The notes under the pieces: generated by a model
Database searches by the model: none
Seen by the model: the letters and a program-made list of their open reading frames with translations, nothing else
What the model was told of the DNA's origin: nothing
Position numbers and translations under genes: made by a program
NCBI GenBank assembly: GCA_965243165.1
Contig: OZ251535.1
Location: 2,703,371 to 2,767,370 of the forward strand
Source of the DNA: Candidatus Spongiisociaceae bacterium
Lineage (GTDB): Bacteria; Actinomycetota; Acidimicrobiia; Spongiisociales; Spongiisociaceae
Length of the DNA: 64,000 nt
Direction of reading: 5' to 3'
Shown here: in pieces, positions 1 through 64,000 of the stretch
How positions within the stretch are numbered: position 1 is the stretch's first letter
Layout: each line of letters begins with the position of its first letter

Positions 1-1
1 C

Positions 2-412
2 GTCATCCTGGCCATCGCCGCCGCCTGGTGGCCGGTGTACGCCCGGCTGGTCCGCGGCCAGGTGCTGGTCGTGAAGGAGCGGGAGTACGTGACGGCGTCG
101 CGGGCCCTCGGCGCCGGGCCGATGAGGACCCTGTTCCGGACCGTGCTGCCCAACAGCCTGGGGGTGATGAAGACCATCTTCGTCCTCGACGTCGGGTACG
201 CCATCCTGGCCGGCTCCACCCTGAGCTTCCTGGGGTTGGGGGTGTCGCTGCCCACCCCGGAGTGGGGGGTGATGATCCGCGAGGCGCTGGCGTACCCCAC
301 CTACTGGTGGCTGATCCTGAGCCCCGGCCTGGCCCTGCTGCTGTTCGTCTCCGCCATCAACTTCGCGGGCGGGATCGTTACCCGGTCCGTCCATGAAACC
401 CCCCGCCGCTGA
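2..412 (+). CDS. ABC peptide/oligopeptide transporter permease (DppC/OppC family), 5' end outside the window
   Basis: Frame is open from the window edge. EAA-like loop EREYVTASRALGAGPMRTLFRTVLPN, then LSFLGLG and PEWGVMI. Upstream of two Opp/Dpp ATPases. Confidence 0.9.
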   Translation, partial: VILAIAAAWWPVYARLVRGQVLVVKEREYVTASRALGAGPMRTLFRTVLPNSLGVMKTIFVLDVGYAILAGSTLSFLGLGVSLPTPEWGVMIREALAYPTYWWLILSPGLALLLFVSAINFAGGIVTRSVHETPRR

Positions 413-417
413 TGCTC

Positions 418-936
418 AGAGGACGAGCGGACAGGGCTGACCAGGCTGTTCGGATGCGTCGGCCTCACGGCGAACCCCCCGGCAGACAACCCGCCGGCCG
501 GCAGCGACCCCTATCCCCTCTGCCTATCAGCCCGTCTTCTCAAACCGAACCGAAACCAAGCCCGGGCAGCGCATTCGTTTTTCGCGTTCTCCGCCCCCCG
601 CCCCGGCTTCGCCGGGCCCCGCCCCCGCCGCCACCGAACCACCGTCTTCGGACCCAAAGGGCGTGTTGCGGCCCTCTGCGCCCGATCCGCCTCAGCACAG
701 CCAGGTCGGCCGCCCCGCCCTTGGAACCTCGGCTCTGGGAGGAGCGGCCTCTGTATGACCGCAGCATCCGGACCGGCTGCGGTTTCTGTACGCCCAAGGT
801 ATCGAGGGGGTGTGACAGACGCCGGCAGCCGGAAGGAAGGCCGGCGCCGCCAACCTGGCCAGAAGACGAGCAAACAGGAACCGACCAGGTTGTCCGGGTG
901 CGCCGGCCGGCGGCGAAACCCCCGGCAGGCAACCCT
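418..936 (+). repeat. Imperfect ~77-bp direct repeat pair (418-494 and 861-936) enclosing a diverged copy of the dispersed intergenic repeat
   Basis: agaggacgagcggacagggctgaccaggctgttcggatgcgtcggcc...ggcagacaaccc versus agaagacgagcaaacaggaaccgaccaggttgtccgggtgcgccggcc...ggcaggcaaccc. Internal hairpin ACCGCAGC(758-765)/GCTGCGGT(776-783). Confidence 0.6.
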
Positions 937-985
937 CCGTCTGCCGACGGCTTCCATCCTCCTCCGCCTATCCGCTCTTCTTCTC

Positions 986-2107
986 ATGGATGATTCCCGG
1001 CCGTCGGGGGCGCCCCTGTTGTCGGTGCGGGGGCTGAGCGTCGTCTTCCGCACCCGCTCCGAGGTGCGGGCGGTGAACGGCGTCTCCTACGACCTGGGGG
1101 CGGGCGAGCGCGTGGGGCTGGTGGGCGAGAGCGGATCGGGCAAGAGCGCCGGGGCGCTGGCGCTGGTGAAGCTGGTCCCCGACTACGCCGAGATAGGGGG
1201 GCGGGTGATGCTCGACGGGGTGGACCTGATCAGGCTCGGCGAGCGGGAACTCCGGGGGGTGCGGGGGCGCCGGGTGGGCATCGTCTACCAGGACCCTTTC
1301 AGCTCGCTCAACCCGGTGCTGACCGTGGGGAAGCAGCTCACCGAGGTGATACGGCGGGGCGGCGGGGCCGGCGCCCGGGAAGCGCGGGCGGAGGCGGCCC
1401 GGCTGCTCGAAGCGGCGGGCGTCCCCAAGGCGGCGGAGCGCCTCTCCGACTACCCCCACCAGTTCTCGGGGGGCATGCGGCAGCGGGCGGTGATCGCCAT
1501 GGCGGTCTCGCCCCGGCCCGGCCTGTTGATCGCCGACGAGCCCACCACCGCCCTCGACGTGACCGTCCAGGCCCAGATCCTGGAGCTGCTGCAGGGGCTG
1601 ACCGCGGAGCACGGCGCCGCCATGCTGCTCATCACCCACGACCTGGCGGTGGTGGCCGGGATCACCGAGCGGGTCATGGTCATGTACGCGGGCCGCATCG
1701 TGGAGGCCGCCTCGACCCGGGACATCTTCGAACGGCCCGCCCACCCCTACACGGCGGCCCTCCACCGGTCCCTGCCCCGCATCAACCGCCGCCAGGAGCG
1801 GCTGCTGACCATCGAAGGCCAGCCCCCCGACCCCAGCCGGCCGGCGCCCGGGTGCCCCTTCGCCCCCCGCTGCCCGGCCCGGATCGACCGCTGTGCGGCG
1901 GAGAACCCGCCCCTGATGGCGGCGTCCTCCGCCCGCCGGGGGGCGGCGGCGGGGTGGGGGCGGCGGGCGGCGGAGGAACAGGGCGGAAGCGGCCCGGTTC
2001 CCGGACCGGGCGGACCGCATCTGACGGCCTGCTGGAACCCTCCACCTCTGCCCGGCGGGGGCGCGGGGGACGGGGCCGGGGCGGCGGGGGCTGCTGCGGA
2101 TGGATGA
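986..2107 (+). CDS. ABC peptide transporter ATP-binding protein (DppD/OppD)
   Basis: Walker A GESGSGKS, signature FSGGMRQR, Walker [14 protein letters not shown]-loop ITHDL, C-terminal GCPFAPRC. Start placed at ATG 986 rather than the ORF-track start 755. Confidence 0.93.
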
Positions 2108-3260
2108 ACTCTCTGCCGCCGGCCGACCCCTGCTCGAGGTGGAGGGCCTGCGGGTGTGGTTCCCCGCCGGACGGGGGCGGAGGGGCAGGCGCCGCTTCAT
2201 CAAGGCGGTGGACGGGGTGTCGTTTTCCGTGCGCCGGGGGGAGACTCTGGGGCTGGTGGGCGAGTCGGGGTGCGGCAAGACCACCACCGCCCGCGCCGTC
2301 CTGTCGCTGGTGGACATCACCGAGGGGCGGGTCGTCTTCGACGGGGTGGACCTGGCGGCGGTCTCCCGGCGGGAGCTGCGCCTGATCCGGCGGCGGATGC
2401 AGCCCGTCTTCCAGGATCCGTTCGCCAGCCTCGACCCCAAACGGACGGCGGGGAAGATCATCGCCGAGCCGCTGGCCGTCCACCGCCAGGGCGGGGCGGC
2501 GGAGCGGCGGGCGCGGGCGGCGGAGCTGCTGGAGACGGTGGGCCTTCCGCCGGACGCGGCCCGGCGCTTCCCGCACGCCTTCAGCGGCGGACAGCGGCAG
2601 CGGATCGCCATCGCCCGGGCCATGGCCCTGCGGCCCGACCTGATCATCGCCGACGAGCCGGTCAGCGCCCTCGACGTGAGCATCCGCGCCCAGATCCTCA
2701 ACCTGCTGGGCGGCCTGCAGCGGGATTTCGGCCTCACCTACGTGGTGATCGCCCACGACCTGGCCCTGGTCCGGCAGGTGACCGACCGGGTGGCCGTCAT
2801 GTATCTGGGGGGGATCGCGGAGATGCGGCCTACGGAGGATCTGTACCGGCGGCCCCTCCACCCCTACACCATCGCCCTCCTGTCGTCGGCGCCCATCCCC
2901 GACGCCGAGGCCGAGGCCGCCCGCCGGCGGATCGTGCTGGAGGGCGATGTGCCCAGCCCGGCCGACCCGCCGAGCGGATGCCGCTTCCACACCCGCTGCT
3001 GGCTGAGGCGGAACCTCGGCAACCCGGAGGTGTGCGAGACCGAACAGCCCTCTCTGAAGCCGGTCGGCGGCGAATCAGGAACTGCGGGGGCGGCGGCCTG
3101 CCATTTCCTGGACGAGGCGGCGGCATCCCAAGAACTCCAAGAGACCCTGGCGGCCCTGTCCGGCGGAGAAAGCAGAGAACCAGGCGGAGAAGAAGGAACG
3201 GCCGGCGGCCGGGAAACACCGGTGGAAGAGCCGGCGGCCCCCGGCGCCCGGCCCGGCTGA
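2100..3260 (+). CDS. ABC peptide transporter ATP-binding protein (DppF/OppF)
   Basis: GESGCGKT, FSGGQRQR, IIADEPVSALD, GCRFHTRC. Overlaps the end of the previous gene. Confidence 0.93.
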   Translation: MDELSAAGRPLLEVEGLRVWFPAGRGRRGRRRFIKAVDGVSFSVRRGETLGLVGESGCGKTTTARAVLSLVDITEGRVVFDGVDLAAVSRRELRLIRRRMQPVFQDPFASLDPKRTAGKIIAEPLAVHRQGGAAERRARAAELLETVGLPPDAARRFPHAFSGGQRQRIAIARAMALRPDLIIADEPVSALDVSIRAQILNLLGGLQRDFGLTYVVIAHDLALVRQVTDRVAVMYLGGIAEMRPTEDLYRRPLHPYTIALLSSAPIPDAEAEAARRRIVLEGDVPSPADPPSGCRFHTRCWLRRNLGNPEVCETEQPSLKPVGGESGTAGAAACHFLDEAAASQELQETLAALSGGESREPGGEEGTAGGRETPVEEPAAPGARPG

Positions 3261-3424
3261 ACGCGCCCCGTCGTTTGCGGCTTCTGCGGGGCTGCCCAGG
3301 TCCGTATGAATGAAGGCTCTATATATGAGGAGCCCCATATATGAGGAGCCCCGGAGGCGCGCGCCAAGGGCCGGGCCTCCCAGGCGGTCCATATGAATGA
3401 GGGCCCTATATAGAGGAACCCCCT

Positions 3425-3520
3425 GTGGAGAGAAGCCGCCGCCCGGCCGCCTTGGTCCCGGCCGAAGCCGGACCGACCGCAGCCTTGGCCCTGCCCTCGG
3501 CGGCGCAGGACAGCCCCCGC
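3425..3520 (+). pseudogene. Truncated 5' end (signal peptide only) of an LRR-SLH gene
   Basis: GTG-ERSRRPAALVPAEAGPTAALALPSAAQDSP is nearly identical in DNA to the starts at 4124 and 5742. A gagga RBS lies upstream, and the remnant runs into the dispersed repeat. Confidence 0.7.
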
Positions 3521-3539
3521 CGACCGAGATGGGGCAGCG

Positions 3540-3908
3540 CCAATTTATCCCTGACAAGAACCCCGTGACAACCAAGGCTCGAAGTCCGATCCCAACCCAA
3601 CCCTCGAAGTCCGATCCCAACCCAACCGCCCCCAAGTCCGCGAAAATCGGGCCCGCCCGCCGGCAAACCCGGGCCCATCCCCCGCCGCCACCGCCTTGAA
3701 CGAAAATCCGCCGGGCCGCACGAGGCCGCCTCCGGCCCGAGGGGCCGGAACGAACGGGATCCGTATCTGACCGCCGCCCTCTCCGGAAGCTCGCGGCGGT
3801 GTTTGTGTTTCAGCCCACTATGTATACCAAATTCTGGGGCTTCCGGATAGGGGTATGTATGTTCGGGGAACATTTCGCGGACTCGACCGCTTCGATCTAC
3901 CGGCGCCG
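3540..3908 (+). repeat. Dispersed ~350-bp intergenic repeat, copy A
   Basis: ctgacaagaac...ccgccgggccgcacgaggccg...tgaccgccgc-loop-gcggcggtgtttgtg...gtataccaaa...gggtatgtatgttcggggaac...cgcttcgatc aligns with the copies at 13290 and 25063. Perfect 25-bp tandem duplication at 3578-3627. Confidence 0.9.
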
Positions 3909-4123
3909 GCTCCTCAGGCCGCCCTCTCCGGTTTGCCAACTCTCCGAACAATGCGGGTTGGGCGCCGGTTCGTCTTGTATCCAGCAGATGATCTGTATAC
4001 CTGGTTCACTGCAATCGGCAACACCTGCGGTCGAAGACCGCTCGGCGGCGCGGCCCGCAGGCCGGGCGGGGCCGCCCAGGCCCACCTATGATCAGGGGTC
4101 CCATATGTGAGGAGCAAGCCCCT

Positions 4124-5608
4124 GTGAAGAGAAACCGCCGCCCAGCCGCCTTGGTGCTGGCCGCCGCCGGACTGACCGCAGCCTTGGCCCTGCCCTCGGC
4201 GGCGCAGAACAGCCCCGCCCCCGCCAGCTTGGATCCGGCCGGCTGCTCCAACGGAACTTTCGTATCCAACCCCTCCGCCAACCCGGGCCTCGCCGCCGAC
4301 TGCCGGGCGCTGGTCGCCGTCCGCAACCACTGGACCGCCGCCCCGGCGGCCGGCCACCCCCTCCTGACCTGGGGGCAGGGCGGCGCGGCTGTCATCACCT
4401 CTTGGAGGGGGGTAACGATCAGCGGCCGACGCGTCATCGCCGTCGATCTGAACGAAAGCGGGTTGGACGGCGCCGTCCCGCCCGAAATAGGCCGGCTCAC
4501 CGAACTCGCAACGCTCGACCTGAGCGGCAACCAGCTGACCGGGCCGCTGCCGCCTGAAATCGGCGGGCTCGCCAACCTCGAGCTGCTCATCTTGGAAGAC
4601 AACCAACTGACCGCCCTGCCGCCCGAAATCGGCCAGCTCACCAAACTCGCCAGGATCTATCTGGAAGACAACCAACTGACCGCCCTGCCGCCCGAAATCG
4701 GCCGGCTCACCGGACTCATAAGGCTCGATGCGGACGGCAACCGACTGACCAGTATTCCGTCCGAGATAGGCGGGCTCACCAAACTCACCAGCATCGACCT
4801 AGACGGCAACCAACTGACCCAGCTTCCGCCCGAGATAGGCCGGCTCACCGAGCTCAAGAGCCTCCATCTGGACGGCAACCTGCTGACCGAACTGCCGGCC
4901 GAATCAGGCCGGCTCGTCAATCTGAAGATTCTCAGCCTGAGGCGCAACCAGCTGACCGAACTGCCGCCCCAACTCAGCCGGCTCACCAGCCTCGAATGGC
5001 TCTATCTGGACGGCAATACTCTGTCGAGCCCCATCCCGCCGGAACTGGCGGACCAGCTTTGGCCCGAGTTCTGCGACGATGACAACAGCGGCCACGAATG
5101 GACCATCGAGCAAATCGCCCGCTGGGGGATCACCCTCGGCTGCGGCAACGGCGACTTCTGCCCCGGCGACGCCATCACCCGCAGCCAGATGGCCGCCTTC
5201 CTGCACCGGGCCGTCACCCACCGCTCAGGGGAACCCGCCGGCCCGGCCTCGGGGGGCAACCTCGCCGACGTAGACCAAGACGCCTGGTACCGGCCCTACG
5301 CCCAATGGGCGGCAGCCGCCGGGGTGGTGAGAACACCGGACGGAATGTTCGACCCCGGCGGGGAGGTCACCCGGGCGGACATGGCCGAAATGCTCACCGC
5401 CGCCTTTGACCACATCACCCCGCCCGCCGAAGCACGAGGAATCTTCACCGACATGGCAGACCAACCCGACGGCGTCGTCCGGGCCGCCGAAGCCCTCCGA
5501 ACAGCCGGAATAACCGCAGGATGCTCCGACAACCCCCTCCGCTACTGCCCCGACCAACCCGTAACCAGAGCCCAGATGGCCTCCTTCTTCTACCGCGCCC
5601 TGTCATAA
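4124..5608 (+). CDS. Secreted leucine-rich-repeat protein with C-terminal S-layer homology (SLH)-like domains
   Basis: gaggag RBS before GTG 4124. Signal peptide KRNRRPAALVLAAAGLTAALALPSAAQ, Cys cap CSNG...LAADC, about 10 LRRs (LxxLxLxxNxLTxLPPEIG), three SLH-like motifs ITRSQMA, VTRADMA and VTRAQMA. Confidence 0.9.
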   Translation: MKRNRRPAALVLAAAGLTAALALPSAAQNSPAPASLDPAGCSNGTFVSNPSANPGLAADCRALVAVRNHWTAAPAAGHPLLTWGQGGAAVITSWRGVTISGRRVIAVDLNESGLDGAVPPEIGRLTELATLDLSGNQLTGPLPPEIGGLANLELLILEDNQLTALPPEIGQLTKLARIYLEDNQLTALPPEIGRLTGLIRLDADGNRLTSIPSEIGGLTKLTSIDLDGNQLTQLPPEIGRLTELKSLHLDGNLLTELPAESGRLVNLKILSLRRNQLTELPPQLSRLTSLEWLYLDGNTLSSPIPPELADQLWPEFCDDDNSGHEWTIEQIARWGITLGCGNGDFCPGDAITRSQMAAFLHRAVTHRSGEPAGPASGGNLADVDQDAWYRPYAQWAAAAGVVRTPDGMFDPGGEVTRADMAEMLTAAFDHITPPAEARGIFTDMADQPDGVVRAAEALRTAGITAGCSDNPLRYCPDQPVTRAQMASFFYRALS

Positions 5609-5741
5609 CCGGCCATCAAGCCCCCCCCCGGTGGGGCGCGGAAGACACCCGCTCGCAAACCCCGTGAAATCAGCCGGCAACGCCGAAGGCCCCCTGCGGT
5701 GTTCTGTAGACTGGCAACAGCCGCCCTGAGGAGCTGCCTCC

Positions 5742-8700
5742 TTGAACAGAACCCGCCGCCCGACCGCCTCGGTCCTCGCGGCGGCCGGACTGACCGCACT
5801 CTTGGCCCTGCCCTCGGCGGCGCAGGACAGCCCCGCCGTCCCCGACCTGGACCCGGCCGACTGCTCCAACGGAACATTCGTATCCAACCCCTCCGCCAAC
5901 CCGGGCCTCGTCGCCGACTGCCGGGCGCTGGTCGCCGTCCGCAACCACTGGACCCGCCACCCCGACAACGCCGGCCTGTCTGTCTATCATCCTTTGCTGT
6001 CCTGGGGGAAAGAAGACCCAGATGACGCAATCTACGACACAGATGACAGCATCTACGACACCGTTGACATCACCTCCTGGCACGAAGTATCCGTATCAGC
6101 AGAACCCCAACTTCGCCCTCGGGTAACTAGCCTTACCCTTGATACCGCCAATATAACCGGCACTATACCACCAGAAATCAGCCAACTAACTAACCTCAAA
6201 CGCCTCAGCCTGGGCGGCAACCAACTAACCGGACCAATACCACCAGAAATCGGCCAACTTACCAACCTCCGCGAGCTCAGCCTGGGCGGCAACCAACTCA
6301 CCGGCACTATACCACCAGAAATCGGCCAACTTACCAACCTCCGCGAGCTCAGCCTGGGCGGCAACCAACTCACCGGACCAATACCACCAGAAATCGGCCA
6401 ACTTCCAAACCTACTTGTGCTTAGGCTAAGTTATAACGAGCTGACCGGACCAATACCACCAGAACTAGGACAACACCCCAATCTTTTTAGGCTCAATCTG
6501 AGCTACAACCAACTGACTGGACTAATACCACCAGAACTAGGACAACTCCCAAACCTCAAATACCTCCACCTAGAGTCCAACCAACTCACCGGACCAATAC
6601 CACCAGAACTAAACCAACTGATCAATCTCACAGATCTCTACCTAGAGTCCAACCAACTGGCTGGACCAATACCACCAGAACTAGGACAACTCACTTACCT
6701 CGAAGGGCTTTACCTGAGTAACAACCAACTCACCGGACCAATACCACCAGAACTAGGACAACTGGACAACCTCTTAACACTAGACCTCAGTTCCAACAAG
6801 CTGACCGGACCAATACCACCAGAACTAGGACAACTCCCAAACCTCTCTAGGCTCAAACTGGAAAACAACCAACTCACCGGACCAACACCAGTACTCTCCG
6901 TCGCCGACCTGAACCCTGACAACTGCTCCAACGAAACCTTCGTATCTGACCCCTCCGCCAACCCGGGCCTCGTCGCCGACTGCCGAGCGCTGGTCGCCGT
7001 CCGCAATCACTGGACCCGCCACCCCGACAACGCCGACCTCTCTATCCACGGCTTACGGTCCTGGGGATACAGAAAAACCGTCGACATCACCTCCTGGTAC
7101 GGAGTATCCGTTTCAGCAGATCCCCATCTTCCCCCTCGGGTAGAATCTATTATTCTAGGGCGTTATATAAGCGGTACTATCCCACCCGAAATTGGCCAAC
7201 TCACCAACCTCAAAGAGCTCATCCTGAAGAACGATCTGACCGGACCAATACCATCCGAAATCGGACAACTAACCAAACTCGAAAACCTAGATCTGAGCCA
7301 CAATCAATTCACCGGACCAATACCATCCGAAATCGGACAACTAACCAAACTCAAAAATCTAGTAATGAGAAACACCCAACTCACCGGGAGAATACCATCC
7401 GAAATCAGCCAACTCACCAACCTAAAATACCTCTTCCTAGAGTCCAACCAACTCACCGGACCAATACCGCTTGAAATCAACCACCTCACCAACCTCGCAA
7501 ACCTTGACCTGAGCCACAATCAATTCACCGGACCAATACCATCCGAAATCGGCCAACTCACCAACCTCACCAACCTCGACCTGAGCCACAACCAACTGAC
7601 CGGACCAATACCGCCAGGGATCAGCCAACTCACCAACCTCACAAAACTAGATCTCAGCTCCAACCAACTGACCGGTACACCACCAGATACCTCCCAACTC
7701 ACCAACCTCGCAATACTCAACCTCAGTTCCAACCAACTGACTGAACCAATACACACCGCCAGTACTGACCTGAATCCAGACCATTGCTCCAACGGACTCT
7801 TCGTACCCGACCCCTCCGACAACCCGGGCCTCGTCGCCGACTGCCGGACGCTGGCCGCCTTCCACAATCACTGGATCCACCGCCTTCCTCCTCGGTCATC
7901 CATCTTGACCTGGGGAAGAAGCAACACCATCAAGATCGCCTCTTGGAGCGGAATAACGATCAACGAGGGGCGCGTAACCACCCTTGATCTAGCCGGCGAA
8001 AAGTTAGCAGGTCCCATCTCGCCCGAATTAAGCCAACTCACCAACCTCACCAACCTCAACCTAAGTCGCAACCAACTCACCGGACCAATACCCACCCACC
8101 TCAGCCAACTCACCAACCTCACCAACCTCAACCTAAGTCGCAACCAACTCACCGGACCAATACCCACCCACCTCAGCCAACTCACCAACCTCCGCGAGCT
8201 CAACCTAAGCGGCAACCAACTCACCGGACCAATACCCACCCACCTCAGCCAACTCACCAACCTCCGCGAGCTCAACCTAAGCGGCAACCAACTCACCGGA
8301 CCAATACCATCCGAAATCGGCCAACTCACCAACCTTCGTGAGCTGTCCCTGAGGCACAATCAACTAACCCAACTACCACCAGAAATCGGCCAACTCACCA
8401 ACCTCAGATGGCTGTCTTTATATAAAAATCAATTCACCGGACCAGTGCCATCCGAAATCGGCCAACTCACCAAACTCGAAAACCTAGATCTGAGCCACAA
8501 TCAACTAACCCAACTACCACCAGAAATCGGCCAACTCACCAACCTCCAATATCTTGACCTAGAGTCCAACCAACTCACCGGACCAATACCACCAGAGATC
8601 GGCCAACTCACCAACCTCAAAACACTTTACATACACAACAACCAACTCACCGGATCAACACCACCAGAGATCGGCCAACTCACCAACCTCAAAACACTTT

Positions 8701-9779
8701 ACATACACAACAACCAACTCACCGGACCAATACCATCCGAAATCGGCCAACTCACCAACCTCGAAGAGCTCGTCCTTAGAAACAATCAACTCACCGGACC
8801 AATACCACCAGAGATCGGCCAACTCACCAACCTCAAATACCTCCTCCTAGAGTTCAACCAACTGACCGGATCAATACCACCAGAGATCGGCCAACTCACC
8901 AACCTCAAAACACTGCACATATACAGCAACCAACTCACCGGACCGATACCCACCCACCTCGATCAACTCACCAACCTCGCCAGCCTCGACCTGAGCGGCA
9001 ATCAACTGACCGGACCGTTGCCGCCGGAAATCAGCCAACTCACCAATCTATATTTCTTGGAGCTGAGTTGCAATGCCTTGACAGGACCAATACCGTCTGA
9101 GATCCTTCGACTCACCCGCCTTGGACGGCTCTATCTGGACGGCAACCATCTGACGGGCGCCGTCCCGCCGGAGCTAGAAGATCGATTGTGGCCCGCGTTC
9201 TGTGACGATGAAGACAGCGGCCACGAAGGGAGCATCGAGAACTTAGCCCGCTGGGGAATCATCCTCGGCTGCGGAAACAGCAACTACTGCCCCGGCAACC
9301 CCATCACCCGAAGCCAGATGGCCGCCCTCCTGCACCGGGCCGTCAGCCAGAGACATTCAGGAGAACCCGCCCCGGTTCCAGGAACGAACCTGGGCGATGT
9401 GGAAGAAGATGCCTGGTACCGACGCTATGCGGAGTGGGCGGTCGGCGCCGGAGTGATGAAAGCGCCGAACGGAAGGTTCGACCCCGGCGGAGCGGTCACC
9501 CGGGCAGACATGGCCGAAATGCTCACCGCCGCCTTCGACCACATCACCCCGCCCGCCGAAGCACGAGGAATCTTCACCGACATGGCAGGCCATGCCAACC
9601 GAGTGGTCCGAGCCGCCGAAGGTCTCCAAGCCAGGAGAATCGCCAAAGGATGCTCCGAAAACCCCCTACGCTACTGCCCAGACCAGCCCGTCACCAGAGC
9701 ACAGACGGCAACCTTCTTCTACCGCACCCTGAACTATCATCCACCCGGTTGGGACTACGGATTCCTGCCCGGCGGATAA
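5742..9779 (+). CDS. Large secreted LRR protein (three capped LRR modules, about 37 repeats) with C-terminal SLH-like domains
   Basis: gaggag RBS before TTG 5742, signal peptide, three caps of the form LxPxxCSNxxFVxxPSxNPGLVADC. Mostly 24-aa plant-like LRRs (LxxLxLxxNQLTGPIPPEIGQLTN). SLH motifs ITRSQMA, VTRADMA and VTRAQTA. Confidence 0.92.
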   Translation: MNRTRRPTASVLAAAGLTALLALPSAAQDSPAVPDLDPADCSNGTFVSNPSANPGLVADCRALVAVRNHWTRHPDNAGLSVYHPLLSWGKEDPDDAIYDTDDSIYDTVDITSWHEVSVSAEPQLRPRVTSLTLDTANITGTIPPEISQLTNLKRLSLGGNQLTGPIPPEIGQLTNLRELSLGGNQLTGTIPPEIGQLTNLRELSLGGNQLTGPIPPEIGQLPNLLVLRLSYNELTGPIPPELGQHPNLFRLNLSYNQLTGLIPPELGQLPNLKYLHLESNQLTGPIPPELNQLINLTDLYLESNQLAGPIPPELGQLTYLEGLYLSNNQLTGPIPPELGQLDNLLTLDLSSNKLTGPIPPELGQLPNLSRLKLENNQLTGPTPVLSVADLNPDNCSNETFVSDPSANPGLVADCRALVAVRNHWTRHPDNADLSIHGLRSWGYRKTVDITSWYGVSVSADPHLPPRVESIILGRYISGTIPPEIGQLTNLKELILKNDLTGPIPSEIGQLTKLENLDLSHNQFTGPIPSEIGQLTKLKNLVMRNTQLTGRIPSEISQLTNLKYLFLESNQLTGPIPLEINHLTNLANLDLSHNQFTGPIPSEIGQLTNLTNLDLSHNQLTGPIPPGISQLTNLTKLDLSSNQLTGTPPDTSQLTNLAILNLSSNQLTEPIHTASTDLNPDHCSNGLFVPDPSDNPGLVADCRTLAAFHNHWIHRLPPRSSILTWGRSNTIKIASWSGITINEGRVTTLDLAGEKLAGPISPELSQLTNLTNLNLSRNQLTGPIPTHLSQLTNLTNLNLSRNQLTGPIPTHLSQLTNLRELNLSGNQLTGPIPTHLSQLTNLRELNLSGNQLTGPIPSEIGQLTNLRELSLRHNQLTQLPPEIGQLTNLRWLSLYKNQFTGPVPSEIGQLTKLENLDLSHNQLTQLPPEIGQLTNLQYLDLESNQLTGPIPPEIGQLTNLKTLYIHNNQLTGSTPPEIGQLTNLKTLYIHNNQLTGPIPSEIGQLTNLEELVLRNNQLTGPIPPEIGQLTNLKYLLLEFNQLTGSIPPEIGQLTNLKTLHIYSNQLTGPIPTHLDQLTNLASLDLSGNQLTGPLPPEISQLTNLYFLELSCNALTGPIPSEILRLTRLGRLYLDGNHLTGAVPPELEDRLWPAFCDDEDSGHEGSIENLARWGIILGCGNSNYCPGNPITRSQMAALLHRAVSQRHSGEPAPVPGTNLGDVEEDAWYRRYAEWAVGAGVMKAPNGRFDPGGAVTRADMAEMLTAAFDHITPPAEARGIFTDMAGHANRVVRAAEGLQARRIAKGCSENPLRYCPDQPVTRAQTATFFYRTLNYHPPGWDYGFLPGG

Positions 9780-9871
9780 CCGTTGATGCAGAATAGATTC
9801 TCTTCAAGTTGGGGCGCGTCCTCAGCGGCGAAGCTCCGATTTGCAGTCGTCTCCGTCCGCCGGGCGGAGCC

Positions 9872-10399
9872 TCAGGGTTCCTTGGGGGCTTTCTTTCTGA
9901 GGGTTCGCAGCCAACGCCGCCATCCTTTGGGCTCAGCGGGTTCCGGGCTGGATTCTATCGGATCCGGCTGATCCGCCGACTGGCTCCAAGCGAAGGGCAT
10001 CCGGTCTCTCACCAATACGGCGGTTCCATCCGGGTCGGCGTCCAGCCACCCGGCGGCCTGCCCCTCCTCCATCATCCGCCAGATACGGGCCGCGGGCGCG
10101 GGAAATAAGACAGCCAGCGCTTCTTCCAGTTCTCCAACCGTCCGATCCAACCTGATCCTCGGGCTCCACTCCTCCGTTGTGTACAAACACATGCAGATCA
10201 CCAGCTCCCACTCCCAGATCGGTCCGTTCCAGAAACCGGGTTCAGTCAACTCCTCTGGAAGGCCGTTGAGCGCGTCGAGGCAATACCACTTGCCGCACGT
10301 TGTACACGCCGACAGGCCGCTGTCCGACTTGGGCACCGCCCGCGCCAGGCGCGCCCGGGAGACAGAACCGTCTATCCGTTTGTTACGAGGCCGCGCCAT
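9872..10399 (-). CDS. Hypothetical protein with an N-terminal CxxC (CTTCGKWYC)
   Basis: 175-aa ORF filling the gap between the LRR gene and the aminotransferase. Globular-looking composition; no family recognised. Confidence 0.5.
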   Translation of the reverse strand: MARPRNKRIDGSVSRARLARAVPKSDSGLSACTTCGKWYCLDALNGLPEELTEPGFWNGPIWEWELVICMCLYTTEEWSPRIRLDRTVGELEEALAVLFPAPAARIWRMMEEGQAAGWLDADPDGTAVLVRDRMPFAWSQSADQPDPIESSPEPAEPKGWRRWLRTLRKKAPKEP

Positions 10400-11597
10400 G
10401 CATCTCCCCCGCTTCTTCCTGTCCGCCGGTCTTTCCGACTGTAATCGACCTTTGCCGGCGCCGTCCGAAGCGGTCGATCCCTTCCAAGAGGCGGTCCACG
10501 TCGCCGGGGGTGTTGTAGAGATGGGGGTCGGCCCGCACCCGGTCGTCCTCAGAATATCCCCAGACGTCCACCCCGACCGTCCGCAGACGGCGGCAGAGAT
10601 CGACCGCGCCGCCGCAGCGGAAGGCCGTTACCCCTCCCCGTTCGACCGGCGAGGAGGGGGTGAGAACTTCGATCCCGCGTTCCTCCAGCCCTTCGATGAG
10701 GCGCCCGGTCAGTTCCAGGACGTGGGACTCGACCGCGGGGAGCCCCGCTTCGAGGATGATGTCCACCCCGCGGCGGGCGGCGGCGGCGCAGGGCAGGGCG
10801 GCCAGCCCGATCTCGTGGCGCGCCCCGCCCGGACGGAAAAAGAGGGACTTCGGCCGGGGCGGGCTGTCGACGCAGTCGGCCCCCGCGTACCCGACATGGG
10901 GCGGCGTCAGTTCCGCCCGGATGCGGCGGCGGACGTAGAGGAAGCCGACGCCGGGCGGACCCAGCAGCCATTTCATCACGGTGCCCGCCAGGAAATCCAC
11001 CCCGTCGCCTTCGGCGTCGATCACCGCCGCCCCCGCCGACTGGGCGGCGTCCACGATCAGGCGGGCGCCGGCCTCATGGGCGATGCCGGCCAGGGTCCGC
11101 AGGTCGTGGCGGAATCCGGTGCGGGCGTCGATGTGGGAAACGATCACCGCCGCAGTCCGCCGGTCGACGACGGAAGCCACCCGCTCGGCGGCGGAGGCGT
11201 ATGAACCGGCGGGCGCCTCCCGCACTCCCACCTGGGTGCGGCCGGGCAGCAGCCAGGGCCAGACGGCGCTCGGATGGGAGGTCTCGTCGATGACGATGTT
11301 GGCGCCGGGAGAGGGGTCGATCATCTGGACGGCCAGGTTGGAGGCGCGCGAGGTGTTGTCGACCAGGCTCACCCCGCCCGGATCGCCGCCGAGGACCGCA
11401 GCCAGCCCGGACCGCAACAGACCCCACTCCTCAAAGTAGCGGGCGCGGTGGTAGGCCGGGTCGAACATCCAGCGGTTGGTCCATTCGTCGAGGGCGGCCC
11501 GCACCGGAGAGGCCGCCGGGGCCAGCCCGCCTGCGAACAGGTAGGCGCGGGCCTCGGTGATCGGGAAGAGCGGACGGAAGCGGTCGGTCAGTTCCAC
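10383..11597 (-). CDS. Aminotransferase class V / cysteine desulfurase-like PLP enzyme
   Basis: SHIDARTG, DAAQSAG and PLP-lysine motif GTVMKWLLGPPG. GTG start overlaps the stop of the upstream gene. Confidence 0.85.
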   Translation of the reverse strand: MELTDRFRPLFPITEARAYLFAGGLAPAASPVRAALDEWTNRWMFDPAYHRARYFEEWGLLRSGLAAVLGGDPGGVSLVDNTSRASNLAVQMIDPSPGANIVIDETSHPSAVWPWLLPGRTQVGVREAPAGSYASAAERVASVVDRRTAAVIVSHIDARTGFRHDLRTLAGIAHEAGARLIVDAAQSAGAAVIDAEGDGVDFLAGTVMKWLLGPPGVGFLYVRRRIRAELTPPHVGYAGADCVDSPPRPKSLFFRPGGARHEIGLAALPCAAAARRGVDIILEAGLPAVESHVLELTGRLIEGLEERGIEVLTPSSPVERGGVTAFRCGGAVDLCRRLRTVGVDVWGYSEDDRVRADPHLYNTPGDVDRLLEGIDRFGRRRQRSITVGKTGGQEEAGEMHGAAS

Positions 11598-13222
11598 GCC
11601 GGAATCTCCACCAGGGTGGGGCCTTCGGTTTGGAGGGCCCGCTCCACCGCCCCGGCCAGGGCGCCGGGGTCGTCGGCCCGCGCCCATTCGGCGCCGTAGG
11701 CGGCGGCCAGGCGGGGCAGGTCGGGAACGTTGAGGTCGACCCCCAGCGGCTCGATGCCGCTCTCGATCATCAGGCGGCGGATCTCCCCGTAGGCGCGGTC
11801 GTTCCAGATCACCACCGGCAGGGAGATGCGGCGCTCGGCCGCCGCCGCCAGCTCCGGCATGGTGAACATGAAGCCCCCATCCCCGGTAAGCACCGCCGCC
11901 GCTCGTTCGGGCCGGGCGGTCTTGGCCCCCACCGCCGCCGGAAGGGCGTAACCCAGCGTCCCCAGGCCGGACGGGTTCATCCAGGTGCGGGGGCCTGCCA
12001 GGTCGTAGAAGGGGAAGGCCCCGAAGCCCGCCGCCATCGCAACGTCCAGCGCCAGGCAGGAATCGTCGGGCATGGCCCGCCGCAGGGCCTCGATCCACGG
12101 AAGATAGGGCCGGCCCAGGGGCACCGCCTCCTCGCGGGCGACGGCGCGCACGGAGGCGGCCCACAAGGCGCCGCCGCGGGAGGCGGGGGGCAGCGCCGCT
12201 TCGAGCATCTCGAGGGCGGCGGCGGCGTCGCCTTCGACCGGGGCGTCCACCGGATGGTTGACTCCGAACTGCCCGGCGTCTATGTCGACCTGGATCAGAG
12301 GCCCCTCGAAGCGGGGCGGGCCCGCCCAGAAGTCGGCCGGGCTGAGTTCGGTTCCCACCGCCAGCACCGCATCGCGCCCTTCCAGGAAACCGGCCGCCGC
12401 CCCGTAGACCGCCAGGCCTGCGGAGAGCAGATGGCGGGACGGCAGCGCCCCTTTGCCGTTCAGGGTGGTCACCACCGGAGCGTCGATGTGTTCGGCCAGC
12501 CGGACCACCCGGTCGGACGCGGCCTGGGCGCCGCCCCCGACGATCATCGCGGGCATCTCGGCCGAGGCGAGCAGGGCGGCGGCCCGCTCCACGGCTTTGT
12601 GGCCGGGGCGGGGCGGTGCGGCCTGGGGGGCGGGAGGAATCGGGGCGGCGGTCGGGGCTTCCTGCACGTCGACGGGGACGGCCAGGCACGCCGGACGGGG
12701 CCGCCCCGTCTGGAACCGGCGGAAGGCGTCGTGCACCGCCTGGGGGATGAGGTCGGGCGACCGGAGGAGGACGGAATGGTCGGTTACCCCCTCCAGCACG
12801 CTCTCCTGGGAACGCAGCTCATGGGAGTGGCCCAACCCGAGGCCTATGTCTTCGCTCACGATGTGGGCGGTTATGCAGAGCACGGGGATCGAGTCGGAAT
12901 AGGCTTGGGCGAGCGCCGTGGCCGCGTTGGTCACGCCCGGCCCGGTCGTTACCAGGCACACTCCGGGCCGTCCGGTCGACCGGGCGTACCCGTCGGCCAT
13001 GAAGGCCGCCCCCTGCTCGTGGCAGGCGGTGATGTGCTCGATACCCCCGATGGCGCCAAGCGCCCGGTAGATCTCCAGGGTGTGGGTGCTGGGGATGCCG
13101 AAGACATGGCGGACGCCGTTGACCCGGAGCGATTCGATCAATGCCTCGGCGCCGGTGATCGCAGACCTCCCCAGGAACGGGCTCGGCGCTCGGTCGATGC
13201 TCCTGTCCAAAGGCTGCGTCAT
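11588..13222 (-). CDS. Thiamine-diphosphate-dependent enzyme (acetolactate synthase-like; resembles AruI-type 2-oxoacid decarboxylases)
   Basis: HVFGIPSTH, HEQGAAFMADGYAR, TTGPGVTN, ThDP motif GDGGFMF...VIWNDRAYG. Confidence 0.88.
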   Translation of the reverse strand: MTQPLDRSIDRAPSPFLGRSAITGAEALIESLRVNGVRHVFGIPSTHTLEIYRALGAIGGIEHITACHEQGAAFMADGYARSTGRPGVCLVTTGPGVTNAATALAQAYSDSIPVLCITAHIVSEDIGLGLGHSHELRSQESVLEGVTDHSVLLRSPDLIPQAVHDAFRRFQTGRPRPACLAVPVDVQEAPTAAPIPPAPQAAPPRPGHKAVERAAALLASAEMPAMIVGGGAQAASDRVVRLAEHIDAPVVTTLNGKGALPSRHLLSAGLAVYGAAAGFLEGRDAVLAVGTELSPADFWAGPPRFEGPLIQVDIDAGQFGVNHPVDAPVEGDAAAALEMLEAALPPASRGGALWAASVRAVAREEAVPLGRPYLPWIEALRRAMPDDSCLALDVAMAAGFGAFPFYDLAGPRTWMNPSGLGTLGYALPAAVGAKTARPERAAAVLTGDGGFMFTMPELAAAAERRISLPVVIWNDRAYGEIRRLMIESGIEPLGVDLNVPDLPRLAAAYGAEWARADDPGALAGAVERALQTEGPTLVEIPAWN

Positions 13223-13289
13223 CTGCCCCGGCGGCGCCGAGCCTCGGCGGGGCGATGCCGCAATCGAAGCCTCGACAATCCTAGATGTG

Positions 13290-13632
13290 CAGCTCCAAGG
13301 TTGCCTGACAAGAACCCTCGCGCTACCAAGTCTCGAAGGTTCATTCCAACCCAAAGGCCCCCGAGACCGCGAAAATCAGCCCCCGCCGCTGGCAAACCCG
13401 GGCCCATCCCCCACCGCCGCCTCCTTCAACGAAAAACCGCCGGGCCGCACGAGGCCGCCCCCGGCCCGACGGGGCCGGACCGAACGGAATCCGTCTCTGA
13501 CCGCCGCCCTCTCCAGAACTCGCGGCGGTGTTTGTGCTTCAGTCCAATAGGTATACCAAAATTCGGGGCTTCCGTCTAGGGGTACGTATGTTCGGGGAAC
13601 TTTCGCGGACCCGACCGCTTCGAACCTCCGGC
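13290..13632 (+). repeat. Dispersed ~350-bp intergenic repeat, copy B
   Basis: gcagctccaaggttgcctgacaagaac...tgaccgccgccctctccagaactcgcggcggt...gtataccaaaattcggggcttcc...cgcttcgaacctccggcc. Confidence 0.9.
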
Positions 13633-13699
13633 CTCACCCGGAGCGCCCGCCGCCTGTTGACGGAGATCAGCAAGCAGCGGACATGCCCGCGTGGGTTGG

Positions 13700-14194
13700 C
13701 TACGCGGCCAAATCCAGGTCGCCCCCCGGGAAGTACCAAACATTGCCGGCGGCGTCTTCAAGCTTGGACGACAGGCTCACTTGACGCGAAGCCACATCCA
13801 CCGCAAGGCCTCTGGCGATGTATACCTCGACCACAGGGGCAAAGTCGCCGTCGCCTGAGCCGATGATGATCCGATCGAATCGAGCCGCGATGGAACGAAC
13901 GTCGTCCACCTGCTCGATGAGCGCGATGTCCGCACCGTTGGGCCCTCCCCTGGTGTACAGCTCGGCCGAAGGCCAGAACCACCGGATCAAGGGCTTGACC
14001 TGCTGGCCGACCTGCGGACTCGCGCCGATGACGACCCTGTCACCGCTGGCCACCGGCCCCGTGTATCGGTAACATTCCAGCGCCTGGTAGAAGGCCAGCA
14101 CCCCGGCCCTCGGCCCGCCCGCCAGATTCTCGATGTCGATCAGGTGGATAGTCTGACCGCCCGAAAAATGACTGTTCTTTCCTCTTGTGCCCAT
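13700..14194 (-). CDS. NYN-domain (LabA/DUF88, PIN-like fold) putative ribonuclease
   Basis: Acidic motifs LIDIENL, GPNGADIAL and IGSGDGDFAP typical of NYN. RBS AAGGAG 6 nt before the ATG. Less GC-rich than its neighbours. Confidence 0.85.
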   Translation of the reverse strand: MGTRGKNSHFSGGQTIHLIDIENLAGGPRAGVLAFYQALECYRYTGPVASGDRVVIGASPQVGQQVKPLIRWFWPSAELYTRGGPNGADIALIEQVDDVRSIAARFDRIIIGSGDGDFAPVVEVYIARGLAVDVASRQVSLSSKLEDAAGNVWYFPGGDLDLAA

Positions 14195-14234
14195 CTCATT
14201 CTCCTTTCGTCGTTGACGGATGGGTGTTTGACGC

Positions 14235-14642
14235 TTACTCACATTGCCTGGGCTGCTGTGATCGATGAGGCGCCATCGGTCGAATATGTTCGACGAGGCG
14301 CCATCGGTCGAATATGTTCGACGAGGCGCCATCGGTCGAATATGTTCGACGAGGCGCCATCGGTCGAATATGTTCGATGAGGCGCCATCGGTCGAATATG
14401 TTCGATGAGGCGCCATCGGTCGAATATGTTCGATGAGGCGCCATCGGTCGAATATGTTCGATGAGGCGCCATCGGTCGAATATGTTCGATGAGGCGCCTT
14501 TGGTTGATACGCATTGATTATTCGCATATGGGGTGGTGCATTTCCAACCGATACTCGTTATGCTGTAACAAATGGCCAATGTATAACGCATGTATAGCAA
14601 CCCGGATTGCAACTTCAGCAGAGCTGCTTCCACCGCCCTCAT
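14235..14642 (-). CDS. Putative upstream ORF running through the 28-bp array
   Basis: AAGGAG (14649-14654) 6 nt before ATG 14642, just downstream of a consensus promoter. The product is partly repetitive, so whether it is translated is uncertain. Confidence 0.4.
   Translation of the reverse strand: MRAVEAALLKLQSGLLYMRYTLAICYSITSIGWKCTTPYANNQCVSTKGASSNIFDRWRLIEHIRPMAPHRTYSTDGASSNIFDRWRLIEHIRPMAPRRTYSTDGASSNIFDRWRLVEHIRPMAPHRSQQPRQCE
14264..14498 (-). repeat. Tandem array: 8 full + 1 partial 28-bp units, no spacers
   Basis: + strand unit GAYGAGGCGCCATCGGTCGAATATGTTC starts at 14264, 14292, 14320, 14348, 14376, 14404, 14432, 14460 and 14488 (partial). Y=C in units 2-4 only. Contains the hairpin CGATG-N6-CATCG. 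Confidence 0.97.
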
Positions 14643-14674
14643 CTTGATCTCCTTCCAGAGGTAGTCAGGCGGGC

Positions 14675-14712
14675 ATTATAGCACACTTTCTCCGAATAGT
14701 GGTAATTCGGAG
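14675..14712 (-). promoter_or_regulatory. Extended -10 promoter (TGcTATAAT) with a perfect 8-bp inverted repeat over the -35 region
   Basis: Minus-strand TGCTATAAT at 14683-14675. CTCCGAAT-N7-ATTCGGAG at 14690-14712. Confidence 0.7.
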
Positions 14713-14809
14713 GACGGGGAATCGGCGGAAGACCGACGGGGGGCTTTCGGAGGAGCCGACCAAGCCTGAATTATAAGATTCACCGATAGTTGAAATTACC
14801 AAATATGAC

Positions 14810-16129
14810 TTATCGTGGAGAATCGTTCAGGGCGGCGGAGAGGCCGTCGAACACGGCGGAGGCGGTTTTCAGCGCTTCGTCTATGTGGCGGTCCTCCATC
14901 ACCGATGAGGTGGAGAGATAGGGGAAACCGAAGACGCCGCGGTTGGCGAAGGCCAGGGAGAGGCCGGTCATCAGCAGGGCGGCGCCGGGGAAATCTGCAT
15001 CGGCCGCGCAGCTGGTGAGCGACCCGCCCCCCTCTGCCCGGAGCGGAAGGCCGCTCTTCTCCGCGGCGGCGGCCAGGCCCGACCGCAGGCGGCCGCCCAG
15101 CCGGTCGATCCGCTCATAGGCTTCCGGCGTCAGGAGGCGCAGAGCGGCCAACCCGGCGGCGGCGGTCAACGGGTTGGCGTTGAAGGTTCCCGCCAGGGCC
15201 ACCTTCAAGTCTCCGAAGGGGTCGGTCACCGCCATGATTTCGGCCCGGCCCCCGAAAGCCCCCACCGGCAGACCGCCGCCGATCAGCTTGCCGAGGGCGG
15301 TCATGTCGGGGGCAACGCCGTACCGGCCTTGGGCGCCCCCCGGCCCCAGCCGCAGCGAGATCACCTCGTCGAAGAGGAGCAGCACCCCCGCCTCGGAGGT
15401 CGCTTCCCGCAAGGCTTCCAGGAAACCGGGCGGGGGCTCGGCGAAGCCGCCCGCCGAGCGGAAGGGCGTGAGGATCACCGCCGCCAGCCGCCCTGCGTGC
15501 TTCCTGACCAGGCGGGCCGCCCCCTCTGCATCCCCCCACCGCCCCAACAGCACGTTCTCCGCCAGGTTGGCCGGAACCCCGCCGGTGCTCGGAACCGCCC
15601 CTCCGCCCCCCGGCCCGTGCATGAGCTCGAATCCGTCGTAGGTGCCGTGATAGGCGCCGTCCAACTTCAGCACCGCATCCCGCCCGGTGTAGGCCCGGGC
15701 CACCTTCAACATATGCATGTTGGCCTCGGTGCCCGAGTTGGCGAACCGCACCCGCTCGATCGAAGGTGTCCGCCCGCAGATCGTCTCCGCCCATTCGACC
15801 TCGAGCGGGCCGTGCCCTCCCCAGGCGGTGCCCCGGGCGGCCTGGGCGCGCACCGCGGCCGTGATCTCGGGGTGGGCGTGGCCGTGGACCAGGGCGGTGG
15901 AGTTGTTGTTCAGGTCGAGCCGCCGCACGCCGTCGGCGTCCCAGATGTGAGGACCTTCGCCCCGCTCGAAGTAGAGGGGGTGGGGCTTGGTGGTGATCGA
16001 ATAACGGGTGTCTCCGCCCGGCAGCACCCCTCCGCCCCGCTCGAACAGGGCCGCCGAGCGGGGGGTGAGGCGGCGGTATTCCTCCGCCGTTTCCGCATAC
16101 CAGCGCCGGAGGCCCTCTCCCGCGCTCAT
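14810..16129 (-). CDS. Class III aminotransferase (glutamate-1-semialdehyde aminomutase-like)
   Basis: FANSGTEANM, YHGTYD, FDEVIS, LGKLIGGGLPVGAFGG, GTFNANP. ATGA overlap with the upstream gene. Confidence 0.88.
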   Translation of the reverse strand: MSAGEGLRRWYAETAEEYRRLTPRSAALFERGGGVLPGGDTRYSITTKPHPLYFERGEGPHIWDADGVRRLDLNNNSTALVHGHAHPEITAAVRAQAARGTAWGGHGPLEVEWAETICGRTPSIERVRFANSGTEANMHMLKVARAYTGRDAVLKLDGAYHGTYDGFELMHGPGGGGAVPSTGGVPANLAENVLLGRWGDAEGAARLVRKHAGRLAAVILTPFRSAGGFAEPPPGFLEALREATSEAGVLLLFDEVISLRLGPGGAQGRYGVAPDMTALGKLIGGGLPVGAFGGRAEIMAVTDPFGDLKVALAGTFNANPLTAAAGLAALRLLTPEAYERIDRLGGRLRSGLAAAAEKSGLPLRAEGGGSLTSCAADADFPGAALLMTGLSLAFANRGVFGFPYLSTSSVMEDRHIDEALKTASAVFDGLSAALNDSPR

Positions 16130-17055
16130 CCGCCCGCCAGCCACCGCCGCGGGTTGTCCCGGGTCATCTCATCGATGAGCGGGGCGGGAACCCCCCGGCC
16201 GGCGAGGGCCGGAAGGAAGGTTTCGGACAGGTACACGAACCCGGTTCCGCCGTGCATCCGCAGCTGCCCGAACTTGCACACGTCGTGGGAGAGCATGATC
16301 CGGTTCGAGAAGCCCCGGTCCAGCAGCTCTCTGATCAGGTCGATGATCCGGCTCTCGAACTCCCCCATCCCCCGGTACTGGCCGCAGTTGTCGAACATTA
16401 TGTACACGCCCCGCTCCAGCAGGCCCAGCAGGTAGCGGAGGTGGGGGTAGGCCTCGCAGTGGGCCACCGCAACCCGGCCTAGGTCGGCTCCCTCCTCCTC
16501 GAGGATGGTCAGCTGTTCGGGGGCGACGGGGCCGACGGCGTGGAGCGCCCCCAAGGCCAGGCCGGTGGCGCGGTGCGCCCGAGCGGCCGCCCGCAGCACC
16601 CGCTCTTCGGCGGGCGACACCCAAGACTTCTCCGAGCCGATCTCGCCGATCACCCCCGGCCTGATCCCGGTTTCCCCCGCCCCCTCGGTTATCTCCCGGA
16701 TCAGCTCCTCGGCCAGGTCGCCCGCCGGACGCCGGTCGATCCGCTCCTCCGGCAGGTAGTAGTTCTGGCGGTACCAGCCGCAGCCCATGACGATATGAAC
16801 CCCGGTGCGCTCCGACAGAGCCGCCAGGCGCTCCGGCGACCGTCCGTTGTCGGGGACGCTCAGATCGAAGACGGCACCGCCCCCCAGCGCGGCGAAGGCC
16901 TCCACCTCGGCGGCCAGGACGTCGTCGTCGTCGAACTGGTCACCCCCCGCGTACCGGTAGTCGGCCTGCTGGAGACGGCAGTAGATGTGCTCGTGGGGCA
17001 GGGTGAAACCCAGCTCTGCGGCGGGGACCGGCCCCCTCACCGTCATGACCTCCAT
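16126..17055 (-). CDS. Phosphotriesterase-related (PTE/Php family) amidohydrolase
   Basis: GFTLPHEH, GVIGEIG, AHRATG, VAHC, LSHDVC metal-ligand motifs. Confidence 0.9.
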   Translation of the reverse strand: MEVMTVRGPVPAAELGFTLPHEHIYCRLQQADYRYAGGDQFDDDDVLAAEVEAFAALGGGAVFDLSVPDNGRSPERLAALSERTGVHIVMGCGWYRQNYYLPEERIDRRPAGDLAEELIREITEGAGETGIRPGVIGEIGSEKSWVSPAEERVLRAAARAHRATGLALGALHAVGPVAPEQLTILEEEGADLGRVAVAHCEAYPHLRYLLGLLERGVYIMFDNCGQYRGMGEFESRIIDLIRELLDRGFSNRIMLSHDVCKFGQLRMHGGTGFVYLSETFLPALAGRGVPAPLIDEMTRDNPRRWLAGG

Positions 17056-17113
17056 GGGACAGGAATATACCGGCGGCGACCCGGCGGCGGCGTAGGCTGG
17101 AAGGGTGGAACGG

Positions 17114-18589
17114 ATGCCTCCGGAGCCGAAACCCAGGGGCGGCGGAAACACCGGCGGCGGCCCCGGCCTCTTGGCGGTCGACCTCCTGCTGCGCCATGGG
17201 CGGGTGATAACCATGGACCGGCGGCGGCGCATCCTGGTGGACGGGGCGGTGGCGGTCCGCGACGGGCTGATCGCCATGGCCGGCCCCGACCGGGAAGTGT
17301 CCGCCGCGGTGGAAGCCGCCGCCGTCAGGAACCTGGCGGGCGCCTTGGTACACCCCGGCCTGGTGGACGCCCACGCCCACGCCGGAAGCTCCGAGCTGAG
17401 CCGGGGCCTGGCCCCCAAAGACCACGCCGACTACGGCGCCATCGACGAGCGGCTGTTCGCCTCCGCCGGCCCCGAGACCGACTACCTGGGAACTCTGCTG
17501 TCATGCATGGAGCTGGTGCGCAACGGAGTCACCGCCTACGCCGACACGGGCGGGTCGTTCTTCTTGGAAGAGGCGGTGCGGGCGGTGGAGCAGGTGGGGA
17601 TGCGGGGCATGCCCGGCCATGTGGTGCTCGACGCCAGCCCGTCGGTTCCCGGCCGGGACACGTCATCCGGAGCGATGTCCGAGGAGGAAAGCGAAATGCT
17701 GCTCGCCCCCACCCGGGTGTGCGTGGAACGCTTGGAGGACCAGCTGGCCCGTTATCCCTTCCGGGGCGGGGGCCGGGTGCGGGGGGCGGTAACCATGTAC
17801 GGATGCATGCGCTGCTCCGACGAGCTGTTGGTCGAGGCCCACGCGCTGGCGGACCGGGCCGGAGCGCCCATGATCATGCACCAGTCCTGGGATCCCGAAG
17901 AAGCGGCGGTGTCCGAAGCCCTGTACGGCCGCCGCCCCGTCCGGCACCTGGCCGACCTGGGGGTGCTGGACGGCAACCTCACCCTGGTCCACATGAACCA
18001 GCTCGACCCGTCCGAAGCGGAGCTGGCGGCGCAGGCGGGCGTCCGGGTGGTCCACTGCCCGGCGGCTTCGCTGCGGAGGGGAATGGGCGCCTTCCGCAAC
18101 GGCTTGTTTCCCGAGATGCTGGCGATGGGGGCGCCGGTGGCGCTCGGTTCCGATGGATACAGCGGGCGGCGGGACCTGCTGCGCCAGGCCTATCTGGCGG
18201 CGGTGGGCTTCCGGGAGTTCCGGGGGGAGATGCCGACCTTGACGGGCGAGGCGGTGCTGGAGATGGCCACCCTGCACGGCGCGGCGGCGCTGAACATGGA
18301 AGACGAGATCGGTTCCATCGAGGCGGGAAAGCGGGCCGACCTGGTGGTCCACTCCCTCGACCGCCCGGAGGCCTACCCCCGCTTCAAGGATCCGGTGGAC
18401 AACCTGGTCTACTTCCGGGGGTCGAGCACGGTCGACTCTGTGTTCGTCGACGGCGAGGCCGTCCTCGACCGGGGCCGCTTCACCCGCTTCGACGACGAGC
18501 AGGCCTACCGCATGATCGACGAGGCCGCCGCCCGCTTCGAGGAGGGGGTCGGCCCCGCCCGGTATGCGGTCTGGCCCTTGGTCGAGTGA
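17114..18589 (+). CDS. Amidohydrolase (MtaD/AtzA/TrzA-like deaminase)
   Basis: PGLVDAHAH, MHQS, LVHMNQ, LGSDG, GSIEAGKRADL. Confidence 0.88.
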   Translation: MPPEPKPRGGGNTGGGPGLLAVDLLLRHGRVITMDRRRRILVDGAVAVRDGLIAMAGPDREVSAAVEAAAVRNLAGALVHPGLVDAHAHAGSSELSRGLAPKDHADYGAIDERLFASAGPETDYLGTLLSCMELVRNGVTAYADTGGSFFLEEAVRAVEQVGMRGMPGHVVLDASPSVPGRDTSSGAMSEEESEMLLAPTRVCVERLEDQLARYPFRGGGRVRGAVTMYGCMRCSDELLVEAHALADRAGAPMIMHQSWDPEEAAVSEALYGRRPVRHLADLGVLDGNLTLVHMNQLDPSEAELAAQAGVRVVHCPAASLRRGMGAFRNGLFPEMLAMGAPVALGSDGYSGRRDLLRQAYLAAVGFREFRGEMPTLTGEAVLEMATLHGAAALNMEDEIGSIEAGKRADLVVHSLDRPEAYPRFKDPVDNLVYFRGSSTVDSVFVDGEAVLDRGRFTRFDDEQAYRMIDEAAARFEEGVGPARYAVWPLVE

Positions 18590-18593
18590 TCCG

Positions 18594-19841
18594 GTGAGCA
18601 GCGCCGCCGCCCCGTCCGTGAGCGCTTCCTTCGACCCCTACGACCCTGCGTTCTTGGAAGACCCCTATCCGGTGTTCGACCGCATCCGGGAGGAGGCGCC
18701 GGTCTTCCGCCGCCCCGGCAGCCACGGACGCCCGGCTTGGTTCCTCACCCGCTACGAAGACGTCCGCCGGGCGCTGCGCGACCGCCGGCTGGGGCGCATC
18801 CACCAGCAGGCCGTGGACCGGAAGGAATGGGGCCTGCCTCCGCTCCGCCCCGGCTGGGAAGACTTCTACGACGTGGAGTACTGGTCGGTGGTGTGGCTGG
18901 AGCCGCCCGACCACACCAGGATCAGGGGGCTGGTGATCAGAGCCTTCACTCCGGGGCGGGTGGCCGGGCTGAAGCCGCGCATCGTCCACCACGCCGACCG
19001 GTTGCTCGATGCAGTCCTGGAGCGGGGGCGGATGGACGTTGTGGCCGACTACGCGGCGCCCCTGTCGGTTCGGGCGGTCGCCGAGCTGCTGGGCGCGCCC
19101 GTCTCCGACTGGCGCCGGATGCTCGGCTGGTCGCACCGGATCACCCGGATGTACGAGCTGAACACCACCGAAGCCCAAGCCCGCTCCGCGGTGGAGGCCT
19201 GCGGGGAGTTCCGGGAATACTGCCTGGATCTGATGCGGCGGCGCCGGGCCGATCCGCAGGACGACCTGATCACCGCCCTGTGCTTCGCCCGCGCCGGGGG
19301 CGGCGCCCTGACCGACCCCCAGATCGTGTCGATGATCATCACCCTGCTGAACGCCGGGCATGAGGCAACGGTGAACACCCTGGCCAACGGCCTGCTGGCC
19401 CTGATGCGCCATCCCGAGCAGTGGCGCCTGCTGACCGAAGGCAGGGTGGGGGCCAGGACCGCCGCCGAAGAGCTGTTCCGCTGGGATGCGCCCATCCAGA
19501 CCTTCGACCGGTGGGTGCTGTCCGAAGACGGCTACGAGGCGGGCGGCCGGCGGATGGGCCGATACGAACAGGTAACGGTGATGCTCGGCTGCGCCAACCG
19601 GGACCCCCGCCGTTTCGAGGCTCCGGGCGAGTTCCGGATCGGGCGGGGCGACCCCGGCCACGTCAGCTTCGGCGGCGGAATCCACCACTGCCTCGGCGCC
19701 CCCCTCGCCCGCCTGGAGATCGAGGTTGCCCTGTCCCGCCTGGCCGCCCGCTGCCCCCGCCTGGAGCTGGCCGCCCAACCGGTGCGCCCGCCCCGATTCG
19801 TCCTGCGGGGCTTCGACTCCCTCGAGCTGGCCGTCCTGTAA
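18594..19841 (+). CDS. Cytochrome P450
   Basis: I-helix LLNAGHEAT, K-helix EELFR (ExxR), ANRDP, heme motif FGGGIHHCLG. Confidence 0.95.
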   Translation: MSSAAAPSVSASFDPYDPAFLEDPYPVFDRIREEAPVFRRPGSHGRPAWFLTRYEDVRRALRDRRLGRIHQQAVDRKEWGLPPLRPGWEDFYDVEYWSVVWLEPPDHTRIRGLVIRAFTPGRVAGLKPRIVHHADRLLDAVLERGRMDVVADYAAPLSVRAVAELLGAPVSDWRRMLGWSHRITRMYELNTTEAQARSAVEACGEFREYCLDLMRRRRADPQDDLITALCFARAGGGALTDPQIVSMIITLLNAGHEATVNTLANGLLALMRHPEQWRLLTEGRVGARTAAEELFRWDAPIQTFDRWVLSEDGYEAGGRRMGRYEQVTVMLGCANRDPRRFEAPGEFRIGRGDPGHVSFGGGIHHCLGAPLARLEIEVALSRLAARCPRLELAAQPVRPPRFVLRGFDSLELAVL

Positions 19842-19913
19842 ACCACCCTCCACACATCTTGCGGGAGTCTGACGGATAGATCGCTGGCTCGTTGAAGTCC
19901 GAACCGATCGGCT

Positions 19914-22127
19914 CTAATTACCCGCCTCTCTCAAGAGAACATTGGCCAGCTCAATACCAGCTTGCTTGTCTATAGGAGAATTGCTGCCGCTGTACGATTT
20001 TGCTGGCTCTATACAATTCTGACAACCTCTTCTGCACTCACAGTTTGTAGCAATTTCTATTCCTTTTTCTAATACCGAGGGTCAAACATCAAATAGCTTT
20101 CTGGCAATACCGATACCACCTGAATAACTCTCATAATTAAAAACGGTAGGCTGTTCACGCAACTTCGAATAGCTACTGCTATCAAATCGGTCGGCCGGAA
20201 TAACGAACATCGATCCCACTCGTAACAAATGTTCTAAAGCACCAATACCCCTGGTAATTAGTTCACTAGGTACCCTCCATTCTACCCAAAAAGCATGCCG
20301 GTCGTTTTCATACAAAGTCATCTGAGTGCCGCCCCAATCAACCACATTACCGCGCTCATCTATAATATTATAGCCTGTGAGGTTTGAGACAATATCCAGT
20401 GAACCGTAATATATTACAGCATTTTTGTGTACGATTTGGTCATAAATATCGCCAATGTAAGAGTAGGTATAGAAAGTAGGTTCGGTACGAAGATGTGGTT
20501 CTGCATCCTTAAGTGCGACCGCTTTTTCCTCATGAGATGTTACACGATAATTCTTGCCCAAAAACGTAAAAATAGCACCAATATATGCTTCCCTCAACCT
20601 CCGAAGCTCAGAGATTTGACCAATTTTTTTTCCTCCATATTTGAGGTCATATGACTGCCCAATACTTCCTCGTATATTCAGACGATAATGAGGTCTATAC
20701 CGACGAGGTAATTCTCTATCATCAGCCTTAGTAGCTTGATAGAACTTGTCGCCAAGAATACTTTTCTCTGAAGGAAGAACATATCCTTCTGTCTCCACGT
20801 TGATCAAATCCAGATGCCTTTTAATCAAGGATTCGTTGGCTGGATCAATCACCAACGAATCAAATCTTTGCTTCAGAAAGCCATCTAAGTTGCGAACAAA
20901 GAACCTATCTATAGGATCGTTCATCGCATACAACAATACGAAAGCATCTCTATCCCAGCCTCTTCCTGCTCGTCCAATCTGTTGCCAAGCAGACATAACA
21001 CTAGGCGGAAAACCCGCCATGATTACTCCATTTAGACCCCCAATATCTAAACCTAATTCTAGGGCATTAGTTGTTAGTACAACTCTAATAGATCCCTCGC
21101 GTATTTCTTGCTGTATTATTTGTTTTTCATCACCTTCCATATCGGCATGAAATGGTGATATTAAACTAGGATCAAAACCTATTTCCTCTGCTTTGGCACG
21201 ACTAGCCTTACACGCCTCTTCCAGAAATTTCTTTGTCTGGCAAAATATGAGTACTCGGAAATTGCTTTGAAGACAGGCTATCGCGGCCATTTCAATTCTC
21301 CATTTAAGTATATCTCTATACCTGTAGTCAGGTATTTTTGGATCTACAAATATAAAGTGTCTTCTAGGTCGAAAAGATCTGGCTGTAACGACTTGTATAG
21401 TATCTCTTCCGGTTAGATTCTTAGCATGCTCCAATGGATTTGCACACGTGGCAGTTGACAAGAAAAAAGTCGGAGAAACCCCTGACCGATTTAAGTGCAG
21501 AAAAAAGCGCCTCAAGAGCAATGCCATATTGCTACCAAAAAATCCACGATATTCATGCATCTCATCAAGAACGACATAGCGGAGATTCCGCAAGAAACTT
21601 GTCCATTGGTCCCTCCATCCCAAAAAGGACATGTTGAGGTACTCTGGATTAGTCAATAGAATATCAAGCGGACTAGCTTTAAGAGCCTTCCTAGAAGATT
21701 CGTCAACATTGCCGTCATATGGCCAAGATTCAAATCCAAGTGGTTTGGCTATACTCTGAATCTGCTCTCTCTGATCGAAGGCCAAAGCCTTCATAGGATA
21801 TATCATCAAAGCATGTGAAGCTCTTTTACGCTTTAAAATATGAAGCATTGAAGCCGTAAAAGCCAAGGTCTTACCGCTAGCCGTTGGCGACTCCAAGACT
21901 ACATCCTTGCCATTTATTGATTGAGTTATCGCGTCGGCTTGGTGTTGATAAGGCCGCTGGAACCCATTATCTATCAACACTTTACGGATAGAAGTATCCA
22001 ATTGACGGGGCCACTCTTCGGCATACGGAGGGCGCAGAGACTCAAGGGTCCTGACAGTTATCCGGTCATCACCTCGTAAGGCATCAACCTCTTTGAGCTT
22101 TTCAACAAAACCTTTTACGTCCATCAT
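19914..22127 (-). pseudogene. YprA/SftH-family DEAD/DEAH helicase with a C-terminal DUF1998-like Cys cluster, interrupted by one in-frame TGA at 20082-20084
   Basis: SPTASGKT, TNPEYL, LDEMHEY, SATCAN, ALELGLDIG, QQIGRAGR. The same frame continues past the TGA as PSVLEKGIEIATNCECRRGCQNCIEP...AGN to a TAG at 19914. Strongly AT-richer than its flanks. Confidence 0.85.
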
Positions 22128-22143
22128 CGTCCCTTTCGGCGGC

Positions 22144-24396
22144 TCATGTTCTTGTGAGCTTTTCGAGGGGCGCCCAGCTGAGGAGGAGCCGTTTTTCGCC
22201 TCGGCCGGGGAAGTGGATCACGGCTTCGGCCCGGTTGCCTCGACCGTCCACCGAACGGACTTCTCCCCGGCCCCATAGGTCGTGCTCTACCAGGTCGCCG
22301 GGTTCTATCTCGTCGCCCGACAGGGTGCGGGGCGCCTTGCCCGCCGACTCCCGCCGGGGGTCTCTGATGCGGTCTTCCGCCAGATCTACCAGGTCGATGG
22401 GCATCTCTTTCAGGAAACGGGAGGACGGGTTGGAAGAGGGCATCCCGTAGAGCATGCGGCTCCGCGACCATGAAACGTAGAGGAGCTGCTGGGCGCGGGT
22501 CATCCCCACGTAGCAGAGCCGCCGCTCCTCCTCGAGCTCTTCGTGCTCGGTCACGGCCCGCTGGTGGGGGAACAAACCCTCCTCCATGCCGACCATGAAC
22601 ACCACCGGGAACTCGAGGCCTTTGGCGCTGTGCAGGGTCATGAGCGCCGCCGACCCGCTGTCCTCGTCCAGCTCGTCGATGTCGCTGACGAGGGTCACCG
22701 ACTCCAGGAAGGTCTCCAGAGGGGCCAGTCCGCCCTCCCCGCCGCCGTCCTCCCCGTCCAAGCCTTCTTCCCTGGAGCGCTGCTCGAAGTCCTCGGCCCC
22801 GGACACCAGCTCCCGCAGGTTCTCGGCCCGGCCGACCGCCTCGAAGGTGCCCTCCTGTTCCACATAGTCGAGATATCCGATGTCCTCGAGCACCGCCCTC
22901 ACCGCCGCCGCCGGGCCCTGGGCGGCGCTCTCCTCCAGGTCTTTTATCTTCTCCAGGAAACCCTGCACCGCATTCACCGCCCGCGCCGCCAGAAGGGGTA
23001 TTTCCTCCGCCCGCCTCAAAGCCGCCAGGAAGGGGATCCGCTCCGCCCCGGCGAAGTGCTCGACGCGGCCGATGGTGGTGTTGCCGATGCCCCGCCGGGG
23101 GAGGTTGACCACCCGCTTGACCGAGATGTCGTCGTCGGGGTTGCAGAGCAGGCGCAGGTAGGCCAGCACGTCCTTGATCTCCCGGCGCTCGTAGAACCTC
23201 ACCGAGCCGATCACGTTGTGGGGGACGCCGCCGCGGGTGAAGACATCCTCCAAGACCCGGCTCTGGGCGTTGACCCGGTACAGCACCGCGATGTCGGAGT
23301 AGCTGAAGCGCCCGGACTCCACCAGGCCGGCCGCCGCCTCCGCCGCAAACCCGGCCTCGTCGTGCTCGTCCTGGGCGTCGTAACGGACGATGGGGTCCCC
23401 TGTTCCCAGATCGCTCCACAGGTGCTTGGGATCCCGCCGCCAGTTGTTGGCGATGACCGCATTGGCGGCCGAGAGGATGGTCTCGGTCGAGCGGTAGTTC
23501 TGGTCGAGCACCACCACCCTGGCCTGGGGGTAGTCCCGCCGGAAGTCGAGGATGTTGCGGATGTCGGCGCCCCGGAACCGGTAGATGGCCTGATCGGCGT
23601 CGCCCACCGCGCAGATGTTGGCGCGCTCTCCGGCCAGCTGCCTCACCAGCTTGTATTGGGCGCGGTTGGTGTCCTGGAACTCGTCCACGTGCAGGTAGCG
23701 GAACTGTTCCTGGTAGTGCTCCAGCACCTCGGGGAACGCGTCGAAGAGGGAAACGGCCGTCATGAGCAGGTCGTCGAAGTCCATGGCCGAGGCGTCCATC
23801 AGCCGCTGCTGGTAGAGGCGGTATATCTCCGCCAGGTTGCGGCGCCGGAAACTGTCCTGCTGGCTGCGGAAGGTCTCGTAGTCGATCAGCTCGTTCTTGG
23901 CGTTGGAGATGGCGGCCCGCACCTGCCGGGGCGGGTAGTACTTCGGATCGAAGTCGAGGTCTTTGACGGCCGCCGTTACCGCCCGCAGGGAATCTTGGGC
24001 GTCGTAGATGGTGAAGGCGGAGCGGTAGCCGAGCCGGGGCGCCTCCCGCCGCAGGATGCGCGCGCACGCCGCGTGGAAGGTGGACACCCACATGCTGCGC
24101 ACCACCCCCCCCACCAGGCCGCCGACCCGTTCCTTCATCTCCCCCGCCGCCTTGTTGGTGAAGGTGATGGCCATGACCTCCCAGGGGGGGACGCCCAGGC
24201 CGCGGATCAGGTGGGCGACCCGGTAGGTGATCACCCTGGTCTTGCCCGAACCGGCCCCGGCCACCACCAGCACCGGCCCTTCGGTGGCCGCCGCCGCCTC
24301 CCGCTGCCGGGGGTTCAGGCCGTCCAGCAGGGCAGAGTCCGCCGGAGCGGCCCTGGGCGCGTCGGTTTCCATCAGCTGCACCATCCCGGACATCAT
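22144..24396 (-). CDS. pcrA: ATP-dependent DNA helicase PcrA/UvrD (exact start uncertain, 24372-24396)
   Basis: AGAGSGKT, TFTNKAA, STFH, VDEFQDTN, VGDADQAIY, QNYRST, MTLHSAKGLEF, EEERRLCYVGMTRA. Confidence 0.95.
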   Translation of the reverse strand: MMSGMVQLMETDAPRAAPADSALLDGLNPRQREAAAATEGPVLVVAGAGSGKTRVITYRVAHLIRGLGVPPWEVMAITFTNKAAGEMKERVGGLVGGVVRSMWVSTFHAACARILRREAPRLGYRSAFTIYDAQDSLRAVTAAVKDLDFDPKYYPPRQVRAAISNAKNELIDYETFRSQQDSFRRRNLAEIYRLYQQRLMDASAMDFDDLLMTAVSLFDAFPEVLEHYQEQFRYLHVDEFQDTNRAQYKLVRQLAGERANICAVGDADQAIYRFRGADIRNILDFRRDYPQARVVVLDQNYRSTETILSAANAVIANNWRRDPKHLWSDLGTGDPIVRYDAQDEHDEAGFAAEAAAGLVESGRFSYSDIAVLYRVNAQSRVLEDVFTRGGVPHNVIGSVRFYERREIKDVLAYLRLLCNPDDDISVKRVVNLPRRGIGNTTIGRVEHFAGAERIPFLAALRRAEEIPLLAARAVNAVQGFLEKIKDLEESAAQGPAAAVRAVLEDIGYLDYVEQEGTFEAVGRAENLRELVSGAEDFEQRSREEGLDGEDGGGEGGLAPLETFLESVTLVSDIDELDEDSGSAALMTLHSAKGLEFPVVFMVGMEEGLFPHQRAVTEHEELEEERRLCYVGMTRAQQLLYVSWSRSRMLYGMPSSNPSSRFLKEMPIDLVDLAEDRIRDPRRESAGKAPRTLSGDEIEPGDLVEHDLWGRGEVRSVDGRGNRAEAVIHFPGRGEKRLLLSWAPLEKLTRT

Positions 24397-24517
24397 ACCG
24401 AAGGGCTGTGACCCAATTCCATCCCTGTGATTAGCCTCGATGGAGAGAGGCGCGCCTGTCGAACCGGTATCATTTCATCACAGCGGCTCGGCCGAGCCGG
24501 AGAGGAGGATCCTCGAC

Positions 24518-24814
24518 ATGAACTACTCCTACGACTACGACACGGAAGCTCTCTACATCGAGCTCTCGGACAATCCAGTGAACGAGACGCGCTGGTTGGA
24601 CGCCGGCGCGATGGTGGACCTCGACGAGTCGGGCGGGGTGGTGGGGATCGAAGTGCTGCGGCCCGGGCGGCCTTGGCCTGTGGCCGAGATCATGAATCGG
24701 TTCCCCCTCGCCGAGGACGACAAGTTGCTGCTCAACTCCATGTGGGACACCGTCGAGCACAAGCGCTGGGCTTTTGCAACGCCTTTGGGCGACCTTGCCC
24801 CCCGCCGCGTCTAG
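24518..24814 (+). CDS. DUF2283-domain protein
   Basis: YDYDTEALYIEL...VDLDESGGVVGIEVL pattern; gaggagg RBS. Confidence 0.8.
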   Translation: MNYSYDYDTEALYIELSDNPVNETRWLDAGAMVDLDESGGVVGIEVLRPGRPWPVAEIMNRFPLAEDDKLLLNSMWDTVEHKRWAFATPLGDLAPRRV

Positions 24815-25062
24815 ATGAGAAGTTCCAAGGGATCGGGGGCGGTGCACATCCCTGCTTGAGCCGCATACGCAGGCTCTTCTCCGGCAAGCCCCGGCCCGCG
24901 AAGGCCATGGCACTCGGTTTGCCGCCCCGCTTCCCAACGAGACGGGCAGCCGTACGATTCGATTCGGCCCGAGCTGAGCGGCTGGATGGGCGTGGGCGAG
25001 AGGCCGTCAGGAACACCGCTTCCGAGTCTGTCCCTTCCCGGATCTGGGCCGCCTCCGAGTGG

Positions 25063-25465
25063 GGCCGGAGGATCGAAGCGGTCGAGTCCGCGAAAGTTCT
25101 CCGAACATACGTACCCCTTGCCGGAAGCCCCGAATTTTGGTATACCTATTGGGCTGATGCACAAACACCGCCGCGAGTTCTGGAGAGGGCGGCGGTCAGA
25201 GACGGATCCCGTTCGATCCGGCCCCGTCGGGCCGGGGGCGGCCTCGTGCGGCCCGGCGGATTTTCGTTCAAGGAGGCGGCGGCGGGGGATGGGCCCGGCG
25301 TTGCCGGCGGCGGGGGGCGATTTTCGCGGACTTCAAGGGTTTGGGTTGGGATCGGACTTTCGCGGACTCAAGGGCATTTTTGGATTGGGACTCGAGGGTA
25401 TTTGGGTTGGGAATGAACTTCGAGCCATGGTGGCACGAGTTCTTGTCAGGGGCAGCCTTGGAGCC
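25063..25465 (-). repeat. Dispersed ~350-400-bp intergenic repeat, copy C
   Basis: The reverse complement reads ggctccaaggctgcccctgacaagaac...tgaccgccgccctctccagaactcgcggcggt...gtataccaaaattcggggcttccgg...cgcttcgatcctccggcc. It starts just after the guaA stop. Confidence 0.9.
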
Positions 25466-25481
25466 GCCCATCGGCGCGGGG

Positions 25482-27062
25482 TCATTCCCACTCGATGGTG
25501 GCGGGGGGTTTGGAGGAGATGTCGTAGGCGACCCGGTTGACGCCGGGGACTTCGTTGATCACCCGGCCGGAGATCCGTTCCAGCACTTCGTAGGGGATGC
25601 GGGCGAAGTCGGCCGTCATGGCGTCGTCGGAGGTAACGGCCCTCACCACCAGGGCGTGGGCGTAGGTGCGGCTGTCGCCCTGGACGCCGACTGTCTTGAC
25701 GCCGGGCAGCACCGCGAACGACTGCCAGATCTCCCGGTGCAGGCCGGCCCCCCTGATCTCTTCGGCCACTATCGCGTCCGCCGCCCGGAGGATGCGCAAC
25801 CGCTCCCTGGTTACCTCCCCGATCACCCGCACCGCCAGCCCCGGACCGGGGAACGGCTGGCGCCAAACGATCTCTTCGGGCAGGCCCAGCTCCTCCCCCA
25901 CCGCCCGCACCTCGTCTTTGAACAGGCCCCGGAGCGGCTCGATCAGATCGAAGGAAAGGTCGTCGGGCAGGCCCCCCACGTTGTGGTGGGTCTTGATGGT
26001 GGCGGCCATCCCCCCGCCCGACTCGATCACGTCCGGATACAGGGTGCCCTGCACCAGGAACCGGGCGTCGGGGACGGCGGCGGCGGCTTCCTCGAAGGTG
26101 CGGATGAACAGCTCTCCGATGACGGTGCGCTTCCGCTCGGGGTCGGTCACCCCCGCCAGGGCCGCCAAGAACCGGTCCGCCGCTTCGACGTGAACCAGCT
26201 CCGCCTCGAAGTGCCGCCGGAAGGCCTCTACCACCTGGGCGGCCTCCCCTTCCCGCAGCAGGCCGTGGTCGACGAAGATGCAGGTGAGGCGGTCCCCCAC
26301 CGCCCGGTGCGCCAAGGCGGCCGCCACCGCCGAGTCCACCCCGCCCGACAGGCCGCATATCACCCCCGCGCCCCCGGCCTTGTCCCTAACCGCCTCCACC
26401 TGCTCGGCGATGATCGACCCGCTGGTCCAGGAGGGCGGGGCTTGGCACGCCCGTCGGAGGAACGCCTCCAGCATGGCCGTTCCGTGCTCGGTGTGGGCCA
26501 CTTCGGGGTGGAACTGGACGCCATACACCCCCCGGCGGGCGTGCTCCATGACCGCCGCCGGAGACCCGCCGGTGGAAGCCGTGACCTCGAAACCGCCGGG
26601 CGGAGCCGTGACCGAATCGGCATGGCTCATCCAGACGTCCTGGCGGGAGGGGGTTCCGTCCAGGATCAGCGAAGGGCCGGAGGCCGTCAGGGACACCCGC
26701 CCGTATTCGGCGCCCGGGGTGCGCTCCACCCGCCCGCCCAGCATCTGGGCGAGGAGCTGGTGTCCGTAGCAGATGCCCAGCACCGGCGCCCCCAGCTCGA
26801 GCAGGCCCGGGTCGATCCGGGGGGCGCCCTCCTCGTACACCGACATGGGGCCGCCGGAGAGGATGATCCCCAGCGGGCGCATCCGGGCGGCTCGGCGGGC
26901 GTCGATCGTGTGGGGGGCTATCAGCGAGAACACCCCCGCCTGGCGCACCCGGCGGGCGATCAGCTGGGCGTACTGGGCGCCGAGGTCGACCACCAGCACC
27001 GGGCGGTGGACGGCCTCCCCCCCGGCGGCCGGCCCCTCCCCGCCGGTCTGCTCCGGGTTCAC
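25482..27062 (-). CDS. guaA: GMP synthase (glutamine-hydrolysing)
   Basis: [63 protein letters not shown]. Confidence 0.97.
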
Positions 27063-28219
27063 CCCATCCCGACCTGCTGGCGGCGCTGCAGCTCCTTGCC
27101 TTCGGTGCGGACGGCGGGGGCCACCATGACTTCGGCCTGCTGGAAACCCTTGAGGTCGGCGTAGCCGGTGGCGCCCAGCGCCATCCTCAGCCCTCCGAAC
27201 AGGTTCTGCCGTCCGTCGTTCTCATAGGCCGGCCCCACCAGTATCTCCTCCAAGGGGCCGATCCGGTCCACCATCACCCGGGCGCCGCGGGGAAGGGTGG
27301 GGTGGAAGGCGGCCATCCCCCAATGGGCGCCCCGGCCAGGCGCTTCGTCCGCCGCCGCCAGCGGGGAACCGATCATCACCGCATCGGCCCCGCAGGCGAA
27401 GGCCTTGGCGATGTCCCCGCCGGTGCTCATCCCCCCGTCGGCGATCACGTGTACGTAGCGGCCGGTCTCGTCCCGGTGCCTGCTCCGGGCGGCGGCGGCG
27501 TCGGCGACGGCGGTGGCCTGGGGCGCTCCGACCCCCAGCACGCCCCGGGTGGTGCAGGCGGCGCCCGGCCCCACCCCCACCAGCACCCCCGCCGCGCCGG
27601 TGCGCATCAGGTGGAGGGCGCCCGAGTAGGAGGCGCACCCGCCCACGATCACCGGCAGGTCCAGGCGGGCGATGAACTGGTAGAGGTCGAGGGGCGCCTC
27701 GCGGGTGGACAGGTGCTCGGCGGAGACCACGGTGCCCTGGATCACCAGTATGTCCAGGCCGGCCGACAGGACCACGTCGAGGTAGCGTTCCACGTTCTGG
27801 GGGGTGAGGGACGCTCCAGACACCACCCCGGCCTCTTTGATCTCGGTGATCCGCCGGTGCATCAGGTCAGGAACGACCGGGCTGCGGTAGAGCTCCTGCA
27901 TGCGCCGGGTGGCCTTCTCGGCGGGGAGGGAGGCGATCTCCTCGTACACGGGCGCCGGATCCTCGTAGCGGGACCACAGGCCTTCGAGGTTGAGGACGCC
28001 GAGGCCGCCCAACCGCCCGACGGCAACGGCGGAGGCGGGGCTGATGGCCGAATCCATGGCCGAGCCGAGCATGGGGAGGCCGAACTCGAAACCGCCGATC
28101 TCCCAGGAGATGTCCACGTCGTCGGGGTTGCGGGTGCGGCGGCTGGGGACGATGGAGATGTCGTCGAAGCCGTAGGCCCGCCGCCCCGACTTGGCCATGC
28201 CGATTTCTACCGCCGCCAC
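27059..28219 (-). CDS. guaB3: GuaB3-family IMP dehydrogenase-related protein
   Basis: [49 protein letters not shown]. Confidence 0.9.
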
Positions 28220-28312
28220 TGTTTCCGCCTTCCGTTCGCCGCCGCTCGAGCGAACATGAAACTACCAGACCCCAGGCCGGCCGCCGCTGCGCCCCGGCTA
28301 CCCTGCGCGCCC

Positions 28313-29092
28313 ATGGAAAGCACCCGCTGGCGCTGGTACGACACCCCGGCCGTATTGGCGGGCGGGGTGCTGGCCGCCCTGCTGGGGGGGTTGGCGGGCG
28401 GAATCGCGTTCGGCCCCGGTTCGGCGGAAGCCCTGTTCTGGCTGGTGATCCCCGCCCAGAACCTGGGGATGATCGGCGCCTTGGTGTGGCTGGGCCGCCG
28501 CCGGGGGTGCAGCAGGCCGGCCCGCGAGCTGGGCCTGGAGGTCGAGCCCCGCCAGGGGTGGTGGGTGCTGGCCGGCGTGGGCGCCTCGATCGCCTTCGCC
28601 TTCCTGGCCGCCGGCCTGCTGGAGCTGCTGGGGGTGGAACCCCGCCCCCAGGCCGTCTTGGAGCAGATGATCCAGACCCGGAGCGCCCCCGCCGCGGCGG
28701 CGGTGGTGATCGGGGTGGTGATCCTGGGGCCGGTGGCCGAAGAGCTCCTCTACCGAGGCCTGACCATGCAGACCGTCCTCCAAGGGGGCCGCCCGCCCGC
28801 CTTGGCGGTCTGGGTTTCGGCCGCGGTCTTCACCGCAGCCCATCTGGCCGACCCGTCCCTCTTCTCGGCGGCGGGGGCGGTGACCCTGGCGCTGCTGTTC
28901 CTGTTCGGCCTGTTCCTGGGGGCGGTGAGGATCCGCACCGGCGGCCTGGGGGCCCCGATCTTCGTCCACAGCGGGTTCAACCTGACCACGGTGCTGGCGC
29001 TGTTCTACGGCCCCGATCCGACGTGGAGCGCAGAGGGCGGAGCGGCGGGGATCGGCTTGGCGGGGGCACTGCTCCCGTTCTTCGCGGCCTGA
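28313..29092 (+). CDS. CPBP (CAAX/Abi) intramembrane metalloprotease
   Basis: PVAEELLYRG, FTAAH and PIFVHSGFN motifs with multiple TM segments. Confidence 0.9.
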   Translation: MESTRWRWYDTPAVLAGGVLAALLGGLAGGIAFGPGSAEALFWLVIPAQNLGMIGALVWLGRRRGCSRPARELGLEVEPRQGWWVLAGVGASIAFAFLAAGLLELLGVEPRPQAVLEQMIQTRSAPAAAAVVIGVVILGPVAEELLYRGLTMQTVLQGGRPPALAVWVSAAVFTAAHLADPSLFSAAGAVTLALLFLFGLFLGAVRIRTGGLGAPIFVHSGFNLTTVLALFYGPDPTWSAEGGAAGIGLAGALLPFFAA

Positions 29093-29107
29093 GGCGGTGA
29101 AGCAGGT

Positions 29108-30088
29108 TCAGCCGGAGAGGCCGATCATCCCTCTCACCGCCGCCATGGTGCGTTCGGCTTCGATGCGGGCCTCGAGCGCTCCCTTGGCCATGATCCGCTC
29201 CACTTCCGGGTCCTCGAGCTCGAAGTAGGCTCGGCGGAGGGGGGCCAGGCCCTCGATCACCGCCTCGGCAACTGTTTCCTTGAACCTTCCGTATCCGGCC
29301 CCGGCGTGCTGTTCGGCCAGGTCCTCGACCGCCCCGCCGGTGAACACCGCCAGGATGTCCAACAGGTTGGAGACCCCGGGCTTGCGTTCTGTGTCGTAGG
29401 CGATGCGGGCCTCCGAATCGGTGACCGCCCGCCTGATCTTGCGGCGGATGTCGTCCGGGCGGTCGACGACGAGGATCCGGGAGGAGGGGTCGGGATCCGA
29501 TTTGGACATCTTGGAGACCGGGTCGGCCAGGGACATGACGCGGGCGCCCCGTCCGGGGGTGATCTGCTCCGGGACCGGGAAATATTCCCCGTAACGGGCG
29601 TTGAAGCGCTCCACCAGATCGCGGGTGAACTCGAGGTGCTGGGTCTGGTCGCCCCCGACCGGCACGGCATGCACCTTGTGGATGAGGATGTCGGCCGCCA
29701 TCAGCACCGGGTAGGAGAACAGGCCCAGGTTCTGGCCGCCCTTGTCCTCCTTCTCCTTGTACTGGGTCATGCGCCCCAGCTGCCCCATGGAGGCGAGGGT
29801 CCCCATGATCCAGGACAGTTCGGCGTGCTGGGGGACCTGGCTCTGGTGGTAGAGGAGGGAACGGTTCGGATCGATGCCGGCCGCCAGCAGTATCTTGGCG
29901 GTGCCGAGGCGGGCCTCGGCCAGCTCGGAGGGCGCCTGCGGAAGGGTGAGGGCGTGGAGGTCGACCACGCAGTAGATGGTGTCGTACTCGTCCTGGCAGG
30001 CCGCCCAGTTGCGCAGGGCCCCGGCGTAGTTGCCCAGATGGATGCCGCCGCTCGGCTGTATCCCCGAAAAGACCTTCTTCTTGCTCAT
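29108..30088 (-). CDS. trpS: Tryptophanyl-tRNA synthetase
   Basis: FSGIQPSGGIHLGNY (HIGH), YPVLMAADIL, VPVGGDQ, KMSKS. Confidence 0.97.
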   Translation of the reverse strand: MSKKKVFSGIQPSGGIHLGNYAGALRNWAACQDEYDTIYCVVDLHALTLPQAPSELAEARLGTAKILLAAGIDPNRSLLYHQSQVPQHAELSWIMGTLASMGQLGRMTQYKEKEDKGGQNLGLFSYPVLMAADILIHKVHAVPVGGDQTQHLEFTRDLVERFNARYGEYFPVPEQITPGRGARVMSLADPVSKMSKSDPDPSSRILVVDRPDDIRRKIRRAVTDSEARIAYDTERKPGVSNLLDILAVFTGGAVEDLAEQHAGAGYGRFKETVAEAVIEGLAPLRRAYFELEDPEVERIMAKGALEARIEAERTMAAVRGMIGLSG

Positions 30089-30455
30089 ATCTCACCTCGC
30101 ATCTATGCAGCTGCCCGGCGGTGCGGCTTCGGCCGGCAGGAGAAAAAGGCCGGCCTGCGCCGAATTTGGACGATATCCCCGATTGTTCATCGGGGGCTTG
30201 CACTGCACCGGCGCGTCTGCAGGCGGCCCGATTCGGCGGCGCGGCGCCATTTTACCGGCTCTTCGGAATGAGGGGGAGCAGGACAGGGCAAGGCCTCGGC
30301 CGGATGGAGAGAATCCGGCTCTTCGAAAAATGAAGGGAAGCAGGGCGGGGCGGCGGGCGGTCTCTGCTTCCGAGATCAGTCCGCCGGGGGAAGGTTTATT
30401 TGGATTTTGGAAGAATCTGGAACAATCGGGAATATTACTAGTCACAGGGATGTTG

Positions 30456-30470
30456 TATAATGTAGATATG
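30456..30470 (+). promoter_or_regulatory. Consensus -10 (TATAAT) positioned for a leaderless transcript
   Basis: TATAAT at 30456-30461, 6 nt before ATG 30468, with no SD. Confidence 0.55.
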
Positions 30471-32072
30471 TTCGATTTCATGGCCGACCGAGCCCCCGAC
30501 GAGGACTTCACCGTCGAGGCCGACCCCGCTCTCGAGGCGGACCCCGCCTTGGCGGCGGACGCCCCTGCCCTCGAGGCGGGCGAAGCGGAGGGCGGGGAAC
30601 GCCCGGCGTGGCTCCAAGCCCACATGAGCGAATACCAGAAACAACGCCAAGACGTATACGACCGCACCCTGCGTCTCCTGGCCCGGGGAAACCCCTTCAC
30701 CCGAAGCTTCGACGACCACCGCGAGAAAGAAACCGCCAAAGCCGAAGCCGGTCTCGTCCGGGCCCAAGCCGGTATCAGCCGCGCCCGGGGCGACCAGCTC
30801 TACTGGCTGCAGGGCTTGTTCCTCTTCGACGGCGCCCGCCGGGCCGGGTACGCCAGCCGGGTGGATCTGGCGGCGGCGATGATGGACGTCCACCGCAACA
30901 CGGCCAAGAACCTGGTCTACCTGGCGGACCGCATAGACGAGGGCACGGTCAACGCTATCCGCAAGGGCCGGCTGTCGTATGTGCGGGTGCTGGAAGAGAC
31001 CCGCCTCCGCGAAGCCGGCGCTGCCCCGGAGCAGGTCGAAGCAACCCGCCGCCTCGACCTGGGGCGGGTGAAGCGCTTCCTGGCGAAACTCCGGAAGATG
31101 ACCCGCATCGACGAGAAGCGCATCTTCGACGGCCAATACATTGTCTTTCAGCCGTCTCTGGACGAAAGCCACTACCGCGTAGCAGGACAACTCGGCGGCT
31201 ACGAAGGCGAAATCTGCCGTCAAGCCCTCCAACAACGCGCCGAGCGGATCACACCCCCCGCCAACAACAACGAAGACGATCAGGTACGGCCGGACGCCGG
31301 GCTGCGGCGGGCGCTGGCCCTGACTTCGATGTGCCAAGACGAACTCGACCAAACCACCGACCACCCCCACCCCGGCGGGCAGGCGGGCACAGCCGAGGAC
31401 TTGGCCGCGCGGGTGGAAGACCTGGCCGCCTGGGAACAACACCGGGCCGACCACACCGCCCACGACGAAGAGGCCGAACAGCCCGAAGGCGGGGCCGACC
31501 ACGCCGACGAGACCGACCGCACCATCCGCCGAGAACACATCGACGACATCCTCCACACCGCCCGCCGAGCCGCCGGCCGCAACCGCCGCCAACCCCTGCT
31601 CATGATCGTCGCCGACCAACAGCTGGCAGAACAATCAGGCTGCGAACAAGGCGTCAACATCCTGGGAGGACCCAGAGTCGGACCCGACACCATCGACCTC
31701 ATCCACTGCACCGGCAAAACCGAACACCACACCATCACCGAAGGCGGCATCACCAGCCGAGGAACCAAACAACAGATCCGACCCAGTCTGCGAAGAGCTG
31801 TCCTCGCCCGGGACGACGGATGCGTCATCGACGGATGCACCAACACCCACCGCCTCGAAGTCCACCACGTCGTCCCCCTGTCTCAGGGCGGAACCCATCG
31901 GGCGGACAACCTGGCAACGCTCTGTTGGTACCACCATCACGTCGCTGTCCACCGACATGGGCTCCAACTCGATCCCCGTTCACCCCCACACCGGCGAAGA
32001 CTCATCCGGCCCCGGCCCTCCCGCCGGAAACACCCCCCTCCCCAGTTGCGCGCCCTTCTCGCAACCGGATGA
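30468..32072 (+). CDS. DUF222 (13E12-repeat-like) protein with a C-terminal HNH endonuclease
   Basis: RRAVLARDDGCVIDGC...EVHHVVPLSQGG..ADNLATLCWYHH HNH motif. The N-terminal region resembles DUF222. Confidence 0.85.
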   Translation: MFDFMADRAPDEDFTVEADPALEADPALAADAPALEAGEAEGGERPAWLQAHMSEYQKQRQDVYDRTLRLLARGNPFTRSFDDHREKETAKAEAGLVRAQAGISRARGDQLYWLQGLFLFDGARRAGYASRVDLAAAMMDVHRNTAKNLVYLADRIDEGTVNAIRKGRLSYVRVLEETRLREAGAAPEQVEATRRLDLGRVKRFLAKLRKMTRIDEKRIFDGQYIVFQPSLDESHYRVAGQLGGYEGEICRQALQQRAERITPPANNNEDDQVRPDAGLRRALALTSMCQDELDQTTDHPHPGGQAGTAEDLAARVEDLAAWEQHRADHTAHDEEAEQPEGGADHADETDRTIRREHIDDILHTARRAAGRNRRQPLLMIVADQQLAEQSGCEQGVNILGGPRVGPDTIDLIHCTGKTEHHTITEGGITSRGTKQQIRPSLRRAVLARDDGCVIDGCTNTHRLEVHHVVPLSQGGTHRADNLATLCWYHHHVAVHRHGLQLDPRSPPHRRRLIRPRPSRRKHPPPQLRALLATG

Positions 32073-32214
32073 CCCAGGCCGGGCCCGGCTCGGCCTTACC
32101 GGCCCGGACGCACTCGCCTTCCCCGCACTCCCCCTGAAGTCCAAAGAGCCGTTCACCAAGCTCGACGAAAGGAACCCCCGGGGGCATAACCGCCCGCCCG
32201 CCGGCGCCGACAGG

Positions 32215-32243
32215 TTGACAGAACCGGGCAGACGCGCCATACT
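32215..32243 (+). promoter_or_regulatory. Sigma70-type promoter TTGACA-N17-CATACT
   Basis: TTGACA at 32215-32220 and CATACT at 32238-32243, upstream of the cimA leader. Confidence 0.75.
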
Positions 32244-32253
32244 GCCCGAAGAC

Positions 32254-32289
32254 ATGAACATGACAAGCACCGGGATCATTATCGGCTAG
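32254..32289 (+). CDS. Leader peptide MNMTSTGIIIG (three consecutive Ile codons)
   Basis: ATG AAC ATG ACA AGC ACC GGG ATC ATT ATC GGC TAG, lying between the promoter and the terminator. Confidence 0.8.
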   Translation: MNMTSTGIIIG

Positions 32290-32324
32290 GGGCATAGGGA
32301 CCCCGTACAACCCGATGCCCCCTC

Positions 32325-32355
32325 AAGCCCTGCGCTCCGGCGGAGGGCTTTTTTT
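32325..32355 (+). terminator. Intrinsic terminator of the cimA attenuator
   Basis: AAGCCCT-gCGC-tccg-GCGg-AGGGCTT, with a run of 7 T at 32349-32355, 75 nt upstream of cimA. Confidence 0.85.
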
Positions 32356-32429
32356 GTTGCCTCCCGACCCGGCCCGAAGAGACCGGGCGGCGGCGGGAGG
32401 GCGGGGCGGCGGAAGAGAGGCGGCGCACC

Positions 32430-34001
32430 ATGGCGCATCATCCACAGCTCGAGATCTACGACACCACCCTGCGCGACGGCGCCCAGCAGGAAGGCATCTC
32501 GCTGACCGTCTCCGACAAGCTGCGGGTGGCGGGGCTGCTGGACGAGCTGGGCGTGGCCTACATCGAGGGGGGCTGGCCGGGCGCCAACCCCAAGGACAGC
32601 GAGTTCTTCGAGCGGGCGCGCTCCGAGCTGAACCTGCGCACCGCCTCGCTGACCGCCTTCTCCTCCACCCGCCGCCCGGGCGGGCCGGTCGAGGGGGACC
32701 CGCAGATGCGCGGCCTGCTGGCAGCCGGGACCGAGGTGGTGTGCATCGTCGGCAAGGCCTGGGACTACCACGTGACCGAGGCGCTCCGCACCAGCCTCGA
32801 CGAGGGCGCGGCCATGGCGGCCGAATCGGTGGCCTATCTGGTCGGGCGCGGGCGCCGGGTGTTCTTCGACGCCGAGCATTTCTTCGACGGTTACGCCTCC
32901 AACCCCGATTTCGCGATGGCGGTGCTGAGAGCCGCCCACGAGGAAGGGGCCGAGCGGCTGGTGCTGTGCGACACCAACGGAGGAAGGCTCCTGCACGAGA
33001 TAACGGGCGCCCTGGGCCGGGTGCAGGAGGCCCTCCCCGACGCCGAGCTGGGGGTGCATTTCCACAACGACGCCGGGTGCGCGGTGGCCTCCTCCCTGGC
33101 GGCGGTGCGGCTGGGCGTCCGTCAGGTGCAGGGATGCATCAACGGGTACGGGGAACGCACCGGCAACGCCGACCTCTCTACCATCCTTCCCGACCTGGTG
33201 CTCAAGATGGGAGCGCCGGTGCTCGACGAGGAGCGGTTGGCGAACCTGTCCCCCATCTCCCATCACATCGCCGAGATCGTCAACATCAGCCTCGATCCGC
33301 ACCGCCCCTACGTGGGCGCCTCTGCCTTCACCCACAAGGCAGGCCTCCACACCTCCGCCCTCGCCCGCCGCCCCGACGCCTACGAGCACCAGGATCCGGC
33401 GGCGGTGGGCAACCGCACCCGGATGGTGGTCTCCGAGCTGGCCGGCAAGAGCACCATCCGTTCGAAGGCGGCGGAGCTGGGCTTGGAGCTGACCGACCGC
33501 CAGACCGGCGAGGTGCTGGACCAGATCAAACAGATGGAGCACCGGGGCTATCACTTCGAGGCGGCCGACGGTTCCTTCGAGCTGATGCTCCGCCGGGCGG
33601 CGGGCTGGTCGAACGGTTACTTCGAGCTGGAGTCCTACCGGGTGTCCACCGAGCGGCGCGGCGGGGAGGTCATGGCCGAAGCCACGGTCAAGCTGTCGAT
33701 CAGGGGCGAGCGGATCATCGCCACCGGGGAGGGGAACGGCCCGGTCAACGCCCTCGACCACGCCCTGCGGGGCGCCCTCCGCAGCCGCTTTCCCGAGCTG
33801 GACGGCCTGCGGCTGACCAACTACACGGTGAGGGTGCTCGACGCCGCCGAATCAACCGCCGCCTCGGTCCGGGTGTTCATCGAGACCGGCGACGGAACAG
33901 GCGTCTGGGGGTCGATCGGGGTCGACACCGACGTGATCGCCGCCTCCTGGGAGGCCCTGGCGGACGGGATCGTCGTGGGCCTGCTCCGGGCGGGGGCCTG
34001 A
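32430..34001 (+). CDS. cimA: Citramalate synthase (DRE-TIM, LeuA-like family)
   Basis: IYDTTLRDGAQQEG, GKAWDYHV, GYGERTGNA, AFTHKAGLH, C-terminal regulatory domain AEATVK...GNGPVNALD. The Ile leader supports the CimA call. Confidence 0.88.
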   Translation: MAHHPQLEIYDTTLRDGAQQEGISLTVSDKLRVAGLLDELGVAYIEGGWPGANPKDSEFFERARSELNLRTASLTAFSSTRRPGGPVEGDPQMRGLLAAGTEVVCIVGKAWDYHVTEALRTSLDEGAAMAAESVAYLVGRGRRVFFDAEHFFDGYASNPDFAMAVLRAAHEEGAERLVLCDTNGGRLLHEITGALGRVQEALPDAELGVHFHNDAGCAVASSLAAVRLGVRQVQGCINGYGERTGNADLSTILPDLVLKMGAPVLDEERLANLSPISHHIAEIVNISLDPHRPYVGASAFTHKAGLHTSALARRPDAYEHQDPAAVGNRTRMVVSELAGKSTIRSKAAELGLELTDRQTGEVLDQIKQMEHRGYHFEAADGSFELMLRRAAGWSNGYFELESYRVSTERRGGEVMAEATVKLSIRGERIIATGEGNGPVNALDHALRGALRSRFPELDGLRLTNYTVRVLDAAESTAASVRVFIETGDGTGVWGSIGVDTDVIAASWEALADGIVVGLLRAGA

Positions 34002-34096
34002 CCCCGCCGCATCCGCCTCTCCGCTGCGGGCAGTGAACGGCCGAGGTTATCGTGGGGCCGCCCCCGCCGGCCCCCGCCCCGCAGGGGAAGCCGGGC

Positions 34097-34942
34097 ATGA
34101 CCTTCGAGCGACAGGACCGCCCTATGCCTGACGGACCCCGCGCAAAAGCGCCGCCCCCGGCCGCGGCCGAATCGCTGCTGGAGGAAGCCGTCGAGCTGGC
34201 GCAGCGGGCCGGGCGCCTCACCATGAAATGGTTCCGCCCCTCCGTGGAGGTGGACTTCAAGGCCGACGGGAGCCCGGTTACCGAGGCGGACCGGGCGGCG
34301 GAGCAGATGCTGCGGCGGGAGCTGGCCGAGCGCCGGCCGCAGGACGCGGTGGTGGGCGAGGAATACGGAAGCAGCGGGGGCGGAAGCGGACGCACCTGGT
34401 TCATCGACCCCATCGACGGCACCCAGTCGTTCGTGCGGGGGGTGCCCCTGTTCGCCACCCTGCTGGCCGCAGAGGACGGCTGCGGCCCGGCGGCGGGGGT
34501 GATCTACCTGCCGGCCCTCGACCAGACGGTGGCGGCCGGGCGCGGCCTGGGGTGTTACCTGGACGGGCGCCCCGCCGAAGTCAGCGGCCGGTCGGCGTTG
34601 GAGGGCGCCGTGCTGTGCTCCAGCAGCTTCGACCTGATTCCCGAGGAGGCGGCCCGGCGTCTGCATCGCAGCCCCCTCGTCCTCCGGGGCTGGGGCGACG
34701 CCTACGGCTACGCCTTGGTTGCGGCCGGGCGGGTGGAGGCCATGTACGACCCGGTGGTGAACCCCTGGGACACGGCGCCGATGGCGGTGATCATCCCCGA
34801 AGCGGGCGGCGTCTTCACCGACGCCTACGGCCGGCCGGGTTTCCGTTCGGGGACCGCCCTCGCAACCAACGGCCTCCTGCATGAGGAGATCCTCGAAACA
34901 GTGAACGGGCCGGGCGCCCAAGCGGCGGCGGACGGCGGCTGA
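34097..34942 (+). CDS. hisN: Histidinol-phosphatase, inositol-monophosphatase family
   Basis: KADGSPVTEAD, GEEYG, WFIDPIDGTQSF, RGWGDAYGY, PWDTAP. Confidence 0.85.
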   Translation: MTFERQDRPMPDGPRAKAPPPAAAESLLEEAVELAQRAGRLTMKWFRPSVEVDFKADGSPVTEADRAAEQMLRRELAERRPQDAVVGEEYGSSGGGSGRTWFIDPIDGTQSFVRGVPLFATLLAAEDGCGPAAGVIYLPALDQTVAAGRGLGCYLDGRPAEVSGRSALEGAVLCSSSFDLIPEEAARRLHRSPLVLRGWGDAYGYALVAAGRVEAMYDPVVNPWDTAPMAVIIPEAGGVFTDAYGRPGFRSGTALATNGLLHEEILETVNGPGAQAAADGG

Positions 34943-35053
34943 CCCCTCTTCTCCGCTCCCTTCAAGGCAGGCCCAAGGACGGCCGAGGCCGGTGCGATCC
35001 GCGTCGCGCGCCGCCGCTACGATGGGAACAATGAGGAATATCACAACTACCCT

Positions 35054-35066
35054 CCCCCCCCCCCCC
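35054..35066 (+). repeat. C13 homopolymer upstream of the R-M operon
   Basis: Thirteen consecutive C, 63 bp before the res start. Confidence 0.9.
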
Positions 35067-35129
35067 GCCGGGTAACTCCGCTGCTCTGGACACCCGGCCG
35101 CGGGGCGGCGGCGGCGAGGGGGCGGCGGC

Positions 35130-38100
35130 GTGACGGACCGCTTCTTCGAGCAGCCCGTTCTCAACTCCCCCTACGAGCAACCGGGCCGGCATTGGGGGCT
35201 TGACGACGCAGGCCAACCAACTCAGCAGATCATCGGGGGCCGCAGACCAGCGGCTTTCATCTCCCCGATCCCGAAACCGAAGAAGCTGAAGGGGTCGTCC
35301 ACCGAGCAGGCCGTCTTGGTGCTCGACGAAGGCGAGGGCCTGTCCACCGAAGAGCAACAGTACGGTGAGCACCACGCGACTATCAACGAGATTCGGCGGC
35401 AGGTGGGGCGCTGGCGGGCTGCGCCGGACCCGAACGGATGGAGGGTAACTCCGGAAACCGCCCGCCTGCTTCAGCATTGGCGCAGCCACCCCTTCCGCGA
35501 TATCAGACCCTTCTTCTGCCAGCTCGAGGCGGTGGAGACCGTCATCTGGCTCACCGAGGCGGCGCCCGGCCTCGGCAAGGCAGGCCGGGACTTCATCGAT
35601 TACTTGGACGCCGCCAACAGCGGCGCCAATCCGGATCTGCCGCGGTTGGCTCTCAAGCTGGCCACCGGCGCGGGGAAGACCACCGTGATGGCTATGTTGA
35701 TAGCCTGGCAGACGATCAACGCGGTCCGCCGGCCTAGGAGCGACCGATTCACACGCGGTTTCCTGGTGGTAACTCCCGGCATCACCATCAAGGACCGCCT
35801 GCGCGTCCTTCAGCCGAACGACCCCGACAGCTACTACCGCAGCCGCGAGCTGATACCGGTGGACCTGCTTCCAGACCTGGGCAGGGCGAAGATCGTCATC
35901 ACCAATTACCACGCCTTCAAGGCAAGAGAGCTGTTGAACCTGCGGAAAGGAACCCGCTCGTTGCTCCAGGGACGGGGCAAGGAACCGACCACGACGGAAA
36001 CCGAAGGCCAAATGCTGCAACGGGTGATACCCGAACTTCTGGGCCTGAAAAAGGTAATGGTGATCAATGATGAAGCACATCATTGCTATCGCGAGAAACC
36101 GGGTGAGAAGGAGGAACCGAAGCTCAAAGGGGACGACAAAAGGGAGGCTGAAGCAAACCGGGAAGCCGCCCGGCTGTGGATCTCCGGCATCGAAGCAGTT
36201 GGCCGAAAGTTGCGCCTCAAGCGGGTGATCGATCTTTCTGCCACACCCTTTTTCTTGAGCGGATCGGGCTACGCGGAGGGAACGCTTTTCCCTTGGACGA
36301 TGAGCGACTTCTCGCTCATGGACGCCATCGAATGCGGGATCGTCAAGCTCCCCCGGGTTCCGGTGGCCGACAACATCCCGGACGGCGAGATGCCGAAGTT
36401 CCGAAACCTCTGGACTCACATCCGCGCCAAGATGCCGAAAAAGGGAAAGGGCAAGGCTGAGCTCGACCCCCTCAGCCTCCCCATAGAGCTGCAGACCGCG
36501 CTGGAAGCCCTCTACGGACACTACGCCAAGACCTTCGACCTGTGGTCAGAAGCAGGCATCGAATCTCCTCCTTGCTTCATCGTGGTTTGCAACAACACTT
36601 CTACTTCCAAGCTGGTCTACGACTACATCTCCGGCTTCCACCGGCAGAACGGCGACGGCTCGACAAAGCTCGAACAGGGACGCTTGGAGCTGTTCCGCAA
36701 CTTCGACGAGGCGGGCAACCGGTATGCAAGGCCGCGTACCCTGCTGATCGACAGCAGGCAGTTGGAATCGGGCGACGCTCTCGACAAAAACTTCCGCAAG
36801 ATGGCCGCCGCCGAGATCGAGCGCTTCAGACGGGAGATCATCGAGCGCACCGGGGACCGCCGCCAGGCCGAGAACCTCAGCGATCAGGATCTACTCCGCG
36901 AGGTCATGAATACGGTGGGAAGGCCGGGCCGACTCGGGGGTTCGATTCGCTGCGTCGTCTCGGTCGCAATGCTGACGGAAGGCTGGGACGCCAACACCGT
37001 CACCCATATCCTGGGTGTGCGCGCCTTTGGCACGCAGCTTCTCTGTGAGCAGGCGATCGGGCGGGCGCTGCGCCGCCAGTCCTATGATCTGAACGACAAC
37101 GGCCTCTTCAACGTCGAGTACGCCGATGTGCTCGGCATACCCTTCGACTTCACCTCCAAGCCAATCGTCGCTCCGCCCCAGCCGCCGCGCAAGACTATCC
37201 GTGTCAAGGCGGTATCCCCCGACCGTGACGCCTGTGAAATACGCTTCCCCCGCGTCTCGGGCTATCGGGTCGAGTTGCCTGAAGAGCGCCTCACCGCGGA
37301 ATTCAACGACGATTCCACCCTCGTGCTCACACCAGATCTGGTCGGTCCTTCGATTACCCGCAACGAAGGAATAATCGGGGAGGGAGTCGATTTGAACCTG
37401 CAGCACCTCGATGAAGTACGACGGTCCACGTTGCTTTTTCACTTGACGAAACGACAGATCGAGACGAAATGGCGCGATGCGGATGAACAACCCAAGCCCC
37501 ACCTGTTCGGTCAGCTCAAGCGGATCACCCGCCAATGGCTGGACGGTCACCTCGTCTGCAAGGGAAACACACATCCCGCCCAGCTGCTCTATCTGTCACT
37601 TGGCGATATGGCCTGCGAGAGGATCACCGCGGCCATCACACGGGCGGAGATCGACAAGCGTCCGGTCAAGGCCATTCTGGACCCTTACAATCCCATCGGC
37701 TCGACCCGATATGTCGCCTTCAATACCTCTAAACTCAACCGATGGAAGACCGATCCGCGCTGTTGCCATGTCAATTGGGTCATCTGTGACAGCAATTGGG
37801 AATCAGAGTTCGCACGGGTCGCAGAGAAGCATCCTCGCGTGCGTTCCTACGTCAAGAACTACGGCCTCGGGCTGGAGGTTCCCTACCGTTACGGGTCCGT
37901 TTCCCGAACCTACATACCCGACTTCGTAGTATTGGTGGACGACGGTCGGGGCGGCGATGATATTTTGCATCTCGTAGTCGAGATAAAGGGATATCGAGGG
38001 GAAGACGCCAAGGAGAAGCGGAATACTATGGAGACCTACTGGGTGCCGGGAGTGAATCGGCACGGCGGCTTCGGACGTTGGGATTTCGTCGAGTTCACGG

Positions 38101-38156
38101 ATCCTTTCGAAATAGAGACCCAATTCAACAAGGTTGTAGAGAGATGCCTTCCATGA
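35130..38156 (+). CDS. Type III-like restriction endonuclease Res subunit (SF2 helicase plus PD-(D/E)xK nuclease)
   Basis: LATGAGKT, NDEAHHCY, LSATP, MLTEGWDA, C-terminal YIPDF...VVEIKG. Adjacent to a Mod gene. Confidence 0.88.
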   Translation: MTDRFFEQPVLNSPYEQPGRHWGLDDAGQPTQQIIGGRRPAAFISPIPKPKKLKGSSTEQAVLVLDEGEGLSTEEQQYGEHHATINEIRRQVGRWRAAPDPNGWRVTPETARLLQHWRSHPFRDIRPFFCQLEAVETVIWLTEAAPGLGKAGRDFIDYLDAANSGANPDLPRLALKLATGAGKTTVMAMLIAWQTINAVRRPRSDRFTRGFLVVTPGITIKDRLRVLQPNDPDSYYRSRELIPVDLLPDLGRAKIVITNYHAFKARELLNLRKGTRSLLQGRGKEPTTTETEGQMLQRVIPELLGLKKVMVINDEAHHCYREKPGEKEEPKLKGDDKREAEANREAARLWISGIEAVGRKLRLKRVIDLSATPFFLSGSGYAEGTLFPWTMSDFSLMDAIECGIVKLPRVPVADNIPDGEMPKFRNLWTHIRAKMPKKGKGKAELDPLSLPIELQTALEALYGHYAKTFDLWSEAGIESPPCFIVVCNNTSTSKLVYDYISGFHRQNGDGSTKLEQGRLELFRNFDEAGNRYARPRTLLIDSRQLESGDALDKNFRKMAAAEIERFRREIIERTGDRRQAENLSDQDLLREVMNTVGRPGRLGGSIRCVVSVAMLTEGWDANTVTHILGVRAFGTQLLCEQAIGRALRRQSYDLNDNGLFNVEYADVLGIPFDFTSKPIVAPPQPPRKTIRVKAVSPDRDACEIRFPRVSGYRVELPEERLTAEFNDDSTLVLTPDLVGPSITRNEGIIGEGVDLNLQHLDEVRRSTLLFHLTKRQIETKWRDADEQPKPHLFGQLKRITRQWLDGHLVCKGNTHPAQLLYLSLGDMACERITAAITRAEIDKRPVKAILDPYNPIGSTRYVAFNTSKLNRWKTDPRCCHVNWVICDSNWESEFARVAEKHPRVRSYVKNYGLGLEVPYRYGSVSRTYIPDFVVLVDDGRGGDDILHLVVEIKGYRGEDAKEKRNTMETYWVPGVNRHGGFGRWDFVEFTDPFEIETQFNKVVERCLP

Positions 38157-38184
38157 CGCTCGACGCTGCAGCCCTCGAAGAAGG

Positions 38185-41004
38185 ATGAAAAAAAACATGG
38201 CGCAGACACCAAAGAAAACCCAGAAAACCAAGAAGGTAGAGACCCTCACCCACGACGAGGCTTCGCGGCTCAACATTCCCACCGCCGAATATCAGCCTGT
38301 GATAGAAGATGAACTCCGCAACCCGATCCAGGTCGCCTATACCAACCGCAACCGAGACCTCGATCCACAACTCGTCTGGAAGGGCAAGGAAGTAGTGGAC
38401 TGGTCCGAGTTGGTGGTTCCGGCGCCGCCGCTCTTCATCCAAGAAAAGGTGCATCCCAAGGTGTTGATAGACGATCTGATACGTCGAAGCAAAGAAATGA
38501 CAGAGACCGAACAAGAGCAGTCTGGTAAGCAGGCTGACCTCTTCGGTGACTTCAACGGAGTTATCGACCAGGAAGCCCGAACCGAATTCTACCAGCACGA
38601 CGCCAACTGGTCGAACCGAATGATCCTCGGCGACAGCCTGTATGTAATGGCATCGCTGGCCGAGCGTGAGAACTTGAGAGGCAAGGTCCAATGCATCTAC
38701 ATAGACCCTCCCTACGGGATCAAGTTCAACTCCAACTTCCAGTGGTCAACCACCAGCCGAGACGTCAGGGACGGCAAAGCCGAACACATCACCCGCGAGC
38801 CCGAGCAAGTCAAGGCCTTCCGCGACACTTGGCGCAACGGAATACATTCCTACCTCACCTACCTACAGGACCGGCTGACCGTTGCCAGGGATCTGCTCAC
38901 AGAGAGCGGAAGCATCTTCGTCCAGATCGGCGACGAAAACGTACACCGTGTACGAACCTTGATGGACGAAGTGTTCGGCGATGACAACTTCGTCAGCCTC
39001 ATCACCTACCGCACCAGCAGCGGGACGACACAGGCCAGCTCGGTAAAGCGTATATCCGATTACATCGTTTGGTATTGCAAGGACAAATCTCAGATCAAGT
39101 TCCGAAGGTTGCTCAAGGAGAAGGACGTGAACACCAAGATGTATAATCAGTTGGAACTAGAGCATGGCGTTCGACGGCCTATGACCACTAAGGAAAGAAA
39201 GGATCCGTCTACACGCCCAAACAATTCCAGACCATACCGTAAATTACCAGTTCACTCTATGGCAGCTGGAAACCATGAGCCAAGAGAGTTCCAAGAAACC
39301 GTCTGGGAAATACCGCCAATGCGAAGTTGGCGGTATTCGCCAGACGGTTTCTCGAGGCTCTCTAAGGCTCAACGTATCCAGCCGGACAGAACAGCTTTGA
39401 GCGCCTTATACTATCACGATGATTACGCCGCTTATGAGATTCCCAACCTCTGGGCTGACACCGGACCGGAAATAGCAAAATCCTACGTGGTGCAGACATC
39501 CACCCTCCCTTTGAGCCGCGTAGTTCTAATGACGACCGATCCCGGTGATCTTGTACTCGACCCTACCTGCGGCTCGGGCACCACGGCCTACATCGCAGAA
39601 CAATGGGGGCGGCGTTGGATCACGATCGATACCTCTCGCGTCGCCCTGACTTTAGCGCGATCCCGCCTTATGGGCGCCCGCTATCCCTATTATATACTAA
39701 CAGACAGCCCCGAAGGGCAACACAAGAAGGCAGAAATCACCCGCACTGAACCATCGGAGATGCCTACCTACGGTGACATCCGGCAGGGGTTCGTGTATCA
39801 ACGCGTCCCGCACATCACCCTTCGTTCCATCGCCCACAACACCGAGATCGACGTCATCTGGGAGCAATTCCAAGAACGGCTAGAACCATTGCGTAAACAA
39901 TTGAACGATATCCTCGGCCGTGCTTGGAAGGAGTGGGAGATACCGCGTGACGCCGATGATACTTGGTCCGAGCACGCCAGAAAGATCCACACCGAATGGT
40001 GGAAGCAGCGCATCGCCCGCCAGCAAGAGATCGATGCATCTATCGCCGCCAAAGCCGACCATGAATATTTGTATGACAAGCCCTACGAAGATCGGAGGAG
40101 GGTTCGAGTTGCCGGGCCATTCACCGTCGAAAGCATCTCGCCTCACCGCACCCTGTCCGTTGACGAAGAAGACGAGCTGATTGACCATGCGGCTGATACC
40201 AGGCTCGGCTACGAAAAGCACGACTTCGATACTTTGATCCTAGACAACCTCAGTACCGCCGGCATACAGCAGGCCCACAAAGAAGACCGCATATCCTTTT
40301 CTGCAGTTGCCCCTTGGCCGGGCAATTTGGTCTGCGCCGAAGGTAGCTACTATGAAGACGATACTGACGATACTAACGCTAGTTCTAAGAAGCGGGCCGC
40401 CATCTTCATCGGACCGGAATTCGGCACGGTCTACAGACCGGACCTGGCGGCCGCCGCCCGCGAGGCCGCCGAAGCGGAGTTTGACATTTTAATTTCCTGT
40501 GCCTTCAGCTACGATGCCCACTCGAGCGAATTAGCCAAACTGGGCAAAGTTCCTATTCTGAAGGCCCATATGAACGCCGATCTGCACATGGCCGCAGATC
40601 TGAGAAACACAAAGAAGGGCAACCTCTTCGTGGTCTTCGGCGAACCCGATATCGACATCCTCGACGCCCCCCTGGATCAGCTCCAGGTCAGGATCAATGG
40701 GGTCGACGTGTATCACCCTTCTAACGGCGAAATACGCAGCGACAATACCGACGGCATCGCTTGTTGGTTCATCGACACCGACTACAACGAGGAGAGCTTC
40801 TTCGTGCGGCATGCCTACTTCCTCGGCGCCAACGACCCCTACAAGGCTCTCAAGACCACCCTCAAAGCCGAGATCAACCGAGAAGCCTGGGAAACTCTTC
40901 GAAGCGAAATCTCTCGACCGTTCGACAAACCGTCTTTGGGCCGAATCGCCGTCAAGGTGATCAACCATCTGGGAGATGAAGTGATGAAGGTGTTCCGAAT
41001 ATGA
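38185..41004 (+). CDS. Type III-like site-specific adenine DNA methyltransferase (Mod); alternative start at 38197
   Basis: Motif IV IYIDPPYG precedes motif I VLDPTCGSGTT (beta class); ILGDSL. Confidence 0.9.
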   Translation: MKKNMAQTPKKTQKTKKVETLTHDEASRLNIPTAEYQPVIEDELRNPIQVAYTNRNRDLDPQLVWKGKEVVDWSELVVPAPPLFIQEKVHPKVLIDDLIRRSKEMTETEQEQSGKQADLFGDFNGVIDQEARTEFYQHDANWSNRMILGDSLYVMASLAERENLRGKVQCIYIDPPYGIKFNSNFQWSTTSRDVRDGKAEHITREPEQVKAFRDTWRNGIHSYLTYLQDRLTVARDLLTESGSIFVQIGDENVHRVRTLMDEVFGDDNFVSLITYRTSSGTTQASSVKRISDYIVWYCKDKSQIKFRRLLKEKDVNTKMYNQLELEHGVRRPMTTKERKDPSTRPNNSRPYRKLPVHSMAAGNHEPREFQETVWEIPPMRSWRYSPDGFSRLSKAQRIQPDRTALSALYYHDDYAAYEIPNLWADTGPEIAKSYVVQTSTLPLSRVVLMTTDPGDLVLDPTCGSGTTAYIAEQWGRRWITIDTSRVALTLARSRLMGARYPYYILTDSPEGQHKKAEITRTEPSEMPTYGDIRQGFVYQRVPHITLRSIAHNTEIDVIWEQFQERLEPLRKQLNDILGRAWKEWEIPRDADDTWSEHARKIHTEWWKQRIARQQEIDASIAAKADHEYLYDKPYEDRRRVRVAGPFTVESISPHRTLSVDEEDELIDHAADTRLGYEKHDFDTLILDNLSTAGIQQAHKEDRISFSAVAPWPGNLVCAEGSYYEDDTDDTNASSKKRAAIFIGPEFGTVYRPDLAAAAREAAEAEFDILISCAFSYDAHSSELAKLGKVPILKAHMNADLHMAADLRNTKKGNLFVVFGEPDIDILDAPLDQLQVRINGVDVYHPSNGEIRSDNTDGIACWFIDTDYNEESFFVRHAYFLGANDPYKALKTTLKAEINREAWETLRSEISRPFDKPSLGRIAVKVINHLGDEVMKVFRI

Positions 41005-41011
41005 TGGGGTT

Positions 41012-42277
41012 ATGGTGCATGAAGCGGCGCTGCTGGGGGCCGGCCAGCGGGGCAGGTTCGTCTACGGCGCCTACGCGGCCCGGCGGCCCGACCGGTTGCG
41101 TTTCACGGCCGCGGCCGATCCGAACCCGCAGCGGCTCGGTGTCTTCGGCGGGGAGCATGGCATACCCGCCTCCCGGCGCTTCCGCGACTGGCGGGATCTC
41201 CTGGAAGCCGGCCCGCCTCCGGCGTTGGTCATCGCCTCTCCCGACCGATGCCACGCCGAGCAGGCCGCAGCCGCCCTGGAAAAGGGCCTCCATGTGCTGC
41301 TGGAGAAACCGGCCGCCCACACCCTGGAGGAATCCGCCCGCCTCCTGGCCGCCGCCCGCCGCAGCCGGGGAACCCTCACCGTCGCCCACGTTCTCCGATA
41401 CACCCCGTTCTTCTCCGCCCTGCATGGGCTGCTGGAGTCGGGGCGGCTGGGCGAGCCGGTGTCGATCGAACACCGCGAGGACGTCGCCTACTGGCACACG
41501 GCCCACAGCTTCGTGCGGGGCAACTGGGCCAGGACGGAGGAATCGACGCCCATGATCGTCCAGAAATGCTGCCACGACTTCGACCTGCTGGTCTGGAACC
41601 TGGAAGCAGCCGGAGGCGGGGCGCGGGTGACCAAGATGCAGTCGTTCGGCTCGCAGCTGGAGTTCCGGCCCGAACGCGCCCCGCAGGGGGCTTCCGGGCG
41701 GTGCACCGACCCCTGCCCGGCGGCCCCCGGCTGCCCCTACGACGCCGGGCGCCTCTACCTCGACATGGACCGAACGGGCTGGCCGGTCCACACCATATCC
41801 CATGACCTGTCCTTCGAAGGGCGGATGCGGGCGCTGGCCGAGGGGCCCTACGGGCGGTGCGTCTACACCGCCGGCGGCGATGCGGTGGACCATCAGACCG
41901 CGGCGATGGAACTTTCGTCGGGCGCAACCGCGGTGCTGGTGATGAACGGCCACGCCGCCCGGCAGTCCAGGTCTGCCCTGTACCACGGGACGCGGGGAAC
42001 GGTCTGTGCGGTCTTCGACGCCGCCCCCAGGATCGAGTTCACCGACCGCAGGGGGGGCGGCCCGGTGCGCATCCCCTTCGAAGCCGGCGCCGGAGGGCAC
42101 GGCGGGGGCGACGAGGGTCTGATCGAAGGCTTTCTCGTTTCCTTGGAGGGGGCGGGGCCGGCCAAGACGTCGGGCGGGGGTTGGTTCGAGAGCCACCTGC
42201 TGGCCTTCGGCGCCGAAGAGGCGCGGCTCAGCGGAGAAGTCCTCGACCTCGACCGCCGCCGAAGGGAATGCCTCTGA
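41012..42277 (+). CDS. Gfo/Idh/MocA-family oxidoreductase
   Basis: LLGAGQRG, VLLEKP, VAHVLRY, HSFVRGNW, KCCHDFD. Confidence 0.9.
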   Translation: MVHEAALLGAGQRGRFVYGAYAARRPDRLRFTAAADPNPQRLGVFGGEHGIPASRRFRDWRDLLEAGPPPALVIASPDRCHAEQAAAALEKGLHVLLEKPAAHTLEESARLLAAARRSRGTLTVAHVLRYTPFFSALHGLLESGRLGEPVSIEHREDVAYWHTAHSFVRGNWARTEESTPMIVQKCCHDFDLLVWNLEAAGGGARVTKMQSFGSQLEFRPERAPQGASGRCTDPCPAAPGCPYDAGRLYLDMDRTGWPVHTISHDLSFEGRMRALAEGPYGRCVYTAGGDAVDHQTAAMELSSGATAVLVMNGHAARQSRSALYHGTRGTVCAVFDAAPRIEFTDRRGGGPVRIPFEAGAGGHGGGDEGLIEGFLVSLEGAGPAKTSGGGWFESHLLAFGAEEARLSGEVLDLDRRRRECL

Positions 42278-42304
42278 CAACGGCCCGGCGCCCCGCCCGG
42301 CCGC

Positions 42305-42835
42305 TCAACCGTTCAGACCGATCAGGCGGCGGACCATCCAGGCCGTGGCGCCCCAGAGGACGTCCCCGCCGAGGTCGAAGAAGTGGACCGTCCGTCCGTT
42401 CCACTGCTCGGCGCGCCAGCGGCGCTCGTCCCTGAGAAGCTCGAGAGAGGGGGTCAGCACCCCGTCCACCTCGTTGGGGTCGGGGGTCAGCTCGGGAACC
42501 CCTCCCAGCCGCCCCACCACCGGCACCACCATCAGGGGGTAGGAAACGGTGTGAACGGCCGGCAGGTAACCCAGCACCTCCACCTGCGCCGGGTCGATCC
42601 CCACCTCTTCGCGGGCCTCCCGCAGGGCTGTGTCGAGCGGACTCTCCCCCGGCCGGGGCTTGCCGCCCGGGAAGGCCAGATCCCCGCCGTGGGTCGGCAT
42701 GTGGACGGGGCGGCGGATCAGGATCAACCGGGCCGCCCCTCCGTCCTCGTAGATCGGCGCCAGGACGGCCGCCCTCGGGCCTCCGCCCTCGGGCGGGCCG
42801 GCCAGCAAACCCGGCAGGCGCCCGATGTCTTTCAT
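42305..42835 (-). CDS. Nudix hydrolase, CoA pyrophosphatase type
   Basis: HGGDLAFPGG...TALREAREEVG Nudix box; NEV; LWGATA. Confidence 0.9.
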   Translation of the reverse strand: MKDIGRLPGLLAGPPEGGGPRAAVLAPIYEDGGAARLILIRRPVHMPTHGGDLAFPGGKPRPGESPLDTALREAREEVGIDPAQVEVLGYLPAVHTVSYPLMVVPVVGRLGGVPELTPDPNEVDGVLTPSLELLRDERRWRAEQWNGRTVHFFDLGGDVLWGATAWMVRRLIGLNG

Positions 42836-42992
42836 CCGATCTCCATGCTAACCCCGATCGTTCATGTCCAGGCGGGGCGGGGCGGGCGGCGCAGGTCTCG
42901 AGCCGGAGGTGCGGGCGCGTCTTTCAGCCGCCGGGCCCCGCCTTCGGGAAAATCAGGATCGAGCCGCCCGGCGCCCGATAGGCTCTACCCAG

Positions 42993-43613
42993 ATGAGACC
43001 GAGGCCGCCGCGATACATGCCGGAACCCCTGCCCACCCGCGACCGCACCACCGAGCGCTTCGTGCTGCGCCCTTTCCGCCGGCGCGACGCCGACGCCCTC
43101 TACCGGGCGGTGGCCGACTCCCAGGCGGAACTGGCCGAATACCTGCCCTGGGCCGCCCGCCCCTACACCAGGTCCAACGCGGTGCTCTTCATCCGAGACA
43201 GCATGCGCTCCTGGCGGGAAACCAAGGCTTACGACTTCACCGTGCGGCGCCCCGAGGAACCCGGGGAGCACCTCGGCAACGTGAGCATCTGGCATCTGTC
43301 GCGCCCTTCCCGCAGCGGCGAGATCGGATACTGGATCCGCACCGGCGCCACCGGCCGCGGGACAGCCACCGAAGCGGCCGGAGAAGCCCTGAGGATCGGC
43401 TTCGCGGAGCTGGGCATGCACCGCCTGATCCTGCGGATCGCGGTCGGCAACACCTCCAGCGAGCGGGTGGCCGAGAAGCTCGGCTTCACCCGCGAAGGGG
43501 TGCTGCGGGAGGAGATCCAGGTGGGCGGCCGCTGGATGGACCACTCTCTGTGGAGCATGCTCGACCATGAATACCGGAGCGCCGCCCGGCAACGGTCCTA
43601 TTTCCGCTCCTGA
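42993..43613 (+). CDS. GNAT acetyltransferase, RimJ/RimL family
   Basis: TERFVLRP, EIGYWI...GRGTAT, NTSSERVAEKLGFTREG. Confidence 0.88.
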   Translation: MRPRPPRYMPEPLPTRDRTTERFVLRPFRRRDADALYRAVADSQAELAEYLPWAARPYTRSNAVLFIRDSMRSWRETKAYDFTVRRPEEPGEHLGNVSIWHLSRPSRSGEIGYWIRTGATGRGTATEAAGEALRIGFAELGMHRLILRIAVGNTSSERVAEKLGFTREGVLREEIQVGGRWMDHSLWSMLDHEYRSAARQRSYFRS

Positions 43614-43627
43614 ACCTCGGGGCCGGC

Positions 43628-43837
43628 TCAGGTTCGGAGCCGATCCTTCACGATCGGATGACTGCGGACCTCTTGGTTCAGCTCGCTGCGGAGGAACTTG
43701 AAGGTCCGCCCGCCCGGCAACCGGTAAGCGGGCAATCGGCCCTCCCTGGCGTACTTCCGCACCATCTGCACGTTCATATCCAGCATTTCGGCTACCTCTT
43801 GCGCTCCGATGAATCTTTCGTCTTCGCGTGCCGTCAC
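43628..43837 (-). CDS. Excisionase/MerR-like (HTH_17) DNA-binding protein
   Basis: IGAQEVAEMLDMNVQMVRKYAREGRLPAYRLPGG..FKF. Confidence 0.85.
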   Translation of the reverse strand: MTAREDERFIGAQEVAEMLDMNVQMVRKYAREGRLPAYRLPGGRTFKFLRSELNQEVRSHPIVKDRLRT

Positions 43838-43924
43838 TGCCTCTGCCTTTCTGCAGGCCCGCCTCGGCCTGCCTCCGCGTCCTTCCCGCCCGCCGCCAGC
43901 CGCCGGGAACCAGAAAACCCCAAG

Positions 43925-44356
43925 CTAAGCGCCCTCCTCCCCGCCGCCGGCCGCCTCCTCCTCTTGACCGCCGTCCGCCTCCAAGCGGGTGCTGCGCACG
44001 TGGGCCAGCACCTCGTTGCGGGAGAACTCGTAGCCGCGCCTGCCCTTGGGCCGGTAGGCCGGGATTCGTTTCTCCCTGGCGTACTTCCTCACCTGATTCA
44101 CGTCCATGCCCAGGATCTCGCCCACCGCCCGGGTGTCGAGCACCGCATCGCCCTCGCCTACCAAGGGCGTGGCATTCTTCGCCACGTGCTCCTCGAGCTC
44201 GTTCCGGAAGAACATGAAGGCCCGGCCTCCCGGAAGCCGGTAGGCCGGCACCCGCCCCGCTCGGGCGAGCCTCCGCACCATCTGATCGCTCGTGCCCAAG
44301 ATCACGGCCGCCGCCGGCACTCCGATGATCTCGTCATCGCCGGGCGTATTCATCAC
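43925..44356 (-). CDS. Protein with two tandem excisionase-like (HTH_17) domains
   Basis: Two domains: AAAVILGTSDQMVRRLARAGRVPAYRLPGG and AVGEILGMDVNQVRKYAREKRIPAYRP. Confidence 0.85.
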   Translation of the reverse strand: MMNTPGDDEIIGVPAAAVILGTSDQMVRRLARAGRVPAYRLPGGRAFMFFRNELEEHVAKNATPLVGEGDAVLDTRAVGEILGMDVNQVRKYAREKRIPAYRPKGRRGYEFSRNEVLAHVRSTRLEADGGQEEEAAGGGEEGA

Positions 44357-44561
44357 CTCCGCCTTTCCGCGAGCCGCCCATCCCAGGCGGCCGCTCCCCG
44401 TTCTCTGCCCGCCGGTCTTGCGGACCTCATTCGTTGGCCTTTGTAATACTCCAATGAATGAAGTACCTGCAAAGCCTGCAAGGGTAGTTTACCATACTTC
44501 TCGCTCAATCGGAATAGGTATCTTGGTAGATCTTCCGCCGCCTACGGGCAAGAATGCACCC

Positions 44562-46019
44562 ATGCGGCCTGCGGCGCCCCGCCGGCGGGGGGGCCGCGGC
44601 CGCGTCGTCTACACGATCGCGGTGTTCGTCCTGCTCGCCTCGCTCGACAACGCCGCCATTGCCCTGTACCCGGCGCTGACCAAGGTGATGGCCGCCGACC
44701 TGGGCGTGAGCGAGCCGGGGATGGGCCTGATCACCTCCCTGGTGATCCTGGTGTCCGCCCTCTCCGCGGTGGGGTGGGGCTACATCGGCGACCGGTCGAA
44801 GCGCAAACCCCTCCTGTTCTGGGGAACCCTGGTCTGGTGCCTGGGGCTGGCGATGGCGGCCCGCTCGCAGTCGATCGGCGGGCTGGCCGGCTGGTCGGCG
44901 CTGGTCGGGGCGGGCCTGGGGGCGATCGCCTCCGTGGGTTTCTCGGTGATATCCGACTTCGTGCCGCCCCGGCGGCGGGGGCTGGCGATGAGCTTCTGGG
45001 GGCTGTCCCAGGGCGCAGGCGGGTTCTTCGGCGTCTTGGTGGGCGGGATGCTGGGGGCGGAGAATTGGCGCAGCCCGTTCAACGGCCTGGCCCTGGCCGG
45101 GGCGGCGGCGGCCCTCCTCTACCTCACCGCCGCGGACCCGCCGCGCGGGAGGGCCGAGCCGGAACTGGCCGCGGCGCTGGCCGCCGGCGCGGAATACGGG
45201 CACCGGATCGAGAAGTCCGACCTGCCGCTGCTGCTGCGCATCCGCACCAACCGCTGGCTGATCCTGCAGGGCGTGGGCGGACAGCTGGCCTACGGCTCCC
45301 TCATCTGGGTGCCGCTCCTCTACCAGGGGAAGGTGCAGGCGGCGGGATACGACCTGGTCACCGCCGCCGCGGTCGGATCGGTGTTCGGGGCCGTGTTCCA
45401 GATCGGAGGGGTGGCTTCCATCCTGGCCGGCTGGCTGGGGGACCGCTTTCAGCAGCGGACCCCCAAGGCGAGGGCGGTCATCTCCATGGCGGGGATCCTG
45501 GGGGCGGTCCCCTTCTTTGCGGCTTTCTTCTTCATGCCCCTGCACGGGCTGGACATACCCGTCGGCGAGGGGGGCATGGCTCTGTTCCTGGCCACCCTGG
45601 CCAGCCTGTTCACCAACCCCTATGCGGCGGCGGCGTTCCTGCTCTCGGTGGCGGCGCTGGCCCTGACCTCGGCGGACTCGCCCAATTGGTACGCCCTGAT
45701 ATCGGACGTGAACCTGCCGGAACACCGGGGCACCGTCTTCGGGTTCGCCAACCTGTCCAACGGGGTCTCCCGGACGCTGGGCAACGGGCTGACGGCGGCG
45801 GCGGCCGGCATGCTCGCCGCCCGCTTCCCCGCCCCGCTGAACTACGCGGTGGGCTTGGCCGTGTTCCAGCTGTTCTTCATCCCCACCGGGTTTTGCTACT
45901 GGGCGGCTTCCAAGACCTGCCCGTCCGACATCGCCCGGGTGCGGGGGCTGCTGGCCGAACGGGGCCGGGAGGCCCGCTCCGGCGCACCGCCCCGCGTGGA
46001 CGAGGGCAATCACGGCTAG
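44562..46019 (+). CDS. MFS transporter
   Basis: About 12 hydrophobic segments. Motif A GYIGDRSKRK, ISDFVPPRRRG, ISDVNLPEHRG. Confidence 0.9.
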   Translation: MRPAAPRRRGGRGRVVYTIAVFVLLASLDNAAIALYPALTKVMAADLGVSEPGMGLITSLVILVSALSAVGWGYIGDRSKRKPLLFWGTLVWCLGLAMAARSQSIGGLAGWSALVGAGLGAIASVGFSVISDFVPPRRRGLAMSFWGLSQGAGGFFGVLVGGMLGAENWRSPFNGLALAGAAAALLYLTAADPPRGRAEPELAAALAAGAEYGHRIEKSDLPLLLRIRTNRWLILQGVGGQLAYGSLIWVPLLYQGKVQAAGYDLVTAAAVGSVFGAVFQIGGVASILAGWLGDRFQQRTPKARAVISMAGILGAVPFFAAFFFMPLHGLDIPVGEGGMALFLATLASLFTNPYAAAAFLLSVAALALTSADSPNWYALISDVNLPEHRGTVFGFANLSNGVSRTLGNGLTAAAAGMLAARFPAPLNYAVGLAVFQLFFIPTGFCYWAASKTCPSDIARVRGLLAERGREARSGAPPRVDEGNHG

Positions 46020-46079
46020 CCTATCGCCAGGACAGGCCGGGCGCCCGCTCGGCCCGATCCGAAAAACATAAGGAGATAC

Positions 46080-46301
46080 ATGCCCAAGGACGACGTACTG
46101 CGGGTGCAGGGCAGCGTCATCGAGACGCTCCCCAACGCCATGTTCAACGTGAAGATCGACGGAGGGCTGCAGGTGCTCGCCCGCGCCTCCGGCAAGATGC
46201 GGCGGGGCCGCTTCATCCGCATCCTGCCCGGCGACCGGGTAGACGTGGAGCTGTCCGCCTACGACCCCAGCCGCGGCCGCATCGTCTGGCGCTACAAGTA
46301 G
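46080..46301 (+). CDS. infA: Translation initiation factor IF-1
   Basis: [14 protein letters not shown]...SGKMRR...[26 protein letters not shown]; aaggag RBS. Confidence 0.95.
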
Positions 46302-46506
46302 ACGCCGGGCAAACGCCGCCGGAGGCGACTCCCTTCTGTCTGCCCGCCCCATCTCTCGTGAACAATCAGGGCCAGGGCTCTCTCCGATCAACCGCAACGG
46401 CGCCCGGTGGAGTGGCAGGTCGGAAGGGGGCCCGTCCGGTCCCTGCCCCAGCCGATGCGGAGCGGCTCCTCTTGCTCCTCCCAAGAACCGTGTTATCATG
46501 ATGAAT

Positions 46507-46740
46507 GCCATGCCGAACATTTTGATCAGAAACCTTCCCGAGGAAGTTCACCGCAAACTGGTCGATCGGGCGAAAGCGGATGGACGGCCGCTCCAGGCGT
46601 ACCTCGTGTCCGAGCTGAGCAGGTTGGCTCACACCGTCAGCCTTGAAGAGTTGATCACCGACATCGAACGCAACGAAGGCGGCCGGGTCGGCTTCGCGCA
46701 GGCAGTAGAAGACCTAGACCAGTCCCGCGCCCGGGAATGA
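46507..46740 (+). CDS. FitA/VapB-like ribbon-helix-helix antitoxin
   Basis: MPNILIRNLPEEVHRKLVDRAKADGRPLQAYL pattern. Confidence 0.8.
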   Translation, partial: AMPNILIRNLPEEVHRKLVDRAKADGRPLQAYLVSELSRLAHTVSLEELITDIERNEGGRVGFAQAVEDLDQSRARE

Positions 46741-46754
46741 TCATCGCCGACGCT
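46737..46754 (+). pseudogene. First codons of a probable VapC/PIN toxin (MIIADA), with the rest missing
   Basis: ATGA overlap with the antitoxin stop. MIIADA resembles the VapC N-terminal MIxxDA motif; the frame then reads unrelated sequence next to the R-M cassette. Confidence 0.5.
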
Positions 46755-46823
46755 CGGAGGCGGTCTATCCCCGATCTATTCAAGGCAATTCCAACTGCTT
46801 CCCAATCCACTCCCCGCTGTGGA

Positions 46824-48425
46824 TCACAAGAGGCGGTCAAAACGAGCAGGAACTTCCGTCTCCTTTATCACGAGATCTAATTCTGGCAACCGTTTGATCA
46901 ATGGTCTCGCTGACATCCGCTTCAGTTCGAGAGGTTCGATTTTGTAAAGGCCGCCGCCGTACACTCTCCCTTCCTCTCGCAACTCATCAGCTTCTAGTAA
47001 GTTCAAGCCCTCATGTATGAGGGTTGCCTTCTCATAGTCACTTATGATCTCTTTCAACAGAGGCTTCGGATACAGCAATAAATAAACATTGGTTGCGACG
47101 GCCCTGGATTGATTCCAGATAAATCGAAAGGGCTTTTCCTCGCCTGTTCCTCGTCCCATATAAGTTGAAAGGAAGGGTGCCGGTGGTCGTTGTTCCTGGC
47201 GATACCAAGGTGATCTTCTACTCGGAAGATAGCGTTCGTTTATCCCCATTTCAACACCGGCAACTATGTAGTTATATAACTGCTTCTGGTCATTGCCTAT
47301 CAAAGCTTCTGGTAAATCACAATCAAATAGCACCATCTGCTGATCCAACAATGGATATCCATCTGCTCCTTCTATTATTATATCGGTCGTCAAATAGCGC
47401 GGGCTGGGAAGCACTGGTTTCAAATAACAAGTAGGAAGACCGAGGTCTTTAGCCTTATGCCTATTCATAACAAAATAAGAGTTGGCGCCTGTAGCAACCC
47501 CGCGTCTAATCTCGAATAAGTCGCCAATTGTTATACTTTTATCCCACTTTGGCAACGACTTTGAGCGCGGGAAGTTTGTCCACTTACGGCTTCCGCACAA
47601 AGACTCAATCGATACTTCCTCAGTTTTCTTAGGTTCAAGTAGAGTTCCACCCAAAGTAAAGCTAACTTGAGAGTCTTGATTGGGTTTGGATCTGCGAAAT
47701 ATTATAACAGCAGACGATACCAAGGCATTATCGAACTGCACCTCAGTAGGATCGAATCTATGTATACGCAACAATTCTACCTTCTGAGTAAGATATTCGC
47801 GTAGGACCGAGCCATAGTTGACATCCATGAACTCAGAGGGAATCAACCAAGCGGCTATACCGTTATTCCTCATATTTTTATGAGCTAAGGCCATAAAGTA
47901 GACGTATAAACCGGACAGACCGTTGATTGACACTTCACAGACCTTGCTGGCCTCCATCTGAAGACGAACCTTGGTAGACTGATCAATATGATGATGGCGC
48001 ACATACGGAGGATTGGTCAATATAAGATTAAAATCTGGTGTCAGTTCTCTATACAGCTCAGTATAATCTCCTTCTATAACCTTGAGGCCAAATTCACCCC
48101 ATAGTTTATTCGCCAGAGCAACAAACCTAGGATCGAGCTCGAACCCTATGGCTGTATTTATGCGGTCGGGAACAACACCCTGCAGCAGAGCCGAATAAAA
48201 AGAACCCGACCCTAAAGCCGGTTCAAGGAAGTTGATCGGTTCCTTGTCATCTAACAACCCCAAAAGGTAGGTAACTATCTCGGCAGCAAGCCCGTTGGGT
48301 GTAGCAAACTGACCTAGCCGATTGCGCTCATACTTTGAACGTCCATCATCCAATTGAACTTGGGCATCACGGCGTTGCCTTTCTCGGGCCTGTACCTGCG
48401 CAATTCGAATATCCTCTGCTATCAT
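46824..48425 (-). CDS. Type II gamma-class N6-adenine methyltransferase (Eco57I-domain; M.SalI/M.XamI-like)
   Basis: LGQFATP, LEPALGSGSF, ILTNPPYVRH, AWLIPSEF. ATGA-coupled to the endonuclease; AT-rich. Confidence 0.88.
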   Translation of the reverse strand: MIAEDIRIAQVQARERQRRDAQVQLDDGRSKYERNRLGQFATPNGLAAEIVTYLLGLLDDKEPINFLEPALGSGSFYSALLQGVVPDRINTAIGFELDPRFVALANKLWGEFGLKVIEGDYTELYRELTPDFNLILTNPPYVRHHHIDQSTKVRLQMEASKVCEVSINGLSGLYVYFMALAHKNMRNNGIAAWLIPSEFMDVNYGSVLREYLTQKVELLRIHRFDPTEVQFDNALVSSAVIIFRRSKPNQDSQVSFTLGGTLLEPKKTEEVSIESLCGSRKWTNFPRSKSLPKWDKSITIGDLFEIRRGVATGANSYFVMNRHKAKDLGLPTCYLKPVLPSPRYLTTDIIIEGADGYPLLDQQMVLFDCDLPEALIGNDQKQLYNYIVAGVEMGINERYLPSRRSPWYRQEQRPPAPFLSTYMGRGTGEEKPFRFIWNQSRAVATNVYLLLYPKPLLKEIISDYEKATLIHEGLNLLEADELREEGRVYGGGLYKIEPLELKRMSARPLIKRLPELDLVIKETEVPARFDRLL

Positions 48426-49375
48426 AACCCGATCTCCAGCAGGTCCTCTGCCCGGTGCTCCCACACCCAGTCAATCCCTTCGGCTGCCTCATACCCCAGA
48501 TAGCCCGAATCAAAATATCCGCCGAGGAATAGTATATAACGCACATTTGAACCGTACTGGGACCTGAGGTGACGAACCTTGGTGGCTTCTTCCTTGCGTC
48601 GTTTGTTGGTATTGGCAAAATCCCCGGCCGACTTTGCCTCTACTAATAAAATTGGCAGATCGTCATCAGCAACAATCTTAGGTTTTATGACTATATCAAT
48701 CGGAATCTTAACAGATTGACTACCCGTATCCACACTTATATTCCTATTGAAGGCAAAGGTTCCCGGTCTCATATTGGCAATGGAGGCATCCAAAACATCA
48801 GAAGTTGCTACATATCCTATATCTGTGAGTAACCTATTTACTACATCAAACTGCCGTTTTTCCTGAGCGTTGCGGATTATAGGATTCGCGATCGAACCAC
48901 ACAAACGATCTGCTACTATAGAAGCTGCTCTTATTCTCTCATTCTCCTTCGATTTTCTCATCTCGTCAAGCCAGGGAAAGATATCATTATCAAGTAATTC
49001 GGAGATAATGGACACTATACGCTCAAGGTGTTCCATCAGTTCGGTTTTGTTCATTCGTTTAGGTTTTCTATTATCTTCAAGTGTCCTGATTAAAGAAGGT
49101 TTGGTATCAGCTAATCTGACCAACCGATCTACAGCCAAAGGCGGGGCGGTTGCCAGCCTAAAGGTTTTTAGGATACTTGGATATTTGTAAAGGACTGTGG
49201 GACCAAATCTCAATAGATCATTGGTTTTGAACATTGCGTCGATTACTTCTTCCATTGTTGCGGCCCGGGCGTCGCGGAAAGCCTTGGGCGCGAACTCCAG
49301 AAACCATCTGTTGTATAGGTCCACCGAAGCTGCAATATCGTCTTTCCAACGATGCGGCTTATTCGAGTTGATCAC
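48422..49375 (-). CDS. XamI/SalI-family type II restriction endonuclease
   Basis: MINSNKPHRWKDD..., VADRLCG, IIRNAQEKRQ, LVEAKSAGDFANTNKRRKEEATK, GIDWVWEHR match my recollection of R.SalI/XamI-family sequences. Confidence 0.8.
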   Translation of the reverse strand: MINSNKPHRWKDDIAASVDLYNRWFLEFAPKAFRDARAATMEEVIDAMFKTNDLLRFGPTVLYKYPSILKTFRLATAPPLAVDRLVRLADTKPSLIRTLEDNRKPKRMNKTELMEHLERIVSIISELLDNDIFPWLDEMRKSKENERIRAASIVADRLCGSIANPIIRNAQEKRQFDVVNRLLTDIGYVATSDVLDASIANMRPGTFAFNRNISVDTGSQSVKIPIDIVIKPKIVADDDLPILLVEAKSAGDFANTNKRRKEEATKVRHLRSQYGSNVRYILFLGGYFDSGYLGYEAAEGIDWVWEHRAEDLLEIGL

Positions 49376-49475
49376 CTTATGGCCCTCTTTCCTCCTTGAA
49401 CACCGTCAACGATAAGAGCTGCTCGACAATCTCGTGTTTGCCTCGACTCGCCGGGCTCATGATATCACCGCCCGC

Positions 49476-49736
49476 TCAGAAGTCGTTGATGCCGAAGCGC
49501 TGACCTCGGGAGGGGATGTCGAGCACCGTGGCGGGGGGAAGCCCCAGCGCCCGCAGCTCGGCCGCCACCGCCGACATGATCGAGGCGGCGGTGGAGCGGT
49601 CGTACACCTCCACGTCTACGGCGGAGCCCGACGCCCCGATCACGGAACCGCCCCGCCCCACGCAGCCCTGCACCACCTCCTCGATCATCGGAGGGGGAAA
49701 CCCGGCGTCGGGGGGGAACCGGACGTAGATGATCAC
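49476..49736 (-). CDS. Small hypothetical protein coupled to prfA
   Basis: GTGA overlap with the prfA stop; 86 aa; high-GC codon usage. Confidence 0.55.
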
Positions 49737-50824
49737 CCGCCCTCCTTCAGCCCGCGGGCCGCCTCGTCGGCCGCCAAAGCCTCCACCAACCGGTCGAGGC
49801 CCCCCTCGAGGATCTGAGAAAGCCGATTGATGGTGAGGCCGATCCGATGGTCGGTCACCCGGTTCTCCCGGAAGTTGTAGGTGCGGATCTTCTCCGAACG
49901 TTTCCCCCTCCCGATCTGCGACCGGCGCCCCGCCGCCCGCTCCTCGTTCCGGGCCGCCGCCTCCCGCTGATACAACCTCGCCCGCAGCACCCGGAGGGCC
50001 TTCTCCTTGTTCTGGAACTGCGATTTTTCGTCCTGGCAGGTAACCACCAACCCGCTGGGCAGATGCGTGATCCGCACCGCCGAATCGGTGGTGTTGACCG
50101 ATTGCCCGCCCGGCCCCGACGAGCGGAAGGTGTCGATCTTGACTTCCCCGGGGTCGAGGCTCACCTCCACCTCCTCCGCCTCCGGCATCACCGCCACCGT
50201 CGCCGTGGAAGTATGCAGCCGGCCCCGCGACTCGGTCTTGGGAACCCGCTGCACCCGATGGACGCCCGCCTCGTATTTGAGCTTTCCGAAAGCGCCCCGC
50301 CCCTTGACCGCGAAGACGACCGTGCTGAAACCTCCCCCCTCGGCGGCGGAGCTGTCGATCGGCTCCAGCGCCAGGCCCTGGAGATCGGCGTAACGCTGGT
50401 ACATCCTCAGCAGATTCCCGGCCCACAGGGACGCCTCGGCGCCCCCCGCCGCCGCCCGGATCTCCATGATCGCGTCCTTGGCGTCGTCCGGGTCCTTCGG
50501 GGTCAGGGCCTCTCTCAGCTCATCGGCCAGCTCGTCCGCCTCCTCCCGCTTTCCGGCGGCCAAACGCCGCAGCTCGCCGGCCAAGACCGGATCGGTCTCT
50601 TCCTCGGCCAGCTCCAACGCCTCCTGCGCCTCTTGGCCTGCCTCCAGCATCGCCCGATAGGAAACCACCAGCGGCCGCAGCCCGGCGTGGCGGCGGGTCG
50701 CCTCCTCGTAGCGGGAAGGATCGGCCAACAGATTCGGATCGGCCAGCGCCAGCTCGATCTCCTCGAAGGACCGCTCGGCCTCAGCCAGGCGTCCGGCCAA
50801 GCCCTCGTCCACGGCGCCGCTCAC
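49733..50824 (-). CDS. prfA: Peptide chain release factor 1
   Basis: [14 protein letters not shown] (PxT motif), [24 protein letters not shown]. Confidence 0.96.
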
Positions 50825-51744
50825 CCCCCGGAGGCGGCGGGAATGACAGGCCCCCTCTTCTCCACTTCGGCGATCTCTTCCTCGGTGAGCGCATGGAGCA
50901 GGGCCGCCGCCGCCACCTCGATCATGGACTCGTCCGGAACCCGCGTGGTGAGGCGCTGCAGCCACATGCCCGGGGCGGTGAGAATCCGGCCCAGCGCCCG
51001 GTCGGCCTGGGAAGACCCGAGCTTGAGTATCTCGTATGAGATGCCCGCCACCACCGGGATCAGCAGTATTCGGCTTCCTATCAACCCGTACCAGGGCAGG
51101 TCGCCCACCAGGCTGAAAACGGCGACGGCGGTAACCATCACGATCAGCAGAAAGCTGGTGCCGCACCGGGGGTGCTGGGGGCGGTAAGCGCCGATATGGG
51201 CCAGGTCGAGCGGGTCACCGGCCTCGTAGGCGTGGATGGTCATGTGCTCGGCCCCGTGATAGGCGTACACCCGGGCTATCTCCCCCCACCGGCCGATCAG
51301 CCAGATGTAGCCGACCAGCAGGCCGATGCGGTACACGGCCTCCACCGCATGGAAGAGGACCGAAGAAGCGTCCAAACCGCCCCATCGGGCCGCCAACAGC
51401 GGGACCACGATGAAAATGCCCGCGAAGAACACCGAAACCAGAGTCATGGAGACCGCCATCTGGCCGGCGGTCACCGGCTTCTCGTCTTCCCCCGCCGCTC
51501 GCTGCCCCGACCAGGCGAGGGCGCGGAAACCGAGCGCCAGGCTCTCGCCCATCACCAGCACCCCTCTGATGAAAGGCATCCGGGCCCAGCGCGATCGAGA
51601 GCTGAGGCGCGGCAACTGATGGGACACGGCCTCGATCTCCCCGGACGGGCTGCGCACCGCCACCGCCCATGCAGAAGGGGCCCGCATCATCACCCCCTCG
51701 ACGACCGCCTGGCCGCCGACTGCCGCCCCGGGAGCGCGGGACAT
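50821..51744 (-). CDS. DUF1385 membrane protein
   Basis: [31 protein letters not shown]; typical neighbour of rpmE and prfA. Confidence 0.88.
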
Positions 51745-52022
51745 CAGGAGCCCCCGCCCTCGTCCTCCCCCTGGCGGGCGAGCCGGCTGTAGCGCCGTTC
51801 GAACCGCTCGACCCGCCCGGCGGTGTCCACCAGCTTCTGCTTGCCGGTGAAGAACGGATGGCTGGCGCTGGATATCTCGACCCGGGCCAGCGGATAGGTC
51901 TCTCCGTCCTCCCACACGATGGTCTCGCGGGTGCGGATGGTCGAACGGGTCAGAAAGGCGAAACCGGCGGATGCGTCTTGGAATACGACCGGCCGGTATT
52001 CGGGGTGTATGTCTTGCTTCAC
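51744..52022 (-). CDS. rpmE2: 50S ribosomal protein L31, type B (no Zn cysteines)
   Basis: [14 protein letters not shown]...[26 protein letters not shown]. Confidence 0.95.
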
Positions 52023-52131
52023 GGGTTCTCCTGTTCCGGCGGGCGGGGCTGCGTCCAGCCTCCGGCGGCGCCTCGATTATGCCACGCCGGGCGGCGCTCG
52101 TCCGGCCCGCCGCCTTGCTCCCTTCGGCCCG

Positions 52132-53670
52132 TCAGGTGCGCGACTTGGCGACCTCGGCCAAGAAATCGGCGTTCGACTTGGAGGTCTTCAGCTTGTCTAT
52201 CAGCAGCTCGAGGGCCGCGCCCGGCTCCAAGGCCATCAACACCCTCCGCAGCTTCCACACTTGTTGGAGCTCGTTGGGGGTGAAGAGCAGTTCCTCCCGC
52301 CGGGTGCCGGACGAGGAGATGTCGATGGCGGGGTACACCCGCCGGTCCGCCAGCTTGCGGTCGAGCCGCAGCTCCATGTTGCCGGTGCCCTTGAACTCCT
52401 CGAAGATCACCTCGTCCATCTTGGAGCCGGTCTCCACCAGGGCGGTGCCGATGATGGTGAGGCTGCCCCCCTCCTCGAGGTTGCGGGCCGCCCCGAAGAA
52501 CCGCTTGGGCGGGTACAGGGCGGTGGAGTCCACCCCTCCGGAGAGGATGCGGCCCGAGGCGGGGGCGGCCAGGTTGTGGGCGCGGGCCAGCCGGGTGATC
52601 GAGTCGAGCAGGACGACCACGTCGGTGCCCATTTCCACCAGCCGCTTGGCCCGCTCTATGGCGAGCTCGGACACCTGCGTATGCTCGTCGGCGGGGCGGT
52701 CGAAGGTCGAGAAGATCACCTCGCCCTTGACCGAGCGCTGCATGTCGGTCACCTCTTCGGGGCGCTCATCCACCAGCACCACCATCAGATGGCATTCGGG
52801 GTTGTTGGCGGTGACTGCCTGGGCGATCTCCTTGAGCACGGTGGTCTTGCCGGCTTTGGGGGGCGACACCACCAACCCGCGCTGCCCCTTCCCGATCGGA
52901 GCGATCAGGTCGACGATGCGGGGGAGGGTGTTGCGGGGCCGGGCGTCCGACTCCAAGCGCAGCCGGACGTCCGGGAACAAGGGCGTCAAACTCGAGAACT
53001 TGGGGCGCCGGCGGGCCTCTTCCGTCGTCATCCCGTTGTTCTGGTCGACCCTGATGAGCGCCGGGAACTTCTCTTGGCTTCTGGGGGAGCGGATCGGGCC
53101 GCTCAGGACATCCCCCTTGCGGAGGGCGAACTTGCGGATCTGGCCGGCCGGGACGTAAACGTCCTTGTCGCTCGGCCGGTAACCCTCGCACCGGAGGAAC
53201 CCGTATCCCTCCGGAAGGATGTCGAGGGCGCCCTCCCGCACTTCGGGGGGGCCTTCGGGAACCTGTTCCCTGGGACCGCGCCCCCGGCGGCGCCGGTTTC
53301 CCGCCTGTTCTTGGGGCCGCCGTCCGTCCCCTCTTCTCTCCTCGCCGCCGCGCGGGCGTCCGTAACCGGACGGACGGCCCCTGCCCGGCCCGTCCGAAGC
53401 GGCGCCGCGGTTGTTCGGCCTCCTGTCGGACGCGGGGGCTTTTGCCGGCCGGCCGTCCATCGGCGGCTTGGCCTTCGAACCGGTTTCCTTGGCTATCACC
53501 TCCGGCAGGTAGACGTCCGCCGCGCCGTCGGCCGCCTCATATCCGTCCGCGCCGAGGATGGCGTCGATCAGCTTGGCCTTCTGCAGGCCGCCGGCGTCGA
53601 CGCCGGCGGCTTGGGCGATGGCGCGCAAGTCCTTTACGTTCTTCGTCTGTAACTCTGATCGGGTGGCCAT
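52132..53670 (-). CDS. rho: Transcription termination factor Rho
   Basis: GYGFLR, PIGKGQRGL, PPKAGKT, DERPEEVTD, LDSITRLARA, EEFKGTGNMEL. Confidence 0.97.
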   Translation of the reverse strand: MATRSELQTKNVKDLRAIAQAAGVDAGGLQKAKLIDAILGADGYEAADGAADVYLPEVIAKETGSKAKPPMDGRPAKAPASDRRPNNRGAASDGPGRGRPSGYGRPRGGEERRGDGRRPQEQAGNRRRRGRGPREQVPEGPPEVREGALDILPEGYGFLRCEGYRPSDKDVYVPAGQIRKFALRKGDVLSGPIRSPRSQEKFPALIRVDQNNGMTTEEARRRPKFSSLTPLFPDVRLRLESDARPRNTLPRIVDLIAPIGKGQRGLVVSPPKAGKTTVLKEIAQAVTANNPECHLMVVLVDERPEEVTDMQRSVKGEVIFSTFDRPADEHTQVSELAIERAKRLVEMGTDVVVLLDSITRLARAHNLAAPASGRILSGGVDSTALYPPKRFFGAARNLEEGGSLTIIGTALVETGSKMDEVIFEEFKGTGNMELRLDRKLADRRVYPAIDISSSGTRREELLFTPNELQQVWKLRRVLMALEPGAALELLIDKLKTSKSNADFLAEVAKSRT

Positions 53671-53922
53671 CCGTCCTCCGTGGTGGATTTCAACAGGATA
53701 TGGAGACGCCGCGTTCCGACGCCTCCGGGCCCGGGTGCACAGCGCATCGCTGCATGTTCTTCGGGCCGGTGATCCCCTCGAAGCCCCTCGTTCCGAAAAT
53801 CGGGCGCTGCTCTGACATGGGAGCGCAACTCATTGGGGCGGGGGTTCGGCCCGGCAATTCACTGCGGGCCTGCGGCCTATCTTATCCGGTGTCTCCGTAA
53901 ATGCAAAACGGCGCCGCGGCGG

Positions 53923-55320
53923 TCAGGAAAAACGGCTGACCGAGCGGAGGAAACGCTTCAGGGCGCCGAGCTCGTTGGGCAGGCGCACCACCCGTTCGGG
54001 GCGCTTCTCCAAACCCGCCAGCGCCGCCGGAACGGGGGGCGGACGGCCCAAGGCCGCCTCCACCGCTTCGGGGAACTTGGCCGGATGGGCGGTGGCGAGG
54101 CACACCACCGGACCTTCCACCCCGGCGTCCTGCGCCGCCCCTATCCCGACGGCGGTGTGCGGATCGATCACCCGTCCGCTGCGGCGGTAGACGTCGGCCA
54201 TGATCCGGCGGGTGGCCCGATCGCCGCACCATCCCGAGGCGAACAGATCCAGCTCGGCGCCGCCAGGCGGCGCCAAGAACCCTTCCCGGCGGAGCCGGCC
54301 CATCGCCTCCGCCAGCCTCCTCCCGTCCCGGCCGTACAGATCGAACAGCAGCCGTTCCAGATTGGAAGGAATCTGGATGTCCATCGACGGGCTGATGGTG
54401 GGGATCACCTCCCCCAACTCGATTCGGCCCTCCTTGAAGAACCCGTCCAGCACCCGGTTGGCGTTGCTTCCCGCCACCAGCTTGTGCACCGGAAGCCCCA
54501 TCCGAGCGGCCGCATACCCCGAGTAGACGTTCCCGAAGTTGCCGCTCGGCACCGCGAACGACACCGGCCCCCCCAGCCGAAGGCCCGCCCAGAAGTAGTA
54601 GGCGATCTGGGTGATCAACCGGGCGAAGTTGATGGAGTTGGCGGTGGACAGCGACAGGCCGCCCCTCAGCTCCGGGTCGGCGAAAGCCGCCTTGACCAGA
54701 TCCTGGCAGTCGTCGAAGGCGCCGTCCACCGCCGCCGCATGAACGTTGGGCGCCTCGATGGTGGTCATCTGGCGGCGCTGCACCGCCGTGGTGCGCCCTT
54801 CGGGGAAGAGGATCACCGCGTCCACCCGCTCCCGGTCCCGGAAGGCTTCCATGGCGGCCGAACCGGTGTCCCCGGAGGTGGCCCCCAGGATCATGGCGCG
54901 GCCGCCCCGGCGCTCCAGGGCGGCGTCGAACAGCCGGGCCATCATCTGCAGGGCGAAGTCCTTGAAGGCCCAGGTGGGGCCCCAGAACAGCTCCATCAGG
55001 TACAGGCCGCCGCCCAGCTCCTCGATCGGCGCCGTCTCGGGGTGGGCGAAACTTCCGAAGGCGGCGGCGGCCATGTCCGCCAGCTCCTCGGCGTCTGCCA
55101 GGCCGGAGGTGAAGGGCGCCAGCACGGCCGCGGCGGCGGCCGGGAAGCCGGAACGGGAATCCAGGCCGGAGAGGGAGGGCCGGGGCCAGACCTCCGGTAC
55201 GTAGAGCCCCCCGTCGGGGGCCAGCCCGGCCAGCATGGCGGCGGCGGGGCCGACCGGAGGCGCCCCTCCCCGGGTGGAGACGAGGCGGACTTCGGAGCCC
55301 ATCAAACCCTGATCGTCCAT
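53923..55320 (-). CDS. thrC: Threonine synthase (long form)
   Basis: LAPDGGLY, GPTWAFKDF (PLP lysine), ATSGDTGSA, NSINFAR, VPSGNFGN, ATAHPAKF. Confidence 0.95.
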   Translation of the reverse strand: MDDQGLMGSEVRLVSTRGGAPPVGPAAAMLAGLAPDGGLYVPEVWPRPSLSGLDSRSGFPAAAAAVLAPFTSGLADAEELADMAAAAFGSFAHPETAPIEELGGGLYLMELFWGPTWAFKDFALQMMARLFDAALERRGGRAMILGATSGDTGSAAMEAFRDRERVDAVILFPEGRTTAVQRRQMTTIEAPNVHAAAVDGAFDDCQDLVKAAFADPELRGGLSLSTANSINFARLITQIAYYFWAGLRLGGPVSFAVPSGNFGNVYSGYAAARMGLPVHKLVAGSNANRVLDGFFKEGRIELGEVIPTISPSMDIQIPSNLERLLFDLYGRDGRRLAEAMGRLRREGFLAPPGGAELDLFASGWCGDRATRRIMADVYRRSGRVIDPHTAVGIGAAQDAGVEGPVVCLATAHPAKFPEAVEAALGRPPPVPAALAGLEKRPERVVRLPNELGALKRFLRSVSRFS

Positions 55321-55338
55321 CTCTCGCGAGCAACCGGG

Positions 55339-56628
55339 TCAGGGCTCGTCGCTGTGGACCCGCAGCACCCCCGCCACTTCCGACACCACGTCCAGAGCGG
55401 CCAACCCGTCCACGGCGTCAGCCAGGTTGCGCTCCGGGGACTCGTGGGTGACCAGCAGCAGGGTGGCCACGTCCCCGCGGCCCTCCTGCCAGACCGATTT
55501 GATCGACACCTGGTGGCGGCCGAAGACGGCCGCGATCCGGGCCAGCACCCCGGGCCGGTCCACCACCGTTATCCGCAGATACCACTTGGCGGTGAAGGCG
55601 TCGGGGCGGCGCAGGCGGCCGGGGGCGAAGCGGATGCGGGATCTCACCTGGGCGCCGGACAGCCGCTCGCGGGCGGACATGATCACATCGCCCAGCAGGG
55701 CGGTGGCGGTGGGCTCGCCCCCCGCCCCCGGGCCGGTGAAGAGCAGCTCCCCGATCGACGGCCCCGAGACGAAAACGGCGTTGGTGGCCCCCCGCACCGA
55801 GGCCAGCGGATGGTCCAGGGGCACCAGGGTGGGGTGGACCCGCACCGCGATCCCCTCCTCGGAATCATCGGCGATGGCCAGCAACTTGGGCGTGTATCCG
55901 AGGCGGCGGGCGTACTCTATGTCCTCCGCCCCGAGCCCCTGGATGCCTTCCCGGACCACCGAGGCGCCGTCCACCCAGACGCCGAAGGCCAGGCTGGCCA
56001 GGATGGCGGCCTTGGCCGCCGCGTCCCCGCCCCCCACGTCGGCGGAGGGGTCGGCTTCCGCATACCCCAGCCGCTGCGCCTCGGCCAGCACCTCTCGGTA
56101 GGGGGCGCCTTCCTCCACCATGCGGGTGAGGATGTAGTTGGTTGTGCCGTTGACGATCCCCAGCACCGACGTGATGCGCTCCCCGGCCAGCGACTCGGAG
56201 AGAGGGCGGATGATGGGAATCCCTCCGCCCACCGCCGCCTCGAACAGCAGGGAAACGCCCGCCTGCTCGGCCGCCTCCAACAGCTCGCTCCCCCGCGCCG
56301 CCATCAGCTCCTTGTTGGCGGTTACAACCGCCTTGCCGGATCGAAGGGCCCGCTTGACCAGCTCCCCGGCCGGGTCGAGGCCGCCCATCGCCTCCACCAC
56401 GATCGCCGCGTCCGGGTCGTCGACCACCTCGTTGGGCCGGTCCGTGAGGAGGCGGGCCGGGATGTCCACCCCCCGGGGCTTGGCCTTGTCGCGGACCGCA
56501 ACCCCCGTCACCGCCAGATCCAGCCCGGTCTTGGCGGCCACCGCCTCCGCCTCGAAGATGAGCCGGTGGATCAAAGCGCCGCCCACGGTGCCCGCCCCGA
56601 GAAAACCGACGCCGATCTGCATGCTCAT
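55339..56628 (-). CDS. hom: Homoserine dehydrogenase with an ACT domain
   Basis: GFLGAGTVG, VTANK, FEAAVGGGIP, NGTTNYIL, GYAEADP, GPGAGG, C-terminal DRPGVLA. Confidence 0.95.
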   Translation of the reverse strand: MSMQIGVGFLGAGTVGGALIHRLIFEAEAVAAKTGLDLAVTGVAVRDKAKPRGVDIPARLLTDRPNEVVDDPDAAIVVEAMGGLDPAGELVKRALRSGKAVVTANKELMAARGSELLEAAEQAGVSLLFEAAVGGGIPIIRPLSESLAGERITSVLGIVNGTTNYILTRMVEEGAPYREVLAEAQRLGYAEADPSADVGGGDAAAKAAILASLAFGVWVDGASVVREGIQGLGAEDIEYARRLGYTPKLLAIADDSEEGIAVRVHPTLVPLDHPLASVRGATNAVFVSGPSIGELLFTGPGAGGEPTATALLGDVIMSARERLSGAQVRSRIRFAPGRLRRPDAFTAKWYLRITVVDRPGVLARIAAVFGRHQVSIKSVWQEGRGDVATLLLVTHESPERNLADAVDGLAALDVVSEVAGVLRVHSDEP

Positions 56629-57974
56629 ATTGCGCCCTCCATCACGGCGGCGCCGGCCCTCCCGCCAGACCAGGGCTCCGCCTCGTCCATCGTCAGCTGG
56701 CCGCCCAACAGGTCGTCCAGGCTCTCTCGGCGCACCACTTCCCTCGCCTCCCCGTCTTTCACGAACAGCACCGGCGGGCGCGGAAGGGCGTTGTACCGGG
56801 AAGACATCGAAAAGGTGTAGGCGCCGGCGGCCGGCATGGCGACCAGATCCCCCGGCCCGACCGACCCGGGCAGGAGCGCGGAATCGAGCATCACGTCGGT
56901 CTCGCACATCCGCCCGAACACCCGGAAGGAGCGGTCGGACGGGCGGTCGAGGTGTTCGGCCGCCAGCAGCTCGTAGCGGGAGTCGTACAGGGCCGGACGG
57001 GGGTTGTCCGTGAGGCCGCCGTCCAGCGCCAGCATCTCGCCCCCCGCCGGAAGCGGCTTGCGCACCCCCACCCGGTAGAGCAGAACGGCCGCGTTGGCGA
57101 CCAGCGCCCGGCCCGGCTCCATCATCACCTCCACCGGCCCGATCCGGTCCTCGGCCTCTATTACGTCCATCGCCCAGCGCACCGCGTCCGCCGCCGCCGC
57201 CGGGGTGACCACCGGATCGGTGCGCAGGTAGGGGGACGCCAAGCCGCCGCCCACGTCCAGCAGCACCGGAGCGGCGGTGAAAGCCGCCCGGTGGCGGAAG
57301 ACGAACTCGGTCAAACGCTCGAAGATGACCCCGAACAAGGACGGATCCGTGATATGGCTGCCGGCGTGGAGATGCACCCCGCGCAACCGCAGCCCGGCCG
57401 CGTCGCCGATGCGGTCCGCGGCCGCGTCGGCCGCCCCCGGGGTGAGCCCGAACTTGGCGTACCCGCCGGTGGTGAGCACCTTCCGGTTGGTTACCAGGTC
57501 GACGTGCTCGTTGAGCCTGATCATAACGTCCACCGGGCGTCCCGCCGCCTTCGCCTCCAAGCGGTCGATCTCCCCCAGGCTGTCGATGACCGTGACCGCC
57601 GCCCGGCCCGACGCCGCCAGCTCCAGCTCCTCCTCGGTCTTGAGGTTGCCGTGAAGGAGGATGCGGGAGGCGGGCACCCCGCCCCGGCGCGCCATGGCCA
57701 GCTCCCCGGCGGACACCACATCCACCCACCAGCCGGTGGGGGCGATCATGGCGGCCAGTGCGGTGCACATGAAGGCCTTGGTGGCGTATACAGGGCGGCC
57801 CGCCCCGGCCAGCGCCTTCTCGAACTCTTCGAGCCGGGCCTCTAGATGGGCGGCGTCGAACACGTAGCAGGGGGTGCCGTAACGTTCGGCCACCGCGGCC
57901 AGATCCACCCCCCCCACCGAGGCTCGGCCGTTGTGTTCCATCCAAGTTAGGGGCAGTACATCGCCCAGCGCCAT
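56625..57974 (-). CDS. lysA: Diaminopimelate decarboxylase
   Basis: YGTPCYV, YATKAF, KFG, HLHAGS, DVGGGL, EPGRALV, GRMCETD, GAYTFSMSSRYN. Canonical position before hom. Confidence 0.88.
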   Translation of the reverse strand: MALGDVLPLTWMEHNGRASVGGVDLAAVAERYGTPCYVFDAAHLEARLEEFEKALAGAGRPVYATKAFMCTALAAMIAPTGWWVDVVSAGELAMARRGGVPASRILLHGNLKTEEELELAASGRAAVTVIDSLGEIDRLEAKAAGRPVDVMIRLNEHVDLVTNRKVLTTGGYAKFGLTPGAADAAADRIGDAAGLRLRGVHLHAGSHITDPSLFGVIFERLTEFVFRHRAAFTAAPVLLDVGGGLASPYLRTDPVVTPAAAADAVRWAMDVIEAEDRIGPVEVMMEPGRALVANAAVLLYRVGVRKPLPAGGEMLALDGGLTDNPRPALYDSRYELLAAEHLDRPSDRSFRVFGRMCETDVMLDSALLPGSVGPGDLVAMPAAGAYTFSMSSRYNALPRPPVLFVKDGEAREVVRRESLDDLLGGQLTMDEAEPWSGGRAGAAVMEGAI

Positions 57975-58046
57975 TGCTCGCCTCGGGGGTTCGACACTAC
58001 GGGGAGGACGCCCGCCGGGGATTCCGGCGGCATGATCCGGCGGGCG

Positions 58047-58118
58047 CGCCCTCGGCAGGATTCGAACCTGCGCACCCGGCTCCGGAGGCCGGTGCTCTAT
58101 CCCCTGAGCTACGAGGGC
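58047..58118 (-). tRNA. tRNA-Arg(CCG), CCA not encoded
   Basis: GCCCTCGTAGCTCAGGGGATAGAGCACCGGCCTCCGGAGCCGGGTGCGCAGGTTCGAATCCTGCCGAGGGCG folds as a cloverleaf. Confidence 0.97.
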
Positions 58119-58417
58119 TCCGATCCCATTCTACCCTACATCGCGGGGGCAGTCCGAAAGGGGGCGGCGGGGAGGGGAACGGAGCCCCCAACCGCCGAAG
58201 CCCCCTGCAAGAGAAGGGCCGGGGTGCTGTTCTAGGGGGAGAGAACGCTGCACCCCGGCCAGTGGCAGGTGGGTGTCCTGCCGTTTGGTGGGAGCAAGTA
58301 TGTTACAACATCCGTCCGAGTTGTCAAATCGCCGCCGAATCCTGAGTCCGGCCGGGCCTGACCTGGCAGTTCATCCACCCGGCCGAGCCGGCGGCGGACC
58401 GGGGTTACACTCTGGTC

Positions 58418-59212
58418 ATGCGGCCTATCTGGAGCGGCGCCCTGTCTTTCGGCTTGGTGAACATCCCTGTCCACCTCTACCCGGCCACGTCCGACCGGCG
58501 GCCCAAGTTCCGGCAGCTCCGGCGCGAGGACCACAGCCCCATCCGCTACCGGAAGGTGGCCGAAGCCGACGGCGAGGAGGTCCCCCGGGAGGACATCGTG
58601 CGGGGCTACGAGTTCGACAAGAACCGCTACGTGGTGTTCACCAACGAGGAGATCGAGGCGGCCGGGCACCAGGGCGGACCCCGGATCGTGGACGTGATCC
58701 AGTTCGCGGACTCCGCCGAGATCGACCCGGTCTTCTACCGGTCATCCTATTACCTGTCGCCCGACTCCGCCGGACAGAAGGCCTACTCGATCCTGCAGCA
58801 GGCCTTGGCCGAGAAGGGCCGGGTGGGCATCGCCAAGGTGGCCCTCCGCTCCCGGATCCATCTGGCGGCCCTGCGCGCCCGCGACGGCCTGCTGATCCTC
58901 GAGACCATGTACTGGCCGGACGAGATCCGGCCGGCGCAGTTCGAACCCTTGGACGAGAACCTCGAGGTTCGGCCGCAGGAGGTGGCGATGGCGGAGATGG
59001 TGATCGACAACCTGACCGAGGGGTTCGATCCGGCCCGCTGGGTGGACTCCACCCGCACCTCCATCGAAGAGCTGGCCCGCCTCAAGATCGAAGGCGGAGA
59101 GATCGCGGCCCCGGAAACCCCCGAACCCACCAAGGTGGTAGACCTGCTCGAGGCGCTCAAGGCCTCGGTCGAGGCCACCAAAGCCCGGCCGGAGCGCCGC
59201 CAAGCCGTATAG
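58418..59212 (+). CDS. ku: Ku protein (NHEJ)
   Basis: MRPIWSGALSFGLVNIPVHLY, IRYRK, IVRGYE, YYLSPD, LETMYWPDEIR. Confidence 0.95.
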   Translation: MRPIWSGALSFGLVNIPVHLYPATSDRRPKFRQLRREDHSPIRYRKVAEADGEEVPREDIVRGYEFDKNRYVVFTNEEIEAAGHQGGPRIVDVIQFADSAEIDPVFYRSSYYLSPDSAGQKAYSILQQALAEKGRVGIAKVALRSRIHLAALRARDGLLILETMYWPDEIRPAQFEPLDENLEVRPQEVAMAEMVIDNLTEGFDPARWVDSTRTSIEELARLKIEGGEIAAPETPEPTKVVDLLEALKASVEATKARPERRQAV

Positions 59213-59238
59213 GAACAGGAAATCCGAGGAGGCGCATC

Positions 59239-59460
59239 TTGAAGGCAAGGATCGGCATCGCGGACACGGGCCGCGAGGTAGAGGTGGAGGTAGAGGACCA
59301 GAGCGATCTGGCCAAACGCTTGGAGACGGCCTACCGCAAGGGCGTTCCCATCCTGTGGTTCCGAAACACCAAGGGCCGGGACATCGGCATCCCGATCGGG
59401 CGGGTGGCGTTCGTCGAGATGCTCGACGAATCGGATCAGTCGGTGGGCTTCGCCCGCTGA
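59239..59460 (+). CDS. DUF3107-family protein
   Basis: gaggagg RBS and TTG start. RIGIADTGREVEVE...KGRDIGIPIGRVAFVE...VGF. Confidence 0.75.
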   Translation: MKARIGIADTGREVEVEVEDQSDLAKRLETAYRKGVPILWFRNTKGRDIGIPIGRVAFVEMLDESDQSVGFAR

Positions 59461-59494
59461 ACCCGCTCCGAAAGCCAGAGGCCGGACGGTCGGA

Positions 59495-59785
59495 TCAGAC
59501 GGCCGCCCGGCGCCGCTCGGCCAGCCAGCGCTTCCGCAGCCGGCGGCGTTCGTCCTCGGCGTAGCCGCCCCACACCCCGGCCTCCTGATTGGTCTGAAGG
59601 GCGTATTGGAGGCAGTCGTTCAGCGCGAAGCAGGAAGCGCAGATGCCCTTGGCTTCCTCGATCTGCTCGACGGCCAGCCCGGTGGTGCCGATGGGGAAGA
59701 AGAGACTCGGCTCGGAATCTCGGCAGGCGGCCGCCTCCCGCCAGTCGGGGGCGGCCGTCGTCTCGGTCTTGGTCATAGTCAGCAT
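59495..59785 (-). CDS. whiB: WhiB-family Fe-S transcriptional regulator (WhiB1-like)
   Basis: WREAAAC...LFFP...AKGICASC...CLQYAL...GVWGG..EDERR. Confidence 0.93.
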   Translation of the reverse strand: MLTMTKTETTAAPDWREAAACRDSEPSLFFPIGTTGLAVEQIEEAKGICASCFALNDCLQYALQTNQEAGVWGGYAEDERRRLRKRWLAERRRAAV

Positions 59786-59884
59786 GTTTACCTCTGTTCG
59801 CGGATAAGTGTCTCGGACTCGTTCTTGTCCGGCTGCGGGGTGCGGCCCGGACCGCGGTGAGAACCCGCCCGGGCCCGCCCTTTC

Positions 59885-59902
59885 TTGTGAATAAATTCAC
59901 AA
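59885..59902. promoter_or_regulatory. Palindromic operator TTGTGAA-TAAA-TTCACAA (CRP/GlxR or Rex box)
   Basis: Perfect inverted repeat matching both TGTGA-N6-TCACA and TTGTGAA-N4-TTCACAA, about 100 bp upstream of whiB. Confidence 0.75.
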
Positions 59903-60062
59903 ACCTCGTCAAATCAACGGGCGCCCGGGCCAGCAAACCGCAACGATAGCCGCCTCGGAGCGGGGGCGCAAGCGATTTATTTCACATAGTCCCGGAGGGC
60001 TTGTTCTAGATTCTTCCAACAAGGGTATTGATGAACAGCGATATTTGTGATACCTATACATC

Positions 60063-60959
60063 ATGAAAACAATACGAACCCTCATCTCATTGGTCCTCTT
60101 GACCTGCGCGGTCGGAGGAAGCGGATTTTTCCTGGCGAAGCTGCGGAGCGCGGCGCATCTGCCCGGACCGGGCGAGCTGCTGAGCGCCCCGCCGGAGGAA
60201 GCGGTCTACGGGGCGGTCTGGCTGCTGGCGGCGGCGGTCACCGCCTGGGTGGCGCTGACCAGCATCCTCTCGGTGTTCGCCTACGCAGCCCAGATACCGG
60301 CGGCCGTCCGGGCGGTGGAGTGGATGACCCTGCCCCCCATCCGCCGGTTGTCCCAGCGGGTCTCCGCCCTGATGCTGGCCGCCGCCGCCGGCCTGGCGAG
60401 CCCCGCCGCCGGCCTCCAGCTGCCCCCCGCCCCCTTCACATCAGGGCCGGTGGAGCGGGCCGCCGCGGGCGCCGAGTTGGCGGCGGAGCGCCCGGCGCCG
60501 CCCGGAGCGGCGGTCCCCATCCCTCTCCGCCCCGGCAGCCAGGACGCAGCCAGCCCCCAGGCGGCCGTTCACCGGGCCTCCGCCGCCGCCCCCGTCCCCC
60601 TGCGGGTGGGCGGCCAGCCCCCCGGCCATCACCGAACCGCCGCCAAGAACCCGCCGGCGCCGCACCGGGCGGCCCCCGCCGCTCCGATCCCCCTGCCGGC
60701 GGGGCGGGGAACCCTCCCGGCGGCGGACGCCGGCGGCTGCGAAGACAACCTCTACACGGTGCAGACCGGCGACAACATGTGGTCCATCGCCTCCGACTGC
60801 CTGACCGCCCGGGAGGGTAAGGCCCCGTCCGCCGACCGCATCGCCGAAGTATGGCGGCAGATGATCGATCTCAACCGAGGCCGGATCATCTCGGGCGACC
60901 CCGATCTGATCTTCCCCGGGGAGCAGCTGCTCGTGCCTCCGCCCGGCGAAGCCGGATGA
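60063..60959 (+). CDS. Membrane-anchored LysM-domain protein
   Basis: N-terminal TM segments, Pro/Ala linker, C-terminal YTVQTGDNMWSIA...N...DPDLIFPGEQL. Confidence 0.88.
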   Translation: MKTIRTLISLVLLTCAVGGSGFFLAKLRSAAHLPGPGELLSAPPEEAVYGAVWLLAAAVTAWVALTSILSVFAYAAQIPAAVRAVEWMTLPPIRRLSQRVSALMLAAAAGLASPAAGLQLPPAPFTSGPVERAAAGAELAAERPAPPGAAVPIPLRPGSQDAASPQAAVHRASAAAPVPLRVGGQPPGHHRTAAKNPPAPHRAAPAAPIPLPAGRGTLPAADAGGCEDNLYTVQTGDNMWSIASDCLTAREGKAPSADRIAEVWRQMIDLNRGRIISGDPDLIFPGEQLLVPPPGEAG

Positions 60960-60968
60960 CCCCGGCTC

Positions 60969-61373
60969 TCAGGCGGGGATGAAGCTGATGCGTACCGACC
61001 GGCGGCGGTTGTCGCGGTTGGTGTCCACCAGCACCACCGACTGCCAGGTTCCGAGGGCCATCGCCCCGTCGAGCACCGGGATGACCGCGCTGGGCGGCAC
61101 GAAGGCCGGGAGCACATGGTCGGCGCCGTGGCCTTCGGCGCCGTGCCGGTGGCGCCACCGGGAATCCCTGGGAAACAACCGGTCGAGGTGGTCGAGCAGA
61201 TCGCGGTCGGATCCGGCCCCGGTCTCGAAGATCGCCACCCCCGCCGTGGCATGGGGAACGAACACCGACACCAGCCCGTCGCCCCGGCCGCGCACGAACT
61301 CGGCCACCTGTCCGGTGATGTCGACCGCGGCGGAGGAACCCCCCGTCCGGATGTTCAGCACCTCGGTGTCCAC
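60969..61373 (-). CDS. YjbQ/UPF0047-family protein
   Basis: DIT, PHATAGV, HRHG...GADH, LGTWQSV. Confidence 0.9.
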   Translation of the reverse strand: MDTEVLNIRTGGSSAAVDITGQVAEFVRGRGDGLVSVFVPHATAGVAIFETGAGSDRDLLDHLDRLFPRDSRWRHRHGAEGHGADHVLPAFVPPSAVIPVLDGAMALGTWQSVVLVDTNRDNRRRSVRISFIPA

Positions 61374-61395
61374 CGCCGCACCCTCGGGCCGAGGC

Positions 61396-62367
61396 CTAGG
61401 CGTTGTCGCCCAAGAAGATGGACGAGACCGAGGTGTCCATGAAAATGGCCAGCAGCGCCTCGGCCAGGATGGGGGCGATCGAGAGCCGGGTCAGCTTGTC
61501 GAAGTCCTCGGCCTTGCCCCGGAGGGGAAGGGTGTCGGTCACCACCACCTCGTCGATGGGGGCTTCCTTCAGCCGCTCGACCGCCGGAGGCGAGAGGACC
61601 GGGTGGGTGGCGGCGGCGATCACGCTCTTGGCCCCCCGCTCCCGCAGCAGCCGGGCCGCGTCGGCGGCGGTGCCGGCGGTGTCGATGATGTCGTCCACGA
61701 TCACCGCATGGCGGTCGCGCACCTGCCCGACCACGGTGAGGGCTTGGGACCGGTTGTGGACGTCGGCCTCCCGGCGCTTGTGCACGAAGGCCACATAGGC
61801 GTCCAGGTAGCGGGCGTATTTCTCGGCCCGCTTCACACCGCCTGCGTCGGGGGAGACGATGGTGGCGGGGCCTTCCAGGCGGTCCGCCAGATAATCGGTG
61901 ATGATCGGCAGGGCGGTCAGGTGGTCGAAGGGGTTGGGGGAGAAGCCCTGTATCTGCCCGGTGTGGAGGTCGATGGAGACGATCCGGTCGGCGCCGGCCG
62001 CCAGGAACAGGTCGCTCATGAGGCGGGCGGAGATGGGCTCCCGCGGCAGCACCTTCTTGTCGGCCCGGGCGTACCCGAAGAAGGGCACCACCGCGGTGAT
62101 GCGGTGCGCCGAAGCCCGCTTCAGGGCGTCGATCAGGATCAGCTGTTCCATGATGTGGAAGTTGATCTCGGGGGCATGGCTCTGGATGACGAAGCAATCG
62201 ACGCCCCGCACCGACTCGGACGGGCGGGCGTACACCTCGGTGTCGGCGAAGCGCGACAGCTGCACATCGCCGAGCCGCACCCCCAGCTCCTCGGCCACGT
62301 CGCGGGCCAGCTCGGGGTTGGCCGATCCGCTGAAGAGTTTGAAGCGTTTGCGGTAGACGAGCTCCAT
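61396..62367 (-). CDS. prs: Ribose-phosphate pyrophosphokinase
   Basis: FSGSANPELA, ESVRG, PFFGYARADKK, DLHTGQIQGF, SPDAGG, VDDIIDTAGT. Confidence 0.97.
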   Translation of the reverse strand: MELVYRKRFKLFSGSANPELARDVAEELGVRLGDVQLSRFADTEVYARPSESVRGVDCFVIQSHAPEINFHIMEQLILIDALKRASAHRITAVVPFFGYARADKKVLPREPISARLMSDLFLAAGADRIVSIDLHTGQIQGFSPNPFDHLTALPIITDYLADRLEGPATIVSPDAGGVKRAEKYARYLDAYVAFVHKRREADVHNRSQALTVVGQVRDRHAVIVDDIIDTAGTAADAARLLRERGAKSVIAAATHPVLSPPAVERLKEAPIDEVVVTDTLPLRGKAEDFDKLTRLSIAPILAEALLAIFMDTSVSSIFLGDNA

Positions 62368-62369
62368 GC

Positions 62370-63758
62370 TCAGCCGGCCCCGCCTCGGCCGCGGCGGCGC
62401 GCCCGGCGCTCGGCGTAACCGGGGACCTCCCGCTGGTCGGACCGCTCCACCCCCAGCGCCCCCGCCGGCACGTCCCTGGTGATGGCCGAACCGGCGGCGG
62501 TGTAGGCGCCGTCCCCCACCTCGACGGGGGCGACCAGCACCGTGCTGCATCCGATCTGGGCGCCCCGGCCCACCTTGGTGCGGTGCTTGTCCTGCCAGTC
62601 GTAGTTGGCGGTGACCGCCCCGGCGCCGATGTTGGCCCCGTCGCCGATGTCCGCGTCCCCCACATAGGAGAGATGCGGCGCCTTGGCGCCCCGCCCCATC
62701 ACCGAGTTCTTGACCTCCACGAAGGTCCCGGCCTTGGAATCCCCGCCCAGCCGGGCGCCGGGCCGCAGGGAAGCGTAGGGCCCGACCTCGGCGCCGGCCC
62801 CGATGGAAGCCCCGCGCACCGCCGAATACCAAATCTTGGCCCCCTCCCCCACCTCGCTGTCCTCGAGGAAGACGTCCGGCCCGATCCGCGCTCCGGACCG
62901 CACCCTGGTGCTGCCTTCCAGGTACACCCCCGGGTACAGGCGCACCCCCGCCTCCAGCACCGCGCCGGCGTCTATGTAGACCCGGGCCGGGTCCAGCATC
63001 CACACCCCTTCCCTCATCCATGCTTCGTTGATGCGGGCCCGCATGATGGCGGCCGCCCCGGCCAGCTGATCCTGGGTGTTGACCCCCGACAGCTCCTCGG
63101 CGGTGGTGCGGAAAGCCGCGATGGAGTGCCCCTCCGCCCCCAGGATCGACACCGCGTCGGGGAGGTAGTACTCGCCTTGGGCGTTGTTCTGTTCCACATG
63201 GGCCAGCGCCTCGCGGATGTACTCTCCGTCGAACATGTAGGTGCCGCCGTTGATCTCCTGGATCTCCCGCTCGCTGGTGGTGCAGTCGGCGTGCTCGACG
63301 ATCCGCCGCACCCGGCCCCAGCCGTCCCGCACCACCCGTCCGTATCCGGTCGGATCGTCCATGGCGGCGGTAACGCAGGTGGCGGCCGCCCCGGTGGTGC
63401 GGTGGAGCCGGGCCATCCGCCCCAGGGTGTCGGTGGTGATGAGGGGCGTATCGGCCGGAACCACCAATATGTGGTCGTCCGCCTCCAGGGAAACCGATTC
63501 CAAAGCCACCTGCAGCGCATGGGCGGTGCCCAGCCGGCGCGCCTGCACGACCGGAGAGGCGTGGCCGGGCAGCATCGCCGCCACCCGCTCGGCGTCGGGC
63601 TTCACCACCACCACCGTCCGGACCGGTTCGAGCGGCGCCACCGCATCGAGCACCCATTGGATCATCGGCCGGCCGGCCACTTGATGGAGCACCTTGGGGC
63701 AGTCCGACTTCATCCGCGAGCCCTCCCCCGCGCCCAGCACGACGGCTGTCAAGGCCAT
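62370..63758 (-). CDS. glmU: Bifunctional UDP-GlcNAc pyrophosphorylase / glucosamine-1-P acetyltransferase
   Basis: LGAGEGSRMKS..PKVLH, QARRLGTAHA, DPTGYGRV, NAQGEYYLPD, hexapeptide repeats, HLSYVGDA. Confidence 0.96.
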   Translation of the reverse strand: MALTAVVLGAGEGSRMKSDCPKVLHQVAGRPMIQWVLDAVAPLEPVRTVVVVKPDAERVAAMLPGHASPVVQARRLGTAHALQVALESVSLEADDHILVVPADTPLITTDTLGRMARLHRTTGAAATCVTAAMDDPTGYGRVVRDGWGRVRRIVEHADCTTSEREIQEINGGTYMFDGEYIREALAHVEQNNAQGEYYLPDAVSILGAEGHSIAAFRTTAEELSGVNTQDQLAGAAAIMRARINEAWMREGVWMLDPARVYIDAGAVLEAGVRLYPGVYLEGSTRVRSGARIGPDVFLEDSEVGEGAKIWYSAVRGASIGAGAEVGPYASLRPGARLGGDSKAGTFVEVKNSVMGRGAKAPHLSYVGDADIGDGANIGAGAVTANYDWQDKHRTKVGRGAQIGCSTVLVAPVEVGDGAYTAAGSAITRDVPAGALGVERSDQREVPGYAERRARRRGRGGAG

Positions 63759-63777
63759 GCAAACCCTCCTTACTCAG

Positions 63778-63849
63778 CTGGGGGGACAGGACTCGAACCC
63801 GTACCTGCGGGACCAAAACCCGCGGTGCTGCCATTTACACCACCCCCCA
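63778..63849 (-). tRNA. tRNA-Gln(TTG), CCA not encoded
   Basis: TGGGGGGTGGTGTAAATGGCAGCACCGCGGGTTTTGGTCCCGCAGGTACGGGTTCGAGTCCTGTCCCCCCAG, in the canonical position upstream of glmU. Confidence 0.97.
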
Positions 63850-64000
63850 CCGCACATCCGGGCCATTTTACCCTGATTTTTCATATCCCCGATTATTCCT
63901 GCCCCGGCTGTACGCCTTCCAGGTGCGCCCCCCGGTCCGAGGACGGGGCGGCGAACGCCGAGCGGGCCTCCGGCGGCGCCAGGGCCAGCGCTTCCCGCGC

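What the first reader, a model, noticed from the sequence alone, without database searches (positions are those of the whole stretch)
5742..9200. Modular surface LRR protein with signs of repeat-cassette copying (diversifying receptor-like)
Seen: three Cys-capped solenoids of about 11, 9 and 17 repeats. The scaffold NQLTGPIPxEIGQLTNL is nearly fixed while the concave-face positions vary (ELSLGG, YLHLES, TLYIHN, WLSLYK and others). There are adjacent near-exact 72-bp duplications (about 8030-8320 and 8590-8740). One 33-bp cassette (aaactcgaaaacctagatctgagccacaatcaa) is identical at 7275 and 8472 in different modules. 23-aa and 24-aa repeats are mixed. Established: the 24-aa LxxLxLxxNxLxGxIP type is the plant-specific LRR class, and eukaryote-like LRR proteins are enriched in host-associated bacteria such as sponge symbionts. 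Inference: unequal recombination or gene conversion generates a variable, wall-anchored binding repertoire.
Basis: partly seen in the sequence, partly recalled or inferred. Interest (0 to 1): 0.62.

Follow-up and report, generated by a model that had tools for sequence, protein, structure and literature searches.

The report
Three-module plant-type LRR surface protein
A sponge-associated actinobacterium carries an intact gene for a cell-wall-tethered protein built from three plant-receptor-like leucine-rich-repeat solenoids that has recently grown by copying single 72-bp repeats. It is a real but fairly ordinary member of the "eukaryote-like" surface proteins already known to be common in sponge symbionts.

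Summary
Window 5742-9779 (+) is one intact 1345-aa ORF. It has a signal peptide, three modules (two-Cys cap plus 10, 8 and 16 full plant-type LRRs) and a C-terminal SLH cell-wall anchor.

Four exact period-72 tandem duplications and a 36-bp stretch shared between modules are real. Variation between repeats is concentrated at the five x positions of LxxLxLxxN.

The gene is a lineage-specific tandem paralog of the adjacent 494-aa LRR-SLH gene, in a complete 3.19-Mb genome related to Candidatus Spongiisociaceae. It belongs to an 8-gene family; four members carry a metzincin-like protease domain.

Repeat copying as an evolutionary process is supported. Alleles of two relatives differ by whole 24-aa units while the rest of each protein stays 97-99.7% identical.

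Diversifying selection on the concave face is not supported. In an orthologue pair and an allele pair those positions are the most conserved (dN/dS 0.075 and 0.22).

I found no programmed diversification machinery.

Most likely role: a multivalent surface binding protein for host or matrix ligands.

The parts
5729..5734 (+). Shine-Dalgarno-like GAGGAG, 7 nt before the TTG start
   Evidence: read directly
5742..9779 (+). Intact CDS of 1345 aa: signal peptide, three cap+LRR modules, SLH anchor
5742..5825 (+). Signal peptide (about aa 1-28, MNRTRRPTASVLAAAGLTALLALPSAAQ). GC is 74%, like the rest of the genome
   Evidence: By inspection. It is 80% identical to the neighbouring gene's leader. Composition
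5826..6158 (+). Cap 1 (two invariant Cys, W-rich) plus the partial first LRR. It contains a 21-bp tandem repeat (6015-6069) that encodes a DTDDSIY-type loop insertion
6159..6878 (+). Module 1: LRR units 1-10, all 24 aa
6879..7172 (+). Cap 2. Its first ~150 nt are 91% identical to cap 1 and to the neighbouring gene's cap
7173..7742 (+). Module 2: LRR units 11-18 (units 11 and 18 are 23 aa)
   Evidence: AF2 model of cap 2 + module 2 has pLDDT 94
7743..8009 (+). Cap 3, the most diverged cap (68% nt identity to cap 1)
8010..9155 (+). Module 3: LRR units 19-34 (units 24 and 26 are 23-aa 'NQLTQLPPEIG' units, like those of the neighbouring gene)
9156..9779 (+). C-flank plus three SLH-type repeats (each has a TRxQ/TRAD motif), then a 15-aa extension past the family's usual ...YRALS end
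   Evidence: Compared with the neighbouring gene's tail: dS 0.42, dN/dS 0.36
6237..6376 (+). Exact period-72 tandem duplication (68-nt self-match)
8031..8192 (+). Exact period-72 tandem duplication (90-nt self-match)
8140..8308 (+). Exact period-72 tandem duplication (97-nt self-match). It overlaps the previous one but is in a different register
8588..8726 (+). Exact period-72 tandem duplication (67-nt self-match)
7272..7307 (+). 36-nt stretch (KLENLDLSHNQ) identical to 8469-8504. Unit 12 (module 2) and unit 25 (module 3) are 92% identical, but the units flanking them are only 65-71% identical
4124..5608 (+). Adjacent parent-like paralog: 494 aa, GTG start, cap + 8 LRRs of 23 aa + SLH. It has an orthologue in the sister species
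3425..3520 (+). Orphan, decayed signal-peptide fragment of a third LRR gene
   Evidence: tblastn 59.5% identity over 42 aa; read directly
9870..9887 (+). Terminator-like hairpin about 90 nt after the stop codon
   Evidence: consensus match only

Best explanation
Shown: the locus encodes an intact, exported, SLH-tethered protein of a sponge-associated Acidimicrobiia bacterium (relatives are named Candidatus Spongiisociaceae). It displays three plant-type LRR solenoids in series, each closed by its own two-Cys N-cap.

Shown: it is a lineage-specific tandem paralog of the adjacent 494-aa LRR-SLH gene. It is absent from the same site in two congeneric species.

Shown or strongly inferred: it grew by duplication of whole cap+LRR modules. 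It is still growing by single-unit (72-bp) tandem duplications, through unequal crossing-over or replication slippage between near-identical scaffold sequences. The cap and 5' sequences show patchy gene conversion.

Shown for two relatives, inferred for the target: arrays with such homogeneous scaffolds gain, lose and reorder whole units between strains, while arrays with diverged units stay fixed.

Shown in relatives: the residues on the concave face are kept by purifying selection, not diversified.

Inferred: the protein is a multivalent surface binding protein, of the adhesin or 'eukaryote-like' host-interaction kind. Its three concave faces would bind extracellular protein or peptide ligands of the sponge host or its matrix. 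New specificities would arise slowly, by unit turnover at the population level, not by a programmed switch.
For: Architecture.

Fold: the AF2 model of cap 2 + module 2 has pLDDT 94.2 and pTM 0.91. The top 50 PDB matches are almost all plant LRR ectodomains (MIK2 E 7e-19, TM 0.73; also FLS2 and PGIP).

Anchor: SLH E 2.3e-17. A PF04230 pyruvyl transferase is present. About 45 further SLH-tail genes lie in the genome.

Taxon and habitat: the closest cap-bearing genomes are Ca. Spongiisociaceae MAGs. LRR proteins are reported as enriched in sponge-symbiotic Acidimicrobiia (PMC11706023).

Family: there are 8 genes with 10 caps in this genome. Among 40 relatives, caps occur in only two genera (plus weak matches in one further genome), at 9-19 per genome and often several per ORF. 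The cap profile finds 782 representatives in 1.84e9 proteins.

Origin: the sister species G001 has only the orthologue of the neighbouring gene between OppF and the ThDP enzyme. G002 has no LRR gene there. The target's 5' end is 88% nt identical to the neighbouring gene, and 8589-9731 is collinear with it at 73%. The tail has dS 0.42 and dN/dS 0.36, so the gene is under constraint.

Unit copying: four exact period-72 duplications. Adjacent units are 76.9% identical against 70-71% for others, p = 2e-4.

Population turnover in relatives: in cluster P0146 the LRR region averages 86% identity (minimum 71%), with a one-unit deletion and a unit reshuffle, against 97-99.7% elsewhere. An allele (P0325) of this genome's paralog 1966712 has one extra 24-aa unit. 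Paralogs with diverged units show no indels.

Concave face conserved: dN/dS 0.075 and 0.22.
Against: No allele or orthologue of the target itself was found, so turnover of this particular array in a population is extrapolated from relatives.

No ligand, expression or localisation data exist; the host-binding role is inference from family resemblance and habitat.

The low GC content (49-52% in the LRR parts against 66% for the genome) and the G-depleted third codon positions are not explained by this account.

Scaffold codons differ at 43% of synonymous sites. Most units are therefore old, and only a minority of events are recent.
Confidence: 0.7

Rival explanations
1. Programmed, high-frequency diversification. 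On this reading the gene is a contingency or antigenic-variation locus that reshuffles LRR cassettes within a clone, in a VLR-like, DGR-like or pilin-like way, to produce a variable receptor repertoire.
For: The scaffold is conserved and the concave positions are variable. There are exact unit duplications and a 36-nt stretch shared between modules. Earlier notes report poly-G switches and mosaic surface genes elsewhere in this genome. A C9 tract lies 121 nt upstream of the start.
Against: There are no silent LRR donor cassettes: tblastn finds LRRs only inside the 8 intact genes.

The only reverse transcriptase is 1.8 Mb away, with no LRR copy near it.

The neighbours are Opp ATPases, an aminotransferase and a ThDP enzyme, with no recombinase.

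The best nucleotide match to any other paralog is 76%.

Scaffold pS of 0.43 shows that most units are old.

Concave residues are conserved between alleles and orthologues of relatives.
Confidence: 0.06
2. The LRR-coding DNA is a recent horizontal acquisition from a lower-GC donor, such as another sponge symbiont or a eukaryote. On this reading it was grafted between a native leader and a native SLH tail, and its peculiar composition is foreign rather than home-grown. This can coexist with the main explanation.
For: The LRR parts have 49-52% GC and only 8-10% G at third codon positions. Gln is 100% CAA and Pro 82% CCA, against 85% CAG and 3% CCA in neighbouring genes. The leader has 74% GC.

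The other low-GC islands in the window are restriction-modification and helicase genes, typical imports.

The same cap + plant-type LRR + metalloprotease arrangement occurs in Pseudohongiella/Pseudomonadales MAGs.

The five low-GC paralogs lack close orthologues in congeners, while the two high-GC ones have them.
Against: No donor was found: the best full-length hits are at most 50% identical.

The caps and the tail have intermediate composition rather than showing a sharp boundary.

The 3' third of the gene is collinear with the native neighbour at 73%.

The bias is towards A and C, not simply low GC. Repeated amplification of one founder unit could produce that.
Confidence: 0.3
3. Nutritional or substrate-capture role rather than host recognition. 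On this reading the LRR solenoids hold extracellular proteins such as sponge matrix. The family's wall-bound metzincin paralogs digest them, and the adjacent Opp system imports the resulting peptides.
For: Four of the 8 family members fuse cap+LRR to an HExxHxxGxxH metallopeptidase-like domain.

The target and its parent gene lie directly downstream of an Opp/Dpp ABC transporter operon on the same strand. The parent keeps that position in the sister species.
Against: The target itself has no protease domain. The third congener has the Opp genes without any LRR gene. The Pfam match for the protease is below the family threshold. There is no expression or biochemical evidence.
Confidence: 0.2
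4. The exact 72-bp duplications are assembly artefacts, that is mis-counted repeat units.
For: Because 72 is a multiple of 3, a wrong unit count would not break the reading frame. The target protein is absent from the protein collection, even though its neighbour and three paralogs from the same 3,189,970-bp contig are present.
Against: The genome is one closed 3.19-Mb contig. Its sister records are chromosome-level MAGs.

The duplicated blocks are only 140-170 nt, far shorter than long reads.

The duplications sit in different registers, and near-exact pairs with 2-3 substitutions also exist.

Unit indels recur in independent assemblies of relatives.
Confidence: 0.05

Closest known systems
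Plant LRR receptor-kinase / receptor-like protein ectodomains (MIK2, FLS2, ERL1, PGIP)
   Same: Both have the 24-residue LxxLxLxxNxLtGxIPxxixxLxx repeat and a helical N-cap with a Cys pair ahead of the first repeat. The fold matches: Foldseek E down to 7e-19, TM 0.73, 30-38% identity.
   Different: The target is bacterial, with no transmembrane helix or kinase. It is tethered by SLH repeats and has three capped solenoids in series. Its cap reaches only E 0.1 and 13 bits against Pfam LRRNT_2, whose cut-off is 20.7. Module ends have no Cys-rich C-cap.
LRR-class 'eukaryote-like proteins' of sponge symbionts, reported enriched in symbiotic Acidimicrobiia (PMC11706023)
   Same: It matches the same Pfam families used to define the class (PF00560, PF12799, PF13855). 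The bacterial class and habitat are the same.
   Different: That work counts domains per genome. In the passages I searched it does not mention SLH or S-layer anchoring, and I did not read the rest. I therefore cannot say whether it describes the cap, the multi-module layout, the metzincin fusions or unit turnover.
The 664-aa SLH-anchored plant-type LRR paralog of the same genome (earlier finding e1-1115508) and the adjacent 494-aa gene
   Same: Same leader, cap, LRR and triple-SLH plan.
   Different: Those genes have one module with diverged units, constant length in all alleles or orthologues, and native GC in the 494-aa gene. The target has three modules, near-uniform scaffolds, four very recent unit duplications and no orthologue.
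Listeria internalins (InlA/InlB)
   Same: Both are surface-anchored bacterial LRR proteins with an N-cap that bind host proteins through the concave face (own knowledge).
   Different: Internalins have 22-residue repeats, an Ig-like inter-repeat domain, LPXTG or GW anchoring and one solenoid (own knowledge). None of these features is present here.
Lamprey variable lymphocyte receptors
   Same: Both have a constant LRR scaffold with variable concave beta-strand residues and cassette-like units.
   Different: VLRs are assembled somatically from flanking silent cassettes with a cytidine deaminase (own knowledge). This genome has no silent LRR cassettes, and the changes here are germline and population-level.

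Membership tests
Plant-specific (PS) LRR class | Repeat length of 24 residues | tested here: met
   30 of 34 units are 24 aa and 4 are 23 aa
Plant-specific (PS) LRR class | Consensus LxxLxLxxNxLxGxIPxxLxxLxx | tested here: met
   L13, L16, L18 and N21 are 88-100% conserved. G1 is present in 32/32 units, I3 in 28/33 and P4 in 33/34
Plant-specific (PS) LRR class | Plant-type N-terminal cap (Pfam LRRNT_2) | tested here: inconclusive
   E 0.1 and 13.3 bits against a cut-off of 20.7. The AF2 model does show a long cap helix packed before the first repeat, and it aligns with plant ectodomains
Plant-specific (PS) LRR class | Fold of plant LRR ectodomains | tested here: met
   The best PDB matches are MIK2, CARD1, FLS2, ERL1 and PGIP, with probability 1.00 and TM 0.68-0.73
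SLH-anchored cell-surface protein | SLH domain(s), usually three, at one terminus | tested here: met
   PF00395 scores E 2.3e-17 with two stretches passing on their own. The third is seen by inspection (three TRxQ/TRAD motifs)
SLH-anchored cell-surface protein | N-terminal export signal | tested here: inconclusive
   The sequence has a basic n-region, a hydrophobic core and ...PSAAQ by inspection, and this leader is conserved in all 8 paralogs. No signal-peptide predictor was available
SLH-anchored cell-surface protein | Pyruvylated wall polymer made by a CsaB-type pyruvyl transferase | tested here: inconclusive
   One PF04230 match above the cut-off lies at genome 1243458-1244294. The family also matches in 9 of 14 control genomes, including E. 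coli, so it is not specific to CsaB
Sponge-symbiont LRR eukaryote-like proteins | Pfam LRR domains PF00560/PF12799/PF13855 in a sponge-associated bacterium | tested here: met
   Pfam matches. The nearest cap-bearing genomes are Ca. Spongiisociaceae MAGs. The definition is from PMC11706023. The host sample of this genome itself was not visible to me
Diversity-generating retroelement target | Nearby reverse transcriptase and a template repeat copy of the variable region | tested here: not met
   The only RVT_1 match is at genome position 912 kb, 1.8 Mb away. No LRR copy lies outside the 8 genes
Cassette-based antigenic variation (VLR / pilE-pilS type) | Silent donor cassettes outside the expressed gene | tested here: not met
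   tblastn with module 3 finds only intact paralog ORFs. The best nucleotide match elsewhere is 76%
Simple-sequence contingency locus | A hypermutable homopolymer or short repeat in the promoter or reading frame that sets expression | not tested
   A C9 tract lies at 5621-5629, 121 nt upstream. It is one of 92 C/G runs of at least 9 in the genome. There are no reads to test for length variation
Listeria internalin family | 22-residue LRRs followed by an Ig-like inter-repeat domain, with an LPXTG or GW anchor | tested here: not met
   The repeats are 24 aa, no such domains are found by Pfam, and the anchor is SLH

The most novel reading that the evidence does not exclude
Sponge-associated Acidimicrobiia may keep two kinds of wall-tethered plant-type LRR genes. 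'Frozen' arrays would have diverged units and a conserved binding face. 'Fluid' arrays would have a near-uniform scaffold at the nucleotide level, making them prone to whole-unit gain, loss and exchange. The fluid arrays, of which this three-module gene is the extreme case, would give each strain its own surface recognition pattern towards the host, or towards the substrates of the LRR-guided metzincin paralogs. This would be evolution by unit turnover, as in plant resistance-gene LRRs, acting in a bacterial symbiont.
Probability: 0.2. Interest if true: 0.65.

Novelty: new member of a known kind. Interest (0 to 1): 0.38.

Why it matters
Eukaryote-like repeat proteins are the main genomic signature of sponge symbiosis, yet almost none has a known ligand or a known mode of evolution.

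This locus, with its relatives, gives a concrete picture. A defined building block (two-Cys cap + plant-type LRR) is shared by Acidimicrobiia and Gammaproteobacteria MAGs, the former named for sponge association. It is tied to the wall by SLH and is sometimes fused to a metzincin-like protease.

The locus also separates two things that are easily confused. Positions that differ between repeats of one protein do differ strongly here. Positions that diverge between strains do not coincide with them. What changes between strains is the number and order of whole units.

This makes a specific, cheap test possible with existing long-read sponge metagenomes. It also points to three natural protein constructs for ligand fishing.

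Tried and rejected
Population variation of the target gene (nothing found):
- Exact look-ups of the target and of OppF found nothing.
- The target is not in the protein collection with either plausible start, although its neighbour and three paralogs from the same contig are.
- A search restricted to the non-repetitive SLH tail gave at most 61% identity.
- A JGI metagenome scan gave at most about 39% identity over long matches.

Other searches that did not help:
- The full-length homology search was swamped by generic LRR proteins, at most 50% identical and none with SLH.
- The repeat finder families were too coarse, so I computed maximal exact matches myself.
- A single-sequence AF2 model of the module 1 / cap 2 / module 2 junction had pLDDT below 50 across the cap and pTM 0.52. 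The relative orientation of the solenoids is therefore unknown.
- Cluster look-ups gave no names or habitat. One allele contig comes from a metagenome sample whose origin I could not read.

Readings rejected:
- Rejected: a diversity-generating retroelement target.
- Rejected: silent-cassette variation.
- Rejected: internalin membership.
- Weak Pfam hits to Hce2, ATP-synt_ab, COX5B and CUPID are repeat noise below their cut-offs.
- The between-repeat dN/dS of about 1.46 at variable positions is not evidence of positive selection: it is saturated and compares paralogous positions.
- The excess of differences at variable codons in young unit pairs (9 of 22, p = 0.026) rests on multi-base codon changes in one pair and is weak.

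Full report
**1. What is in the sequence**

Window 5742-9779 (+) is a single open frame of 1345 codons. It starts at TTG, 7 nt after GAGGAG. Pfam finds overwhelming LRR signal (LRR_1 E 3e-122, LRR_8 E 8e-92) and a C-terminal SLH domain (E 1.6e-13; 2.3e-17 on the tail alone, with two stretches passing on their own).

Parsing the protein gives these parts:
- A leader, MNRTRRPTASVLAAAGLTALLALPSAAQ.
- Cap 1, then 10 units of 24 aa.
- Cap 2, then 8 units (two of them 23 aa).
- Cap 3, then 16 units (two of them 23 aa).
- A tail with three SLH-type repeats.

The three caps align with seven more caps elsewhere in the genome. They share two invariant Cys, three Trp and an RV motif that leads into the first strand.

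**2. The repeat observations hold**

Entropy per repeat position is 0-1.5 bits on the scaffold (G-P-I-P-x-E-I-G-Q-L-T-N-L ... L. L .. N-Q-L-T). It is 2.35-3.2 bits at positions 14, 15, 17, 19 and 20, the exposed x's of LxxLxLxxN.

My search for maximal exact matches finds four exact period-72 tandem duplications:
- 8140-8308 (97-nt self-match)
- 8031-8192 (90 nt)
- 6237-6376 (68 nt)
- 8588-8726 (67 nt)

They lie in different registers of the unit. Each is therefore a separate event rather than one block copied several times.

The '33-bp cassette' is exact at both sites, with none expected in shuffles. It is in fact 36 nt long. It sits inside units 12 and 25, which are 92% identical as wholes, while the units flanking them are only 65-71% alike. 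This points to copying of a single unit between modules 2 and 3. A stretch of that length with no differences, within a 92% identical pair, is not in itself remarkable.

Adjacent units are more alike (76.9%) than units in random order (p = 2e-4). Modules are barely distinct from one another (+1.8%, p = 0.011), and 9 of 34 units have their nearest relative in another module.

**3. Whose gene it is**

The window lies in a closed 3.19-Mb contig with 66% GC. A profile of the cap finds its nearest relatives in chromosome-level MAGs named Candidatus Spongiisociaceae or 'uncultured Acidimicrobiia'.

Among 40 related genomes, strong matches to the cap occur only in the window's own genus and one other genus; one further genome has two weak matches. 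Those two genera carry 9-19 copies per genome, and several ORFs carry three, four or more caps.

In a library of 1.84 billion representative proteins, the cap profile hits 782, of which 219 are at E <= 1e-10. Many of these have multiple caps, including three-module proteins of 1140 and 1269 aa.

A published comparison reports LRR proteins as significantly enriched in sponge-symbiotic Acidimicrobiia (PMC11706023). The host sample of this particular genome was not visible to me.

**4. The family in this genome**

tblastn finds eight genes with the leader-cap-LRR-SLH plan. Four of them insert a domain with HEIGHxxGWPHSY between the LRR and SLH parts. This is the HExxHxxGxxH zinc motif of metzincins. 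The Pfam Reprolysin_4 match is only E 0.0045, below its cut-off.

The same cap + plant-type LRR + metalloprotease arrangement is present in Pseudohongiella/Pseudomonadales MAGs. The building block therefore crosses phyla.

About 45 further genes carry the same kind of SLH tail. A CsaB-family pyruvyl transferase is present, although that family is not specific to SLH anchoring.

**5. Fold**

An AF2 model of cap 2 + module 2, built on an alignment of nine family modules, has pLDDT 94.2 and pTM 0.91. The top 50 PDB matches are almost all plant LRR ectodomains: MIK2 (E 7e-19, TM 0.73), CARD1, FLS2, ERL1 and PGIP.

Assignment to the plant-specific LRR class is therefore met on repeat length, consensus and fold. 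The cap alone reaches only E 0.1 against Pfam LRRNT_2.

A single-sequence model of the module 1 / module 2 junction was too poor to show how the solenoids sit relative to each other.

**6. Origin of the gene**

The adjacent gene (4124-5608, 494 aa; this start is confirmed by an exact database entry) has the same plan, with eight 23-residue units.

The flanking genes are OppF and a ThDP enzyme. Between their orthologues, the sister species G001 has only the orthologue of this neighbouring gene. It is 74.7% identical, with the same eight units and no indel in the array. The third congener, G002, has no LRR gene there at all.

The relation of the target to the neighbouring gene differs along its length:
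- The target's first 234 nt are 88% identical to the neighbouring gene's 5' end.
- The target's last 1.1 kb is collinear with the neighbouring gene at 73%.
- The SLH tails differ by dS 0.42 with dN/dS 0.36, so the target is constrained and is not a decaying copy.
- The 5' ends, and caps 1 and 2, differ by only dS 0.12-0.15. This is the signature of later gene conversion.

An orphan, decayed leader fragment at 3425-3520 shows that the locus has lost at least one further copy.

The target is therefore a lineage-specific tandem paralog. It multiplied its cap+LRR module and keeps adding units.

**7. Is it 'diversifying'?**

Two questions must be kept apart.

(a) Unit turnover. Relatives do give direct evidence.
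- In a cluster of ten >=90%-identical variants of a sister-species homologue, the LRR region averages 86% identity (minimum 71%). One variant lacks exactly one 24-aa unit, and two have units inserted and replaced. The cap, protease and SLH parts are 97-99.7% identical.
- An allele of this genome's own paralog 1966712, whose units are almost as uniform as the target's, has one extra unit.
- Paralogs with diverged units (the 664-aa and 926-aa genes) show no indels among their alleles.
- The neighbouring gene keeps its unit count across species.

Uniform scaffolds thus go with unstable arrays, and the target is the most uniform of all.

(b) Selection on the concave face.
- Between repeats of the target, the variable positions give dN/dS of about 1.46. 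This is at saturation (pN 0.62), and it compares positions that are meant to differ within one binding surface.
- Scaffold codons differ at 43% of synonymous sites, with dN/dS 0.23. The uniform scaffold is therefore mostly maintained by selection, not by youth.
- Between true orthologues of the neighbouring gene, concave positions have dN/dS 0.075 against 0.55 for the rest of the LRR.
- Between alleles of paralog 1966712, the values are 0.22 against 0.53.

Where it can be measured, the concave face is the most conserved part of the repeat.

**8. Mechanism alternatives**

- No recombinase or reverse transcriptase lies near the gene. The only RVT_1 match is 1.8 Mb away.
- There are no silent LRR cassettes.
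- No other paralog is more than 76% identical at the nucleotide level.
- A C9 tract lies 121 nt upstream, one of 92 such runs of at least 9 in the genome. I could not test it.

Programmed diversification is therefore unlikely. Ordinary unequal crossing-over or slippage, plus patchy conversion, is sufficient.

**9. Unexplained composition**

The LRR parts have 49-52% GC and only 8-10% G at third codon positions. Gln is always CAA and Pro is 82% CCA. In neighbouring genes the figures are 85% CAG and 3% CCA. The leader has native composition, and the caps and tail are intermediate.

Other low-GC islands in the window are restriction-modification and helicase genes. The five low-GC paralogs lack close orthologues in congeners. 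A foreign origin of the repeat DNA is plausible, but no donor was found.

**10. Verdict**

It is wrong, or at least unsupported, about diversifying selection at concave positions and about any receptor-repertoire mechanism.

The gene is a new, unusually large and unusually fluid member of an unnamed but recurrent family of wall-tethered plant-type LRR proteins in sponge-associated bacteria. An earlier follow-up of a paralog in this genome reached a similar view.

Its function, surface binding of host or matrix ligands, is inferred and not shown.

Noticed in passing
genome C1:1966712-1969192, 2380156-2382861, 2511518-2514298, 2424598-2432151 (outside the window): Four paralogs carry a metzincin-like HEIGHxxGWPHSY domain between the plant-type LRR and the SLH anchor, which suggests LRR-guided wall-bound proteases. 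The Pfam Reprolysin_4 match is only E 0.0045.
   Followed up: partly
L012 3778-8439 (uncultured Pseudohongiella sp. MAG): A gammaproteobacterial protein has the same two-Cys cap, plant-type LRRs and a HEFGHNFSLAH metalloprotease domain. The cap+LRR block therefore seems to be shared across phyla among symbiont MAGs.
   Followed up: partly
window 3425-3520: An orphan, decayed LRR-gene signal peptide (MERSRRPAALVPAEAGPTAALALPSAAQ...) runs into unrelated sequence. It is a relic of a lost third copy at this locus.
   Followed up: partly
window 5621-5629: A C9 homopolymer lies in the 133-nt spacer between the two LRR genes, 121 nt before the target's start. The genome has 92 C/G runs of at least 9, and earlier notes link such runs to phase-variable surface genes.
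   Followed up: partly
window 6159-9155: Third codon positions of the LRR parts are strongly depleted in G (8-10%). Gln is 100% CAA, Pro 82% CCA and Ile 54% ATA, in a genome that otherwise prefers CAG, CCC/CCG and ATC. The cause is unknown.
   Followed up: partly
window 6015-6069: A 21-bp tandem repeat (2.6 copies) encodes a DDAIYDTDDSIYDT loop insertion found only in cap 1.
   Followed up: no
window 9735-9779: The target reads 15 codons (NYHPPGWDYGFLPGG) past the point where most family members end (...YRALS), so the usual stop has been lost. A conserved Met in the third SLH repeat is Thr here.
   Followed up: no
window 20082-22127, 35130-41004, 46824-49375: The other low-GC islands of the window are defence-type genes. 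They are a DEAD/Helicase_C protein (41% GC region), a ResIII helicase with an N6_N4 DNA methylase, and an Eco57I-type methylase next to a XamI restriction endonuclease (E 8e-89).
   Followed up: partly
window 4088-4124: The neighbouring LRR gene most likely starts at GTG 4124 (494 aa), not ATG 4088. The 494-aa product is the one on record, and GAGGAG precedes the GTG.
   Followed up: yes
L004 1-8943 (sister species G001): A protein of about 3000 aa alternates blocks of repeated ~100-aa domains with three cap+LRR modules, a metzincin-like domain and an SLH tail. Other relatives have ORFs of 10,000-12,700 aa with several caps.
   Followed up: no

Follow-up and report, generated by a model that had tools for sequence, protein, structure and literature searches.

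In E. coli, RNase E (rne) and RNase III (rnc) autoregulate by cutting their own 5' leaders, and sponge RNAs of the CsrB/RsmZ type carry iterated binding motifs. Repeats of another kind, the intergenic MIRU-VNTR minisatellites of Actinobacteria, form a dispersed family with one common sequence. Those NYN enzymes that have been characterised are ribonucleases whose substrate is single-stranded RNA and which show little preference for sequence. The CRISPR-associated NYN of the type III system of Bacteroides fragilis depends on Mn2+, cuts single-stranded RNA regardless of sequence and trims repeat-derived RNA (PMC11346440). In VIPR, a RAMP protein is guided to DNA by a tandem-repeat vrRNA made of 5-nt YNNGG units (bioRxiv 10.64898/2026.04.26.720920). 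Also among the close counterparts of the locus presented here are the type III toxin-antitoxin loci (ToxIN, CptIN and TenpIN), which have been defined using, among other criteria, the Rho-independent terminator between array and toxin gene, and in whose ToxI and CptI RNAs a point mutation within a repeat is often enough to prevent both binding and neutralisation of the toxin (PMC12283969).

The locus lies in a window of 64,000 nucleotides (the whole stretch of DNA that was analysed) from a Candidatus Spongiisociaceae bacterium, and it is apparently a self-contained transcription unit inserted in an operon-like gene run that is conserved in this lineage of the Acidimicrobiia (Table 1). As in type III loci, direct repeats, here of 28 nt, are found between a promoter element, TGCTATAAT, and a nuclease gene, 67 nt upstream of its ATG. 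The terminator is missing at the window locus, the nuclease belongs to the NYN family only (and not to ToxN/AbiQ, CptN or TenpN), and there is no sign of cognate specificity or co-variation, given that the array has been inverted at 93% NYN identity and that one array is shared at about 50%. Our preferred reading, to which we give a rough probability of 0.4, is that the repeat-rich leader exerts a sequence-promiscuous control of NYN at the RNA level, as self-target or as decoy, following the logic of type III systems without being one half of a cognate pair. Two rivals to it are serious, namely a switch based on copy number and a neutral minisatellite.

Table 1. Features of the NYN module, in coordinates of the window.
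Feature	Positions	Strand	Description	Basis
Two terminator-like hairpins with T runs	13356..13396	-	Between NYN and TPP-enzyme gene	Consensus scan
NYN (LabA/MARF1-like) nuclease gene	13700..14194	-	164 aa, ends ...DLDLAA	ORF, profile, predicted fold
NYN Shine-Dalgarno AAGGAG	14201..14206	-	6 nt upstream of ATG	Read from sequence
Leader ORF, 135 codons	14235..14642	-	AAGGAG then ATG; spans whole array	
Tandem array	14262..14514	-	8.5 near-identical 28-nt units (14262-14498) plus degenerate edge unit (~14488-14514)	TRF and pattern search
Non-repetitive 5' leader part	14515..14668	-	~95% identical to L014; partly kept in L108 and L112	
Extended -10 element TGCTATAAT	14675..14683	-		Read from sequence
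Inverted repeat CTCCGAAT-N7-ATTCGGAG	14690..14712	-	Just upstream of promoter	Read from sequence

The gene at the end of the unit (ATG at 14194, stop codon at 13700-13702) is an intact ORF with AAGGAG 6 nt before its start, in accordance with a previous sequence-only reading of this DNA, which had proposed a NYN ribonuclease gene with its own ribosome-binding site. The only Pfam hit of the protein is NYN (PF01936, E 4e-7, 31 bits against a cutoff of 24.2), PADLOC gives one NYN-model hit for the nuclease and nothing else, and a profile search with the protein matches 2qip. Its AlphaFold model (pLDDT 86) has as best Foldseek matches, with probability 1.00, the same LabA-like 2qip and the NYN domain of MARF1, and its acidic residues D20, D52, D89 and D115 show little or no variation among its relatives. 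The protein is thus predicted to be a nuclease with a LabA/MARF1-like NYN domain and an intact active site, and Pfam and Foldseek agree with the earlier statement that its fold is unlike that of ToxN. No family was assigned to it in NCBIfam or PHROGs, and the ORF list of the window module contains no candidate for a protein antitoxin. The C-terminal Ala-Ala is conserved, which hints that NYN itself might be the unstable partner, the opposite of toxin-antitoxin logic. Judging from sequence divergence, NYN evolves faster than the genes next to it: between L015 and L018, omega is 0.72 for NYN and 0.055 for the neighbouring aminotransferase, and between the window and L015 the identity is 51% for NYN and 82-84% for the flanking genes.

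Upstream, the extended -10 element is indeed present where it had been read on the minus strand (14683-14675), and in all relatives that have an array a TGCTAnnnT element precedes the NYN start codon by 250-520 nt; a hexamer scan misses the window promoter for want of a good -35 element. The preceding element (14690-14712) had been located correctly, but it is not the perfect palindrome that had been described, since it consists of 8-bp arms, CTCCGAAT and ATTCGGAG, separated by 7 nt. An operator role is possible for it, as is one at the end of the upstream transcript; since it is conserved in L014 but not in L108 or L112, the module does not always include it. The 5' part of the leader contains a degenerate unit-like element (14539-14552) in the orientation opposite to that of the array. 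The leader ORF is probably translated, its Shine-Dalgarno sequence and ATG being kept in all A-type leaders, and it does not appear to be a conserved protein: its frame differs between L014 and L108 within the conserved CAGCATAACGA stretch, and no protein homologs of it were found. The idea of the array as a protein-coding repeat was rejected for these last two reasons and because neither period, 28 or 20 nt, is divisible by 3 and the 20-nt units contain stop codons.

The 67-nt spacer from the array to the NYN ATG is 93% identical to that of L014, and a consensus scan of 14195-14262 found no terminator-like site between array and gene, as the sequence-only reading had said; no array-to-NYN terminator is visible either on reading the sequences of L014, L015 and L020. 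The hairpins downstream of NYN are the probable end of the module transcript; the evidence for them as terminators is weak, because the scan hits are not above shuffle expectation. Rfam, used to scan the window region and nine related loci, returned nothing except one chance miRNA hit. The sense-strand leaders are C-poor, with a GC skew of +0.12 to +0.57, at all loci except L109 and the window, whose array is inverted, and a strand asymmetry of this kind would be expected of a transcribed or RNA-level feature. Together with the conservation of the promoter, this skew suggests that the array is transcribed.

Within the array, TRF finds 8.5 copies of a 28-nt period with 99% matches (8.4 had been counted at first), and a 28-mer search allowing up to three mismatches recovers eight full units, against none expected from shuffles, with no further copy elsewhere in the whole window. 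That search also confirms that the polymorphism, a single A/G difference, is limited to three consecutive units (14292-14375), and the lower GC content of the block holds as well, with 49-55% in leader and array and 64% in the NYN gene vs ~70-75% in the flanks. The hairpin that had been proposed for each unit, CGAUG-GCGCCU-CAUCG, is possible, but it competes with a second one, (G/A)UCGAA-CAUA-UUCGA(C), and the A/G change weakens the former and strengthens the latter. Multi-unit RNA folds are not clearly stabler than those of shuffled units (z = -1.7), a common within-unit structure is absent from the pseudoknot-free minimum-free-energy folds, and the units of L020 and L021 give z ~0. Three other readings of the units were rejected: anti-Shine-Dalgarno occlusion, since their pairing with the NYN translation start region is not significant and no better than that of shuffled units; a CRISPR array, since at the window locus the units are contiguous and lack unique inserts or spacers; and a VIPR-type RNA, since the 5-nt GGY/NN periodicity is absent from them. 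The NYN family is absent from phage records and viral contigs, and the 28-mer has no match in viral contigs, so that a guide- or spacer-like reading is unsupported.

The site of NYN, between an aminotransferase gene and a TPP-enzyme gene, is shared with relatives whose flanks are 82-98% identical. Most members of this syntenic clade, defined by NYN proteins at least about 50% identical, have a promoter, a leader of 250-520 nt and a tandem array, which lies directly upstream of NYN in L014, L110, L108, L112/113, L015/L017/L018 and L020-023, with unit lengths of 28, 29-30 and 20 nt across the arrays of the clade. In L020-023, the units bring a GGA-containing AUGAGGAC motif every 20 nt, and this 20-nt purine-rich array type is unstructured according to folding. 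The leaders of L021, L022 and L023 measure 250, 270 and 290 nt, that is, they differ in steps of one 20-nt unit with an identical NYN protein, so that copy number varies, as in a VNTR, among these closely related loci; the window itself is one sequence. The recurrence of arrays that had been anticipated for NYN homologs is therefore found in most syntenic relatives, but without the conserved hairpin, and 93 more distant homolog loci are array-free. Close NYN homologs without an upstream array, which the sequence-only reading had named as evidence against itself, also exist: L109, with a NYN 79% identical and its catalytic residues intact, lacks the promoter as well as the array, and L114 and L024 have an intact NYN and no array, which means that the array is dispensable. 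L114 is the sole locus with a terminator between leader and NYN, an intrinsic one that ends a non-repetitive leader ~30 nt before the gene, and it suggests that the leader could act by itself, as an RNA product or as an attenuator.

The arrays themselves have been turned over in more than one way. That of the window is the reverse complement of the 29-30-nt arrays in its closest relatives (L108, L110 and L014): the reverse-complement unit score is 34, against a null mean of 10, the array-level score is 27 in reverse complement vs 10 forward, and the multiple alignment of the units agrees. This inversion is found despite the 93% identity of NYN between the window and its nearest relative, and it makes a C-rich sense-strand leader out of a G-rich one. 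In L015 and L021, in turn, the 20-nt arrays amplify adjacent, different segments of one homologous leader; the homology requires local alignment (score 35 vs a null of 15.8 +/- 2.5, maximum 27), global alignment being uninformative. The array types point to at least two independent births within the same ~100 nt of leader. Furthermore, one array type is paired with NYN alleles, or bodies, that share only about 50% identity, and NYN contains a recombination breakpoint. No hairpin, structure or motif common to all array types was found, and a shared core, G[CT]GCCT[CT] or CGG(G)TTG, was considered and dropped, as it is not significant in pairwise unit comparisons.

Beyond this clade, the NYN subfamily comprises about 1,700 clusters at 50% identity. 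In many of the distant members, NYN is translationally coupled to an N6 DNA methylase, the pair lying on actinobacterial plasmids or within defence islands, and the settings in which the family is found include restriction-modification or defence contexts and plasmids. Many others are solitary and have no array, hence NYN need not be toxic.

How would such a leader act on its nuclease? A functional link between the repeat RNA and the nuclease is plausible. According to the RNA-level control that we prefer, the strong extended -10 promoter would give rise to a leader of 250-520 nt, usually dominated by the array and followed by the solitary NYN gene, and this long, abundant and mostly single-stranded 5' region would be cut or bound by NYN. 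The multiplication of a leader segment would provide more target sites and thereby a stronger negative feedback on the NYN mRNA, together with a decoy that buffers the free enzyme, and unequal recombination would change the copy number fast and retune the NYN set-point. If transcription stopped or the leader RNA were lost, for example upon phage infection, NYN would attack cellular or invader RNA. The inversion of the array, the NYN alleles of ~50% identity with one array type and the unstructured purine-rich units are as a non-specific single-stranded RNA sink predicts. We infer a transcribed array and an interaction of NYN with its leader, as well as a toxicity of NYN and a role in defence. 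A more ambitious version, which we find rather doubtful, is an RNA-antitoxin-type module in which NYN, deprived of its usual methylase partner, would be restrained by a tandem-repeat RNA of its own leader acting as a promiscuous decoy, the repeats being reborn from local sequence and their copy number setting the threshold for abortive infection or addiction.

One of the two serious rivals, although unlikely in our view, is a VNTR contingency switch, in which the array would count only as DNA, through its length, orientation or composition, and slippage, unequal recombination and rare inversions would tune NYN with no contact between NYN and RNA, by routes such as the length of the leader, polarity through Rho or the translation of the leader ORF. 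Against the switch, the contingency repeats known so far mostly measure 1-7 nt, a unit of 20-30 nt cannot shift a reading frame if the leader is untranslated, and neither flanking inverted repeats nor a recombinase gene adjoin the array in the window. In its favour, the window array is open in all three reading frames and crossed by an ORF with a Shine-Dalgarno sequence. Rho prefers C-rich, G-poor untranslated RNA, and the C-rich sense leader produced by the inversion would suit it. The single-unit copy-number steps between samples with identical NYN protein and the freedom of array sequence, period and orientation to change also fit a switch, as does the tie of the NYN family to DNA methylases, phase-variable restriction-modification genes being well known.

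The other serious rival, to which a low probability is likewise given, is a neutral minisatellite: the AT-rich, highly transcribed and weakly constrained leader of a horizontally acquired gene would be a hot spot for duplication, the arrays would have no function and NYN would be controlled otherwise. This would account for the lack of constraint on sequence, period and orientation, for the decay of the L108 array (76% unit identity only), for the loss of the arrays in L109, L114 and L024 with NYN intact, and for the absence of an Rfam family, an evident conserved structure and a shared motif. Moreover, one lineage accounts for every case, and since the array-bearing loci all come from it and from the metagenomes of one study, their phylogenetic independence is limited. 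What neutrality explains less easily is that, with a synonymous divergence of flanking genes of about 0.5, 5-9+ near-identical units have been kept in most lineages, in bacterial genomes, which are generally deletion-biased, that at least two amplifications arose independently in the same ~100 nt, and that comparable arrays are rare across the ~90 other loci examined (~400 kb).

A canonical type III toxin-antitoxin or abortive infection system, in which NYN would cut the array into unit RNAs, each of them folded and able to bind and inhibit its cognate NYN, is improbable. The sequence-only reading had inferred a type III-like module, and the part of it that stands is the order of promoter, near-identical repeats and endoribonuclease gene, found in the window and again in relatives, to which the absence of a protein antitoxin candidate and the fast evolution of NYN may be added; a cognate, processed antitoxin is not what the comparisons show. 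The array-gene terminator is absent and the fold is NYN rather than ToxN-like; the array RNA of the window would be the complement of that in a relative with a 93%-identical NYN, and one array type goes with NYN bodies ~50% identical, the breakpoint lying inside NYN; no conserved structure is seen in the predicted folds of the arrays, and array-free relatives retain an intact NYN. The repeat specificity of ToxI and CptI is, besides, hard to reconcile with a rapid array turnover.

Finally, it is very improbable that the arrays are protein-binding DNA sites (operators, iterons or centromere-like) regulating the NYN promoter or belonging to a mobile island sometimes beside NYN, since, in spite of a 20-nt period close to two helical turns, the independence of orientation, the short, operator-like repeated palindromes or boxes over the promoters of distant homologs, the ParA-like gene of L021 and the AlbA_2/HATPase gene downstream of NYN in L020 and L021, the ORF list of the window module includes no DNA-binding protein, ParA and AlbA_2 genes are absent in the window, L015, L018 and L112, the -10 element precedes the arrays, which puts them in presumably transcribed DNA, the units differ completely between loci with no matching change in candidate binding proteins, and a strand-asymmetric composition would not be expected.

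Should NYN prove to be under the control of its leader, the RNA-antitoxin (type III-like) systems would gain a fourth toxin fold, unrelated to the others, and the RNA antidote would need no cognate structure, in the sense that repeating almost any single-stranded segment could suffice. The evolution of such systems could then be tested on these loci, where nature provides arrays that vary in unit, copy number and orientation and that are combined with swapped nuclease alleles. If the arrays are neutral, the locus would still illustrate clearly how minisatellites can arise repeatedly in the leader of a bacterial gene. The NYN subfamily, large, uncharacterised and usually methylase-coupled on actinobacterial plasmids, is itself a candidate defence module.

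Compared with the systems described so far, the module resembles ToxIN, CptIN and TenpIN in having one promoter, tandem direct repeats that are near-identical within a locus and an endoribonuclease gene, in the absence of a protein antitoxin and in a family tied to plasmids and defence contexts. It differs from them in that the candidate toxin of the window has the NYN and not the ToxN/AbiQ-like fold, in the missing terminator between repeats and gene, in units of 20-30 nt with no evident conserved fold, in the existence of repeat-free close relatives, and in arrays whose sequence, period and orientation shift with no matching change of the nuclease. With the CRISPR-associated NYN of B. fragilis it shares a small NYN enzyme whose gene adjoins an RNA locus with repeats, a likeness at the level of the Pfam family, whereas spacers, cas genes and unique inserts are absent from the window module. 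VIPR also has a protein gene flanked by a tandem-repeat RNA, but here there is no RAMP protein, the units are of 20-30 nt and the GGY periodicity is lacking.

The rne and rnc leaders are similar in that a long leader precedes a nuclease gene, would be the substrate of its own enzyme and would set its level; unlike them, single-copy, structured and conserved as they are, the NYN leader is repetitive and turned over fast. In CsrB/RsmZ sponges, many copies of a short motif per RNA could titrate a protein, for which the AUGAGGAC motif of L020-023 offers a parallel, although a partner of the CsrA type is not known here, the other array types lack the motif, and the NYN leader RNA is encoded in cis, immediately before the gene of its own protein. 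MIRU-VNTR likewise have units of tens of nt between co-directional genes, a strain-variable copy number and small ORFs running through the units, while the NYN-leader arrays are locus-specific and were born several times from local leader sequence. The nearest comparison within the family itself is the pair of NYN and N6 DNA methylase, with the same NYN subfamily, motifs and C-terminal Ala-Ala as in the window: in it, NYN overlaps a ~700-aa HTH/N6 methyltransferase/HsdS-like fusion and there is no array, whereas the window clade has the repeat-rich leader and no methylase.

The sequence-only reading placed a promoter, an array of 28-nt repeats and a NYN ribonuclease gene in that order, and the window sequence confirms it. 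Within the window the 28-mer is confined to the array (chance expectation, 0 matches), and no terminator-like site was found between the array and the NYN gene. The GC content is 49-55% in leader and array, 64% in NYN and 70-75% in the flanks, where the aminotransferase has its closest named homologs in Acidimicrobiia MAGs. Elsewhere in the window (4088-9779), two large ORFs of 506 and 1345 aa are made of leucine-rich-repeat-like units of 72 nt (24 aa), an unusual find in Acidimicrobiia.

Features of the module in the window and array types in relatives (L numbers: fetched loci carrying homologs of the window NYN gene)
Feature	Position in window	Strand	Loci	Basis
Inverted repeat CTCCGAAT-N7-ATTCGGAG	14712-14690	minus	window	sequence
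Extended -10 element TGCTATAAT	14683-14675	minus	window	
Leader, ~150 nt	between extended -10 element and array	minus	window	
Array, 8.5 copies of 28-nt unit GAACATATTCGACCGATGGCGCCTCATC, 99% matches	14498-14262	minus	window	
67-nt spacer including AAGGAG	between array and NYN ORF	minus	window	
NYN ORF, 164 codons	14194-13700	minus	window	
A-type array, 29-30 nt			L014 (NYN 93% identical), L110 (88%), L112/113, L108 (84%)	
B-type array, 20 nt, TTTGTAGGTAGTGCCTCGGG			L015, L017, L018	
C-type array, 20 nt, GTTGTATGAAATGAGGACGG and variants			L020-L023	

The window ORF codes for a protein with a NYN domain: it passes the gathering threshold of Pfam PF01936, a PADLOC NYN model also matches, a family profile matches the LabA-like structure 2qip, and an AlphaFold model (pLDDT 86) matches both 2qip and the NYN domain of MARF1. 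Its acidic residues are conserved. Of 99 subfamily members, 74 end in Ala-Ala, and the whole window clade ends in LAA (window 13700-13708), a tail resembling the ssrA degron, which suggests by analogy a short-lived protein and protease substrate.

The window and the metagenomic contigs of close NYN homologs share the gene order amidohydrolase, phosphotriesterase-like, class III aminotransferase, NYN, TPP enzyme, class V aminotransferase. Compared with the lineage of L015, L018 and L020, identity is ~51% for NYN and 82-84% for the flanking proteins, and between L015 and L018 omega reaches 0.72 for NYN versus 0.055 for the neighbouring aminotransferase. All array-bearing relatives have a TGCTAnnnT extended -10 element 250-520 nt 5' of the NYN start. 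In some relatives, genes have been added between NYN and the TPP-enzyme gene (L020 4510-7350; L021 1016-4043; L114 7463-9046), namely AlbA_2/HATPase_c_4, a ParA-like CbiA gene and small ORFs, as well as a truncated duplicate of the TPP-enzyme N-terminus and a second amidohydrolase; since the genes 3' of NYN differ in this way, the site behaves as a variable locus and resembles a hot spot for insertions. On the 5' side of the module promoter, L108 (455-500) carries a perfect direct repeat of 23 nt x 2, TTTATATTGAGCATTGGGTCAGC, of which L112 has a single copy.

Arrays are frequent in this clade and highly variable. In several assemblies they are interrupted by breaks or scaffold gaps, and the A-type array of L108 has decayed (unit identity 76%). 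Copy number is polymorphic, as leaders of 250, 270 and 290 nt precede an identical NYN protein in L021, L022 and L023. A single-copy stretch of L015, ATGAAAGGAGTGGTATTACAGGTTTTGAAGGTAG, aligns to the last C unit of L021 plus its post-array sequence (score 35; null 15.8 +/- 2.5, maximum 27); relative to this anchor, C amplified the left-hand segment and B the right-hand one, and the two arrays are independent amplifications. The purine-rich 20-nt units (L020 3700-3830; L021 250-370) each hold an SD-like GAGGA with a mini-ORF, AUG-AAA-UGA or AUG-AAG-UAA, ~9 nt on, and the array-less leader of L114 (6625-6665) reads AAGGGAAGG-N6-AUG-AUG-UAA; they may serve to load ribosomes or act as start-stop elements. 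The window leader also contains an ORF (14235-14642, minus) with a strong Shine-Dalgarno sequence that spans the entire array, the 28-mer being open in all three frames. Its Shine-Dalgarno and ATG are kept in the window, L014, L108 and L112; the frame was lost and then restored via compensating indels, the peptide sequence is unconserved, and a search for peptide homologs returned none.

The cognate pairing of array and nuclease proposed earlier does not hold. The window 28-mer and the A-type units are homologous on opposite strands (reverse-complement unit score 34, null mean 10), the forward orientation being not significant; whole-array scores are 27 (reverse complement) and 10 (forward), and the degenerate edge unit of the window aligns as its reverse complement, GATGAGGCGCCTTTGGTTGATACGCAT, with GGTGCTGCGCCTTCGGTTGATGCAT, a unit of L110. 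The window and L014 are colinear and 93-95% identical in promoter, leader, spacer and NYN; only the array has been inverted. Furthermore, L108 and L112 are ~90% identical from the promoter through the array flanks, the RBS and the initial 60-90 nt of NYN, past which identity drops to 50-65%; one leader and array thus serves two NYN alleles that are ~50% identical. Neither is an array present in all close homologs, as had been anticipated: L109 (NYN 79% identical, catalytic residues intact) lacks both array and promoter, L024 has the promoter and no array, and in L114, a 3.0-Mb contig from long reads, the promoter is followed by a leader of 350 nt that is purine-rich, non-repetitive and array-less, closed by an intrinsic terminator ~30 nt 5' of NYN. 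As for the hairpin attributed to each window unit, a second one competes with it and is favoured by the A/G polymorphism that had been taken as weak evidence of structure; multi-unit folds yielded no common within-unit hairpin, and C-type units are unstructured.

The NYN subfamily comprises 1,699 clusters (50% identity, E <= 1e-10). None of the more distant homologs at 28-48% identity (13 genome and 80 metagenome loci) has such an array, and their promoter regions hold short operator-like palindromes or boxes instead. CCATG-N8-9-CATGG palindromes, 2-4 copies ~100-250 nt 5' of NYN, overlie the promoter in L039, L056, L067, L068 and L090, with the upstream gene divergent, and TTCACA/TGTGAA boxes occur in L025 and L028; both look like operator sites. 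A ~700-aa methylase gene lies closely 3' of NYN in many actinobacterial genomes and plasmids (L001, L002, L004, L007, L025-L028, L031, L105-L107 and others): in 17-18 fetched loci and in 3/3 actinobacterial plasmid annotations examined (13 plasmids matched), the frames overlapping by 4 bp in most loci and 2/3 plasmids. Among three methylases scanned, all have a Pfam N6 methylase domain and match PADLOC specificity-subunit models, and one has a type I specificity domain; an N-terminal helix-turn-helix is our reading of one sequence by eye. The pair, which appears uncharacterised, often adjoins recombinases, type I restriction-modification genes or DUF262, and the phage and viral collections searched contain no member of the NYN family. 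Given this pairing and these neighbours, the window clade is a methylase-less offshoot of a family living in defence-type neighbourhoods.

Leader sense strands are consistently C-poor, save where the array is inverted, which points to a transcribed, strand-specific feature. Any model has to cover the recurrent birth and persistence of arrays in this leader, the freedom of their sequence, period, orientation and NYN partner to change, and their dispensability. The best fit, with a probability of about 0.4, would be promiscuous RNA-level control of NYN by the leader, whose RNA may be a substrate or decoy of NYN itself, segment amplification then adding sites and retuning the set-point. NYN enzymes that have been characterised cleave single-stranded RNA and depend little on its sequence (PMC11346440); MARF1 is a further example. 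Among the rivals, a switch acting purely through copy number or orientation and a neutral minisatellite are equally unlikely. A canonical type III system is improbable, and a DNA binding-site array highly so. Type III loci were taken as defined in PMC12283969, and no link between NYN and type III toxin-antitoxin systems was found in the literature. The analogy is reasonable at the level of architecture and fails in its specific predictions; the repeat-leader and NYN locus is real and unusual, and in kind would be a repeat RNA plus nuclease.

Follow-up and report, generated by a model that had tools for sequence, protein, structure and literature searches.

Does the short interval ahead of a citramalate synthase gene in a poorly studied class, Acidimicrobiia, read isoleucine, and if so, by what kind of RNA switch? 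The question arises in the window, by which we mean the whole 64,000-nucleotide stretch of contig OZ251535.1 (Candidatus Spongiisociaceae bacterium) that was analysed, where a first-pass annotation had proposed an isoleucine-sensing leader-peptide attenuator in which stalling of the ribosome would free an antiterminator. Our analysis also points to a ribosome-mediated, isoleucine-specific transcription attenuator of cimA, but one in which an upstream hairpin, here called hairpin A, would serve as a non-overlapping antiterminator; we put this reading at slightly better than even, with a probability of about 0.55.

What, then, does the downstream gene encode? The 523-aa product (32430..34001, forward strand, as are all features described here) matches the citramalate synthase model TIGR00977 at 638 bits against a cut-off of 450, and all LeuA models fall far below their own cut-offs on this protein. 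A distinct, true LeuA is encoded in the same genome within an operon of the order ilvB-ilvC-leuA-leuB, scoring 623.5 bits with TIGR00973 (cut-off 598.7) and only 201.7 with TIGR00977, and a search of the genome for IlvA gave no match above cut-off. These model scores strongly support CimA rather than LeuA, the identification that the first-pass annotation had favoured from the leader alone. From the side of regulation, an isoleucine-reading leader would independently support a role of this LeuA-like gene in making citramalate for isoleucine, and Acidimicrobiia would then divide their branched-chain control, with cimA governed by Ile and, in this genome, ilvBNC-leuAB by Val and Leu.

The promoter, leader peptide and terminator hairpin with its T run that had been described upstream of cimA are indeed all there. 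A sigma-70-like promoter matching at 10/12 positions comprises a -35 hexamer TTGACA (32215..32220), a 17-nt spacer and a -10 hexamer CATACT (32238..32243); it is the sole promoter-like match in 31500-33000, where shuffles expect 0.0, and relatives keep TTGAC(A) in the same position. CATACT lies 10 nt 5' of the leader ATG, and the corresponding hexamers of 62 relatives, most of them CATACT or CACACT, end 7-11 nt 5' of the leader start codon, a position that implies a leaderless ORF or a predicted 5' UTR of at most 4 nt; no Shine-Dalgarno sequence precedes the leader ORF in any of the 62 cimA leaders. The ORF itself (32254..32289) encodes MNMTSTGIIIG in 11 codons, has a second in-frame ATG at 32260, and closes with Ile-Ile-Ile-Gly, the candidate regulatory codons ATC ATT ATC (32275..32283) standing just before the TAG stop (32287-32289). 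The last base of that stop codon is also the 5' base of hairpin A (32289..32321), which pairs GGGGCAU.GGG with CCC.AUGCCCC in the minimum free energy (MFE) fold and is the putative antiterminator. A 3-nt spacer, CUC (32322..32324 in the same fold), leads to an intrinsic terminator (32325..32355) made of a stem-loop of -19.7 kcal/mol (32325-32350) and a U7 tract (32349-32355); a simple terminator scan missed it because its stem contains an internal G/G mismatch. Folding of the region 32250-32360 gives an MFE of -42.8 kcal/mol (z = -2.46 relative to dinucleotide shuffles). The remaining 74 nt of 5' UTR (32356..32429) are G-rich and include an SD-like AGAGAGG (32414-32420), and the promoter scan found no promoter-like site within them. 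A short predicted ORF in which codons for the end product follow one another, and a predicted intrinsic terminator before the structural gene, make up the arrangement by which leader-peptide attenuators are recognised, and a scan of 31900-32700 against Rfam 15 matched no T-box and no curated riboswitch family (best E = 1.7).

This arrangement is shared widely among relatives. The element lies upstream of cimA in 35/35 of the orthologues found in 41 related genomes, and before 38 of the best 80 named cimA loci, with nearly all carriers labelled Acidimicrobiia, the lineage to which the first-pass annotation had rightly looked for comparison; a covariance model built from it finds one site only in the 3.19-Mb genome, at 86.8 bits. 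The comparison of cimA upstream regions across Acidimicrobiia that it had recommended does yield conserved Ile-run leaders and covarying stems. We parsed 62 distinct Acidimicrobiia cimA leaders. The leader ORFs of relatives span 8-16 codons and end I-I-I-X-stop in all of them, with a variable N-terminal part and a conserved C-terminal Ile run; across the 62 leaders there are 2-5 Ile codons followed by 0-2 codons to the stop. The exact series ATC-ATT-ATC recurs in 30/62, and ATT makes up 30% of Ile codons in the leaders versus about 3% in the ORFs of this genome. The conserved I-I-I run, together with the sister leaders discussed below, upholds the proposal of an isoleucine-reading leader peptide at the level of sequence.

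The RNA structure is conserved as well. Compensatory changes occur at 11/19 modelled base pairs, spread across both hairpins, and 0/500 shuffles equal that. In hairpin A they affect 6/9 modelled pairs, and its sequences fall into two types, GGGGCAU and GCGCAUAC: the structure is kept, the sequence is not. The terminator has 10 modelled pairs, 5 of them with compensatory changes, and 96.9% of cells paired; together with its U tract, it is conserved in every leader. A MAFFT alignment with RNAalifold recovered the terminator only, with the arms of hairpin A misaligned, and alignment to the covariance model corrected this. The helix GGGGCAT/ATGCCCC, noted earlier as a possible competitor of the antiterminator, exists as the outer stem of hairpin A. 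It is this helix that is conserved and covaries, and it is more likely the functional antiterminator itself.

Could the terminator be present and yet play no part in regulation? A stalled ribosome might instead stabilise the leaderless transcript, or refold the 5' UTR and so alter the translation of cimA, leaving termination unregulated. Mycobacterial polycysteine leaderless uORFs are said to act without obvious terminators (PMC13236596; Seliverstov 2005), and the 74-nt G-rich UTR beyond the terminator in the window would fit such control. However, every leader carries a canonical, covarying terminator with its U tract, and the UTR that follows is unconserved and, in relatives, short. Indeed, in many of them just 12-45 nt separate the terminator from the cimA start, which leaves no room for a separate cimA promoter; cimA must therefore be transcribed through the terminator. 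We consider control exerted mainly after transcription very improbable.

A further line of evidence comes from paralogous leaders of the same layout, which precede ilvB, leuA and leuB-like genes. The ilvB leaders carry Leu, Val and Ile codons (e.g. LVLIL, VLVLM), the leuA leaders runs of Leu (LLLL), and the leuB-like leaders runs of Ile and Val; the Acidimicrobiia ilvB leaders match the cimA-leader covariance model with the same layout. A crude genome-wide scan for a triple-residue run before a terminator returned the cimA leader as its only true match: it missed the VLVLM ilvB leader of this genome, which was found by homology, and it raised a 'WW' candidate that is in fact the C-terminal end of a permease gene. 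The regulatory codons thus track the pathway, because they change with the downstream gene in four classes, and this strongly supports ribosome-mediated, amino-acid-specific attenuation and, likewise, CimA over LeuA. It also bears on whether any amino acid is sensed at all. The ORF could be a functional micropeptide, or fortuitous, with the terminator acting constitutively and in part, or ending a small RNA; the family does conserve a C-terminal motif, (T)G-I-I-I-D, at the peptide level. Yet a micropeptide would not lead us to expect an unconserved N-terminal part, nor codons whose identity follows the gene (Ile for cimA, L/V/I for ilvB, Leu for leuA, I/V for leuB-like), and many relatives have no space for a promoter of cimA's own. 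Moreover, homologous ilvB leaders attenuate experimentally in M. tuberculosis and C. glutamicum (PMC13236596; PMC11857589), and we give the absence of sensing very little credence.

If isoleucine is sensed, which strand would prevent termination? The antiterminator first put forward paired GGGCATAGGG (32290-32299) with CCCTGCGCTC (32328-32337) and so joined the 5' arms of hairpin A (GGGCAUAGGG) and of the terminator (CCCUGCGCUC), as in a classical alternative pairing that would form on stalling and block the terminator. The positions are right, 9/10 bases pair, and at -9.7 kcal/mol the duplex in the window is roughly as strong as the 2:3 helix of E. coli trp. It does not, however, exceed what composition-matched shuffles offer: their mean is -7.2 kcal/mol in the window (p = 0.13), the mean z over 30 relatives is -0.36, and the helix falls to about -2 kcal/mol in distant cimA leaders. 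Complementarity of the GGGCATAGGG:CCCTGCGCTC type was not seen in the ilvB- and leuB-type leaders inspected. Nor would stalling free this strand, as had been supposed: the 3' arm of hairpin A (ATGCCCC) is transcribed before the terminator and pairs with GGGCATAGGG earlier and far more strongly (-17.8 kcal/mol).

Constrained folds, in which the ribosome was placed along the leader, give no antiterminator that shares a strand with the terminator at any ribosome position. With the ribosome at the first Ile codon, at least 4 nt of the terminator 5' arm are paired upstream in 0/62 leaders, unlike the E. coli trpL positive control, where the same procedure recovers the 2:3 helix at -15.6 kcal/mol; a stalled ribosome thus supplies no reason for the classical switch. 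In both hairpins the G-rich arm is the 5' one and the C-rich arm the 3' one, which limits cross-pairing to the 1:3 or 2:4 kind. One genus has a hairpin A 3' arm nearly identical to the 5' arm of the terminator (CCCUGUGCC vs CCCUGCGCC), and alternative pairings follow there. On balance, we regard the classical pairing as improbable for the element at large.

Several other arrangements were considered and set aside. The reciprocal pairing of the hairpin A 3' arm with the terminator 3' arm gives no signal against shuffles except in one genus, and even there a hairpin shaped like a terminator results. The Ile-codon region can pair perfectly with the hairpin A 3' arm in one relative (GGGAUCAU:AUGAUCCC), but this is not conserved and the region would be covered by the ribosome; on inspection, hairpin A could be extended at its base into the terminator in the window (GGCU:AGCC), a pairing that again is not conserved and would be covered by an Ile-stalled ribosome. 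A hungry-codon frameshift carrying the ribosome into the terminator was rejected on inspection: close relatives differ in which alternative frame is open, since CAUAG places a stop in either one of them. A pseudoknot joining the loop of hairpin A to the terminator was set aside because the loop sequence is not conserved.

How, then, could hairpin A control termination? It would have to act by position and not by pairing, because it shares no sequence with the terminator. In the non-overlapping attenuator that we favour, transcription would start at, or a few bases from, the leader AUG. With Ile-tRNA plentiful, the ribosome would get to the stop codon, where its front edge would unwind the whole 5' arm of hairpin A; once hairpin A is melted, the terminator would fold and transcription would end near 32353-32356. 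With Ile-tRNA scarce, the ribosome would stall while the first or second Ile codon occupies its A site, and its front edge would reach no further than the base of hairpin A or slightly into it; hairpin A would then stay folded and let RNA polymerase read through into cimA. Judging from this layout, the leader very probably switches cimA on when isoleucine is short. The folded hairpin is proposed to suppress the adjoining terminator sterically, backed by the stalled 70S ribosome; help from the abutting ribosome is our assumption, and the mutual exclusion of the two hairpins would come from RNA polymerase geometry alone. Indeed, nearest-neighbour folding allows them to coexist, and both are present in the MFE of every leader.

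The constrained folds agree with these ribosome positions. When the A site holds the first or second Ile codon, hairpin A stays intact (-18.5 and -11.9 kcal/mol); with the third it is already mostly melted, and it is fully open when 12 nt past the stop are covered, as judged by position only; stalls at the third Ile codon would give no read-through in the model, because hairpin A is largely melted by then. Spacing across the family is tight. In 70/102 leaders of the four gene classes hairpin A starts at -1 relative to the end of the stop codon, and in cimA leaders the first Ile codon lies 11-17 nt (mode 14) and the last 5-12 nt (mode 8) from hairpin A. The two hairpins are separated by 0-6 nt in 60 cimA leaders (mode 2; at most 4 nt in 57/60) and by 0-7 nt in the 102 leaders of all four classes. 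Spacer length relates to terminator strength weakly and in the expected direction (rho 0.24, p 0.06), in sequences that are not phylogenetically independent. The family medians are -18.7 kcal/mol for hairpin A vs -16.7 for the terminator; in the window, hairpin A (-17 kcal/mol) may be insufficient against a terminator of -20 kcal/mol.

Perhaps hairpin A is instead only a pause or synchronisation hairpin for RNA polymerase, like trp 1:2, with read-through on starvation arising from something that the sequence does not show, such as NusG- or NusA-dependent coupling of the stalled ribosome to RNA polymerase, or a trans-acting factor. Its position, and its melting by an advancing ribosome, would also suit pause release, and leaderless translation needs time for a 70S ribosome to load, which makes a pause plausible; the switch function of the 'tug-of-war' riboswitches discussed below is host-dependent, with NusG involved in B. 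subtilis (Bushhouse, Fu and Lucks, bioRxiv 2026). A pause hairpin, however, leaves the 0-6-nt spacer unexplained and gives no account of how termination is avoided, and the conservation of hairpin A in structure but not in sequence speaks against a sequence-specific protein. We think this unlikely, and retain hairpin A as the putative non-overlapping antiterminator for the comparisons that follow.

These putative RNA regulators form a large, compact and uncurated family in a class represented mostly by uncultured MAGs, and genome annotation could draw on it. Rfam holds no model for it, and none of the papers in the literature collection searched connects either citramalate synthase or Acidimicrobiia with leader-peptide attenuation. 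If the adjacent-hairpin mechanism holds, the design is minimal and modular, combining any codon run, hairpin and terminator, and easily re-programmed; it would also offer a natural setting in which to study how nascent RNA can antiterminate sterically.

Where does such a leader stand among known systems? An Ile-specific T-box was reportedly described by Vitreschak and colleagues in 2008 upstream of a cimA/leuA paralogue in Geobacter and other Deltaproteobacteria. The two have in common Ile-specific control at the RNA level and the use of regulator specificity as evidence that a LeuA-like gene is CimA, but the T-box binds uncharged tRNA, whereas the cimA element would depend on ribosome stalling on a leader ORF. 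With the enterobacterial trpL, hisL, leuL, ilvL and thrL leaders, the cimA leader shares a short ORF, a run of cognate codons, stalling as the proposed sensor and an intrinsic terminator before the gene; in contrast to them, it has no 2:3-type antiterminator and no Shine-Dalgarno sequence, and its Ile codons lie 5-17 nt 5' of hairpin A and not within segment 1 of a 1:2 helix.

A closer parallel for the proposed switch is the 'tug-of-war' mechanism, shown experimentally for riboswitches, in which switching was seen with terminators below -16 kcal/mol (Bushhouse, Fu and Lucks, bioRxiv 2026). There, too, a stable structure lies 0-4 nt 5' of an intrinsic terminator with zero sequence overlap, and the cimA leader, whose hairpin A has about -17 kcal/mol, fits the working range with its 3-nt spacer and its terminator of -19.7 kcal/mol, as do the family medians given above. 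On the other hand, its upstream structure is a plain hairpin and not a ligand-binding aptamer, and a translating ribosome, in place of a small molecule, would set the state of hairpin A. This difference matters: in that work a simple hairpin placed 5' of a stable terminator changed termination little or not at all, and it took tertiary structures or ligand-bound aptamers to produce large effects (Bushhouse, Fu and Lucks, bioRxiv 2026), which is why hairpin A may fall short, as noted above. We tentatively suggest, at somewhat under even odds, that the cimA leader and its ilvB, leuA and leuB-type sisters in Acidimicrobiia (more than 100) are natural, ribosome-gated 'tug-of-war' attenuators. If so, a mechanism known only from engineered and ZTP riboswitches would reach leader-peptide attenuation, and it could account for the 'components missing' in many actinobacterial leaders (Seliverstov 2005).

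It is to the actinobacterial ilvB attenuators that the cimA leader bears a further likeness. In M. tuberculosis ilvB1, the anti-terminator can form when the ribosome stalls at LVVI and is masked when the ribosome has moved on to the stop codon (PMC13236596); in C. glutamicum ilvBNC, just 3 nt are common to antiterminator and terminator, and the transcription start lies 1 nt from the leader start (PMC11857589). The differences are that the cimA leader has Ile codons only, would regulate cimA and not ilvB, and is without an anti-antiterminator (H1-like) hairpin; and where the C. glutamicum hairpins share a 3-nt boundary and those of M. tuberculosis are described as mutually exclusive, the hairpins of cimA leaders are non-overlapping, with a spacer of 0-6 nt. 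The likenesses run through the whole layout: a leaderless or near-leaderless ORF, branched-chain codons just before the stop, the 5' arm of a hairpin under the stop-codon ribosome, and a terminator directly after. The proposed logic for cimA is also the same, in that a stalled ribosome would allow the upstream hairpin to form and RNA polymerase to read through.

The cimA leader is compact, and every element read there by the first-pass annotation (promoter, leader ORF, terminator hairpin, T run) is present in 31800-32700, all on the forward strand. A -35 hexamer TTGACA (32215-32220) and a -10 hexamer CATACT (32238-32243), 17 nt apart, form the sole promoter-like site in 31500-33000 (shuffle expectation 0.0), and precede the ORF ATG AAC ATG ACA AGC ACC GGG ATC ATT ATC GGC TAG (32254-32289). 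As just 10 nt separate the -10 hexamer from this ATG, and a Shine-Dalgarno sequence is absent before it in the window, the ORF would be leaderless or nearly so. Hairpin A, the first RNA hairpin (32289-32321), has an inner stem GGG/CCC and an outer stem GGGGCAU/AUGCCCC - a helix already noted as possible; three unpaired bases separate it from the terminator hairpin (32325-32350), which leads into U7 (32349-32355). The fold of 32250-32360 has an MFE of -42.8 kcal/mol (z = -2.46 against shuffles), and no Rfam family matches the leader region. Directly upstream of the promoter lies an ORF (30608-32137, forward) without an NCBIfam match; genes upstream of the leader vary between relatives.

On TIGR00977, the citramalate synthase model, the downstream ORF (32430-34001) reaches 638 bits against a cut-off of 450, and it is far under cut-off on every isopropylmalate synthase model. 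Its one paralogue in the genome (30% identity) is above cut-off on LeuA models (TIGR00973: 623.5 vs 598.7), fails TIGR00977 (201.7) and is part of an ilvB-ilvC-leuA-leuB cluster. In the same genome, the IlvA models find no threonine dehydratase with a regulatory domain above cut-off; their best match is a 331-aa protein with the catalytic domain only. The TIGR00977 score, separate LeuA paralogue and IlvA shortfall bear out the earlier call of CimA rather than LeuA: the gene is, as judged from these profiles, CimA, and the citramalate route is predicted to be at least one major route to isoleucine here. The next gene (34052-34942, forward) is HisN-like (TIGR02067, 237 bits) and, since this is under the 275-bit cut-off, we take its product for an IMPase-family phosphatase whose role is uncertain.

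Aligning cimA upstream regions, as the first-pass annotation had suggested, reveals conserved Ile-run leaders and covarying stems. A cimA orthologue occurs in 35 of 41 related genomes, and each of the 30 loci fetched has the full feature set: a promoter with TTGAC, its -10 hexamer 7-11 nt ahead of an ATG, an 8-16-codon ORF ending I-I-I-X-stop, a hairpin from the stop codon, and a terminator. At the remaining five, covariance-model matches adjoin the gene; this model (R1, built from 29 sequences) has the window site as its sole match in the 3.19-Mb genome. In the model-based alignment, 11 of 19 base pairs show compensatory changes, and 90.9% of paired cells are complementary; shuffles give 83.4% (none of 500 as high) and slid partners 36-62%. 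At least two sequence versions of hairpin A exist, one with GGGGCAU... and one with GCGCAUAC..., each with its matching 3' arm.

The element is present in 38 of the best 80 cimA loci, and nearly all named relatives carrying it are labelled Acidimicrobiia MAGs, Candidatus Spongiisocius among them; the model matches in 74 of 301 genomes sampled from the class, and in only 2 of about 375 from the rest of the phylum. Five loci with the same cimA leader (L052, L071, L104, L110, L112) lie on contigs labelled Verrucomicrobiales, Armatimonadetes or Acidobacteriota MAGs, probably through mis-binning or mislabelling. At loci without the element (Microthrix- and Iamiaceae-type), cimA directly follows another gene; at L066, L069-L070 and L074-L103 (Microthrix-, Iamiaceae- and other Acidimicrobiales-type) the product of that gene ends ...YKDWLEHV, a C-terminal motif from which we take it to be ilvE-like, and cimA would therefore be inside an operon in those genomes. 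In many relatives just 12-45 nt separate the terminator from the cimA start, so that cimA could only be transcribed through this terminator. At one locus (L012, genome G016), a ~100-nt insertion with inverted ends GGGTACTGAAAA...TTTTCAGCACCC, which looks like a miniature mobile element, lies between terminator and cimA, extending the UTR to 155 nt.

Genomes with two or three model matches have the same layout before genes other than cimA, and the leader codons follow the pathway: one layout, four gene classes (L113-L154, related genomes). These codons are Ile before cimA; Leu/Val/Ile before ilvB (leaders MTTTLVLILT, MTTTSFVLILM and one ending LVLILE among them), the genes behind being biosynthetic acetolactate synthases (TIGR00118: 754 and 713 bits); Leu before leuA in other orders of the class (ending LLLLM or LLLIS); and Ile/Val before leuB-like genes (ending VIIIS, IVVID or VIVIP). 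Of the two matches outside the class, one has a leader ending LVLVIH and stands before ilvB; the other, with a leader ending TLVLIA, precedes an unassigned gene. Outside the window, the same genome has an ilvB leader, MTNANPVLVLM (G000:C1, about 1396130-1396260, reverse strand), with Val and Leu codons and no Ile. This leader, too, starts almost leaderless and has a hairpin flush with its stop codon (CGCACG...CGTGCG) and the terminator ACCCTCCATACGGAGGGTTTTTG; its operon runs on through ilvC, leuA and leuB. Ile-only leaders also stand before two ilvB-like genes (L115, MTRHTEIIIV; L130, MNLDLIIIH), and a leader ending GLILT before a cimA-like gene (L107). A micropeptide or chance ORF would hardly yield regulatory codons matching the downstream gene; because they follow the pathway, we read them as the signature of amino-acid-specific ribosome-mediated attenuation, and consider this match the strongest functional evidence in our analysis. 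The rare Ile codon ATT makes up 59 of the 198 Ile codons in 62 cimA leaders, vs about 3% in 654 GC3-filtered ORFs of the window's genome, and ATC-ATT-ATC (32275-32283 in the window) recurs in 30 of the 62; this enrichment could reflect sensitivity tuning or an RNA-level constraint.

How might such attenuation reach the terminator? If the arms of hairpin A are named b (5') and c (3'), and those of the terminator d (5') and e (3'), b and e are G-rich and c and d C-rich, and a classical 2:3 antiterminator (c:d) is therefore impossible. The antiterminator first suggested, b:d, does not hold up either: it reaches -9.7 kcal/mol in the window vs -7.2 with shuffled d (p = 0.13), has a mean z of -0.36 over 30 relatives, and falls to about -2 kcal/mol in distant cimA leaders. 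Kinetics also count against it, since c is made ahead of d and its pairing with b is worth -17.8 kcal/mol. When the 5' end is blocked to successive ribosome positions, nearly all sequences keep the terminator in their MFE fold. When the transcript was folded minus the terminator 3' arm, at least 4 nt of d paired upstream in none of the 62 leaders for a ribosome at the first Ile codon, in 8 for one at the last Ile codon and in 17 for one at the stop, where the pairings were weak (about -3 kcal/mol). Run on E. coli trpL (sequence identity checked, 100%), this folding recovered the 2:3 antiterminator (-15.6 kcal/mol) for a ribosome at the Trp codons only.

In 70 of 102 leaders, hairpin A begins on the final base of the stop codon (range -3 to +3); in the cimA leaders its first paired base lies 11-17 nt (mode 14) after the first Ile codon and 5-12 nt (mode 8) after the last. 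Toeprints and footprints place ribosome coverage at about 12 nt past the first base of the A-site codon; given these distances, a ribosome awaiting Ile-tRNA at the first Ile codon would abut an intact hairpin A, at the second would open about 3 bp, and at the stop codon would cover the entire 5' arm. Folds of the truncated window transcript go from -18.5 kcal/mol (first Ile codon) through -11.9 (second) to about -5 (third) and about -1 (stop). From these positions and folds, a folded hairpin A would mark starvation and a melted one sufficiency; here, as in all we say of this leader's function, we infer from sequence.

Tug-of-war riboswitches, in which structure upstream of the terminator acts without sequence overlap, offer a precedent (Bushhouse, Fu and Lucks, bioRxiv 2026): a longer spacer restores termination, switching is best at short spacers with terminators below -16 kcal/mol, and a plain hairpin has only a modest effect against strong terminators. 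The window (spacer 3 nt, terminator -19.7 kcal/mol) fits this description, as does the family, with spacers of 0-7 nt over 102 leaders (0-6 nt, and at most 4 nt in 57, when 60 cimA leaders were parsed more cleanly) and median energies of -18.7 (hairpin A) and -16.7 kcal/mol (terminator). Given this fit, we propose a tug-of-war attenuator before cimA with the ribosome as its gate, assuming that an abutting 70S ribosome would add to the effect of hairpin A. Spacer and terminator strength correlate weakly (rho 0.24, p 0.06, uncorrected for kinship among leaders).

Our literature search found no paper tying citramalate synthase or Acidimicrobiia to leader-peptide attenuation. Vitreschak and colleagues reportedly described, in 2008, Ile-specific T-box control of cimA in Deltaproteobacteria; Ile-specific regulation of this gene is thus already known as an idea, and what is new is a leader-peptide sensor for it. 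A 2005 survey of actinobacterial attenuators, whose coverage excludes Acidimicrobiia and cimA, remarked that attenuator components were missing in many cases (Seliverstov 2005). In M. tuberculosis ilvB1, a stop-codon ribosome masks the anti-terminator (PMC13236596), the same logic as that of the folded or melted hairpin A. The antiterminator and terminator of C. glutamicum ilvBNC are adjacent hairpins with only a GCC trinucleotide in common (PMC11857589), whereas in the Acidimicrobiia leaders the putative antiterminator has no overlap with the terminator. On this reading of the sequences, we place the cimA leader in the ilvB-type leader family of actinobacteria as a new member with Ile codons only, one of a group of leaders, spread across Acidimicrobiia and as yet uncurated, whose putative antiterminator does not overlap the terminator.
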